A stretch of 64,000 nucleotides of DNA from Catajapyx aquilonaris (GCA_000934665.2 KZ538337.1:1-64000); one strand, 5' to 3'. Numbered from the stretch's first letter, positions 1 to 64,000 are shown. Made by a program: numbers and translations. Notes: generated from the letters alone by a model not told the origin.

Positions 1-892
1 GCAGATCTGAAATAGTTATTAACCTTCTTGTCCTGCAGAATGCTTTCATGCTAACCCTTCTCCTGTGTATTGTCCGGGACAATGACAAGACGTGCGTAGT
101 GCGTTCATTACGAAAATATCTGCAAACAGTATATTATTTGGACTGGTAGTCAAAACTGTAGTGCATCTTAGGGACTCTTTCCCAGAAATGCAAAACAACG
201 CTGAAGATGATATTTCTCTCTGGCAGAAAGAAATTTAGCATCCTCAGCTTGTGTGGCCTTGAACACACAAAAATTTTCGCCTGCGGCGGGCTTCCTCGCC
301 TGCCAGCTCCCCCCCAAATGAACATTTTGCTTGCGCCACTGCCTGAAGTGCAGAAGATCCATGTCAGCAAAATGAAACCAAACTTTCAAACCGCGGGGGT
401 GGGGGTGGGGGGCGGCAGGAAAGGTTTCTGCCCCCCCTCCGAAATTTCGTAGATCCGGCACTGGTGGGGCTCAAGGAGTTAAATAAATGAGAGTGAATAT
501 TAAGCACTTTTCCTGCATTTATAGGCCTTTGCATTCGGTACATTGGGCAAAAATTTCAAAATACATTTATCATCATTTTGCGCAGATTTTTACATTAAAT
601 CTCTCTGGAGAAACAAGGATTGTTGCTGCAGTTTATTGTAGCATCAGAAGACCAGCCTGATGCTAGCATATTATCACTCACATTATTAACACACCCACAG
701 TAGCACACCCTAAGCATCATCTTAGAATGCAATTTTATTAGCTGCCTTTCCAGCAGCATGGTACTTGCCTTTCACACTGGCAAAGCATTGTGAAGAGGGA
801 AGGATACATTTCTGCCAATTGGAGCACTCGTCGACCCTAACAACCCTGCAACTTAATTATACCCTGGTATCTTCCTAAAACTTTACTAGTTA

Positions 893-1087
893 AGCCCGCT
901 CCACACTGGATGAGTTTCTCGTACGGAAAAATCCCGCCCGACTCCGTTGGAGAAAATTGAAAATCGGCTGAAATTTAAAATCCACATGGTGACGTCACAA
1001 ACTGGATTGGAGACGCGCTCCACACTGGCTGAGTGTCTCATACGGAAAAATCCCCATCGGAGAAACTCAGCCAGTGTGGAGCGGGCT
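893..1087. mobile_element. PIF/Harbinger-like MITE
   Basis: TIRs AGCCCGCTCCACACTGG..GAGTTTCTC / GAGAAACTC..CCAGTGTGGAGCGGGCT; flanks tta and tca (TWA-like 3-bp TSD, one mismatch); a third TIR-like copy lies internally near 1016-1050. Confidence 0.6.
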
Positions 1088-1374
1088 TCAGGCACAAAAC
1101 TGGTAGTAGTAATGGTTGACACCTCCTGCTGAGAGCAGCTATTGCACAGAATAATCAAATCTGACATCTCCTCCTGACCATTTTCAAATCAGTGAAGTAT
1201 TGCATTACCTTACTCAAAGGCGACTCAGTGGATTGTCCGTAACAGTAGATAGCGCCACAGCAAATATTTCTGCAAGTACAACAATACATCTTAACATTAA
1301 TCTCCCTGCTTATCCCTTCTTATTACGGTGATTATGGGGTTCTCAATATTAAAATATTTACCTTATTACATACA

Positions 1375-1488
1375 TGATGTACTATATCGCCCAAAAAGAT
1401 AGAGACGATTTTGCATTTGACTCAAGTGCAACTTGCACTTGAATCAAATGCCAATCGTCTCTATCTTTTTGAGCGATATAGTACATCA
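1375..1488. repeat. Near-perfect palindrome (hairpin MITE-like)
   Basis: TGATGTACTATATCGC..AAAAAGATAGAGACGATT..CAAGTGCAA / TTGCACTTG..AATCGTCTCTATCTTTTT..GCGATATAGTACATCA; almost no loop. Confidence 0.75.
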
Positions 1489-2772
1489 GAACATTGCATT
1501 CGTCAGGAGGAGATGTCAGTCACAGGACTGAACTACTGAAGCTAAGTTTCCAACAAGCAAGAGGTGTCTCACTTTACACTGTTACAACCAGAATTGTGGA
1601 AGCACTTTACCTGTACCAAGTGCCACATGATGTGGAACAGCAAAATTTACCTTGTAAAAACTACTGTCAACATATCGATTGCATGGTAAGTAAACAATTT
1701 GTGAATGCAGGACGTCAATGACTATGCCTTGGTCAGTTGCTGGTGGTTAGGAGGAGGAATGTGTAATGTACTGTGCACTGGAAGGGGAAACGGAAATATT
1801 ACCACAGAATTAACCTCTCAAGATAAACTGCTACCAAGCATATTAATATTCCTCCTTGAATTAGACCAATATTTTAAAAAATCTGGCTTGAACAGCTGAT
1901 GCCCTTCTTTCATCAGCAACCATTGTCCTAAAACATGTCATTCACCCACTTTTACAGTGGACATAATTTGTGGGAACCAACATGAAACAATTAGCCCATT
2001 CTACACAATTACATGCACATGGAGTCCAGTAATCACTAGGGTGGGAGGTGGGCCCACAGAGACAAAGGATTTATACTGCCCCCTCAGCCCTGCTAATTGA
2101 TATCTGGATTGATCTGTAGTGTACTTCCATGTAGTCCGTCCATCCAGTCCTTCCCTGGGAAACAAGACCAGGGGACGATGATCACTGGGCAGGTGGGGGT
2201 CAGAATGACACTGGATTGGATGCTGCTAGGTGGTTGGGGGAGTTGTTTCATTGGCCCGCCTCCTTCCTAGTCTCCGTGCCGGAACACACAAGCATTAGTG
2301 GGGTGATGTTGAATGATGCTGCACAGAGGATGCGAGGCCACCACCAGCTCACTTGAACAGGCAACTTCCACCTCACTCACTGTAACAGCAAAACCATTTG
2401 GGGGGAGGGGGGGGAGAGAGAGAGAGAGAGAGAGAGAGACCAACTCCTAACGTAGATGACCAGAAACATTGACTGGTGGTTGCCGAAGAAGTGGGATATG
2501 AGAGGTGATAATCACTTCTGTGAAAGAAGTGACCTTGCAAATGCCAACAGTCACGATTATCATGCTCATATCCTGCTCCTTCGGCAACCACTAGCCAATG
2601 ATTCTGGTCATCTACCTCGTTAGCGGTTGGTCCCCCGAAATTTTCGACTTGTTTTGGCCCAAAGAGTACTAGTAAGAAACACACTATACAGAAATAAATC
2701 ATGAACAATTGACGCCCTCAAGACACGATACAGTGGGACGTAGCTGCCATTAGGATATCACATTAGCACATA

Positions 2773-3694
2773 CGAGGGTTGGACTTTACATAGTTCCCCT
2801 TGCACAAAGAAATGGGGTTGTGGCTTCTGTGCAAGAAGGGAGATCCAGACAGATATGGGGCTTGTTCATATCAAGTTTGGACCCGATTGTGTTACTAGTG
2901 ACGGTGACAAGGTAGTTCAAAGGGGCCGCATCCTCGTGCACCGCCCTAAGCCGTGCCATCGAAGTTAGAACAGAGCTTTTGGTTGGATCGAGGTGGCGAG
3001 AGGCCGTAACAATGCCCAGTACTACCGCGATTGGAACACCACATGAGATCAGCGATACAACGCAAGCAACCGCACTTCCTGAACACCAGCCCTATCGCGT
3101 CGCCATGTCACAGCTGCAATGACAGAATTATTGCTTCGTTGGCAATGGGAAACACTGCAGCACCCTCCCTACGTTCCAGACATGACCCCTTGAGGTCTGG
3201 ATTATTTTGTTCACAGAAATTAAGGAACCAGTGCGAGAAAACGTTGTCACGAACCTGTCCTACTTACCTGTCCGTGGCCCGGTGTCGCTCAGTCAAGGGT
3301 TCCTCAATTATATCACACCATTTCTCTCACACCATTTTATTCCGCCCATCTTACATCTCATTCCCTTCTTCTTCTTCTCCTAGGGTAGCCAACCCGCCAA
3401 CCCTATGCCACCACAAAGGGTAGCCAACAGTTACATACTAATGCCTCTTGCCACGTTGCCACAACTGCAACGTGGCAACGTATCCACAGAATTGAAGCGG
3501 GATAGTACACTCTTTAGGGCGGGTGATTGCAGATATCAATAAACATAACTCTGCTGACAACATCCAATGTCTCCCACATATCTGGAAAAGGGTTATGGAG
3601 TGCCGGGACAACTACATCGAAGGAACAAATTTGTTAATTAAAGCTTTCTTTTGAAACTATCGCAGTGTTGCCCCTATTTAAAATGCAACCCTTG
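2773..3694 (+). mobile_element. Degenerate mariner element
   Basis: TA-flanked TIRs CGAGGGTTG..TTTA.ATAG / CTATTTAAAATGCAACCCTTG; internal WETLQHPPYVPDMTP (mariner YSPDLAP motif, ~3146-3190) and C-terminal NIQCLPHIWKRVMECRDNYIEG (~3559-3624); interrupted by stops and an apparent insertion at ~3260-3440. Confidence 0.75.
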
Positions 3695-4439
3695 TATCAT
3701 CGCCAATATGCAGACTCGCATACAAAAGTGCTTGTATGCTGGAGGGGACCATTTTTGTTGTATGCTCTAGGAGTCTAGGTAGACCTTGTTTACCAACACA
3801 TACAAGGTAAATACTTGTAGTAATTACATGCCAATTTTCATAAGGAACCATTCAATAATTTAGAAGTTATTGCGGAATGTTTGGGCTTCCTAGCGATAGA
3901 ATCACCCTGTATTTGCTGCCAGGCGCTCATCTACATTGTAAGCACAAACTTCATAAAATTGCGTGCAGAGATTATCTCATCCAGGCTAACTCAGAGTAAT
4001 ACTGTATAACTACTATAATTACCAGAGTCTATAAAAATATTTAAAGGTTCCGACACCAAACTTTCAGGTGACAAAATAATAATCCCACAGTGGCCCCTTG
4101 CCACCAGAAATCATTTGCCAATACAATGTGCATTTGTGATCAAGTCATGGTTCACCTGAACTACATTGAAAACCCCTGATCCACAGTGTGAAATAATAAC
4201 ATATCCATCTCTTTCATTCTCACAGGGACAAAGGAAATCAAGGATTCGGTTCTTCTGGTATCACATGGCATATGACTTCTTGGTGAGGCAGGGTGACCAT
4301 CAGCCTCAAAGAATAGTGTTTTCCCAAAAGTGCACTACCTTCTTAAACAAAAATTTCAAACATGCACACAAACATGCTACAATTATTCATGCTAACATTT
4401 GACTTTTGTGACCCAAAAGATCCATGCAGTGTTTTGGTT

Positions 4440-4740
4440 TTTCCTACTTGCAGTTACCCTGAGTTGCCTAAAACTGCATTATATCCCTTCAGACACCACG
4501 GAAAGTAGGATGAGCTCCACATCCCATCAACACAAAATTACTCAATAACAAGCCAACAGTCTGTATGAACCAGTTCACAGCTCATTGGTTAGCAACCAAC
4601 TTGGAGAATGACTGCACTTTTTTACTGCCAGATACTGCTGTTAAGGAGATGGTTGCCATCAATGTGAAGATGAATATGCATCGACAAGATTTTGCTCAAG
4701 AAAATTTTGTCTACAGAATTCGAAAAACACAGTAAGGTAT
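4440..4740 (+). mobile_element. Possible highly decayed hAT transposase C-terminal relic
   Basis: Pieces in different frames (YPELPKTAL, LHIPST, LPDTAVKEMVAINVKMNM) loosely resemble the hAT dimerisation domain; weak. Confidence 0.25.
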
Positions 4741-6094
4741 CCCATATCAAACAGGAAACAAGCATACACTGTACTCCCGATTATCGATGCTAATGAATGC
4801 ACGGGTGTGCCAGGATAATGGGAAAACAATGATAATCTGAAAATGGTACTAGACACATCTGGTGGCCCTCTTTTTCATGGCCATGTCGCATGCTTCATTT
4901 TGGGTCATGGTCCTTATAGGGCCTATTTGGCCCGTTTAGCGGCCCGCTGACGCTTGATGGTTGGAGCTGTCTCAGAAGGTCTGGGTTGGTCCTGCTCCAA
5001 GGTGGACCTTGTCTCAGAACGTTGGCGACACTTTAATGCCTTTTGCGAGTGTTGATGCCTTTCTTGCCACGGAAAATGCCGGACTACATGGGAAACCTGC
5101 TGTAGTGGATGTTGGAAGGCGACTACAACGACGTCAGCGAAGAAATGGAGGGAGTAGAGGGGCTGCCATGAGAGCAAGCTGTGGGAGGGCTAGGCTGTGG
5201 TGAGAGTCATGGCCGATAGCTGAAGGTTGGGCTGAAAGACTGACATGACTGGTGTGCAGGAGGAGACCAACTGGTATTTAGTGGATGAGTGGAACAGGAC
5301 AGGAGGAAACAGGCTTATTTAATACCTCAAATAGTTTCGGAATTAAAAATTAATTTCTCCATCACCACCCTTTTTGAACCTTGGACATGGGCCCTTGTTC
5401 TGTTTTAATTCTATTGGGCCTTGGTCACCCACTACAGGGATGATGAAACTGCACAGTGCACACGTTTGTCCCGAAGCAGACAATGGAAGGACCGGACCGG
5501 AAAGAAGAACGATCGGAACCGTTACCCACAACCATTAGGGCAAGACGATGGCCATTACATTGAAATAAACAGTACGATGCAGATGGATTCCATGAAATTA
5601 CCTTGCAACTGGAAGAGGTGGTGCAGTGCGGGACCAACTCAACCGCAAAGCTCCAAGCGTTCTGAACTGGACGGGAGGGACGAGCAGGAGCAGGGGTCAG
5701 GGGAGCAGGGGAGGGGAAGCTTGGGGTGTTGGGTGGGGAGATCGGAGGGGAAAACCACAGGGGAAAACAGTGTTGCCTAGCTTTCAGGGGAAGTGGGTGG
5801 CTGCAAGGGAGTGGTGGGGGAGGGGAATCGCCCGTTAATTTTGAATATTTATACTGTTTCCATCAAAATATCCGGTAGTCAGCTGACCATTAATGACGTG
5901 ACATTGTAAATACCCAATAAAATATTAAATCAAATCTCATATTAACCTTGTCATAATTCTGGCCAGGCCTATAGTTTCTAGCCAATGGGGTGACTGGATG
6001 AGGTTGGGGTGTCTGTATGGGAGGGGAAAGGGAGACACATCGGACTATCGGAGCGGGATTTTTTTATTTTCCTTCTGCATAGACGGCAGTGCAC

Positions 6095-6314
6095 CATGGG
6101 CGTAGCCAGGGTGGGGGGGGGGGGGGNNNNNNNNNNNNNNNNNNNNNNNNNNNNNNNNNNNNNNNNNNNNNNNNNNNNNNNNNNNNNNNNNNNNNNNNNN
6201 NNNNNNNNNNNNNNNNNNNNNNNNNNNNNNNNNNNNNNNNNNNNNNNNNNNNNNNNNNNNNNNNNNCCCCCCCCCCCCCCCCCCCCCCCAACCTAAATCC
6301 TGGCTACGCCCATG
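6095..6314. mobile_element. hAT-type MITE spanning an N-gap
   Basis: 16-bp TIRs CATGGGCGTAGCCAGG / CCTGGCTACGCCCATG; perfect 8-bp TSD CAGTGCAC at 6087-6094 and 6315-6322. Confidence 0.85.
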
Positions 6315-6788
6315 CAGTGCACTTGTTATTTTGCGAATATTGTTGCAGGAGTAAATGTTGGGTCATGCAATTCTGGTTTTCCACATATGTATCATTGTCC
6401 AACATACGTATGAGACAAGTTAATTACTCTATTAGATATGGTAATACTTCATTATATCCGCACGAAAATGATGTTTCTACCCATTCTGAATCTGGTCGGC
6501 GGGTTGATTCTAATGACGCTATTCTTCGGATGCAGAAACGCTTTGTTCAAAAGTTATTGAACAGTCTGAATGTTCTGCAGAACATATTTACATGACCGCC
6601 ATCTTGCACATTGTGGATCATGGGCGAGGAAATGCTTCAGTAAACTGCAATAATTATATCCAACAATATTGTAACTTCCCTCTCTGTGCTCTGTGCAACC
6701 CTTTGACAACCCCCTCCGCCCCGGCTCGATTTCCGTCCTTACCACCCCTGCCCCTTCAGACCTTCAGGGTGCCAACGGGTCAAACAGG

Positions 6789-6908
6789 ATGGTCCGTAGG
6801 CCCTCTCCCTTCTGTCATGACTCTCCTGTGGTTGCTGACTGTCTTATGCCCAATGGGCTCATCATCCCACTGAAGGTCCCAAGGGATGCCACCCTCCAAG
6901 ACGTCAAG
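6789..6908 (+). pseudogene. Isolated exon/fragment resembling the N-terminal adaptor-binding domain of class I PI3K catalytic subunit p110
   Basis: ATG 6789 gives MVRRPSPFCHDSPVVADCLMPNGLIIPLKVPRDATLQDVK, matching the p110 ABD pattern (V.CLLPNG.I..L...R.ATL..IK); upstream acceptor-like ccccttcag at 6751-6759; weak GT donor at 6909; no further PI3K exons recognised. Confidence 0.6.
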
Positions 6909-7345
6909 GTTTTTTAAAAATTGTAACTGGGTCATTCCATGTCAATTCATTAAATTTTCAGAAAATTTGTGGCTCGACCCCTTTCAGTTTTGTTTAAAAA
7001 AATTAAGTGTGTAGCCATGCAGGACTTAATGTGAAATCCAACACTGTAGCAAAATGAAGCGAGTCATATAACAATAAGGTATGGTAGTGCAAAAGATTGG
7101 GCATAAGCAACAACTCACATTGAAGAGACTCCCATATGACTTTGACTCAGAGCCAGCCCTAGGGGAGGTCAACAGGGGCTCCGGCCCCAGGCCCCGCGCT
7201 TCAGAAGGCCCTGTGCCGCCAAAGACCACGGGCTCCTGTCTTACAGGAAAGTCCAACACTGAGAAAGCCCACATTGTCATTTGTCATTCATTCCTAGGCC
7301 CACATAAGGGTCATTCCATGCGAAAAGGGACATTTTGGTTAAAAG

Positions 7346-8299
7346 CAGGGTTGTGAACCGAACCGAACCCTTGTTCCGTGAACCCGATAACATTGGAGCC
7401 ACTCAGGAGCAGTAGAGCCGGGTTGGGAGTGAGCGTCGGAACTTGGTTTGGGTTCAAGCCGGTTCAGGGGGAGAGTGGAGCCAAGGTCGGAGCGGGTTCG
7501 AAGTTTGGTTCAGGCCAACGGCTCCGGAGTTGAACCCGGTTCAAGAGCGGGTTCGGAGCGGTTCAGAGCTTGGTTAGGTACAACATACCAACACAACGGG
7601 GGGAAGGGCAGAAAAACCGCTGGATTTACTCTAGCGCATGCGTCATGTTTTCGTGGTGGGAGAATGACATTTCCAAGCACCCGTGATACAGGGTGTACCG
7701 CTAATGTCACATTTTTATGACATACGCATTTTTGTATGCCACAATATGTCATAGGCCGACCAATTTTTTGGATGTCACATTCTCATGTCATACAACAAAT
7801 GCGTATGACCATTAGCTCTTGGTATGACATGAGAATGTGACATCCAAAAAATGGGTATTAGCTCTTATTAGTATTACATATTGTGGCATACAAAAAAATG
7901 CTTATGACATATTGTAATGTACAAAAATGCCTATGACATAAAAATGTGACATTTGCGGTACACCCTGTATCGCGGGTGCTTGGAAATGTCATTCTCCCAC
8001 CACCAAAACCTGACACATGCGCTGGAGTAAATCCAGCGGTTTTTATGCCCTTCCCCCCGTTGCATTGGTATGTTGTACCTAACTAAGTTCTGAACCGCTC
8101 CGAACCCGCTCTTGAACCTGGTTCAACTCCAGAGCCGTTGGCCTGAACCAAACTCCGAACCCGCTCAGAGTCCTCAGACCTTGGCTTCACTCTCCCACTG
8201 AACCGGCTTGAACCCAAACCAAGTTCTGACGCTTTCTCCGACCCCGGCTCTACTGCTCCGGAGCTGCTCCGATGTTATCAGGTTCACGGAACAAGGGTT
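7346..8299. mobile_element. Large fold-back element with ~320-bp outer inverted arms
   Basis: 7366-7686 is the approximate reverse complement of 7970-8299 (AACCCTTGTTCCGTGAACC.. / ..GGTTCACGGAACAAGGGTT); left end CAGGGTTGTGAACCG has no right counterpart; rich in GAACC/GGTTC subrepeats. Confidence 0.8.
7689..7967. mobile_element. Tc1/mariner-type MITE nested in the fold-back element
   Basis: TA-CAGGGTGTACCGC..ATGTCACATTTTTATG / CATAAAAATGTGACAT..GCGGTACACCCTG-TA; internally palindromic with TATGACAT subrepeats. Confidence 0.8.
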
Positions 8300-8932
8300 T
8301 AAAAAGTTCAAAATGCAATTTTTCTCTATCTCATTTTAAACTTTAATAGTTTCGAATTTTACGCTTTGCACAAAAGAAATTGGAAAAAAATCAAATTTGG
8401 TTAGTGTTTTACAAGTCCTGAGAGGAAGTGCATTCCTCTTGATGGTAGGTAGAACATGATTGCCATTCAGCACCAAGTGCTAGGATTGAGAACAATCACA
8501 AACATCACTAGAGGAATTGTCTGGGTAAGTTATGATCATTTTGTTTTGTAAATGGGTGACCAATGACTGATTGGAAAACTGAGGTTTTTGTGTCTCATCC
8601 GTTACCCAAAAACAACCAAAGTTCTTTTTTAGAAGGTGATACTAAATTTGCAATAAGTTAAAATTTTTTCTTGGGGTATGAAAAGTCATGATTTGCATCT
8701 CACACACGCACAAATTTAGTTTCTAGGTCCTCAAGTTTTGCTGCTTGCAATGAAGCTGCCCTCACCCGCCATCTTGGATGGAAGAGACACCCTCCTTCTC
8801 CAACAAGCTACCTTCAAAGCTCTGCTGTAGTGAGTGACACTGCCACAGAGGAACCCAGGTGGTAGCATATGATGTAGCAGAAGGGATACTACTTTCTTCA
8901 CTGGCCAGTTTAATTTTTTCAATTTTGCGAGA

Positions 8933-9342
8933 TATTGTCGGAATCAAAGCTTGACGGAGTTCTTGGGTTTTTCCCAACCACCCAAATCCTCCTGTCCCAA
9001 CTCCACCACCTCAAAATGAGCCCCATTCCTACCACACCTAATATGCAAAAGGGTTCGTATGGGTCAGGCCAGAAACCAGTGTTGCCTAGTACAGACGCCG
9101 ATACACGACCAGTGCTGTGTCTTACTAGTCTTAGTAGTTAATTCTTGTAAATTATTTATCTTACAGGAGAGGCACGGCACCATCGCATTTTAATCTTTTT
9201 CTCCAGAACCCTTTTGCGGATTAGGCTCGGAAGAAATGGTCACATTTTGGAGTTGGTGGAGTAGGGCACTGGTATAGAGACAGGAGGATTTGGGTGGTTG
9301 GGAATAACCCAGGAACACCGTCAAGCTTTGAATCCAACAATA
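8933..9342. mobile_element. MITE with ~130-bp imperfect inverted arms
   Basis: TATTGTCGGAATCAAAGCTTGACGG..CCCAACCACCCAAATCCTCCTGTC vs GACAGGAGGATTTGGGTGGTTGGG..CCGTCAAGCTTTGAATCCAACAATA. Confidence 0.7.
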
Positions 9343-9345
9343 CTA

Positions 9346-10078
9346 TGAGGAGTCATCATGAAGTAAGGTCTCCAAGGCTGTAACGTTTATTCTGTATGAA
9401 CACCAATGACGAAACTTACAGGGTACATGAGGACAATGGACATCTACTTTTCGACGTAGTTTCCACACTGAAGAACGCACATATCCCATTGGCAGACCAG
9501 TTTCTCAATCCCTTCCCAATAGAAAGGGCTGCCCTGTTGACAGCACCAGTCACGCACAGCCTTCTTCACCTCATAGTAGCTTCGGAAATACCGACCTGCC
9601 ATGTCTGCTTTCAGGGCTCTGAATAAGTGATATGGGGGCTAGGTCGGGACTGTAGGGTGGGTGAGGAAGAACTTCCCAGCCGTATCCATTCAGCAAAGCC
9701 ATGGTGTCCCTCGATGTGTGCGGACGGGCGTTGTCGTGGAGAGGATGACCCCAGCAGTGAGTAATCCTGTTCGTTTCCACCTGATGGCTTTCTGCAACTT
9801 CGCCAGGGTCACTGCATATCCCTCCGAATTGATAGTCACCCCGTGCTCCAGGAAGTCAGAACACCAGCAGAATCCCAGAACACTGTAACCATGACTTTCC
9901 CAGCTGACGGGACACTTTTGAACTTGGTCTGCCGATGGGATAAGTGCGTTCTTCGGTGTGGAAACTACGTTGAAAAGTAGATGTCCATTGTCCTCATGTA
10001 CCCTGTATGTTTCGTCATTTGTGTTCATACAGAATAAACATTACAGCCTTGGAGACCTTACTTTCTGATCACTCCTCG
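9346..10078 (-). mobile_element. Internally deleted mariner element with duplicated 3' end
   Basis: TA-flanked; ~158-bp inverted arms; minus-strand transposase pieces DFLEHGVTINSEGY..LQKAIRWKR, LHDNARPH, WEVLPHPPYSPDLAP, KLVCQWDMCVLQCGNYVEK* with frameshifts. Confidence 0.9.
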
Positions 10079-10268
10079 TATTTTTCTTTCATTTATTTGT
10101 ATGCATCACATGACAGATATGATGACTACAAATTACAAGCTGTGATGATCTGCCCAGAATGTAATCTGTGAGTGCACTGGTCGATTGTGATTTTTAAACA
10201 CTGCATTATGTGGTGTTTATGCCGGAATACCAGTCTATGTGAGGTATGCCCGAGGGGTTATTCACTAA

Positions 10269-10361
10269 GGGTAGTCCGTGTACACCTTAGTAGGTAGTCC
10301 GGGGGTAGTCCAGCCTGGACTACCCGAGTAGTCCGAGGTAGTCTGGGTAGTCCGTGTACAC
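10269..10361. repeat. GTAGTC(C) short-motif array bounded by 17-nt direct repeats
   Basis: Six direct and one inverted GTAGTC copies; GGGTAGTCCGTGTACAC at 10269-10285 and 10345-10361. Confidence 0.7.
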
Positions 10362-12414
10362 AAAAAATGTAAGCGAATAATCCCTTAGGTATGCCGGTAT
10401 GAGATGAGGCTTTTGCGGTATGGCTACCGAATAGGTCAGGAATGGTGGTGGAATAAGTACAGAATGGCTCCACCTTATACAAATGAAATAATTGTGCAAT
10501 TGGATTACAACCTAAATCACTGCACTTCCAACATCAATTAATATCCTGACGCATGCAGTGGGAAACTTAAACCTGACCTTGTCATAACATCGCGTCATGT
10601 CAACATACCATTTAAAAATTACTCCTGAAAAATCCCATCTGATCACGAGTACATTGCTAAACTTGGTAGTGGAATCAGCGGCTGTCATCACTGCTGAGCT
10701 CACCTACTGGTCAATCTAGGCTGAATTTTAAAACGTACTCATTGCTGCTCATGGCACACGTCTCACTGCTTCAAGCAGCTTAGACTGACCTGATGCAGTG
10801 CTTGCATGAATATACATCACTTCAACAATCGTGAATGCAACCAAGCTTAGCATAATAGTTCATAAAAGTTGAGTTACATTACATTTTTAAAAGGTACATT
10901 GGCATGTCCTTCCACTTTTTTTTACCTTTTCATATTTTCGGGCAGTGGGTGTTGTATCAACTCCTAACTCATCGTCCGAGGTTGGAAAGAAACCCAGGTC
11001 TGCGTTACTTCCTCGTTGATTTAAAAGAATTACAAAAATCCACTATCACTATTACCCTATGGCCTACCGTGTTGTGTTTCTGACACCTGATACTACCAGT
11101 TGCTACCAGTTCTCGTGTCCAGCAGTGTTCTCCTCACACACTGCGCCGATGTCTCATCCTGTCAAGCCCTCCAGCACCATTGTGGGGCCCCAATTCGGAA
11201 ATGGAACAATCAGAATTACCGCGATACCGACTACAGGTGGGTGCTTTTTCTCTCTCTCCAAGTCCAAGTGAAGTCTCTCACCCCACAGGCCATGTGCTCC
11301 AGTCCAACGAGGTATAATATCTCGTTGCTGTTGCTCTAGTCCTGGCTCTCACACCTCCCACAGGTGACAGGTGGTTCGACTGGTTCCACCAAGGATCGGC
11401 TCCCTCCAGAAGACTATTTGCAGCCCACGCCATCTGCCAGGCACGATGCCACCATTATATTATATCAATTTTAAAATCACTCCACATCAATTTAATAGTT
11501 TAACCTCACGTGACTTTTTCTAATGTGGCTTCAATTATATTCGGCAACATAATTTAGGAAGACTTGGCATGCAATATTCGGACGCAACCACACAAAGGCG
11601 GCAGGTTCGAACTCGTGTTTTTTGTGTGTGTGTGTGTTTAATGTAAGAGGCAGCTTCCGTAATTATCTGAATAATAAAAGAAATTTTGCATTTTTAACGC
11701 TTCGTGGGGTGATTTTTCATTAGTAAAATGGCAAAAGTGCGGAGTTTACACAATAGATCATACGGATCATACCAAGAGCTGATACAAATCTGACTGAGTT
11801 TCCACCTAGATTATTATGAACAATAATATTGTCACTGCCTATAACGATAGGGCCTGGGTATAAAGATACTGTACTTCCTGTTCTACAGAACTTTTGATCA
11901 TCAGAAGTTACTAATTACAATGAAAATTGACTAGTAAATGCACCCAGTAGGTTCCACCCTGAAATGTAAATATTGCCACAATAAGCATTAGGAAAAGGCT
12001 CAAAATGACAGTAACCAACAGGAAGCAATAACTGATGACATACATTTTGGAGTTAACCATTGTATTTATTAATAAGGAAAAAAACTTGCCTAGCAGTATA
12101 TGTGGTGAATGAAATATAATTATATTCACTCCTGTTATAATCCAAGATTATGCTCCCACAGGATGCACCTCAAAACCACATTTACAATCAAATTGGCAAA
12201 TGTGACACATGTTGGCATTTAAATGTTTCTGTGGTTCACATTGGAGGAAACAAGTTACAACTATAACAGTAACAACTTAACAATGGGACATGTCCATGAG
12301 CATTCAGCATAAAAATTAAAAAAATTAAAAAAAATATATTTAAAAAATGCTCCAAATATCATTAAATGATAACTAAAATGTATAAGTCTGTCCAACACAG
12401 TCACAATGGTTATA

Positions 12415-13132
12415 CAGGGTTGGCTAAAATGAATAACAGTATTTGAATCGTGTGGTACAGTGGTGCTATTTGCACACGAGCGGGAGATTGGCATGTGCTG
12501 GAGTGGGGAAGGTATGCCATTTGCAAAAATTGCGTCGTGGTCAGCAGAACACCATGCATTCATTATGGAGGATTATTTTTAAAATAATGAGTCCCCCGTA
12601 CCTGTACACAGTATCTTTCTTTGCCTTTTTGGGCTGGAACCTCAGGAGAAAGTCCCTGACCACCGGATGTTCATAAAGTGGGTGAAGAAGTTCTGGGACA
12701 CAGCTTCAAACCGGGATCAGACAGCACTGGATGTAAAAGGACACAGAGGACCCCTCAACGGAGCTTCAAATGGCTGATCGCTGAGGACTTCGGAGTAGCG
12801 CATTGCCTACCCCCCGGCCAGTGCTTTCTTGTCCCGGCTGGAAGCTGTGTCCCAGAACTGCTTCACCCACCTTATGAACGTCGGTGGTCAGGGACGTTGT
12901 CCTGACGTCCCTACCCAAAAAGGCGAAGAAATATCCTTTGCACAGCTACAGGGGACTCATTATTTTTAAAATAATCCTCCACGATGAATGCATGGTGTTC
13001 TGCTGACCACTACGCAATTTTTGCAAATGGCATACCTTCCCCATTCCAGCACATGCCAATATCCAACGCATGCGCAATTAGCACCACCGTACCACGTGAT
13101 TCAAATACTGTCAATCATTTTGCCCAACCCTG
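12415..13132. mobile_element. Tc1/mariner-superfamily fold-back derivative with duplicated 5' end
   Basis: TA-CAGGGTTGG.. / ..CCAACCCTG-TA; ~315-bp inverted arms, each encoding a decayed transposase N-terminus (WSAEHHAFIVEDYFKNNESPVAVQRIFLRLFG, DUF4817-like HTH). Confidence 0.8.
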
Positions 13133-13718
13133 TATTTCGAATTCAAGCAAAGATGTTACGGGCTAAATAACACAATTGCAATAAAAAAACTAAATGACAA
13201 ATGTGACAGATGTGTTGGTAAAATTAAAACATTATTACCCATTATTTTTGGTTCAACTAACCTTCATCCCAAATGGTATTTATAGGGTAGACAAACAAAC
13301 AGAAAAATATATATACCAGTAAACACCTAAAATTCTGATCGTAACTTGTCAAAAAAGTGCAGCATTCCCTTTTGAAATAGAAATAAAAGAACCACAACTT
13401 ATAAAATTTTTCCTTATTTCACAACATTATCCAAATAAATATTGTTAAGTCACATACCAAGAGACTAACACACAAGAAATTAACATTTCTTGTTCTACTG
13501 ACTGAGGAACACAACGTGTCTTTAGCATATGAAAGACAGAAAACAGCTGGCAGATACATAAAAAAATTCAACTTTCCAACGAACATAACATTTCACAAAC
13601 TTGTTATGTAAATATATTTTTTCCTGGCTAACTCCAATTCTGCATATTAAACTCTACGGTTAACATCCTGAGCAGTTCATAAGATTTGCATTTTCCACAA
13701 AAGATCCGTATAAATATC

Positions 13719-14309
13719 ACAACTCACAAGGGAAGTGTAAGTGTTGTCAATGGCGTTTCTGAATCAAACTTGGCACAATGATATAGGCAGGTAAGTTATT
13801 AAAGAAAATGCAAAAAAATTTGGCGGATGCCCACAAGGTCAAAAGTTATGACCTCTTGAACTCACAAGGGACACTTTCCAAGGTCTCGCCGATTTTCTTG
13901 AAATTCGGTACATTGGTAGCCCACGCCAAGGGATGAAAAACGCACCTATAAAGTGACCTGCTCAAAATGACCCGGTGACCCCTTTTGGGGGGCTACCAAT
14001 GCACCGAATTTCAAGAAAATTGGCGAGTTTTCGGCATTTAAGACTTGACCTCTGCCCTCCAAAAAGGGGTCACCAGGTCATTTTGAGCAGGTCACTTTAT
14101 GTGCGTTTTTCATCCCTTGGGTGGCCTACCAAATGTACCGAATTTCAAGAAAATCGGTGAGACCTTGGAAAGTGTCCCTTGTGAGTTTTGACTTTGTGGG
14201 CATCCGCCAAAAATTGTTGCATTTTCTTTAATAACTTACCTGCCTATATCATTGTGCCAAGTTTGATTCAGAAACGCCATTGACAACACACACTTCCCTT
14301 GTCAGTTGT
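13719..14309. mobile_element. Unclassified fold-back MITE (~260-bp inverted arms)
   Basis: ACAACTCACAAGGGAAGTG..GTGTTGTCAATGGCGTTTCTGAATCAAACTTGGCAC.. mirrored at 14060-14309; arms highly similar. Confidence 0.85.
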
Positions 14310-14499
14310 ACAGTATACAACCTAACATGATTCAAGACAATGTGACATTTAAAAAAAAAAAAAACTTTTCACAAGGTGCACATGATTGTCAGCCTATTTT
14401 AACCCTACCACTGTCACATGACAAAAGGTGCATGTCTCTGTTCGACATCCTGATGTTAATAATGAAGGTTCCAGATCAAATCTTGCAGGATGGTAAAAA

Positions 14500-15416
14500 T
14501 CACAAAGAAACTACACCAATCTGGTTTCTTGCAAGAGTCATAGGATCTGGAGGCATATAACAAGATGTACGCCTACTGAGCCACTTGTCTTCCATTGGGT
14601 CATACACCCTCATTCTACGACCCCTTTTGGTGATGTCATATATATCATATGTTTCTCCACCTATGGCATACAAAAGACCACATATACAGCAACCGCTGCA
14701 GTTTGAGTCAAAGGAATGTCCGATTTGGTTACCTCCATCGTCCATTCATTATGGTCAAATGAATACCTGTCTACATCATAGGAAGCCAAAACATTATTTT
14801 CCTTATTATATCCACCGACCACATACATGATGTGATCATGCACGACAGCAACAGCCACACCCCTACGAGGTCGCAGCCAGGGAGCCAACTTGGTCCACTC
14901 ACCAGTTGTTGGGTTGTAGGACACAAAATCTTTCACATAGACATTCTTCTGCTGTCTGATCATGTAAATTAATCCCTTATGTGAAACTACAGACATACTT
15001 CTCCGAGCAATAGGCATTTGACCAATTACATTCCATTGCTTGGTTGCAGGGTTATACTTCTCAACGCTTTGGAGGATGTTTTCCAAATCACACCCTCCAA
15101 ATGCATACAAGCAGCCATTCAATTCACACAGACCAAAGTCAGACGACTCAGACCGTGGAATTTGCAAATTGGCAATGTCATGCCACCAGCCCTCATCATC
15201 ACCAATCTTGCTAACTAGAGTACTTGATGATGTTTGTCCTTTTATCCTACCACCTACAACATAGATGTCACCATGCAAGGCTGCATAGCCTGGGGCTTCA
15301 CGAGCAGCCGGCAGACCAGGCAGTGTGACCCATTTTTGGTGTGACAAACATAGGCACTCCACTCGGCACGATTTAACCCTTACAAAGTCATCAGCAATAT
15401 CAACATAATTTGACAC
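14500..15416 (-). pseudogene. Kelch-repeat (KLHL-like beta-propeller) pseudogene, intronless
   Basis: About six Kelch repeats (IYVVGG, LYAFGG, SVEKYNPATKQW, MYVVGG, LYAIGG, RVYDPMEDKW); frameshift near 14686 joins ORF 14661..15416 to ORF 14500..14745; one repeat lacks GG; no ATG and an upstream in-frame stop. Confidence 0.75.
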
Positions 15417-17933
15417 CAGGTGATAATAAAACCATACAACTCAACTGATCAGTGCTCTCCAGTAAAGCCACTCAGAGTAACAGCTCTTAGCATACTAATG
15501 GGGTTGGGACCAGTACTGTCGAGGTATCACTGTACTACTCTACTCCCCATTTGCAAATAATATTTTGGGAGAGATTTTGAAAAAATTCAAATCATGAAAA
15601 CTGTCTGGCATTTCAATTAGAAATGTCACAAAAAATCATGCTTGCATATGTAAATGTCTTTTAAAATCCCAGTGTAATGCTGATTCTTGTGCATCATGTC
15701 AAATATGGCAGAGGTCATGATTTTGTATCTTTGTGGTTCCTGAAGACTTTTACATCCTGCCAAGTAACCAAACTTTTGCAAGTGCCCCTTTTTCTTCAAG
15801 ATCACAAAAATTGATCCACACTCTGGATCAATTATGTATTGGTAGCCATTCACTTAATCACTCGTTGAACTACAGAGAGGAAGTTAGGACATCATCAGTA
15901 GGTGATTCTCAGCCCACTGCAGTTACTGCTGTGTAACTATAATATTATTATTCTGTATAACTGTATACCCCCAATATAAACGACCTATGCAGCAAGCACA
16001 GGTAGTTAGGAAATGGCGTAGATCGCAAAATGACCCCTATACGTAAGTAAGCTATGTGATTAAACTAAAATTGACATGCAATTATCTTTCAAATGGAGTC
16101 GAAATCTTCTACATCAATTAGGGAAATCTTGACCTGACATTTCGAAAGTACAGTACGTAAAGTACGAGAGGACTTCCGCCTGACCTTTTCACCAGCCTGT
16201 ACATCAATGCGCCAGAACGAATCAAAAAATAGTTAATCTGTGATTAATCTGGATAGAGGGCATAGCTAAATATCATCAAGGCAAAGGCGTGTGACACAAC
16301 AAAATCTTTATTGAGTCATTTTGATTTTACAAATTCCACCATGAATGTATAACATATCAACAGTACGCTATTTTATCCTTCAACATCACTGAGCTACAAA
16401 AGTGTTGATAGCAGCACTGTGAAAGCTGTTTGAAATGCAAATATAGTGCTCATAGAATGGCACTTTTACGTTTCACATAAACTAGGGAGCATAAAATACA
16501 TGTTAACAATGAATGTTAACTGTGATTCAGCAAACGAATTCAGGCAGTTCAGACCCACCGTCTCATTTCAATCCAACCTTCCACCCAATCCCAAAAGAGA
16601 TATCTTTGGACAATAAAAACGGCTTGTTCTGATGAACTTTTCATGTGATTTGAAGGACAATGTCCGAGGCACAAGTACTGTAGGCCTACAGTAGACTGCA
16701 GTGTTCATGATATCCCAAGGCGATCTGATCACCAAGCTTTTTTTGCCTAAAAATATCTCCTTTGGTTAGATGCTGTGGATGAACAATACAACATAAATGC
16801 TGTTGATTTTGACGTCAACCTGTCAGCTTCTCATTATTGATTATATTGTAACTTGTGTAGCCTACATATTCTTAATACATTTTTAAAATACAAATCGTAA
16901 TGAAAAACGTGTGTAAAGGCCGAAACACAAAAAGATTTTGCGGCAGCGTCAAGCGGCAAACGCGTGCCCCGCCAATTATTATTAATTATTGGCAATAATA
17001 TGCCCCGCGACAAATATGCCGCAACGCGCGCCGTTTGCCGCGCGTTTTTTTTTTTTTTTTTTTGTGAAATAGCCTTAACACTTGGTTACGGGTCGTGGCC
17101 AAATAAAAAATGAGTATTACCATGATAAACAATTTCAAAATCTTCACATTCCAGACACATTTGAGAGGCTAGTTATTTAATTACTGAGCATGTGGTTTCA
17201 CTCATATTGTGAATCTCTCTCTCTCTCTCTCTCTCTCATCCATGGATTTACAATATTCCTTTGTTCAACATACTATTACATGAACAATATCCTTGCACTA
17301 CTAGACAGAAATATTTCAATATATTAGACACATTTTTGACAATGGTGTAATATGTATGAGACAATCAGTAACTGAAGGAGTGGAAAGGTGTATACATTTA
17401 TCTACAAAAGCGACATTTGAAATTCTATCCTGAAGATGAAAAATGAGCGATCGATTGGTGTGTCACTTCAATTTAATGTTTTTTTTAGCACATCGTATTT
17501 GAATATATACGGTACGTTAGTGTATCATAAGATGAAAGTGACAATTCCCTATACGCCTTACCATTGCAGCATTGAAGGTGTTTCTCGGTTATCTCAATAA
17601 TGCAAGAAGGGAAAATAAATGTACTAGCTTTCCACCACTTCAATAAATTATAACGTGTTGTTTTAATAATCATAACTGACCAAACATAACATAACACTAA
17701 CATATACTGCCACTGTCTTTGTTCATAACTTATTCATCAGTTGAAGCAGTATAGATTAGAGTGTATGAATAAAATTAAGGTGAATATAAAGAACAATTTT
17801 CTGCACAAGCTGAAAGTTACTTCATACATTTAAAAAAAAATCCCGGTTCGCCAGCACGTGCGTAAATAGCAATTTCCCACTGAAAATGAGTATTCAAGGT
17901 GAAAGAAAAAGCTTCTTCCAAACGTTCATTGAT

Positions 17934-18898
17934 TTAGTATTGTCCAGTCATAGCTGCATAGAGAATCGGATACTCCATAGCATGAGCATACATATGATGT
18001 GTTAAGTCCTTTGTCGAGTGAAACTCTTTGCGACAGGTGTTACATGCGACCAGATTTTCCAGTGTATGAGCTAGAGCAATATTTTTGTGACGTTGCAACG
18101 AGCGTTTATTAGAAAACGATTTGTTGCAAGGGACACAAATGAAAACCTGCACATGATGCGTACGTGAGTGAAACTCCAACAATTGCTTGCAGGCGAAAGA
18201 CCTGTAGCATGTGGTACAGGTAAATCGCCTTACGGCATAATCTGCCCCTTTACCTGCCGGGTACACCCTGCGTCTAAACATCCCGTCGCACACATCGCAG
18301 GTAGAGGATGATACACCATCATCAGGGTGAGTCCCAATGTGACACATTAACTCACTGTCAGTCGGAAATGCCTTTGAGCACGTATGGCACTTGATTTGCT
18401 CTCTTTCGTTGTGCTGTATTTGCAAATGGCGTTTTAGAAAGTATATTGAGACAAATGACTTATCGCAAGAGGCACATGTGTACCCTCCCCGTGTACGGTT
18501 GTGATCAGCGCTACCCTCTTGTAGCATAGTTGAGTGAACAAAATCGTGGCTACATGTCTTCTTTTGTTTCTTCTTACCATATTCCCACAGCCTGTTCTTG
18601 ACGCGTACATCATCGGACGAATCTGCTTCAGCCAGTGAGCATCCTGAAGTTCCAGGTTGCTCGACATAATTGTCAGCTGGCGGCTGCTGGGCAGGAAGGC
18701 TGGCCTCCGAAGCCTCCACCTCCTCCACAAGCTCATCCAGTGCTCTCTCCATGTCCTCAGGAGGAAGGAATTCGTGGCACATCAACCCCAGGTATCCCTC
18801 GAGATTTCCATCCTCCTCTTCCGTGGCATCATCTTCTTCTGCCATCACCGTGGCCACCTCTTTCTCCTCTTCCTCTTCAAAGGCGATATAGTCTGAAT
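17934..18898 (-). CDS. C2H2 zinc-finger protein with acidic N-terminal region (terminal exon or single-exon CDS)
   Basis: Uninterrupted ORF with five complete fingers (e.g. CASCDKSFVSIYFLKRHLQIQH, CTTCYRSFACKQLLEFHSRTH, CNTCRKEFHSTKDLTHHMYAH) plus one lacking histidines; acceptor tttcag at 18899-18904; in-frame ATG at 18845 (MAEEDD). Confidence 0.8.
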
Positions 18899-21800
18899 CT
18901 GAAATCAATTGATAAATAAATAACACGGAATATTATTTACCTCGATAGCATTATCTCATCATTAAATATTATTAATAAAATAGCAAATCATGATGATCAC
19001 TTTGATAGTATGGTCTAAAGTGGTAAGTTCTGATTGCACTAAATATATACGTTTAATTGGTCAGAAAGGGTTACAGCTAGACTTACGCGTAGAGTAATGA
19101 ATGCCAAAGATTTTCATTACATTACCACCTGTGGGTGTTTAAAAAAGTGTGAATCTGACCCGTGTTTCCTGCGATAAGGCAAGAAGGAATTTACATTCGC
19201 TGTGGGGTAAACAATCCATAATTCTAATTCACCTATTCTGGAACTGAGGACTTGGACAGTGAACAACCCTGTACATATTTCACTTATGTACTTTCGACCA
19301 AGGAATCCATTGACCCGGCCAGAGGACAATTTGATTCTTACTGTAATAGTAGGCCTAATAAACGTATAATAATTTCAGTGCAGTTGTCCCAAACCTTATT
19401 CAGAGTCGGGACTGGAGTATAATAATTCAACTTCTCCGTACCCCTCTTCGAATAGTAAAGTCTGGCACTGTAACCCCCATGTATTTAAAAGTAATGCACG
19501 ATGAAAAAAGGGTGGTCTAAAAATGAGCCTATACGTCCGGAACCCAACTCATTGCTGTGTGTCCATATAGGATAGTGTATCATCGTTAGAGAATGTGTTG
19601 ATATAAGTGCTAACTTTTAGCAATGCAGACAGAGTTATTCATTGTTGGATTGTTCGTCGCAGTTGAGAATGAAGATTTCCTACTAATCACAGTCCACAGA
19701 CTGTGATTAAGTCACAAGCCTAGTCCTTCCTGAGAATCGAGTGACAACCGGATCTAGCTTGAACATTACGACGCCAAATTCAGAACAATAATTTCCTTTA
19801 GATAATACAACCGTGCACATGTCCACGTCCATAGTGTTGTCGGCAAGTACGGAAATAACCCAACACTCCAATAGTCCAATAGATACCAGTAACCAAAGGA
19901 TCATCCATTTGCTTGACTGCATCATTCTGTTGGGTTGTTTTCATACTTGCAGACAACACAGCGGACGTAGATCTGTGCAGTTAATTTTCTTATCAAAATG
20001 GATTCATTGCCCTGGACGCCAGTTGCGAAGTTCAAGCTGGATCGGATTGTCATATCCTTGAGCGAGGCTCAGGTTTCAGACACAGGAGGACGAGGCAGGG
20101 GTTCAATGTCCTTCAATCGCCATTCCGACGAGTGTGTACTACTTTGGAATTGAAAGGAATGTTGATGGCTTATGCCTTAGTGCTGTCCGACCTGTGCACA
20201 AACTGTCCGACAACAACCAACTTGAGTTCGGATTACCGAAGCACACCATCGACCTTATCTCTTGAGGTGTCATTACTCTGACTTACGTTAGAGCTTCATG
20301 CCCTTTCAACGCACAGCTGTGACTCGCAAAAGAGGTGACGTTTGAACTTCGGTCCTTAAAAGTGAGTAGTAAAAAATGTATTCATATGATTGTGTCCAGG
20401 ACAGTAACAACGAATAAGGAAAAAATGCCCCTTTTCACACGCGTTCTTCTAACACATGGTGACTTAGTCCACAGATCGTCACTCTACACATTTTGCATTT
20501 ATCTTAGCCCATAGACGCGGGTATTCTAGAGGTCGTACGAGTATGAAACACCGTGTAACTGCTTTTAACGACGTTCAGGATACCGAATTACTTGTCACAG
20601 TTGCACCTCAGTGCCGCGTCTTCATGCACACTATCAGCAGCATCCAACCAACCCGACGATTTTCTTAAATTCTTTGCGCACCTGTAACCGAACTACCTCC
20701 GAACCACCTACTACAGCACTCCCCATCCATCCCAGACTACCGAGGTGAATGAACCCCCGCCTCTGTGCAGAGAACAACTCACCCATTTCTTCGATCAAAT
20801 CTGCTGGAAAATCCGGAAACCCCTGCTGAATCCGAAGATCTTGGACTGAGGTCTCGTTGACGTCTCACAGCTTGGCTTGGACGCACTCGGGCGCACTGGC
20901 ATGGAGGTGAAGCCTTGATGGTGATGTCTTCTCGAACGAAGCGAGCCCAGAAGAAGAATGAGCCTGGGTCTCTCCTCACTGAAGCTCAACCCCTCTGGTG
21001 GAAGCGTGGCTGCGTTTGGGACGCACGTGACTGGGGAGGGGAGGGCTCGACTGTCATGGCGCGGCAGGGTGGGGATGGGGGAGTGGGGGCGGGATATGCC
21101 AATTTATTAAATCGCGGATTCCACATATTTATTTTGGTTTTAGTAAGCAAGGAAAATTGTATGATTTTTTAAAAATGTCACAATACTTGTGTGGTACTGC
21201 CTCATGGAAGATCACGTGTGACGTGTCTGTGGTCCTCTTTTCTCTTTTGTAGGGTGGCATATCCTTCCTGCAGAGGAGTGAATGAACTCGAGGTATTTGG
21301 TATTCCGGTTATTGTTTTTTTTTGCATGCTTCAATGTTGCCATTGAGAGAAATACATCTTACATAGCATGCAGTATTTTTTATCTTGTTTTTTTCCACTT
21401 AGGACGGGTTTACTGATGCCTGATTTTTGCGGAACACAAAATAATGTGAGCTAGGAGTTTTGCTTTATTCTGCAGATAAGAATGCCCAATAGAAATATGA
21501 GAGACTAACATCCTTTCAACTATGACTATTCGAATCTACCCAGCCGTATTGTATACTTTATTTATTTTAATTTCACACGCACTGGAAGGCACATAGATAG
21601 GTGAGGACAGTCATCGCCGGATTTCCCATTAGGCACATAGGCACTGGCCTAGGGGCGGCCGAGAGTTGCAATAAATATTTCTCAAATACAATAGTAGGAA
21701 ATAAAGGCGAGATCACAAAGAAAATAACATTTGAGCGCTTGATTTACCACTATACAGGCAGAAAAGGTAATTGCCGAAGGGAGGTCATAACTTACAGTAA

Positions 21801-23109
21801 TTTTTTTTTAAATGAAATGAAATAAAATTAAAGATAGAACACAAGAAAAGCGGGGTAAATCTGGCGCTGAGGACTGTCCTACACGCAATTTGTCCCACAT
21901 TCTATAAAATGCTTGCACCATCTTTTGTAGAGGAATTTAAACTCGCAATGTCCACAATCCCGTAGGCTACACTTGTCCAGAAAAATTTAGAGATATAATA
22001 GGCCACTCCTAGCCGTACTCTAGGAATAGACGTCCACTGTCTCTTCATTGACATGCAGTGTGTTCCAAGTATACGCTGAGGTCCTTTGGAGTTTGGATCC
22101 TTTTAGTTATCGCAAATTTCGCATTGTTTTTGTGTCCCTATGGATTGCCCATTGCATGTATTGCAAACTTCTTTCAGCCCGGCTTTTATGGACATTCCAG
22201 AATATGAGAACCATGTTTGTTAATGTAATCAGCAGCGATGATAACGCTTGCATTCCCGAATACGCGAATGCAAAATGTGAAGAAGGCCATTCCAGAGTAG
22301 GGCATTGACTCGGAGATAAGGCCTTCTGCACTGTGACACGGCATCATCCGGTGTATACATCTCGACAAACTGGAGGATTTTCTGTCCTTGGGAAAGGGCG
22401 CGACAGTAAGGGGAATGAAACGTACAGTACAATAGAAGTACTGTACTGTACACTCCAGGGTCAGCAGACGCGCCCAAGACGTCGCGTCGCGTCGTCGCGA
22501 TGACGCACACTCTAGATTGGGCTACTATGAACGATTCAGAGTCATGCTTGCGATATCGTGACAGAATCTCGAGTACGTTTGGCCCTCTGTAACTGCATAT
22601 AGCGGAAACTTGTCTGATGCGGAAATATTTTACGGCCTCGGAAGAGAGATATGACTTTCCATGCATTTTTGCCACCTCGTAGTAGAGTGGACCCACTCAC
22701 CCAGTCCAACGCAAAAAAATGGCAGAATTATCAAAAGTACGGATAACCCGAATGGTCATCTTTATGTCACCGAAAACCGTATCGATGAGCTAATGTGCAA
22801 GAATGTATGAGTTTTTTTTTTACCTGTAATAAGTGTAGACGAGCCTCATTGACATTCACGAATTTGTACCTCATAAAACCATTCCGACCTGTAAGAAATC
22901 GTTTGGTTTCCCTTTCCATTCCCACCATGCCTACTCGGACACCCAAAAGATTGCCAACAGGCCCCGAATGACTGACTCGGAAACGACAACTTGAAGTTAA
23001 TGTGTCTGAAATTATTTTGTCAGATTATAGAGTAGTACCGTACCGTACCACCCGATAGCGTCTCTATTACAGACACTTTCCGAGGAAATGAGCGTTTCCA
23101 ATATTATGC

Positions 23110-23356
23110 AGTGTGTTCCAAGTAGGCTATTGGGGTCCTTTTAGTTATCGCCGTTCGAAGCTGTTTTTTTTTGTGTATAGCTTTTGTACCCCGATCGAGG
23201 TGCCCAATTAGACTATTCCCAGGTGTGGTCGAATAGAGCAGCTGATGCCGGCGATGTAATTAGGTACCTCGATCGGGGCACAAAAAGCTACACAAAAGTA
23301 ACAACTTCGGGCATGCGATAACTGAAAGGACCCCAATAGGCTACTTGGAACACACT
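23110..23356. mobile_element. Palindromic MITE
   Basis: AGTGTGTTCCAAGTAG..TATTGGGGTCCTTT..CCCGATCGAGGT / ACCTCGATCGGGG..AAAGGACCCCAATAGG..CTACTTGGAACACACT; a related single end lies at ~22056-22115. Confidence 0.75.
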
Positions 23357-23639
23357 CTAGGGGACATCCTGCAAGTTATGCCAACACCTAACCTTTCGTG
23401 CTACATGGATAGGGCCTACCCTGATGCACAGGATGACCCACCACTAAGGAGTGTAGGCTAACTGAGGCTAACTTAGTAACTTAGCATGCCATTGTCGCTG
23501 TAATGGAGTCAAAATAACCAAAATCAAGTTAGTAAAGTAGTTTCGCCTTAGAATAATTATCTCAAGGAACCTCGGTCCTCGGAGGAAGTGCAAACCTTTC
23601 TGAGCATACTGTGTAAAGGTGTCTCTGTACAGTTTATGG

Positions 23640-23851
23640 CAGTGCTTCCCAAACTGTGGGAGGCCCATAAGTTACCGAACATTTCAGCTACTCGACAATA
23701 GTTATAAATGATTTTTATTTCACTTTTTACCCGTCTTTTCATGTTGGGGGATCAAAATGTGCACATCTGGGGGGTCGCAAATTTTACGAGACGATTTTTT
23801 TTTTGGGGGGGGGGGGGAGGGCTCGGCAACGACAATGATTGGGAAGCACTG
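23640..23851. mobile_element. hAT (Charlie-like) MITE
   Basis: TIRs CAGTGCTTCCCAA / TTGGGAAGCACTG; perfect 8-bp TSD GTTTATGG at 23632-23639 and 23852-23859. Confidence 0.9.
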
Positions 23852-24533
23852 GTTTATGGTTTGTGATGGACGGCTAACGGCGGAAAAAATTGGGGGACTA
23901 TTAATGATTGTACAGCCGTACAGGGTGAGTCAGAACTTCAGGTTATCCCTCTGCCTTACCACTCGTTGGCCAAATAAAAAGTCTAACATGTAAGGGTGTG
24001 CTGTATGCAACCCTGGAGACTGATTCAGGTGCCATGTTTTTTCGGCTTCGGCGAGAATGCGGTGCGGGTGCCCAGCGCAGTGTCTCTCCTGGACTGCTGT
24101 TGGTTCCTCGAGTCCCATTCAGAATGCCATGATACTGTCATTGAAACCTGGATCTAGACAAGTGCGCCCAATAATCGCCCAATTTCAGGTTTTACATTAT
24201 TGCCCAGGTCTTAAACCTGGAAGTCCTTTTGCGATTACTGAGGGATTTAAAATAAGAAATGTTCAGAGGGGCACTGAAGCGCATGCATCCTCCCTGTTTG
24301 TTCTTATTCTAACATCATCACTATAATGCTAGTGGTTTTTGAGTGTGGTCTTGTCTTCAATAAGGTCTGGGGACGGAAGCAGGTATGTTACTGTAACTCT
24401 GGGGACGTTGACCCAATTGTGGGGACATTTTCGGTCCCCACAGCTTGACCCACGAGAATATCACTGTTACAGTGGGGACATGTCCCCACTATTTCGTTTT
24501 GCAGGGTATCACAAAAGTCAATTTCTCTCAGCC

Positions 24534-24599
24534 TAGGTTAGTTAGGGTAGGTTAGGTAGGGTAGGTGAGGGTAGAGTAGGTTAGGGTAGGTTAGGTTAG
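24534..24599 (+). repeat. Degenerate (TTAGG/GTAGG)n array
   Basis: taggttagttagggtaggttaggtagggtagg..ttagggtaggttaggttag. Confidence 0.7.
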
Positions 24600-24719
24600 T
24601 TTACACTCGCTACGAAAAGTTCAGTTTCCACATCCCCAGCACACCTTAGTGAAGACAGGTCTAACTGTGTGTGTGTATTAATAGCAGATTTGGAGTCCAG
24701 CCCACTGAATGCTCCTAAA

Positions 24720-25220
24720 ATTCACTCACAATTTGGTAATGCAATTCGCAAGAATATTAGGTACTTTTCAGTTCTTGTGATCGATCAAGCTGATGAACAA
24801 CAAAACACAATAATCAAAGAAGTGGTGCATCGGTCCTATCCATTGCGACATTGGAGTTTGGCCGGACCAGAAGTGTGCAGGCTTCTGCACGAATTCCAGT
24901 ACAGTAGGCCTACCAGGAAGAATCACAGAGTAAGATGGATGAACTGCACCTTGAACTGTTTGCAGTGTTTCAAGCAGAATTATTGCGATATGTTTATGGT
25001 ATAAACCACATTATTTTTATGACTTCAGAAACACCTTTCAAGAGACAACCATTGATCTTACAGAGAATGATACTTGTGTCATAGCGACAAACAGCATGTA
25101 AGCATCCTAAACTCTGCTGAGGAGGATGAGACTAAAATGTACCAGATCTTAGCATGAGAGAGACAAAGATCTGAAGACTATAAGGGCTTGTTCAATCCAC
25201 TGAAAAAACCCCTCTTTTTT
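24720..25220 (+). mobile_element. Decayed DNA transposase fragment, Academ-like
   Basis: FSVLVIDQADEQQNTIIK..LRHWSLAGPEVCRLLHEF, then in other frames NTFQETTIDL..DTCVIA and LFNPLKKPLF; collinear with the DQAHEQNN / LRRWMVAGPE / GNPF pattern I recall from Academ-type transposases. Confidence 0.6.
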
Positions 25221-26729
25221 GGGGAACCCGAAAAAGGAGGACTCGCGTCATAGAAGAGTTGTGAAAGACTTGAAACATGACGTTAATTTTTTCTCAGGAC
25301 TAACGTTAGCCAAAACAAGAACTTGTGTGGACCTGAATTTCTTCTTTTAACATTTAAATCAAGTGACACATCCAACGCTGTCATTTGTAGGAGAAAATAA
25401 TGCTCAAGTGCCAGAAGTCTGACATTTACCAATTCTGCAAAAAAGTCTTGAGCGAATATTCAATGAGATAGTGTACAATGTAGTTGCATTGATACATTGT
25501 CAGCCTCCTCGTAAATCCAGTACCTTTGACGAGTACAGTATTGTACAGTGAGACCCCAGCTGATAAGTGAAACCAGAAGATAAATTGGCATCAACAAAAT
25601 CAAATAGCAATAAAATAGGACAGTTTTAACAATGCAGTACTGTACTGTAGGAAAGTAAGTGTTAGATTTTCCTTTAATATTTTCAAATCACGTATAAGTG
25701 GGGGCTCACTGTACTGCGATGAAAAATATCTGCAGCGCAACAACTGAGACATAGGAGCAAGCCAAGGCCATTGGGGTGCATTATTTAGTCTGACAGTGAG
25801 ACCTTCGTTTTCCAAAATCTTTGAAAAATAAATAAAGTAAAATAGCAATTACGGCACCATGAATTCCCCCTGTCTGGTGTTGGAAGGTGTTATGTAATAA
25901 GTCGCCCAGTAATATTATACAGGCTTATGGAGCCAGATACACTGCACCGAGGAAACTGGACCCAGCCTAGGCACTTTCTGACAATAGGTAGACCTGTAGG
26001 TCAAGCACAGGTAGGCTACAAGATGACATACAATATTAATTACTCTAAATGGTCAAGTGTTTGAATTTTTAAATATGCACCATAACTTCTGTTTCAGCCC
26101 CTGTATAATAAAATAACTGCATAGTAAACAAATTATGACTGATTCTATATGCATGTACTACTCATTCAGAAAGTACTGATTCACTGGGAAATCATTATTT
26201 GATTTGTAACAGTCAATTTTCAATATTCACACATAGAAAGGTGAGTATAACATAAGCAATAGGCAAGATCTTCCACATACTGCTCCACTTCCACTTTATT
26301 GCCGGGCATTCCATAACCTCCACATGCCGCATATTTATACTTGTCAGTGGCTTCAACACTCAAACCTCCAATGGTCATTTTAATAATTTATTTTCCTGAA
26401 CACTTACCACATGACACGCACTTCTGGTCAAAAAACTGACAGCCCCTTTCATCGCACATGAAAATTCATTTCACAATTGGCAAAGATTAATAGAGTTGAC
26501 TAGTGATGTACTTGTGGCAGTGGCACAGTGACGAAAAACTGAACACATGTTGGTACATTCCTTCTATTGAGACTGGAAATGATTGAGGTCCTTCTTTCAC
26601 GGTAAACTGTTGTAAAGAGATTAAAAAACAACAAAAAAGCCTATTCAGCTCCCATGAAATCATGTTCAGCAGCATCACCCATATCTGCCATCACTCTTGG
26701 AATCAGCATTACTCATTCTTGGCGACGAG

Positions 26730-26822
26730 CTAACATTGAGGACAGCAGCCATCCTCAGTCAGCTGCGGGTCGTCGCATGTCACTTGAGGACAGCTGATGT
26801 GGCTGCATATCACTTGCCCATT
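26730..26822 (-). CDS. Pxn: Peroxidasin last exon (vWC end, TAG stop)
   Basis: AG acceptor; [30 protein letters not shown]. Confidence 0.9.
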   Translation of the reverse strand, partial: NGQVICSHISCPQVTCDDPQLTEDGCCPQC

Positions 26823-29800
26823 CTGTTAATAGAAAAAGACCATCCATTACTCGACTGAGGAATTACAAGAATGTGTCATGAATACAGACCTGGCAGACAC
26901 ATTGGACACATTTGTCTCGGTTCCATGTATCGCCATGTTTTCTGAACTGGCCTTGGAAGACACAGCTACGTGGTGAAGATAATCTTTTGTCACGCCCTGG
27001 CAAAGGCCCTGGATCTGATAAAGGGAGACCACAATGCTTCTCAAGGCGTCGCACTTTTCTTCGTAACTGTTTGATGGCTCGCTCAAATTTCTCCAGAACA
27101 TTCTCAATTCCTTCTATGCGCTCATCATTCAGGTCATCCAGCAAGAACTCTCGGTCCACCTGATTGTCCTCTGGAGACTTGTTGTGATTCACATGGAGAG
27201 ATATGGGCACTCGAAGTCCACCATGTATATGGCGACTTGGTGAGGTGTCTGTTGTGAAGGTTGAATTGTCAGCTTCTAACGTATTCAGTGACCAAAAGCG
27301 GTCCTCTGGATATGAGTGGTCAGAAGACCGCCGTATGCGATTCACAGACAGCCTTGTGTGGAAGTCATTTCGGCTACATCCTGCAATGCATGATGATTGA
27401 TAACTCACATCAGTATATCTAGTCCAGTCCATATTATTTTGTATTAGACCTACCTTGGCAGCACTCAGTCCAGAAGCGGAGGTCCATTTTTGGTATGTTT
27501 TGACATGACACAAATGCAGGGGACAGTTGTTGTGGAAGGACAAAAACATCATGGCTGATCTCCTGAATGTCATCACCATTGTCACACAGAATTCGTGACA
27601 GGGAGACTTGTTTAATCTGGGTCAGCTGTTCTGGCTTGAATACACCAGAGTTTTCATACCAAAAGCGATCACCATCACGAAGACGCCTGAACTGGTCCAC
27701 TAACAAACAACGAAACAGTGGACCTACTCTAGCACCATCCTCCACATCTTCTGCTATGCCTCCCACCCACACATCGATATTGCCTGTGTGATAACAAGCC
27801 AGAGAAAAAGTTAAACACTGAAACTATATCCAGTATACTGAAAAAAGAGCTTTCACTTACTTGGATGTCCATATAACTGTTGGAGCTTGTCGCGAACTTC
27901 TTGGCTCCGGATTTCAGTCCTCAAGTCATGGAAAGTGTGTGCTTCACTTAGATTGCAGAAACGGCGCCAATCATTATACCCTGGCAAGGCATGGTCCCGG
28001 CTTCGCTGGATATTAATTGCAGCTAGATCTAGGGCAACAACGTGAGCCATTTTGAAGAGCCTCTCAGTGAGTTCTGCATTTAAGAACTGATCTGGGCGTT
28101 TGACTTTTGCAGGGAGGGCAAAGAGGCCACGAAGTAAAGGGTCAACTCCACCCTCATCCACAAGTCGCCATGGAGAGAAAAATGCTTGATGCAGAGGAAG
28201 ATCTCCTTCAGGAATGCTCTGGAATGACCCATTTAGACGAGGCAGTACAGGGTTGATTAGTGTGTGGCCAAATCTTAATGCAGCTGTTGCAAATACATTG
28301 GCCACTCTGGGATCCACTCTAGGATCATATCCGCGGTACTCTCCCAGCTGCTTCATTCCTTCAGGTCCTAAGACATGTGGCAACCAGTGTGCGTAAGTTA
28401 TATGCTGCATCTCAGCTCCAACAATCTTTCGTGCTTCATGATACAGTGTATCACCATCCCATGATGGGTTGATAGAGCGAAGGTCCCATGCAATTCGGTT
28501 GTGTTCTCGGAACCACACTGTGTGCATTGCAAGAAGGCCCACCTGCTCATTAGAGCGAATGTCACCTGCGAGGAAACAACCTATTGCACTCTCACGGGGA
28601 TCACGACGACAGTCAACTGGATGGCCCTCACTAAAAGGCATTAATGGTTTTCCAGAAGGTGAAGTGGGGCCTTCTCGAAGCATTCCATATGAAGTTGCCA
28701 AGTCACGTAGTACATGGGCCTCTTCATCACTAGATCCATACACCTGCAAAATCACATCATTAGTCTCAAGCAATAGGTGTAATCAAGTATCATCTCACTT
28801 GTGAAGCATCGATAAATGCAGTCAGCTGGTTGATTTGCTCTCTAGGTTGCACTTTTTCAAAGAAGACTGAGGTGAATCCAGACCCACATATAGCACTGCT
28901 GCGAGTAAACTCCATACAGCGGTGACTTCTAATGCGGGGGTCATTAGCAGGAATCGGAATGGGGAAGCATGGTGCAGAGGAATCACAAGTTCGACTACAT
29001 TCTACTCCGGTGTCAAAAGTTTGCTTGCTAATGGAAGGAATGGCGTGATCTAGATCATGATCGAGAAACTGGCCCCACTGCATCAACATATGGGTGCAGT
29101 GTTCATCTGGGCTGACAACATCAGTAGTGACCAACTGAGATGACACTAATCTGGCGCTGGGTTTTGGAAACCCATTATACAAATGTGAAGGATTCCAGGC
29201 CACAGGGGTGTTAAGACCATTTTCATATATTGGATGCAATAATCTCTTGAATCCTGTTAGAGATGCACCCCACATGGGTGCTTGTAGATTATTACAAGTT
29301 CCATCCATACTTCGATATTTGGAATGAAAGCACATGTCACTGCAGTTGGTGTGTGTACGATGAGCCAGGCATCCAGAGACATTTGCCACCTGTTGAAGCT
29401 GAGTTGGGGAAAGCAGTTCCTGGTAGGAAAACCCAGACAAATTGAAATGCATTCCATCTTCCACATGTCGCTGAACTATTTGCAATGTTCGCTCATAAAT
29501 TTCAGCAGCCCGAGCAACTTCACGACCTATGGCATTTGGAAATCGGACAAGGCGTAAAAGGTCACTTGGAGAAGGATCCACCCTCTGACGATCTCTTTGA
29601 TACAGAGCTCGAACTGTCTCATTCAGAGCACGATCCACTGCTTGTCGAGCTTCTTCTAATGCAGCCTCTACAAATCGATCGCCTGGGCCATTACTGGCTT
29701 CATCTGCAAGATACATTGAGACAACATATAAAACATCACACCAAATTACAGATAATGTTTATGTCATTAACCTTTGAGAGTTATGTATCCTCTTGCAGTT

Positions 29801-32800
29801 GAGTACCCATATTCATTTTGAGCAGAACACTCATAGAGGCCTTCATCCCCACGATTAATTCGAAGAAAGAGTAATCCCTCAGGAGTAATACGTCGATTAT
29901 CACTGTCCACTAACGTTCGGCCATCTCTTTTCCATACCATTCTTGGGGCAGGAATTCCATCTGCCCTGCATCTCATCTCAACCCGACTGCCAATAATTGC
30001 TTCCATCTCTCCAGGTCGTTCTAAGAAACGTGGTGGAAGCCTCTCCTGTATGACAAGTTCAGCACTGGACTCTGCAAATCCCAGTGTGTTTCGAGCTTCA
30101 CATCGGTATGATCCGGCATCATCTCTCCTGGCATGATGTAACCTTAGGTGAGTCCCAGATGATGATATAGTCACACGGTTATCAGAAGACATAGGATGGC
30201 CATCTTTTGACCAGGACAAGAGTGGAGGAGGATTGCCTTCTGCTTCGCAATGGAAATCAGCTGGTTCATCTTCTCGCACCCGCTGCTCATGAGGTCGTTC
30301 AGTAAACTTAGGGACAGCTGGAAAAAAATTTAATGTGAGAAATTAATGCATCACATCTAGTTTGTTATGTAATATTCAGCCTTAGAACAGTAGTGATTAC
30401 CTAATGGGCAACAATGACTCAACAACATCATTAATCAATTAACTATCAATTATTAGTGGCTTCTGGCTTGTGACATCAGGTAGTCTACTATTCTTAGGCT
30501 GAATATATTATAAAACAGGTTAGAATCATCTACCACTTACCTAGAACCCTGATCTGTGCTAGGGCTGTAACCCGGCCTAAGTAGTTAGCAGCAGAACATC
30601 GATAAATTCCACCGTCACTCTCTTGAACTTGTGAGATTACCAAAGTGCCTGATTTACTTATCTGAAAGGTCAGTAACATATTACCATAATTATGAATGCC
30701 ACTAATGCCAAGACTGGAGCTAGAGCTTACTGTATGGCGTGCAGAAGGCGCTACTGGCAGGTCGTCTTTTGTCCAGGTGATGTCTGGATATGGTTGTCCT
30801 TTTGCCTCACAGTCAAGCTGCAGCTGCTCCCCAACAATTATGTCTCTATCTCCTGGAGTCAAAATGAATCTTGGCTTGGCTGTAGAAAGACACGAAGTTT
30901 TGAACTGGTTAGTCATTCATCCAGGTCAGTTCAGATACTGCCATGCACTCTACACATTATCCATCTTTTTTTAAAGGCATCTCTCACCCATTGCTTTATC
31001 TGAATCCCACCCTCTACTTAGATACATCATGCACTTGACAGAAGGTACCTAGGAAATTATCATAGGCAGGGCATGACAATTCTGTATCTTTCCAATTCTC
31101 ACCTCAGTCAGCTATCATGGTAGGCAATCTGGAGTATAGGTGGGATTCAGATAAGGCGGTAGGTGGGAGGTGCCTTTTAAGAAAGACGGACAACTTCAAA
31201 ATTCCTGGTTAGAAAACTAATGCAGAAAAAGTTCAATCATTTTTGGAAGCTGGATGAGACTGCAAACTAGGACGAACACGGAGAGAATCTCTTTACGCTC
31301 TTTCCAAATCCGAATGTGTCCCCTGTCATATCTGGGGTCCAGGGATCGAATGCGGGACCTCAGAGGTGGAAGGCTGTGAGACTGTGACATGAGTCACTAC
31401 ACGTTACACCCCTGTGTATTCATTTGGTTGATGAATGTTTTTATACATGCGGATCTGATGCAGAGGGGCCGAGACGCAGCCCATAGAAGCAACACACTGC
31501 TCTGAAGCTGGAAACATGCCACAAAACCGCGACTCGACACGAACAAGTAATATCTGGTAATATTATAATTACTGTATTAGTAAGATGGGGGAAGATGCCA
31601 CATATGGGGGAAGACGCCCCCAATTGTTCTCTTTCTCCATGTAACTTGAGATGTGACGAATCTCTCCTGATGCTAAGAGAGCCCTTCCTCTCTCCCACCC
31701 ATAACCATGAGATGGAGTCAGCAAGATCAACTAAACCGGCCCAAATATTGAACAATTGTGAAAACTCCCAGCACGTCATCTACGCTCGTAAGAGACAAAA
31801 CTCGGGGAAATTCCGATTTGCGGATTTCAAGGGCAAATATCTCGAAAATTGTTATTTCAAAACATCTCAAACTTTACCTTCAGTTTTCTCAAAAACAGGT
31901 TTTGGTGGGTTAGGGCGGTATTGCACCGAGCCCTTCAATTGTAGGTATGTATTAGTTACATAAAAGGAATGGTTTATGCACATGAATGCATATTTTTACG
32001 CATTTGAAATTATCAGCATAGCAGCCAGTTGCATGATCCTGAACAGGTTATTAATCTTGCTGAAGTCTTGCATGAATAACACGGGTCAACCACTTGTGAT
32101 GAAGTTACCACCGATCTTGTAACAAGCGATGCTTATTAAATACTGGTACCGGTTAAATACTATGGAAAAATCACCATGATCAAGTTTCACTTGCACTCTC
32201 ACCTTTACTGCTTTGGTAATTCATTTTGGCCGATCGCGACCTGACCTCCCCGACGGGGCTCTTGGCCATGCACTCGTAGACTCCAGCATCTCCGTCCTGC
32301 GCATCCTCGATCATCAGTGTTCCATCCTTCAGCACCGAATAGCGCGTCTCTTGCACCATGTTGATCTCGTTGCTGTAACATACGACATCTCAATCAGTTT
32401 GGAAGGCCGTCACAACACGGAGGTTTTTGCCAAGACGTTCCAACCTGCCTGCCTGAGTAATGGAAACGAGCCTGGAGTCGTGCAAGGAACGTCCGTCTTG
32501 GCCTAATTTGTAGCCCTGGAATGTCCACGCACTAAGACCAGTCCTTATGGGTTCATCTGGACCATTTATCACCGGATGGAAAATGGACTCTGAGACATTT
32601 GACGATCAAAATTGTTTCCAGGCTATTGCACGCGGCTCCTGACTCGTTTTCTCACTCAACAACAGGTGGTGCAGCAGTCGCTGCGTCACGGCTGACATGA
32701 CACATTTCGTCCCGTCACATGGGCCTGTCAGCACCCTGCATATGACGGAAGAGTGGAAGTGCAGCACTAACTATGGCCTTTGAAAAATTACAAAAATAAC

Positions 32801-35800
32801 ACTAGTCGAGTGTTGCTTCTCGGACGCTGGACCACCCTGTATATTCTGAAACCCGCCCAACGTCAAAACAGGCCGCTTGCACTTGATGGAGGAGTTGACA
32901 GGGCTCCTCACGCCCTCTCACTTCCCTTATTCTTACGCGCCACCTGCACCTCATGGGGTAAGAAAAAAGTCGAAGAGGAAAGGAGGGGTAGGAGAAAAAA
33001 AAGAAAAAAAAATCGTCCTTCCAGTTTCAGGGCACAGTGGAAAATTCAATGTTACAGTATCGCTAACAACGGGAGGGTCGCCTTAAATACGGTAAGCGCG
33101 AGAGAGCTCTCAACACTTTCACTCTCAGCTGGCTAAGCAAATTATCAGGTCGAGAAATTTTAGCAAATTTTTTTTTGAGGGGAATATTGCAAAGTTGTGG
33201 GCTTAAAATGATCATTTAGACAACAGGTATTCAATGACACTAAATTGTTGAAAATTTTGGAGTTAGCTATTTAACTCCGTACCGTATTCTTTACACAACC
33301 AGCCCATATCGTAGCGAATAATGAAGCTGAAGTTTTGTGACAGACACTTGAATTTTACTTCATTTTTTATGCAAGCAGTATTCCACATGTTTCCCATCGC
33401 TATGCTTAGGATCAGGATAATCCATAACAGAGTATAATTACAGTTTCCCACCAAAACCACAGGTTGTCGCAGTAATTCCACCGAACTTATCAGAGGGCAG
33501 CAATTTGGGGTAAAAATTATTGTCGTTATTAGCAGCCCATTAAGGATTTTTTTCCCCCAAGGTAGGGATTATTTGAAGGATAATTTTCGAGCTCGAACAA
33601 AAAGAATGGAGCGCATATAGGAAAGTAGAGGGGGAGGGGGGNNNNNNNNNNNNNNNNNNNNNNNNNNNNNNNNNNNNNNNNNNNNNNNNNNNNNNNNNNN
33701 NNNNNNNNNNNNNNNNNNNNNNNNNNNNNNNNNNNNNNNNNNNNNNNNNNNNNNNNNNNNNNNNNNNNNNNNNNNNNNNNNNNNNNNNNNNNNNCCCCCC
33801 CCCCCCCCCCCCACCTCGGAATGTTTCTCAAGATCCTGGGGGACGGATCTTTGGGCACACAATTCACAGGGCCCCCTGCTGGTGAATTTGACAGAAGAAC
33901 AAGCGAAACTCGGCGGGGATGGACAGGTGGAGGGAAGATGGCTGCCTGCCACTCTGATATGGCGTCTATCCTCTCACGCTTGGGTTGGAGGGGGAAAAAA
34001 AATCCCTCAATTTCTCCCCTACCTGGGTTTTAATTATACATTTTTAATGTTCTGGCCGTGACATTAAGTTACCGGTAACGGTCCTGACCGCGGAACCAAC
34101 TTGTGACTTCCCCTGCTGATTCCATCTATGAAGCGTTAGGGCGATTACATGCCTGTTGCGCGCAAGAGTGTTGATTTAATCAGAGGGTGGTAATCGCCAT
34201 TAGTTGCATCGACAGCTCTCGGCGGATTTGGCCGCGGATGAAATGTTTGTAGAATACCTGCAGTACGGAAGCGTTCAAATTCAGGGCAGCTAATTTGCGG
34301 CCTGTATAAATACAGGGTGTTTTGTAATGATTCGACAAACTTAGGTGAACAGCATGTTATGAGCAGATAAAGGTGTCGTCTGGCCTGGGAAGCATCGTTA
34401 ATACCATCAATTGGGGTGAGATTGTGCCAGGTGGGGTGAGATTGTGCCAGCGTAATTTTTGGACAACAGTGCGCCCTACCACTAATTTTACTCGTCATTG
34501 CCAACCTTGACCATACCTCAATGTAGTAAAACATGCCTAAATTTGCTTGCTGCCAGTATAGGGTGCACCGTTGTCCAAAAATGTGGCGGCACAAATCTCA
34601 CTCCACCTGGCACAATCAAATGATCCTCTGATATTCAGGAGTTGGTCCGAAACTTGGCTGCATCCTTACAGAACACCCTGTAGAGGCGCCAGCTTTGTGC
34701 ACCACATCCTGTAATGTGTTTCGTGAACTTCGAAAAGACAAGCCTGTTAGCCGGGCCTACCACCCAATCTGGACGAAAGTCAGTAGGCGTCCTAACGAGC
34801 GAAATGGACTCGCCACCGCAGATGGCAAAAGCTGATAGTGGCCATAAATCACTCGACAAAGGAACATATACTGCAAGTTACTCGCCTGTTTCTCAGCCAG
34901 TAGATGTCCGGCATGGGGTCCCCTTCGGCCTTGCAGGTGAAGTACACCGTACCTCCGAAGCTCACCTCAACGTCTCTAGGCTCCTCGGTAATTTGAGGCT
35001 TTCCTGCAAGACAAAAACCACTTGTTAATCGCACAGGTCCCGAAGAATAGTCGTCACGAGGATGAACATGAGCGTAGTAAAAGTCAATGGTGATTTACAG
35101 CCATTTTTCACCCCAGGATCTCCCCTTTTTCTTTTGGGGGGGGGGGGGGNGTCCGTAAAGTATCGCGGAGGTGATTCGTTTCCGTAGGGTCCAGACATGC
35201 TCCGACTAGTCAAGCGCAGGTCCACCGTAACAATGAGTCCGCAACAATGATTAGGATATAAATTCCAGACTTATTTGACTGCTTTTATGAGTCATTTCCC
35301 AAACGACAATTCCGCCCATTACAATAATGGATGGAGGGAGACCTTTTACGACTCAGCTTTTGGGCATCCAAGCCTGACAGAGTTGCTCGGGGACCAGTAA
35401 ACCCAAACAAAAACAGTCTCCCCAGCTACAAATATCGTGTTTGTATGTCCCTGCTGCTAACACTAATGTACCGCAGAAGTGCCACAAACACGCTTTGCCA
35501 AGATGTGGCTCGTTTCGGTCCCATTTGGATGCACGCTAGGAGTGCATCCCAGCTCTGTTTGCACCTAGTTTTGTTTGTGCCGCCTAGTCCAACAGACGGG
35601 ATTTCAATGCAGGGCGAGAAAAGGCTCATCATGATATTGACCAACAAAGCCCTTCATTTCACCATGCGTGTAGAGTGCAGTACCCAGCTTGAAAAATGTT
35701 ACCATTGACCGATCTGTCATGTATCAGCGAATAGGACGTTGAAGTTGAGACCATTGATTCCTATTGGTTGTTGTCGGTTACTGCGCAAATATCTTATGCG

Positions 35801-38800
35801 TCCTCTGTAGATGTAAGAGCTACTCACGACAGTGGAATTCGTTGTCGTCCAGTGCTGCCAGAGGACGTCCCTGTAGTGAGGCTGGTGCTTGACACGTGGC
35901 TGCAGCTTGTGTCGCCCCCTGTTTCTCCTTCAGCATGTGTGCCAGCCACATCATCTCGCAGTCGCAAACCAATGCATTGCTGTCCAACCGCCTACATTTG
36001 GTCATACATTGTATATTAGTACGGATTCAGCAACACACTACATCTACCCCAACCACAAGCAGAAATGAGTGTCAAATCCCGATGGGTCATGCAGCATGCA
36101 TCTGAAAAACCTTGGTTGCATCTGTGGGGTCGGATAGAATCCAACTATATAATCTGGGACGGGGTGGGGGGTACCAAAAAGTACTTACAAACGACGCAAC
36201 GACTCCATATTTTTAAAGGCTCCACTTGGAATCCTGCTGAGCTTATTGTTGTGTAGGAATCTGAAACGGAAACCATCACAAATGTTTGGGTGCAATTCCA
36301 GATGGAAAGGGGCATTGACTTTCCATAAATCAGGGGCTCAGGTAACGAAAAAATATATATATCTATCAGAGTGGAAGGCTGGGTCACAACTATCTTCTTG
36401 GGCGGCAAAATGATTGGTGGGATTTCCTCGGGGGCCAGAAACGAGCACAAAAAAAATTCTCGATAACATCACTACGATGAGCCCTAATAATATTGTGCCT
36501 AAAGTCATTACCAAATCCTATTTTAAGTGAAATGGGAGTTATCCATTTACTGTTAGCTAATTGAATATTTAAAAATGCTTCAATCTCGCAATAACTGTTG
36601 AGTGGCATACTTGTAGAGATGGAATACTAACATTCTAGGTAAATGAATTCAACATTCGACATTACTACTGTAAATGAGTTTTATATGGTATGAGAAAGGA
36701 GAATGCTAACTAGTAAGCTGCATAATTATAGAACATTCAATATGTTCAGAAAACGCATCATTACACAGCAATATAAAACTTTATGAGATATAATTCAGCA
36801 ATTTGGCAAAAATTAATGCAGCGCCCAGCTAAAGTTAGATATTAAATGTAACACCGAACATGACAGTATAAAACGTACTCAGTCAATTACGAAGTAATGT
36901 AGATAATCATAAACCTTAATGTACAAAATCCTGCACTTTAAGAACAGGAAAGGGGCCATGAAGAGTGCTTTTCTACAGACGAGGTCCATCATCGTCACAT
37001 TAAAAAATCCGAATCTAAATCCTAATTAATACTAGATCACCATGGCTCGGTATGAATGTGTACCTTCAACCATATAAATTTAAGGAGCTTCCACTCTCAA
37101 AATGGAGCACAATATTTCAGATCCGCTTTAGCGCTGGTAAAAAAGAAAATCATAAAAGTTAGATAGAGCATTTTTTGACCTATCTGGGTTCTGCACGTAG
37201 CCCTCAATTTCCGTCGGTGTTCCGGCAACATGATCGTCGGTCGACGTAAATCTCCGTAATTGGTCCCGAGGAAACACTTTGGAAGGTATTCCCGATTTTT
37301 TTTCGTCATTCGCTTTTTCTTCCACTTTTTTTTTCTAGAGAAAATTGGAGCCCTTAAAATATGGCTTCCGATCTGGAACAAACTAGGAGCTAACCTGAAC
37401 AGGTAGTAATCTAGAGCAGTTAGCCGAAAAACGGTCCAACCACTCCCTTTGTTATACGAACAGCCGGCAACTAATGCCCAAACTACACACTTGGACCTTC
37501 CCACGTCAAAAATGAGCACATACGCCCAAGATAATTGGCCCGTTCTGCGACACACCATCTGTGCCCTCACCAGGATTCGAACCTGGGACCTCCAGCTTAT
37601 AAGCCGTTGCTCTTCCAGCTGAGCTATGAGAACAGGTGTTGATATGCCGCAACGTTATATAAAAAAAATAGTTATTTTCCACTCCTGTTTCAACATTTGT
37701 GAAGCAGGATTGTAGGGGTCCAGAAGCCCCCGGAATCGCAGACATTTTGGGAAACATGATGAGGCACAAGAGAGATCGTGGAGCCCCGCACTCATCACTC
37801 ATTCGAGTCGACGTTTCCCATTAACACCCTGCCGAAGCACAGCATTGCCAGAAAGAAATGAACTCATTTATATCCGGTGCACTATCAGGTGTCATCTTCA
37901 CTTGTCTGCTCTCCAAGAAACACGGTGATATTAGAGGTAGGCAAAGAGAGATGAAAGCATATGTGTTTCAACTTGGGCTTTGGAAGGTTAAAAAAAAAGA
38001 TAAGCGCTATTTTCATCTCATCAGAGTTGATGACGTGGCTATTTACCGTGCTCGTTCGAAGGCGAATTGCTGTGGCAGTAGATACGCGTTTCCGTGCGAT
38101 GTCATCTGGACCACAGCGGAGCACCTGTCATCAACTCACAGGAGGCTAAAATAGCTGTTATTTCTTGTCCGCTCTTGAGACGAGATTCAACGCCGTAGAA
38201 GACTGAGGGCCTGTTCAAGTCCCGAAAGTAATTTGTTTCCTTCACTCGCAGATGCCTATACAACGTATCTTTCAGTATTTTATGCTGAGACTGCGCAGTT
38301 ATATGTGGAGCGTACTTCAGTACAGAGAGTGAAACGTACCAAATTCTGGATCCAGCAACTTGTTCATTTTAAAAGTAGATTTCCGCCCAAGGACTTGAAT
38401 TAAAACATTCACCGTATAATCTGTGTCATTACACATTACGCAGATTGTGAGGATGCCTTTTATGAGTGACGGAAAAGCTTGTCTGTCTTTGTGACCAAAA
38501 AAAAGCTATAATGGCATTTAAAAGAGCAGGTAGGGATATTAAAACGCGATCGTTTAATACCCTTGTTGAGTTAATACTATTAATATCACTGGCTACATAA
38601 TGTAACGTGAGTGAGATACTCCGCATTTAAAACACTGGAATCATCTTATTATACTGACAGGATCAAACTGAATGCGCAACTTCTCCAATCTGGCCATATT
38701 ATAAGAAGCATAACTCAAGTTTCTAGTAGTGCCAGCAAAAATCTATTTAAAAAATTGTGGAGAAAAATGCGGGGGGGTGCACCGGACGACTGTTGTGTCC

Positions 38801-41800
38801 CGCTAAAGCCCAAAACAAACAAAAATGCATGTAAGCAAGCTCATTTTGACACTCCGGGAGCCAATTACATAGACTCTTTTAAAATACTACCCATGAACAA
38901 AGCGTTGCTCCCAGTGACCAGCAGTTTTGATCTCAGGTCCCACTATACCTGCCGAATATCAAGCGCACTTCCAATACTTGTTGATTAAACCACCTGACTC
39001 TTTCGTAGCGATCATCAAATCTCGGTAATTAACTTGAGCAAAGATAAAAGACATGTTAGTTCGCTTTGCAGAACCCATGACGTTAATTCATGCAGCGTTT
39101 TCCATCCGATAAAACCTTCCGTCACGATGAATTTCACACCTCCGAAAGACATTCGAGCCTACTCGTCGGATTTAACTTTATTAAAATCTCAGACACTGCT
39201 TTCAAAAGATAGAGACGCAAGTAGAGGGGGGGGGATGGGTGGGAAGGAGGGAGGTTCAACCTTTCAAGGAAAGTCAATGCTCTTCTCATCATACTGTGCA
39301 AGTCTCTTCATCACACTATCACGACTCTTTAGTCATGCACGTTTTTTATCCCCTAACTCATGCCTCTATGCCTGATGTGCACTCTACTTAAGGACAGTAA
39401 TGAAACACCTTGCTCCCATTTTGATACTGCAATAGAACCACATGCTGGCAGATGAATCCCAGACATTCAAGTAGAAACGAAAAATATAGCCAATCAAACC
39501 AAATTGCACGTGCTAAAAAAAAATAGGTGGCATTGCATGTGACTACTGTACATACCAAGAAATGGTGCTCACCATAATTATCCCAAACTACATGGATATA
39601 CATAATATAAATCAACCCCATGCTGCCACATGACAAGATTTGGAATTCGGAGTATAATTTTTGGTATACTCTTTACTCACAATCGTTCGAGATGACGCAA
39701 ATTGCTAAAAACGGCAGGGCCTAACTTTTCAATCTCGTTGAAATGAAGGTACCTGAAATAGGTCAAGGCGATGTCATTGAGAGGCAGGGATACGAATTAC
39801 TTACAAGCGCTCTACGGAGGGCAAGTTAGAAAACGTTTCTGGTAAGAACTCCTCGAGACTGTTAAAGTGCAGGTACCTGCAAAGAAAAATCCATAAGTCA
39901 TCTGGGTGTAAAAATTAGGTTCAAACATTACAACACGATGTCCGGGAGGTCAAGTTGGCTTACCTCCCAGATTCTGAAACATACAAAATTCTCATTAAAT
40001 TACACGGGTTGTGCAAGTACTGGAAATAAAACCATTCATTTTGAAGTCAAATGAAAAAAAAAAGGATGTCATCATGCCTGGAAGCCATTTTTCCAAATTA
40101 GGAAATAGGAAAGGTTCGTGATTAAGGCTTCCGAACTCGTCCCACTATTATTATTTTTTACACTCGATGTAATTATATGTACATGTTATTTTCTGTTCCT
40201 TGTCACGTGCAAGAGACAAGTCATTCATTTCTAGGCCTCAAATCCTACTCAGCCTTGATTATAGACTGGGAGATACATACAGAGGGTTGATTAAGAAAAT
40301 TTATGGTCTTGTATAGAATGACCAGCTGTCAAATTCCAGTTCAGCCTGATCTTGTCAGTGTGCAGTTTATATCTCCATAAGTGAGACAAATAACGCCTTG
40401 TAATATTTATTGCCTGCAGTCACAATATCTGGCAGATTTGGTGGAGAGAGTGGAGGGAGAGAAAAAAAAATCGACCCACGTATAAAAACCTATAGCCAGG
40501 GGAGATATCCCCAAATGTGGCAATCCGGACGTAAATTTGCATTTTACCTCATTAAGATTTCAGGTGCATGTAACAGATACTAGGCTGCACTTGATTAGAG
40601 AATCAGTAGTGGCTCATTCATTTATATTCCGGTTGCTATTTGTCAATGTTTTCCGCTCGAGTGGGCGAAATGTGAAAAATAAACAAGTGAGTAGTCCTCA
40701 GAATCTATGGTATTACGTATTTTTTATCTTCTATTAAAATAATGTAGTTTGACAATAGAAACACAATTATTATACAGGGTCATCCAAAATACTTGTCAGA
40801 TTTCTGTTGCGATTTTTACGCACTAAACTACTTATTTTCAGAAGTTATTTTGAAATGGTTACTTTTACTGGTTATCAAAAATATTGTCTGCTAATCAGTA
40901 ACGGGTTGTGTTGATCCATCCTATGTAACACCTGCAAGGGGGTCTAGCCTGGGCAAAATGGGTTCTATTATTGACGTTTGATCCCAATCATATATTCATT
41001 GTACCGTAATTTTGAGCTTGGATAGGTTATTTAATTCGTTCTAATATTCCCAGCTTTGATAGCTAATAAAAGTAACTGCTTAATATTAAACAGTTCAGTG
41101 CAAAATATCGCAACGGCAATCAGACAAGTATTTTGTATCACCTTGTAAGAACATAATATTCATATCATTTTTATTAATTATTATTTTTAAGAGGTGAAAT
41201 GAGAGCATTATCTGAAATAATTGCCCACAATATCTGAAATGCAGAACGGACATTCCCAAGAGTGGAATGACTAAAACTGATGCGTACTACCACTTACATG
41301 ACACCCATCTGTTAAAAAGTATAGTTTTAAAAATAAATATAATGTGCGTAGACGAAATATTTGGAAGTCGCTGAGCCCTCTGCTGTTAAATTAAATAACA
41401 AATTAATTTATGCATACAAGCAGCAGTTTTCAAATTGAGGTTATTAGCACCCCTAAGGGTACGGGCAAGACAGTAATATCATGTTAAAAATGTTATTTTC
41501 ATTAATAATTTTTAACACTTTGAGGAGTAGCCTCTTCATGGAAGAGGTCCAAGAAATTTCCACCGATACGGATGCCATCTCGCTTGTCAGTTCTGATACA
41601 CACGGAATGAAATAAATTGAATGGACAATATTGACAATATTTTGCACTCTGCTTCTTGAGGGCATGTAGGATATACACGTATTTTGTACTCGACATAACC
41701 GTTAGGTGGGTAGCCAATAAAGAGCCGGAGAGATTATTTAAAAACTGCTGCTTAAAATAAGCTGGAGCTACTGCTAATATATCTAACGCACATGTGCGAT

Positions 41801-44800
41801 CAGAAGCCTTACACTTGACATAATGATGTCATATAACCAGTTCTCTTGAACATTATTGTTGTGATAGGCTGCCGAAAAGTGAACCATTTCTTTGAGTCCA
41901 AGTAATAACTAGAGACCGGGTTTTTAGGTAAATATGCTGTTTGATGTTCCACTGATTACGATGAAGAAACCAATATAATCCATCCGTTTAATAAGTTCTG
42001 GACCCAAATGATCCAGGTTTTATGGGCCCCCAAAATACTTACATCGGGGATTTCGATCTTATTTTGCCTTTTCTCACTTTTGGACTTAATCAGATATTTT
42101 CGGGCTTTTTCGGGGGGGGGNNNNNNNNNNNNNNNNNNNNNNNNNNNNNNNNNNNNNNNNNNNNNNNNNNNNNNNNNNNNNNNNNNNNNNNNNNNNNNNN
42201 NNNNNNNNNNNNNNNNNNNNNNNNNNNNNNNNNNNNNNNNNNNNNNNNNNNGGGATTAGCCATCACCCATGAAAAAACAATTACTTGTTATATAATTTGT
42301 AAGAAGACCTCATCCAGTACGTCTGTAGAATCTACAGACCGTGTTAGTCAGGACGGTATTTTAAAAGACATTTACGGTACAACATTTCGTGATATTTAGA
42401 GCCTAAAAGCCCGGTCAATAGTAATAACTAACTACATAATGTAGTTTACTACATGGTATTGAAAGCATGCACTGTTACAGTAAAGAATCACCTACGTAAG
42501 ATGTGTATGGTGATGGGACACATTTCAGAGCCCCTATCTATTATAATATTGTACGAACATCGTCGTCAGAAGCACACGATGTAAAATAATAATTAGCACA
42601 CAATTTTTTTTAAAAAAAAGAACAGAATTTTACTTACAGCTGCTCCAGTTTTCCAAGTCCTTGAAAGACCTTACTTTCAATCTCACGAATTCGATTTTTG
42701 TAGAGATACCTGCAAAATAACGAGAATGAGCCCAGTGTTGTGAAACATAATATTATGAACGATTTTTTATTTTATTTTATTTTTTGCATAAAAGGAGCGG
42801 AGCGGTAATAAATATTTAAACCCTGAGTACGGGGGTATTCAACTTGAAGGCAATCCAGAGAGAGAATTTCCATCAGCTGATTAGATTTGACTATGCACGG
42901 CTCATTTCGATCTAATACTAGCACATCTGTGTAGAGCGGATGGGAAGTCTATTCGAAAAGAAAGGCTAAATTCTCTCTAACTCCACAGAATGCTTTTAAT
43001 CTCCCCTTTTTAATCTCCTCAAGAGCATATAACACTGGTCAACATCCACAAATTTTGAATAATCATATTGTGCTGAATAAATGAGAGTTAAATGCATAAT
43101 TTAGTTTCAACGCAACATATAGTGTTTCCTAATAGATATTTAAAATATAATTGAAAATTAAGTAAATTATGTCAATATTTTTCTTAGTCATTTTTACATT
43201 ACATGTAGTAACAGTAATTGATAAACTCGGTTTTTTAAAAAAAGGTTAAAATTCGTTGCCCAGTGTAATTTATAGCTCACGACCTGTGTTTCCTGGTTGT
43301 CTCCTAATACGACGCTTCAAGTCCGGATTTTTAATCTCTTCGTCATGTAGATTTTGTCGCGAAAACACACCCAACTTTCTGACACTTGTTCCTGCCCTGC
43401 TGCGGTGCTTGCGAAATGAGTTGTGGAGCACTTTCGGCTAAAGGTCGCATAATCAACCACGTCGTTTTGTTCAGAGGGGCAAAATTTAGGAACGTCGCAG
43501 CGTATCGGGTCATTCACCTAAGGGAGAAAAAAATATTGTCCTTTCTGACATGGTAATTCATGTCCTGACTTTGAGACAGGAATTCATTACATCTGATTCC
43601 ATTTTGGAGTAGACATGACGCAAATTTCCTCCGTATCCGCGATTTATAAAATATTAAAATTATAATACTAAAATGAAATATTAAATCGAAATAATAAAAT
43701 TAAACAATCCATTTGTATTACTGTACAGTACTGTATTGTTACGACTATTTTATTTTATTAATTATTTTTGATGTATTAATGTGCAGACTGTAATTATTTA
43801 AAAATAGTACCATTCGAATCTCTATATGCTTTTTTTTTAAATTTCATTTATTTAAGACAGTATTTCCGACTGCTAAGTTAGGATCCGAGACATTCCCGTC
43901 TTCCAAGACGGAACATGAATATTGAATTACAACATTGTTTTTGAGGTCGCTTCCAACATCACTCATCGCTCATTACTCCTCATGATTAACTACGCGCTCA
44001 GCTCGATAAATTGCCCGTTTTGCATCGTGATATTTTACTTCGCAGGTCTGGGCTCGCGTTTTTGTTTATTCAACCCATGCCTTTTCGCGTGGTGTGTGAT
44101 GTGTGTGCGTGTGCTGCGGGGGAGTGATATATACACTCATTAGTTAAACTCCTCACGTGTTTTGCAAATAAGATGCGGGACTCAGGAGAGAGAGAGAAAA
44201 AAAAACCCTGTGAAATTCGGATGTGCCAATTGTTTTATCACCCCCCTCATCCCTATAATGTCTTATTCGGACTAAAAATGCCTGCCTAAATGGGGGATAT
44301 ACCCTGTGTAATTGCACAATTTGGCGCGGAAATGACGGCTGGGGTAGAGTGTTATTAAAAATCTCCTCCACCTTCTTTCTCAGGCAAGGGTTATTAGGTG
44401 CGCACGTTTTCCATCACAGCCTATGGCCAAATAAGGACGGACATACGGCAACTGATTACGAATGACACGCAGCCTACTTTCCTTTTTATTGTTATTTTTT
44501 TTTACTGATGTCTTAGCTCCACAACACTGCAAAACAAGCTGTTTGCTCTGTATTTCAGTAGGTCATTATCAACTCTCATTTTTTAAAAGTGATAATTACT
44601 CCAAATTCAAATTTAGATATCACCTGTTCACCTGTAGGGTATTCAGTTGCCGTTGCATCTTGTCACCAACCGCGAGGTCTTTTCCTGCCCATTGGCACAT
44701 AAGAGACACTAGCTCGTACTGATCGATTTTCTACCCTCGATGTTCTCCCGGGTGAATAAGCCAATCACCCAACTGAATTCAAATTGTTGGCCCCGCCTGA

Positions 44801-45342
44801 GCCCACCCTATCAGGTGATTGACTGTGATTCAAGCAGCCTGTGCACTACCACCTGCGATTGGTTCATTCAGACGGATTCATCCCTTTTACGTTCAGTGCA
44901 GTTATTGTTGACTCAACAAGTAACAGTATCATGATTACTCGTTACATGAATTTTACGGGGTGTGCCTCTGCCCAGGTTGACATAGCCAGGGGTGACTCAT
45001 CGATCAACTCATCCTCCCGCCTGCTCTCTGCGGATTGTCAACTTGGGAAGAGAAACACTCGATAGAATGACAATGTGAAAGTGTACTCACAGGTAGCGAA
45101 GTTCTCGCAGTCCATTGAACACACCATTCTTCAACTTGGTCAGGTGATTGTTGTTCAGCAACCTGCGTGACGGGAAGTTCAAAGTGACGAGTCCATGACC
45201 ACATTTTACGGGAATCGTGCGACACAATTTAAGTGTGTCACAATTATTTATGAACCACCATATTACTTACAATGTGTTGAGATTCTTCAAGTCTTTGAAG
45301 CTGTTAGCTGGGATGTCCCGAATCTTGTTGAATCGGAGGTCA
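26730..45342 (-). CDS. Pxn: Peroxidasin (multi-exon; 5' exon(s) not found in window)
   Basis: 17 phase-compatible exons (4402 nt if both duplicated LRR exons are used): LRRs, LRRCT, 4 Ig, peroxidase with QWGQFLDHD (distal His), LTAFIDAS (Ca loop), GDIRSNEQ (distal Arg/Glu), LRFGH (proximal His), then coiled coil and vWC. Confidence 0.97.
26890..27380 (-). CDS. Pxn: Peroxidasin exon (linker, coiled coil, vWC start)
   Basis: [58 protein letters not shown]; phase 1 to 0. Confidence 0.9.
27454..27783 (-). CDS. Pxn: Peroxidasin exon (peroxidase C-terminus)
   Basis: [33 protein letters not shown]; phase 1 to 1. Confidence 0.95.
27861..28743 (-). CDS. Pxn: Peroxidasin exon (peroxidase core)
   Basis: [52 protein letters not shown]. 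Confidence 0.95.
28799..29703 (-). CDS. Pxn: Peroxidasin exon (peroxidase N-terminal part)
   Basis: [51 protein letters not shown]. Confidence 0.95.
29772..30317 (-). CDS. Pxn: Peroxidasin exon (Ig3-Ig4)
   Basis: [48 protein letters not shown]; phase 1 to 1. Confidence 0.95.
30541..30661 (-). CDS. Pxn: Peroxidasin exon (Ig2 second half)
   Basis: [29 protein letters not shown]; tttcag acceptor, gtaagt donor. Confidence 0.9.
30731..30879 (-). CDS. Pxn: Peroxidasin exon (Ig2 first half)
   Basis: [31 protein letters not shown]; cag acceptor, gtaag donor. Confidence 0.9.
30957..31193. mobile_element. Degenerate palindromic MITE in a peroxidasin intron
   Basis: TTAAAGGCATCTCTCACC..TTATCTGAATCCCACC vs GGTGGGATTCAGATAA..GGTGGGAGGTGCCTTTTAA. 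Confidence 0.6.
31270..31410 (-). mobile_element. tRNA-headed SINE fragment (same family as 45470-45624)
   Basis: Minus strand CACAGCCTTCCACCTCTGAGGTCCCGCATTCGATCC is nearly identical to the head of the 45.5-kb copy. Confidence 0.65.
32203..32372 (-). CDS. Pxn: Peroxidasin exon (Ig1 second half)
   Basis: [43 protein letters not shown]; cag/gtgag; phase 2 to 1. Confidence 0.92.
34313..34680. mobile_element. Tc1/mariner-type MITE
   Basis: TA-CAGGGTGTTTTGTAATGAT / ATCCTTACAGAACACCCTG-TA; internal GGGGTGAGATTGTGCCAG repeats. Confidence 0.75.
34886..35003 (-). CDS. Pxn: Peroxidasin exon (Ig1 first half), GC donor
   Basis: [38 protein letters not shown]; donor AG|GCGAGT gives the required phase 2. 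Confidence 0.88.
35828..35991 (-). CDS. Pxn: Peroxidasin exon (LRRCT)
   Basis: [29 protein letters not shown]; tag/gtgag. Confidence 0.92.
36189..36260 (-). CDS. Pxn: Peroxidasin LRR exon (72 nt)
   Basis: [24 protein letters not shown]; cag/gtaagt; phase 2-2. Confidence 0.92.
37562..37633 (-). mobile_element. tRNA-like SINE head or tRNA pseudogene
   Basis: GTTCTCATAGCTCAGCTGGAAGAGC..CCAGGTTCGAATCCTGGTGAGGGCA: acceptor, D and T arms pair, but the anticodon arm is defective (6-nt loop TTATAA) and there is no immediate poly-T. Confidence 0.65.
39681..39752 (-). CDS. Pxn: Peroxidasin LRR4 exon, copy B (72 nt)
   Basis: [24 protein letters not shown]; tttcag/gtgagt; phase 2-2. Confidence 0.88.
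39805..39876 (-). CDS. Pxn: Peroxidasin LRR4 exon, copy A (72 nt)
   Basis: [24 protein letters not shown]; tttgcag/gtaagt; phase 2-2. Confidence 0.88.
40775..41145. mobile_element. Tc1/mariner-type MITE
   Basis: TA-CAGGGTCATCCAAAATACTTGTC.GATT..GTTGCGAT / ATCGCAAC..AATC.GACAAGTATTTTGTATCACCTTG-TA. Confidence 0.7.
42638..42709 (-). CDS. Pxn: Peroxidasin LRR exon (72 nt)
   Basis: [24 protein letters not shown]; tttgcag/gtaagt. Confidence 0.92.
45091..45162 (-). CDS. Pxn: Peroxidasin LRR exon (72 nt)
   Basis: [24 protein letters not shown]; cag/gtgagt. Confidence 0.92.
45271..45342 (-). CDS. Pxn: Peroxidasin first LRR exon (72 nt)
   Basis: [24 protein letters not shown]; tttgcag/gtaagt. Confidence 0.92.
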
Positions 45343-45469
45343 CTGCAAATATAGAAAAAAATAAATTGTTAGAATCATCACATTAATGGTCGTTAGAGTG
45401 TTATTTTAACTGCTTGGTTTTATTTTAATAATCAACCGTCTTTATTCGTTGCCTGTCTTGTGAATTGTG

Positions 45470-45624
45470 ATGGATTTTGATTGTGGGAGGAAACGAGAGA
45501 ACCCACGCAAACACGGGAGAGAATCCATCGAAACATTTCCACATAAGTATCCTCTGTCCGACCCGGAGATCGAACTCGGGACCTCATAGGTGGAAGGCTG
45601 TGGCGATAAGCACTACATCACCCG
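45470..45624 (-). mobile_element. tRNA-headed SINE with V-domain-like core
   Basis: Degenerate A box TGATGTAGTG, B box GAGTTCGATC, then TTCTCTCCCGTGTTTGCGTGGGTT..GTTTCCTCCCACA. Confidence 0.7.
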
Positions 45625-45700
45625 TTTTATTTTAACAATGAAAAGAATGTCAAGTAACAGGCAGCACGTTATCAAGAATTTGTCCGGCGGCCGCGGCCGT

Positions 45701-45972
45701 ATGGAATAAAATATCTCCTCAATTTATTACATATTTTTCTGGTTTTATTTTTGTAAACTATACCTCCGATATACACTACTAGGTACACCTCAGGACATGT
45801 TTTTCCTTTTCCTTTTCCAACTATTACTTCCAATGAAAAAAAATTAAAACACATTACACCATGTAATTGTTCATAAGACGATTGGAATAAAATATCTCCT
45901 CAAATATTACATATTTTTCTGCTTTTATTTTTGTAAACTATACCTCTGATATACACCTCGGGACACGTTTTT
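45701..45972 (+). repeat. Local direct duplication (~90-100-bp units, ~180 bp apart)
   Basis: TGGAATAAAATATCTCCTCAA..ATTACATATTTTTCTG..TTTTGTAAACTATACCTC.GATATACAC at ~45701 and ~45883. Confidence 0.8.
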
Positions 45973-48900
45973 AATTGCCTGAGTATATTTGTATACACGG
46001 CAATTATGAGCACTTTTATGGCAAAATCCTCGCTCCCAGCCATGTCCGAATGGGACAAATTCCTGGTAACGAACCATAGCATAATCAGGAGTCTGTAATC
46101 AAATATTCATTTTGAAAAACCTCACTCCACACACTGTCTTCCCACGAAACAACAACTGCTGCAGATTATACGATAACACTGAGAGTTTGCAAAAATTAAA
46201 AATAAATTTCGCTCAGCCTAGTCCAACCAGCACCAAATGCGGAATATATGGAACCATCACCCCTAAAACCACTCGCCATTTTTTTTGTGTGTGTGTCCTT
46301 CTGGCAATGTGTCAGAGCGGCAGTTTGAAGAGGCGCCAGCAGAAGGACTGGTTGAGAAAAAAAGGAAAAAGAAAAAAAAACAGAACTAAGGAGGTCAAGA
46401 ACAGTTGGCCATGAATTTATGCGACAGTGCGTGTCTTGTACTTGAAGTGAACAAATTGGCTCCGTGCGCCTCCCCCGTCGAGAAGAAGGAAGTGCAGAGT
46501 TTCATAAACGTCACTTCATTCTCAAGATGACTCCAAATGTTCCATCGTCATCGTGTCTTTTTTTTGAGGGGAGGAGGTCTAGATGATGGGGAGGTCGTTA
46601 ATTTTTTTTAAAGATTCTGCTCCTCCTCCCACGGTCTCATGATCGAGCTTAGAGACAGTTGAACAACATGACAAGTGAGAGTTGTGGCCAAAGTCAACAC
46701 CACACGTGATGAAGCGACAACAAGCTGGAGTCGATGGTTGTTGGGGTATGGAAAAAAATATATACGGGACACCCCCCCCCCCCAAAAAAAAATACATATT
46801 CAGTTTTGTTTATCACAACTTGGGAGGACTAGACCAAGTGATAACAAATCCCACACGGAGTGGCTGTGACTCATAAATTAATTTGTAGGAGCCCACAAAA
46901 ATGCAGCACACCCACCATGTTATGATCTAACCCTGTCAACGACCCTGTGGTGGAGTAACCCATAAAGAAACGTAAGCCTACGTAATCACAGGGCAGCTAA
47001 TGCAGTGCGGTCGCGTAATAAACCGTGACAAATCAGCCCCGACTCGTAATTGTCTGCCAATGCAAAGATTTAGACTGAAATATTGTTTTCGAGGTTAGAA
47101 GTCTTTGACATGCGACCTACGCAGCATCAGTCACGCTGAAAATTAAAAACTATTTGCTCAGCATGGTGGCCGTTGTGTCTGGAAATTATGGTCCCAGGGG
47201 CTTCGAACCTACACCCTCAAATACAGGGTGTGTCTTCCTCTCACACAGTCAGTATTCTTTGCTATATTTAAAAAATAATAATTACTCGAGTTAATTACGG
47301 CAATTTCTTTTTGGAATTTCTCAATGAATGTACAGGCTCAATGAATGTACCATTGAACTGGAGACACATAATTTACTCTAGACAGTTGAATCTAGAACAG
47401 CCCAATCGAAAGGGCACCAAACTGAGCCTTAGTGCTAAATATGCAAGCCTTTTAGGCGCCAGAGAATTTTTATTTGGGCAATGTTGTCGATATATCTTAA
47501 AGTGGGTCAAAACAGCAATAAAATAAGCTGGCCCTTAATCTCCGGTAAATATTACACATTCGGCTTAAGTGTCAACAATTCCGCCCACGTATAACCATTT
47601 CCAGGCGAACAATTTGCTGTATCAGTCTGGTAGGCGCCTATTTCGGATCCTAAATAGCCACAGGTTCGATGACTTTTCTGTTAAGCAGTACTTAAGTTTT
47701 TTTTTCCTGCACATATAAAGTGATTCTGGTATCTTTTCTTTTTCTCAACCAAAAAATCCTGTATATGTGAGTCAGAAACCTTTTCCACTCAACACCTCAA
47801 TTGCGATCCTATCACCCAGTCACCTTACGTATTTATTACCGTCTACCCCCCACAGTCGAGTGTGATATGTGTAGCAACAGACTGTTTAGCACCCTGATCC
47901 TCCGTATCTAACTCTCCCGTTCCAAATGCAAAAGGAAATGAAAAAGTCACCGAAGCATCCCGTCCCATAAAAGATGCTCCTCCCCTTATCTGTCAATACC
48001 ATCTTAGCCACCCTAATTGAATTTACCCCGGGTACGGCCCAACCCTTGCATCACTCCACCTTGTTAGATTACACCCCCCTTGTAATTACATACAAGCTGG
48101 AGAGAGGGGGGGGGGGAGGGGAGGTAAAAAAGATCAACTATCAGTCTCCAATTTAGCCTCGATTAGGCCGCACGTATTTAACTGTAGTCTCTCTCCAGTC
48201 CCCCCTGCACTTGAGTTTGGCTGGTGTTGGTTGTTTCTGGGGCGTTGCCATGCAAAAGTGGACGTGGGTAGATGGACTTGTATCAGTTGTGTACGGAGGT
48301 GATGAAGGATTCGTTTTTTTCAGTCTTTTTTTATAGGGGAGACTGGAGAGAATGGGCGGTCAGACTTTCAAGCCCTTCCGTCCGAGGTTATGCAACTGGC
48401 CTCCAATTAACGGAGCAAACGCCCCTAGCGTCTCAGTAGGATTATTCAAGTGGATTTTTTTTTTGAACCCTGAGGATCTGGGTGTGCGATTTAATCGAGG
48501 TGTAATTCACTGATGTTTAAATTTTTTTTCAATACTGCGACTGATAGTGGGGAATAATAATAAAGCGGAATGAGAGCTGATAAAATTGATTTCGTAGAAT
48601 TTGGTACCAACTATATAGACTGTTTTTAAAAACATGGCAACATTGGATACGTAATGTATTAATTATATCACGTTCACCTCTAAAATTCAATTCAGCGTTG
48701 TTTTGTTACAATTTCATTATAGGTACTTGTAATATATCATTACTTGGGAATATCCACAATTGTAATCATGCTGTGAATCAGAGGTGGTGTATAATATGCA
48801 AGAGCATGACTATGGCGCTCAAAAGGGTATCATGGTATAGCATTTTTGTGTCGAATTAAATTTATTATGGTATGAAAATGCCGGCGAGGTATAAAATTTT

Positions 48901-51900
48901 GCATCGCGTATAGAAATTTTTATACTTCAACATTTTATACGAGCTCGTGCAATGAAATAGTTATACCGCGAAAAATGCTATATAACTTACCATGAATTTG
49001 TTGTTTTTCGCATGAATACATTTGTTACAAATTGCCTTTTGAGCATCATAGCTGACCAACTGCACCACGTATAAGCGATTATTATTTATGCACAGCTAGA
49101 GCACAGTATTTCACATTATACAGTTACGGACCCGAAACGGTTTCTTCGAGCGTTATTGATATGGACATACTAATTATTTTTATTTCTCCAAAAATAAAAA
49201 TTCTGCCACCCCAACTCCAACCACACACAGAGTACAACCTAATTTGAAGCGTCATACTAAATTTATTGACCTTTTTTTTTGCAATGAGCCAAGTCGTAAT
49301 TCACAACAAGTCATTACAAATAACGATCCTAGTGAGCTGAACCATATTGCCATATATCACTTTATGATCATCCAGCCTTTCCTAAATACACATTGACGCT
49401 TCACTTCATCCACTCCCCAATCTCCTTCCTCCAAAAATACTCACACGTCACTATAAAATCATGCTCTCACATTACGCCTGTCGAAGCACGTACGAGACTA
49501 AAAGGTGTTCCAATAAGTGCGTCCATTCCCGAGAGATAAAAAAAAACTCTGGTTCCAAAGAATCATTCATGGATAAGAACGTGCCTGGTCCGTAACGAGC
49601 TGTCTTAACTCGAGCCCAAGAGCAGTGAATCACATTATTAAATTATCGAGCAAGTCACGAAAGGCATTGCAGCAGTAGCTCCTTCTATTAGGACCCTACA
49701 TTTTACCAAACGCATTCCGGATTCCCATAGATGTGACTTCCTTGGCCCACAATTCCTCCTGAAAAAAAATATATGCAATAATTTGAAAAAGAAATAAGTT
49801 GAAGGGTGGAAACTTGACTAATTCGATGCCCTCCAGGTGAAACTTTTGCCTGGTTTGTGATGGCAGCCCTTCCCAAACCTTGATTAATTCCACCTTCAAT
49901 TTCCCCACCTGGGGGTTAGCCTCAACGCTCTTTTGTGCCTTCCTTCACCATCTCTTCTTCCTCAGAGAATGAAGATGGGGGTGGGGGAAGGAGGGGGAAA
50001 AAATAAATAGAGAGCAAAAGAAGGAGGGAAAAAAAGAAAATGGTCTAGGAGCCATTCAGGGCTTTTCGTTACAAATGGGATGCATCACTCACTTTCCTCT
50101 CGTGGGAGTCACTCAATCGACTTACATTGCGAATGTTTTCTGGCCTGCTCACAATACATGTTCGTATGTGTATGCTCTTCTGGTGTAAAGTGGGCGACAT
50201 ATTTTAATCCCCATAATTCAGTTACAAAAAATTTCAGACAAATTGGCCATTGCTTAAGATGGAGTACTTCTACTTTACAAAATCTGCGATACCAACTTAT
50301 ATTGACCTCCAGGAGTTCATCCCAGTTTTCCTGAATCCTGAAACACCCTCTTATTCATTCTACAATAATATATTTTGAATCGCCCTCTAATAAATGACCT
50401 CTTTAAAATTTGATACAATTTGCGATAACTTGTTCTGAAAATCCGATTAATTGTCTGATCCACTTCCAATGCTTTGTGGAAAGAATATTAATTTTTTTTT
50501 TCCCTCGCAATGAAAATGAAGTGTTGCCATACTTTCGAGTTCAAAGACTGTAGGAAAAGGGCACGCACGATTTTCCCCAAAATTCGGCATGAGGGGAATA
50601 TAAAGACCATGACGTTTTCAACGCCTTCTTCTCATTTGTGAGAGAAGAAGGAAAAGAGAAAAAAAAAATGGGGAAGGGGTGTGGAGGAGACCCTGACTAC
50701 TCGGATTTGGAAATGGGCCCGATTTTATTCCGGGAGACTCAATAAGAAATGTTTCCTCATCTGCAGACTGGGGAAGGAAAAAAAAGAGTTGACAACACTT
50801 TGCACTCGCATTGGCATTAGCAAGGCAAAGGCGTAATTTGTCCTCGGGAGGCAAATATTTCGGAACCGTATCCCTTGAGACTTGTGCTGCAGTCCTAAGG
50901 ACCTCCCAAGGTGCTCACTCACATTCAGACGGGTTTGTTAGGAGTTAGAAAACTCAACTTTCTTATGGTCAGTGGTAATCCACCTGCTCTTCTTGTAACG
51001 AACCTGATTATAGCAGGGATCCCCCCCCCAAAAAAAAAAAACTTACATGGTGTCAAAAAGATTTTACAAGCCAATAATGATTAGATCAGGGTTCAGGGAA
51101 CTCACTCATTTTTTTGTGAACCACACAGTCATCTACAATATTGAAAGCACCTTGTGAATCCATACTTCAGTTGGAAAAATGAAAATGTATGAATACCACT
51201 GTTTCCATATCTTCCTGTGGCGGTAAAATAAATGACGGACCACATTTTCAGTGATTCAGTACTTAGTAAGTAATAAAGTAGATCTATTGTATATTAATCT
51301 ACATACCTGAAGAGACATTACAACCTGCTATTGTTGTGCACATATTGTAAGTGTTACTGGTTTACATTAACTAATCAGAAGCAGGTTGGTGAAAATTTAA
51401 CTTTTACGTAGCACACTGACATTAAAGGCCAGGTTGACAGAAGTGCCATTTATAACCCAGTAGGCTATATTTGAAGAAAGTTGTAAATAATTCAAATGTC
51501 ATATTACAGTCCTGCATGCTATATTTAAGCAAAGTAACCAATGTATAGCCACAAGTGCCAATCTTGATGCCCGGGTCTCAGTTACGGAATTATCAGAATA
51601 GATTCTGAGGTCTACCAGGGAGACTGCATGAATTTTTACCAAACTTTGATAAATCAGACTAATTGTGGGATGAACTTATATTAATATGACCAATATGCTA
51701 TGGAGATCAGTGATTAATGGCCAGCTTTTGCCATGGATAATAAATAATGAGATTAAAGATGATAGAAACAAATAAAAAGTCAAAAAATGCTCGCCAATTT
51801 CTCTACAATTTCTCAACAAGCATCAATTTTTAAGAGTTCGCACAAATATAATTTAAAAACTAGTAAATTTAATACTGACCACGATATAAAAAATTACGGT

Positions 51901-52752
51901 AAATTACGGCATATCCAAAGAGCGCTTGAAGGCAGCCTCATCTAATAGCCTGCTGTACAAGCATATTAGAGTTATAGCAATTCCAGAATCTTCAGCGGAC
52001 TAATAATCCTTCTAGCGGATAACAATACTCTTTCCGATAGCAGGCAATATTAAAAGTGAATCCGGAACACAAGGCCCAAGGGAAACATCTTTAGGAGCTT
52101 GATGCTTTAAAGAGGATACGCCCAACCAGTTTCCCTCCTGACCAGATGGTTGCAATTAAAGTCGGGGTAAAAAAATAGTGATTGAAACGTTCACCCTACG
52201 TCCACTCCGAAAGCCTACTATTAAACCCCAATATCCCTACCATTACGGAACAATTAGTCCTTTTGCGGTGACCAGCTAGTTTAGTAGTCGCAGATTCAAT
52301 CGATCGATCAGAGATCGATCCTGGGTGTTTATATCCGCAAGCAAAAAGTGTGCCTTCCTGTAATCACAGCCTCTACAGTTAGGCTACAGGTGGAGAAGGT
52401 AATCTCCACCTTGTCTTGCCTGTAAGAGAATGACGGGCTCGTCCATCAAACTAGCTTCTGTCGGCTCTTTGTTTCGCAACGGGCCATCCCAACTAGGGAG
52501 AAAATGGCAGGCAATTGATGGCTGCCACTAGTAATCATCAGAGTCTCAACCAGGTCCTATTAGCTCAAGGCATGGCCACCTATGTGCTGTTTGAATCCAC
52601 ACACATTGCTTCCTACAACCCGATCGCATGTGATAGCTTCTAGCTCTTTCAGTGTAGGCCCCTACTACCCCGGTTTCATTCGATCAGCCCCTACTACCTG
52701 CTTGCCACGTGATTGATAACTATACACAGGCTGGTACATGATACCACTCATA

Positions 52753-53105
52753 CAGGGTGTTTCAACTTTTTTGTCCGAACAGTTATCGGAAATATTGCAC
52801 TGAGCTGCTACCACAACCTAAGGAGGCGTATACTCATCCAGGTCACTCGCAATCGACAAAGTCGATTGACGTCAAAATGACGTCGCCAATGATGACCAGG
52901 GCAGGGCGAGGAGAATTGGCGATGTCATTTTGACGTCAATCGACTTTGTCGATTGCGAGTGACCTGAATGAGTATACGCCTCAAGATTCGCAGGGAATAT
53001 TCCCCATTCCTCTGACAAACCGGTTGCAAGCCACTGCTTACAAAGTAGCAGCTTATAGTGCAATATTTCCGATAACTGTCCGGACAAAAAAGTTGAAACA
53101 CCCTG
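52753..53105. mobile_element. Tc1/mariner-type MITE containing an inner palindromic element (52823-52982)
   Basis: TA-CAGGGTGTTTCAACTTTTTTGTCCG.ACAGTTATCGGAAATATTGCACT mirrored at 53057-53105; inner GAGGCGTATACTCA..TGAGTATACGCCTC flanked by AAG on both sides. Confidence 0.85.
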
Positions 53106-55002
53106 TATAGTCACTTTCTCCTTTTTAGGCTCATGTGATAGTGAGATGTCACAGTGTGATAAGTAGTGGAGTGAAAAGTGAAAGTGAGTGATTCTGTGAC
53201 TGTCGGAGCTACTCTAGCTTGGATGGGCTTGGAAAGAATAATTAGGGTGGTTTCGCAACTTACGAGGACTGGTGTATAGAGATGTTATTAACACGTGCTA
53301 GATGTGACGACATTACTTTGTCCAAGGTGATTAGATGCAATTTTGTGACAAGAAAATTCATCACAGTGCAAGATACGAGCCAAAAGATGGGGACGGACCA
53401 ACAACGGTAGAAGATGATGACGTTTCCTAATGTTGCTGGACATTTACATTCGTTGAAGACCCAGGTTATCCCCATACTATATATTATATTCTTAATAGTT
53501 CGACCAATGGTATCCGGTTACAACAACCAGCATTTACCAAGGTAAAATTTAAGAAAAAAAAACCCCTTCACCTTGATCAAGTACTGATGGTTGTATAGAG
53601 CCAGGATACCATTAGTCAAACTTTGTTTGACATCTGGTATCTACATATTCGTATGATGGATTACCTGCTCTTCTTAAGACTCACAAATCATACGACAGGT
53701 GTTGGAACAAAGCTCAGAAACGTCTTATGTTCCCCCCATATATTCTGGCATATAACAAGCAAAGTGTTGGATATATTACTCCTCATCAAACTAGGTTACG
53801 TGCCTGTATAGTGTCCCATTTTATGTCCCCTTCCGAACCCTTTGGCAGTGGTGAGGGCTTTTCATTCGCATTCGGCCTCTGTCTGATAACAAGGGATCAA
53901 ACTTCAACCAGACTTCTTGTGACACAAGCTCGTAAAAGGACCGAATTACGACCTCCCCCCATCTCTTAACAGATTTTCCTGGCAGTCTTGTAAACTCTTA
54001 TGTCCAGAAACATGGAATGGACATTTTCATGGAACTCAGGCTTAATTGAAACGATTCTAGCGGGCCCTTTTACCAACTCCTTTTATATACGGTCTGTTTT
54101 TTTTTTTTGTTTTTTTTTTCGGAACCCCTTTTCCCCCTCTGGGGGTTATACGATGGAACTCGAACCGGATGCATAAAGCACACGCAGATTTTCATTCCCT
54201 TGTAGCTGGGAATTCCAGCAAGCGGTTGGTTTTATGGCCATCTGTTTCCATGCCTAGGAATTGCAGACAAAACGTGCAGCAAATTGCTCTCTTGAGGGAT
54301 TTTGAGGGTGCTTACAACACCGCCCCATTATGCGCTGCACACAGACACTCTTGCAACAAAGTGTCCGGAGCCCATCCGTAATAAATGAAAACCTAGAGCT
54401 AACATTGCTCTAGTTCTTGAAAACACGGGACAAAAGTTGGGCTGGAAGTGAAGTGTTAGTATTCCGTCAGCACTTTCAGGTCTCGGGGCTTCAATGGTTG
54501 TTACGAAATTTCTTGTGCTAATACACTATTTTTTTAAAAAAATTATGAGTTTGCTATGGAAATACTCGTACGTTGGAAAAAAAATGATCTCAATGTCATG
54601 AAAAATATAAATAAATAAAAATTATAAGGCGTATAAAAATAATTTTAGCCCGCCTACCATACCAGCATTTGAGAGTCTTTTTCATATGTAAAAAAAATGT
54701 GATTGCTAATTTCAAAGTGCCCAATGGCAATCGTTCCGGAATATTAGCAGGTTTTAATAAGCCATCTATAATATTAAAATCGTAGTGGAAGTGTAGGTTT
54801 TGCCTTCTGATTGGTCCGCCGCCATATGGTTACCGCGACGCTTCCGATTGGCCAGCGTTCTACGCATGCGCAATGGATGGAGGACCCATTCAGTTGCATG
54901 TTGGCCGCCGGAGAGTGAAAGTCGCTGTTCGTCTCTCTCGTCCGTTAAAAAAAAACACAGATCGTTCATATACCAAGGGGTAAATCACTCAGAAGTTCAG
55001 CG

Positions 55003-55102
55003 TACAACGGACTTGTAAAAAGCCGGACTTGGGCCCAGACTTGGTCGGACTTAGGCCCGGACTTGGTCGGACTTGGCGCCTTATACGTATACAACGGACT
55101 TG
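55003..55102. repeat. CGGACTT short-motif array bounded by 13-nt direct repeats
   Basis: Seven GACTT-containing units; TACAACGGACTTG at 55003-55015 and 55090-55102. Confidence 0.7.
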
Positions 55103-56473
55103 ATGAGTGATTTACCCATTGGTTCATACAGAAAAAGGCGAGAATGTCCCATTAAATTTCAATTAGACCATCAAGCAGCATCTTATATGCATATGCCATA
55201 CCGCCAGCTGTACAAATATTACTGTACGACCGTGCAATATTTATGCAATCTTAATAGACTCAAGTGTTACTTGCATAAGGTTGTAAGACGGCTGGATACA
55301 TCATATAAGTCAGTCTGATGATTCTATTATTAGAGTTGACCTACTATTATTCCCAAGTTGTAACTTCAGTAACCACCGATGAGTAAACATTGTGGCTTTG
55401 ACGTCATATACGCAATGTGTAGTTGTTCTGGTCTGTAAATAAACCAGATGCAAGGCATGTTACATAAGGGGAGTCACACAGATGGAAAGTGTCATGTATT
55501 CGGGAGTCAGACAAAGTGGCTTGGCGACGGCAAAGGGGGTGTGGAGAGGAACCCCCATTTGTTACCAGAGAAGATGGGGTTCCGAAACATTGACAAAGAA
55601 GTGTGGGGGCAGAGCCGAGGAACAAGTCCAGCAGGAAACTGTCAAGACGTCAACTCGCATTGGTGGCTGCTTATTCGGCTTACAAATTGTCCCCAACACG
55701 AGCGACCTGATTATGCCTTTAGCTTTGCATCAGGCCCGGTCTGCAACTTCTCATATTGTCAGAGATACCAACAAAAGTCTCGACACATAAAGTAAACAGT
55801 ATTTTACGCGTTAACAATTATTTAATATCTGAAGCACAAGCATCAACAATATTGCAATATGATCAGGCATCAATTAGGAATATTACATGATAAAACATGC
55901 ATCAACACTATAGGACATAAATGTTTTGTAATGTGTCCAAGAGAGAATGCCCTCCATTATGAATAGTTTTGTAATGTACATAGAAAAAAAAATTTATGAC
56001 CTTTTCCTAGAATAATCTGTGGTTGCAACAGATTATTTCATGCTGTCAGGCAATAGACAAAACTATCATCCAGGAAAAAGACCAGAGTTGTTCCTGTATA
56101 CGGGTACTGAGTAATTTAGAACGGCTTGCGAGCATTGGTCGGATACGGGTACCCATGAGGCAGTTTCTGCATGTATATGCGGTGAGTGTCGCATATTCCT
56201 GTGCAAAGTAAGTTACGTAGTTTGCCAGCAGGGGCGGCCTCGGGGCCTTTTTATAGTGCCTTTCATCATTCCAAACGGATATCCGCCTACCGGTGCGTTT
56301 TCCGGAGCCTTTGTAAATATTCGGTATAGAATGGGATATTGAGAATCTTGCCAATATTATTAACGCACTTGTGTAAATATGATAAGCATGTAATAAAACA
56401 CAAAAATTAAAAAGTTCGCTGCGGAAGCGGCAATAGTTTAGCAACTTACTCAAAGAAAATAAAAAATGAAATT

Positions 56474-56546
56474 CGACCCAGCCAGGATTTGAACCTGGAA
56501 TCTTCTGATCCGTAGTCAGACGCGTTATCCGTTGCGCCACTGGGCC
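56474..56546 (-). tRNA. tRNA-Arg-ACG: tRNA-Arg, anticodon ACG
   Basis: 73-nt GGCCCAGTGGCGCAACGGATAACGCGTCTGACTACGGATCAGAAGATTCCAGGTTCAAATCCTGGCTGGGTCG; full cloverleaf, close to the metazoan Arg-ACG sequence; followed by a TTTTTT Pol III terminator. Confidence 0.95.
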
Positions 56547-58149
56547 TCCATATCAGCAGACCCTTGATTATGTACAGGACCTGTTATCAGTGGCTCAGCG
56601 CGTACTTTATTAATTTTTCCATCACACTAGATTGGCACAATATCAACTTCTCGAAAATAATTGTATGCTGTAGTGCTGTACTGTACCTATATTCGAAGAG
56701 TGACTGTTCAAATTCAGGAATAATTACATGTTGATACGGTGAAAAGTGCAATTAAAAAGTGGCTCATTAAAAATGAGAGTGGATTTCCCAAGCACTAAAT
56801 GCCCTAGAGTAACAAGTTTCCTTCTAGAAATACTGGATATATTATATGTTATAAATTAAAAGTGCATGAAAAGGCAACAACATTTTTTCCACCTCTTGAA
56901 GCTCATAATTTGGAACGGATTTCGTTCATTCGTGGGAAAATGGTAACGAAGGCTAACTTTGCATAATTCTGTGCAGCCTGTACGAGTCACTTATACGTCA
57001 TGAAGTCATATTAATGCAGAATTGTCGTCCCTCTCTGTACAAACTGAATTTGTAAATATATTTCTCAAAATACGAATACTTCATAGGTGATAAAAGATGT
57101 TGACAACATCATGAAGTTACAGCTGGAAACTGCAGCTAAAAATCGACCAGGTTGCATCAAGTTAGGAAATAACAAGTTGCACCACACCCATCTCAAAGTG
57201 GGCCAAACCTCTGCATGTAAGGATCAGGGCCTTTTCCTTCCTCATTGCCAAGCATCTGGACTGTCAAAAAGAAGGGGTCATCCGGGCTAGAAAGTGGTTC
57301 CCTGATCATAAGATGACTGATCCTCACGACCTAGTGTCGTGAGTGAAAGGTTCCGACCATGATACACTATGCAGTGCCATTGACATTGCTAGCTTATAAA
57401 GGATACAAGGAAGCAGGCTGATGAAGCAGTTCCAAACCCCCCTGACATCCCGACAGGTAGAAAGGCAAAGGGTGATGGCACCTGGCAAGAGATACACCTT
57501 GGCCATGAATGACATGAAAGGGCTCCGGGATGATTCGGTATGACCTCAGATTGAAATCCAATCGTCGTATACAGTTGGGGGCTTCCTGGCATCTCAGATT
57601 GACAAGATTGGGCCTCCATGAGTCAAATGGCCTGCTGCCAAACGTCCGGATGCGACGTCACGGGCATACGTCACTTCCTAGCGTTACTACCACCACCTGG
57701 TAGGACGCAACGGGAACTGACACGTGCCCTCGCCAAATCAAGGGGTTGAACCGTGCGATTAAGAAACGTCCGCTCAGTTCTGGCCTTCCCCATCACGGAG
57801 GGAAAAACTACATGTTTGGCTGCTTCCTCTTAACAGCCCAGGGTCGCTCGTGCGGTTCTTCCCGCTCACACTCACGCATCACCACTTGCCTTTTACATGC
57901 ATGCGAAAATATCGGACCTATAAGGATGTGCATCACCAATCGTATTTTATGATCGGATTTACTTAGGAATTTTTAAAATTATTTAACGCCATGATACAAC
58001 TGTAAGCCGTTATGGGGGGGGGGGGGGTGGCACACCACCATCAGTTTTCCAGTGTATATCACTTTTTCTTCTCTCACCGGTGCGGTGCAAGGAAACAAGG
58101 AGACAGTATAGGGATTTTTGGGGAGGGAACATGCGATGTCTGCAAAGGG

Positions 58150-58308
58150 GTCATGTGCTGTTCCCCAGGATGTTAGGTTGCCAGACACCTCCAAGGCGCG
58201 GGTCGACCTTCCTGACGCAGGTGAAATGGAAATCCCAGGCGGGGATCGAACCTGGGACCTTTCACTCAGCAAGCCAAGACGTTACCATCTCGGCCACCAC
58301 ACCTCCCC
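58150..58308 (-). mobile_element. tRNA-headed SINE
   Basis: A box TGGCCGAGATGG and B box GGTTCGATCC, but no pairing acceptor stem; continues into non-tRNA body; 3' limit uncertain. Confidence 0.6.
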
Positions 58309-60954
58309 TTTACTTAGGAAATTATTGCCACATTGGCCACTCGTTGTACAAATAATATTGTGAAAAACATGCCATTCTCGTACATTGATGTGACCCATAC
58401 TATTGGCGCAAGGCTGGATCAGCATGCATCCATGCTCTCCATGACTAATGACCGTAAATACAGGGAGACTCCCCAGTGTGTTTTCAGACCGGTGCGACAT
58501 GTCATCAGTTCGACTGTGCCGTGTTAAAAAGACGCGCGAGATGTCGGGGNGAGAGTGGATGGGGGACTGAAGCTGAAATGACACCTGCATCTGCCGCAAT
58601 CTCATGGGAATGAATAAAAAAAATAGTACTTTCCCTATGATCGATCGGATATCACCGTCTCTAATATCACCCAGAAAAATGGGATAAATTGATGAATAGC
58701 CAGCCCATGAATTTGAAATAAAAATAGAGATGACATGTCTTCCTACTTGTAGTAGGTAGCAGGTAAAATATGCAAATAAATTAAATTTTTAAATAAATAA
58801 ATAAATAAATAACTCCCAAAAAATGTCCAGAGCCAATTCCGAGTATATTTGGGATTTCTGAAGAATCACTAAAATGCATTTGATTACGTGACGTATTGTC
58901 GTTCTCGATAGGAATGGCATCGTCGGTCGGCGGGTCGTTGGTTCGAGAGGAAAAGCACGTGACAAATTGGGCTTGATCTTGGACCTTGACGCCCATGGAA
59001 TGTGGGCTTGTTGGCTGCCAGGCTGGCCTTCCAGCTAGCGTGCCACTGATCTCGAGAGCCATACAAGAGGGGGGAAATTGTTGTGTTCCGGCACTCCGTC
59101 CATCACTACTCGTTTTCCACTTTGGGACGAGAATTGGGGGGGGGGGAGGTCTGGAGGTTACCAGAATCATTTCCCTCTTCCAAAAAGAAGAAAAAAAAAA
59201 AAAGTGAAGAAGAAGAAAAAAAATCAGCAGCCTGAGTCGTAATCTTCAGAGGTGAGATCCGGTCACGAGCAAGGATCAAGGGGGTTGGGGGAGCCTATTC
59301 GAATCCGATTCGATGTGCACATTCTTTACGGCCTTCCTTATGCAAACCATGTAAAGGAGGAGGCCATTACACACCTTGCATGTTCAAGTGCAATTACTTT
59401 TGTGTACTAAGCCGCCGCCGGCAGGAGAAACTTCAGGTGGATGCCAAGGAATAGGGGGGGAAAAAATATTATGTATGCGCCTGGTAATATAATATCCGCA
59501 CCTGTGTGCTACTTCATGCCTTAGAATTGCGCGGCAGATGAGTTACGCTCATGTCGAGCTGTACTTAAAAAGTGTCAGGTTATTATATCTCTGCAGCATT
59601 TCTCTGTGAAACGGGTTTCTTCATTCGGGCAAAGCTTGCAGGGAACAGAAATGCAACATTCAAAATAAAGGCTCTTTTCCACCTCTGCATTCAGAATGAC
59701 ACTATATATTCTCTAAAGCTGCCTAGACCAAGTATAACAAAACTGTGCTGTTTTCAGTACACCCGGTGTTGCGCTGGAGTAATTCAACAAATTGATTTTT
59801 TTTTTGTTGAAATCTGACTATTTGCCGCCAACTTATACGCTCACATCTGGTCTATCCGGATCTAGATTTTTAGTGCAAATTGGGATCTGGCTCCTCTTGC
59901 GATGTGTATATTTTTCCTGCCTTCAAATCTCTGCCGGAGGTTTTAAAACGTCTACCAAAAATAGTTGCTTATCCTTAAAATGCGAAAAACTGCATCCCGT
60001 GTTGTGTAACCATGTGTACTTTTAAAACGCGTTTACAAAGGGGGGGAAAAAGGTGTACGGTGCTACCATATACGATCAGCATTCCTGAGAACCTAAATCG
60101 GGAAATGCGTAGGCTACCATGAGTATAATATATCAGGTTTTACATAACAACCTATGACGACATGACCCATCTTTTCGCATTTGCATTTCTGCAGTCCATT
60201 ACCCAGCAGCCTTGCACAGAATAAACAACATGTGCGTAGCAAGTGTTAAATGTGCTATTCACAATTCACCTACATTTCCTACAGACGTGTAAGTCTGAAA
60301 ACACCAGGGGTGCAAAGGGTCCGGTAAATCAATTTCCCGTACAATACACCCTAAAACCCGGATAATTTACCCCCACCTGGCAAATGGAAGCCTGGAATCA
60401 TCAATCTTGCAGCATTTACCGCCACTACCAGGTCCTTGTTTCTTTTGTAAGCCGGCTCAAAAAGGTGGCCGAAAGGCACCAAGGGATGAGGAGAAGAAGT
60501 AGAAGAAGAAGAAGAAGAAAAAAAAAGGAAATCTAACCACAAAAAGACAAACGATCCGGGTCCCCCAGAAGTGAACTAAAACGGGAGCACTTTGTCTTCA
60601 TTAAGAGTGTAGCCCCTGACTGCCTTTCTGTCGATTCCTTGCAGTCACTTCAGATTAGAGTCGCTAAAACATGGTAACTTATACGCTCCACTGAAACACC
60701 GTCCACAAGAGGCCCGTAATAGGAACCCTATATCGATTTATCCATACAAACCTATATGCAGGCTCATGATTACAAGAGTAAACCCACCAATTGATCCTCA
60801 AATGCCATAGTGTCTCATGATACTTCAAGTCAACTACACTGATATTAGGGGTTGCTCTGCATGTTTATAGTCCATTCAAAAATGTATACTGATACGGGAA
60901 CGGCATAAAGTGATTTAAGGGTGATTAACTCTGTATGCTCAACAGCCAAACCAT

Positions 60955-61023
<69 letters not shown>
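60955..61023 (+). repeat. (GTA)23 microsatellite
   Basis: Perfect trinucleotide run; explains the poly-Leu ORF 60845..61078. Confidence 0.95.
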
Positions 61024-61093
61024 TAAAATAAGGACAAAACTTTACTAGCCAGCACGAGTAACAGTTATGGGGTATCAATGTCAGTTCTTATAC

Positions 61094-61475
61094 CAGGGGT
61101 GGGCAAACTTTTTTCTCCGTGGGCAGCATAGAGATTTTTAAAGAAATTGACGGGCCGCATTTAACAAAAGAAATTCAACTTATTAAAAAGTTTGCAATTA
61201 TTATATATCCATCGTTTTAAAATTTCAAATGAACTTCCATTAATTGCATAAATTATCATTAAATTCTCTGAAATCGATAAAATTAGCTAGATATATCAAT
61301 GAAAATGGCCTGTATAAATTTTAAAAAGCAATATTTTTGCGAATTTAAAGGAATTAAAAAGAAAGGAACAGGCACAAAATTTGGCAATTTTCATTTTTCA
61401 ACATTTTCAGGAATACCGAAATTTTTGTTCGGGCCGCACAAATTGTCTTCGCGGGCCGTAGCTTGCCCACCCCTG
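61094..61475. mobile_element. hAT (Charlie-like) MITE
   Basis: TIRs CAGGGGTGGGCAA / TTGCCCACCCCTG; internal CGGGCCGC motifs; degenerate 8-bp TSD (tcttatac / ccctatat). Confidence 0.8.
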
Positions 61476-64000
61476 CCCTATATACTGCCATGAGCTATTT
61501 TTCTCGCAGCTGTCAGCTTTTGGCGTCATTTATATATACGACCTTCTCAAGAAATACGTAGAGGCTATTGCTTCTTGCTTGATGACCTGTTTGGCTGTTT
61601 CCAACAGTTATTCCTCCAACTCACATTTTACTTTTTGCCAGAATTACGCCCCATTCACATATTTTCCGAGAGCAATATAAACTACTCTTAGTAACATTTT
61701 AACATACAACCAGACTCTATTCATGCTGCACCCCTTACAGATTACGTACGGCCCAAAATTTTTAGAGTAACTAAAAATATGAAAAGCTAAAAAGTTGACT
61801 TCATTACATGGACCAAAAACATTCAGTCACCCGTCCTGACCACCTGACACAACATACGGCAGCAATCTCGGTCAGCCCACTCGTATCTCAAATGGGCTCC
61901 CAAAAGATATTTGGGGCACTAAACCAGGCATTAACCATAATAATTAAAGCAACTCCCACAAAAAAAATCAGCTCTAAGCAAGCAATATAGTCAGGTAATC
62001 TCAAATCCACTCGAACCTGTCATCAAGGACAGTAATTCCGGCTTATTTGTTTACACTGAGAGGGTTATTGATTCAAAGAAAAGGTCAAGCGCGCCCGTAG
62101 GATAAACCGCTACATTGTCGTGAATACAGATACATATCAAAGGTCAAGCACATACTTTATCAGCAAAGTGATTACAAAATGTAAACAACCGCACGTGCCA
62201 TCTTCTGCACCTTATCTCCACGTGTTACTTATGACCGCTCAGGCTCTTGCAACACTGCCAAATGCCATGGTGACCATTCATGAAGCAGGCTCATCACGAT
62301 GTTGCAGTCTACTTCCTTCTTCCTGTCTGGGTTCAGGTGTAGAATATTAACTAACTGTTGATAGTAAGATCTTACGTCGTTGTGTACAGTGCTTTTCACA
62401 TTTTTTTGTAGAGTGTAACGTACACTGGCATACTTTTATATGCATCTCAGCTCTGACGCCTACGCGAGAGGGCAACTAGTTTTTGTTGATAAATAGTTAT
62501 CAGGTGAAGCCCACAGTCTGGATTTTTTTGGAGTTCCCTAATTGGCAGTACAAGCCCACATCTGTCTGGAGAAATACCTGTAAGCCTACATGTATTTGGA
62601 TCGGCTTGATAAAATCCTCTGAGGTTTTCCGTTCCATTGCCTTTTCTATAGGCAGTTGTCGCTACTTTAAAGAAATGTAACAAGTTGTTTGTCATGTCAT
62701 TAGTATTATGGCAGCATAAGACACTTAGCAACTTGTCCATCTTTCCATTTGTCCCGGTACGGTGTGCCAACTACACCATGCAGTTGCAGTCAGGTTAACA
62801 CGAAATTATCAATTCCCCATGGTGAAATTGTGCAATTGAAAAATCGCAACTAATTTTGCAATATATATACACAGGGTTTGTAGTACATAGGCTATACCAG
62901 CTCGCCCCTTTTTGGAATCCTAACATTGGCATTAAGTACCTAAGTAAGCGTCTATGTTGAAGCATAATCCCCTGTTAGGTACACTGTACTTGCCAGGCCA
63001 CTAATGTAACTAAACCAGAGGGCATTTATATTACAAATTCATAATAGCTCCTTGTGAAACTATGTGTTTGAGTCCATTCCATCCAGAGTGGAAACACTCC
63101 AAATGGGTAAATTCATAAATAAATAAATGTACTTCCACTAACAAAGCGGCATTAATTATTGCGTCAAATCTGGACCACCTGCACTCGACAACAATACATG
63201 GAACATGATATGTTTGTCAGTCAACTTCGTGAGAAAATGCTCCGCTGCACTGACTGTCAGTAAGCAAGGTTCTTGAAAGTGGATGCATCCCATCTGGATA
63301 CACGCACACACACGCACCAAAAAAACATGCCACGAAACCATACACTGCATGCATGTGTATGCTGGGAATAAATCCTGACTGCCAAGCTTCCCTTCCGGAT
63401 TCCAAGGAGCATCTTCAGTGGTGACAGGCATCGATTCTGGTTTCATACAAATTGCACCGCATGTGTTTCGTATGCACGATCACACATGTGCCGACAATAT
63501 ATGCAAATGATGATGATGATAGTGTTGATGATGATGATGATGCGGACAGAAGAAGTCTGCAGTGCAAAATGACGACACTGCTTAAATGTGGGTTAGCTGG
63601 TGTCAAAGAAGAGGAGGCTGGAAATTAAATTTGGGACTAGGAAATGTGTGGAACGGAACACTTGTGTTTGCACTGCAGATTTTCTTCCCTCCCTAGGACT
63701 TAATGCAAATCCGCCGCAGAGGTATTTTGATAACCTTAAGGGACCCCCTAAACTACGTCGTGTCAATTTCAATTGTGTACTGTTCTCTCCAAAAAAATAA
63801 ATACCTCCTTTTTTTTAACTCCCTGCCAACTAAGATCAAGTGAACCCATCACATCATTCCTTCTATTGACACAGTCCCCCAACCAATATTGACAATGGTC
63901 TTGTGTTCTGAATCCTGTACAGACATCCTATAGTAGAGCAATTTCTACGATTGCGTTTCATTACCTACCGAGAGTACTTGAGCAGCAAATGCATTCTTCC

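Follow-up and report, generated by a model that had tools for sequence, protein, structure and literature searches.

Tandem A- and B-type LRR4 exons in the peroxidasin gene of Catajapyx aquilonaris: candidates for substitution-type alternative splicing

Peroxidasin makes the sulfilimine cross-links of collagen IV. Here we report that the peroxidasin gene of Catajapyx aquilonaris contains two tandem duplicates of its fourth LRR exon, which we call A and B, and that both copies are conserved. Judging from the resemblance of each copy to its counterparts in other species, the duplication arose before malacostracan crustaceans and insects separated. Comparison of sequences leads us to favour, with moderate confidence, substitution-type alternative use of A and B as the best reading of the pair.

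The gene lies on the minus strand of the window, that is, the whole stretch of 64,000 nucleotides that was analysed. An earlier note on this DNA had identified it as a peroxidasin, an identification upheld both by its layout, obtained by tblastn with three homologues, and by the Pfam domains LRRCT, I-set and An_peroxidase. The same note had placed the end of LRR3 at 42638 and the start of LRR5 at 36260, where we also find them. The features of the gene are as follows:

45271-45342, minus strand, LRR1 exon (72 nt; alignment to homologues)
45091-45162, minus strand, LRR2 exon (72 nt; alignment to homologues)
42638-42709, minus strand, LRR3 exon of the YLYKN type, upstream partner of A or B (72 nt; AG acceptor, GTAAGT donor)
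39805-39876, minus strand, exon A, the A-type LRR4 exon (72 nt, phase 2-2)
39753-39804, minus strand, intron between A and B (52 nt, GTAAGT to TTTCAG)
39681-39752, minus strand, exon B, the B-type LRR4 exon (72 nt, phase 2-2)
36189-36260, minus strand, LRR5 exon of the FLHNN type, downstream partner of A or B (72 nt)
35827-35991, minus strand, LRRCT exon (Pfam LRRCT E 1.2e-5, above the cut-off; splice sites read)
26733-35002, minus strand, rest of the gene, with Ig I-set, animal haem peroxidase and VWC end (tblastn, Pfam, RNA contigs)
29719-27440, minus strand, three peroxidase exons (tblastn)

The I-set profile matched with an E value of 1.9e-40, and An_peroxidase was covered from profile position 1 to 530 over three exons (E 2.6e-52, 6.9e-103 and 6.4e-32). 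The last exon scored below the cut-off for VWC (E 5.7e-4, 20.6 bits against a required 27.6) and is aligned by tblastn to the C-termini of the homologues, while an exon for LRRNT and the signal peptide was not found within the window. Compared with the peroxidasins of insects and decapods, about 708 residues are 66-68% identical, and the best matches (the 120 best of 998 were considered) are decapod and polyneopteran peroxidasins, with 63-67% identity over one exon. In a FastTree phylogeny of the peroxidase domain, built from 46 chosen homologues and the Catajapyx gene, the latter falls inside Pancrustacea with a local support of 0.93 and outside the sampled winged insects, adjoining Malacostraca with a support of just 0.54. 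We read this as the position of a pancrustacean lineage that is absent from among the matches. The second Ig exon (30545-30877, minus strand) has an open frame about 22 residues longer than in the homologues, which suggests a further, very short intron within it.

All six LRR exons are 72 nt long, share one phase and have canonical sites, so that any combination of them remains in frame. Besides the 52-nt intron between A and B, the mapped introns measure 55, 67, 68, 73, 77, 108, 824, 2381, 2761 and 3420 nt. RNA contigs of one public run (X1) were placed on 26700-45600, with none over LRR3, A, B or LRR5; they are spliced RNA of Catajapyx, since they match without mismatches and leave out introns bordered by CT..AC, which on the gene strand reads GT..AG. 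These contigs confirm the introns of 67, 73, 77, 68 and 824 nt and include a joint from 35827 to 35002. For the 55-nt intron (28744-28798) the RNA joint has 21 letters on its shorter side, where the bar of the tool is 31, and this intron is also required by the reading frame and by the alignment to homologues. It has a CTAAT branch 39 nt from the donor, and all three lines, the RNA joint being the weak one, agree with the earlier statement that it appears to be spliced.

Exons A and B are equal-length, equal-phase homologous neighbours, each with its own splice sites. Exon A follows a pyrimidine-rich stretch ending in GCAG and is followed by GTAAGT, and exon B lies between TTTCAG and GTGAGT; all four sites are GT-AG, canonical and of the same quality as those flanking the constitutive LRR exons. 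Each exon is open in frame and opens with the base that completes a Leu codon split by the intron (phase 2). The likeness between the two exceeds the general likeness among LRRs: A and B are identical at 14 of 24 residues and 39 of 72 nt, whereas in the remaining 14 pairings of the six LRR exons identity ranges from 6 to 10 residues and from 24 to 38 nt. Since different codons are used at 9 of the 14 residues common to both (Ser, for example, is TCT in one and AGC in the other), the likeness of the proteins has been maintained while the DNA has drifted to background. When coordinates and sites were re-read, the earlier description of two 72-nt, phase 2-2 exons with strong splice sites, 14 of 24 identical residues and differing codons for conserved residues held throughout. 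The two differ at unit positions 6, 7, 9, 10, 11, 13, 14, 19, 20 and 21. We rejected the possibility that either copy is a decaying pseudo-exon, as A and B keep an open frame, splice sites and 67-83% identity to counterparts from distant orders. No third LRR4-like copy turned up when the minus strand was scanned for the motif between 30000 and 64000.

The age of the duplication was judged from an identity matrix and from the typing of LRR4 units. Protein models of a termite (P0012), a thrips (P0067) and a caridean shrimp (P0214) contain A and B units in tandem. Catajapyx A is identical to the A units of termite, shrimp and thrips at 17, 16 and 14 of 24 residues, respectively, and Catajapyx B to the B units at 19, 18 and 13; it also shares 83% of residues with the single unit of Gryllus (P0007). 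In the matrix of the four species, A-A comparisons give 14-17 and B-B comparisons 12-19 identical residues of 24, as against 9-15 for A-B comparisons, and 9-14 for the two units within one species. As the counterparts in other species are closer (up to 17 and 19 of 24) than the neighbour in the same gene (14 of 24), the two types predate the malacostracan/insect split. The claim that the duplication is old and that both copies are under constraint was therefore borne out, by the tandem units of termite, thrips and shrimp and by this closeness of counterparts.

For the typing, a unit parser was applied to 83 of the 282 retrieved proteins, namely named arthropods, 18 further records and 5 non-arthropod outgroups, most vertebrates being left out. 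Seven proteins would not parse; among the remaining 76, we found one A-type unit in 30, one B-type unit in 15, one unassignable unit in 25, both types in 3 and no unit in 3. Unassignable single units occur in all 9 named chelicerates, in Daphnia and in 4 of the 5 non-arthropod outgroup rows, the unit of chelicerate and deuterostome proteins being of intermediate type, and a single ancestral LRR4 unit would fit these chelicerate and outgroup units. Two centipedes lean to B, and a crinoid weakly to A. The single LRR4 unit that the earlier note ascribed to human PXDN agrees with the vertebrate PXDN and PXDNL proteins among the matches, each of which has one unit.

A metagenome scan returned 13 loci; its search pattern was taken from exon A, so that a B exon on another contig would be undetectable. 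Five loci are termite-like, host-derived contigs with exon A only (92-96% identical to termite A); in the 307-2389 nt that each of them covers beyond this exon, no frame resembling B was found. The other eight come from other animals: seven have LRR3 and one LRR4 unit, three of them also LRR5, and the eighth (L008) has a weaker LRR4 match. In these contigs (L006-L013) LRR3, the single LRR4 and, where reached, LRR5 are separate 72-nt exons with AG/GT borders, which makes the layout of one repeat per exon much older than the A/B duplication.

How the two exons are used can be approached by asking what the proteins of other species contain. Among the homologous and transcript-derived proteins, the majority carry five LRRs, the fourth being of type A or B, which makes this the common product. 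The earlier note had put forward a survey of arthropod Pxn genes for the pair; among the 76 parsed homologues, A and B occur together in 3, one of them without LRR3, a single assignable A or B unit in 45 and no LRR4 unit in 3, counts that refer mostly to gene models. Close relatives differ in the type they carry. Two baetid mayflies with near-identical other LRRs have A in one case (Neocloeon, isoform X1) and B in the other (Cloeon); of the stick insects, Timema shows type A, Bacillus isoform X7 type B; cockroaches have A, and Gryllus has B. In decapods, A is found in Cherax, Panulirus, Portunus and two transcript-length Logan proteins, and A together with B in Halocaridina, a shrimp model which shows that the B exon exists in decapods. 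The proposal of two isoforms made with either A or B gains indirect comparative support from the five-LRR proteins and from the differences between relatives. The proteins compared are mostly computer gene models and not sequenced mRNAs, and the pattern of A in one species and B in its relative could also stem from differential exon loss or from arbitrary choices of gene predictors.

A different possibility, already named in the earlier note, which we hold to be unlikely though worth serious attention, is that the pair constitutes a permanent extra repeat, with both exons always included, the 52-nt intron always removed and six LRRs in every product. In its favour, both exons have canonical splice sites that equal those of the constitutive LRR exons in quality, double inclusion is in frame, the 3' half of the gene typically has introns of 55-77 nt, and the six-LRR form could be modelled with pLDDT above 93. 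The A-to-B models of three species, together with this confident fold, make constitutive double inclusion viable. What speaks against it is the prevalence of a single A or B unit (45 of 76 parsed homologues, against 3 with both) and the presence of one LRR4 unit in each of the transcript-length Logan proteins. Moreover, two long-kept, diverged exon copies are the usual signature of substitution-type exons. Human tandem-exon sets are of this kind (PMC9741552, PMC8373072): old duplicates of equal length and equal phase likewise swap a homologous stretch of protein.

Variants of these exons are already visible in RefSeq isoform models. In the termite Zootermopsis nevadensis, isoform X8 (P0010) reads 1-2-A-5, isoform X6 (P0011) 1-2-3-5 and isoform X5 (P0012) 1-2-A-B-5, and the three differ solely in the LRR units they hold. 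Zootermopsis resembles Catajapyx in that the protein is of the same family, has the same six types of LRR unit and carries A- and B-type LRR4 in tandem; it differs in belonging to another arthropod order and in that its isoforms are pipeline predictions. The unit content of X8 and X6 means that LRR3 or both copies of LRR4 can be dropped in the termite models, and the pattern of these models looks like free use of cassettes and not like a one-of-two rule. Taken further, this would mean that LRR3, A and B are each included or omitted without coupling, giving from three to six LRRs. We regard such independence as very improbable for Catajapyx, even though six exons of 72 nt in the same phase keep every combination in frame, a Daphnia model lacks LRR1 and LRR2, and exon-per-repeat splicing of LRRs is described for human NLRP3 (PMC6642158): the termite isoforms are pipeline models, and most proteins of other species have exactly five LRRs. 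In NLRP3, each LRR likewise occupies one exon of constant phase and repeats are added or dropped with the solenoid intact; NLRP3, however, skips a repeat, whereas A and B of peroxidasin are two diverged versions of one repeat.

If A and B substitute for each other, as we favour, the question arises of what could enforce the choice. Many tandem-exon pairs are kept exclusive by a frame shift followed by mRNA decay, which is impossible for A and B because both are 72 nt long. As to a clash between U2 and U12 sites, all four sites of the pair are GT-AG, which leaves a steric block or regulation. Exons 2 and 3 of alpha-tropomyosin in mammals are an example of steric mutual exclusion, and the same device could in principle operate here, if a 52-nt intron were below the smallest size that can be removed, so that A would never be joined to B. 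We consider this strict form improbable. In its favour, the spacer is, as the earlier note had stated, the shortest intron mapped in the gene, the next being 55 nt, and frame-shift decay cannot police exons whose length is a multiple of three. The candidate branch sites, read by eye, are also tightly spaced: TGAC, with its A at position 31, is 31 nt from the donor, and TTGAC, with its A at position 42, is 10 nt from the acceptor. In addition, five C. elegans clusters of exons with lengths divisible by three, including let-2, rely on introns of 14-34 nt, too short to excise (PMC4165533).

The steric limit, however, depends on the species, being a total intron length of about 40 nt in C. elegans (PMC4165533), while in human it is set by the distance between donor and branch point, at less than 50 nt (PMC5740500). 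Within the Catajapyx gene, an intron just 3 nt longer than the spacer appears to be removed, on the evidence of frame, homology and a short RNA joint, and as its branch is 39 nt from the donor, the 52-nt spacer is better described as marginal than as clearly forbidden. Nor is the tight spacing a conserved trait, given that no B-like frame lies downstream of A in the five termite-like contigs, where 307-2389 nt were covered, against a spacer of 52 nt in Catajapyx. A-to-B models exist in other species, and a steric block would not prevent the skipping of both exons. The earlier suggestion that a very short spacer is the hallmark, or the enforcer, of exclusive splicing in this pair is accordingly weakened by the termite-like contigs, the three A-to-B models and the 55-nt intron. 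Should the 52-nt intron be retained, a TAA stop follows directly after exon A.

A close parallel is known from C. elegans. Like A and B, exons 9 and 10 of let-2, which encodes collagen IV alpha-2, belong to a basement-membrane gene and are homologous neighbours with lengths divisible by three and a very short intron between them (PMC4165533). In the C. elegans clusters, the introns of 14-34 nt fall clearly short of the species minimum, which is about 40 nt, and exclusivity was shown by RT-PCR (same source), whereas the Catajapyx spacer is at, and not clearly below, the smallest other intron (55 nt), and the pair is known from sequence alone. As for competing RNA pairing, the predicted fold of 39600-39960 was no better than that of shuffled sequences (z -0.65). 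Of 16 inverted repeats found in 36189-42709, one flanks the exon pair (39589-39618 with 40284-40313); being 30 nt long, 70% complementary and AT-rich, it was taken as due to chance.

The consequences of an exchange for the protein were considered on an AlphaFold2 model of the shrimp fragment P0214, which spans LRR3-A-B-LRR5-LRRCT-Ig and was built from an alignment of 42 sequences. Residues 1-240 have pLDDT values of 93-98. Strands were modelled at residues 23-27, 47-51 and 71-73, and as these positions straddle the unit borders, each concave strand would consist of two residues from the end of one exon and three from the start of the following one. The strand residues are identical in Catajapyx A and B, and none of the 10 positions at which the exons differ falls in a modelled strand; exchanging A for B should therefore spare the concave face and alter the loop and the convex side. 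Of the earlier idea of alternative LRR4 surfaces, what stands is that the surfaces differ; the concave beta-strand is the same in both forms, with the differing residues off the strand. Included together, A and B should add one turn, and the six-LRR form is, as modelled, structurally unproblematic.

We propose that the Catajapyx pre-mRNA usually keeps one of A and B, which would yield five-LRR enzymes that have all other residues in common. The two forms would share the concave beta-strand of LRR4 and differ at the 10 positions in the loop and on the convex side. Because the LRR domain of human peroxidasin is reported to bind laminin (review PMC10657184, citing Sevcnikar 2020), the docking of the collagen-IV cross-linking enzyme in basement membranes would differ between these forms, in its manner or its place; that the A and B forms differ in function at all is on our part an inference. 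The choice would probably be made by regulators acting on two competing exons, with the marginal 52-nt intron possibly helping through its poor removal. There is probably no absolute block on double inclusion, since the forms with both exons or neither are in frame and the six-LRR form folds well in the model. A bolder version, to which we give little credence, would have A and B as a true one-of-two switch older than the crustacean/insect split, in which the convex-side surfaces of LRR4 direct the enzyme to different matrix partners or tissues and the spacer has shrunk to the limit of splicing in this lineage.

Within the literature accessible to the search, which included term look-ups in the full text of PMC3303723 and PMC3923563, no published description of the A/B pair was found. 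The pair is apparently an undescribed example of a known splicing device, and no new principle. If an alternative pair has been kept across shrimps and insects, arthropods would make at least two docking variants of peroxidasin, and the A and B variants would offer a handle on the role of the LRR domain in vivo. They would also add a case of duplicated exons that, having lengths divisible by three, are beyond policing by frame shift, in which the mechanism of choice, if one copy is indeed chosen, can be tested.

Several other features of the window were recorded. A tRNA-like element with an abnormal two-base anticodon (ARAGORN) lies in the intron between B and LRR5 (37561-37633, minus strand); contigs of run X1 touch it and continue to either side into sequence unrelated to it, with loose ends at 37565 and 37597, and its appearance is that of a repeat derived from a tRNA, not of a functional tRNA gene. 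At 56474-56546 (minus strand) there is either a gene for tRNA-Arg (ACG) or an element derived from a tRNA. Runs of 131-153 N mark assembly gaps at 6127-6266, 33642-33794 and 42121-42251, the last of which sits in the intron between LRR3 and A. The gap flanks are G-rich or C-rich, with six-frame translations giving Gly runs on one side and Pro runs on the other, and are probably an artefact of scaffolding or sequencing. Broken remnants of a mariner/Tc1-like transposase occur at 9571-10040 (minus strand), where the match to Transposase_1 (E 1.5e-4) is just under the cut-off. Downstream of peroxidasin and on the same strand are two long open frames (14664-15440 and 17937-18932, minus strand), one of which contains kelch repeats (Kelch_1 E 4.2e-32), while the other encodes a C2H2 zinc-finger protein with an acidic N-terminal part.
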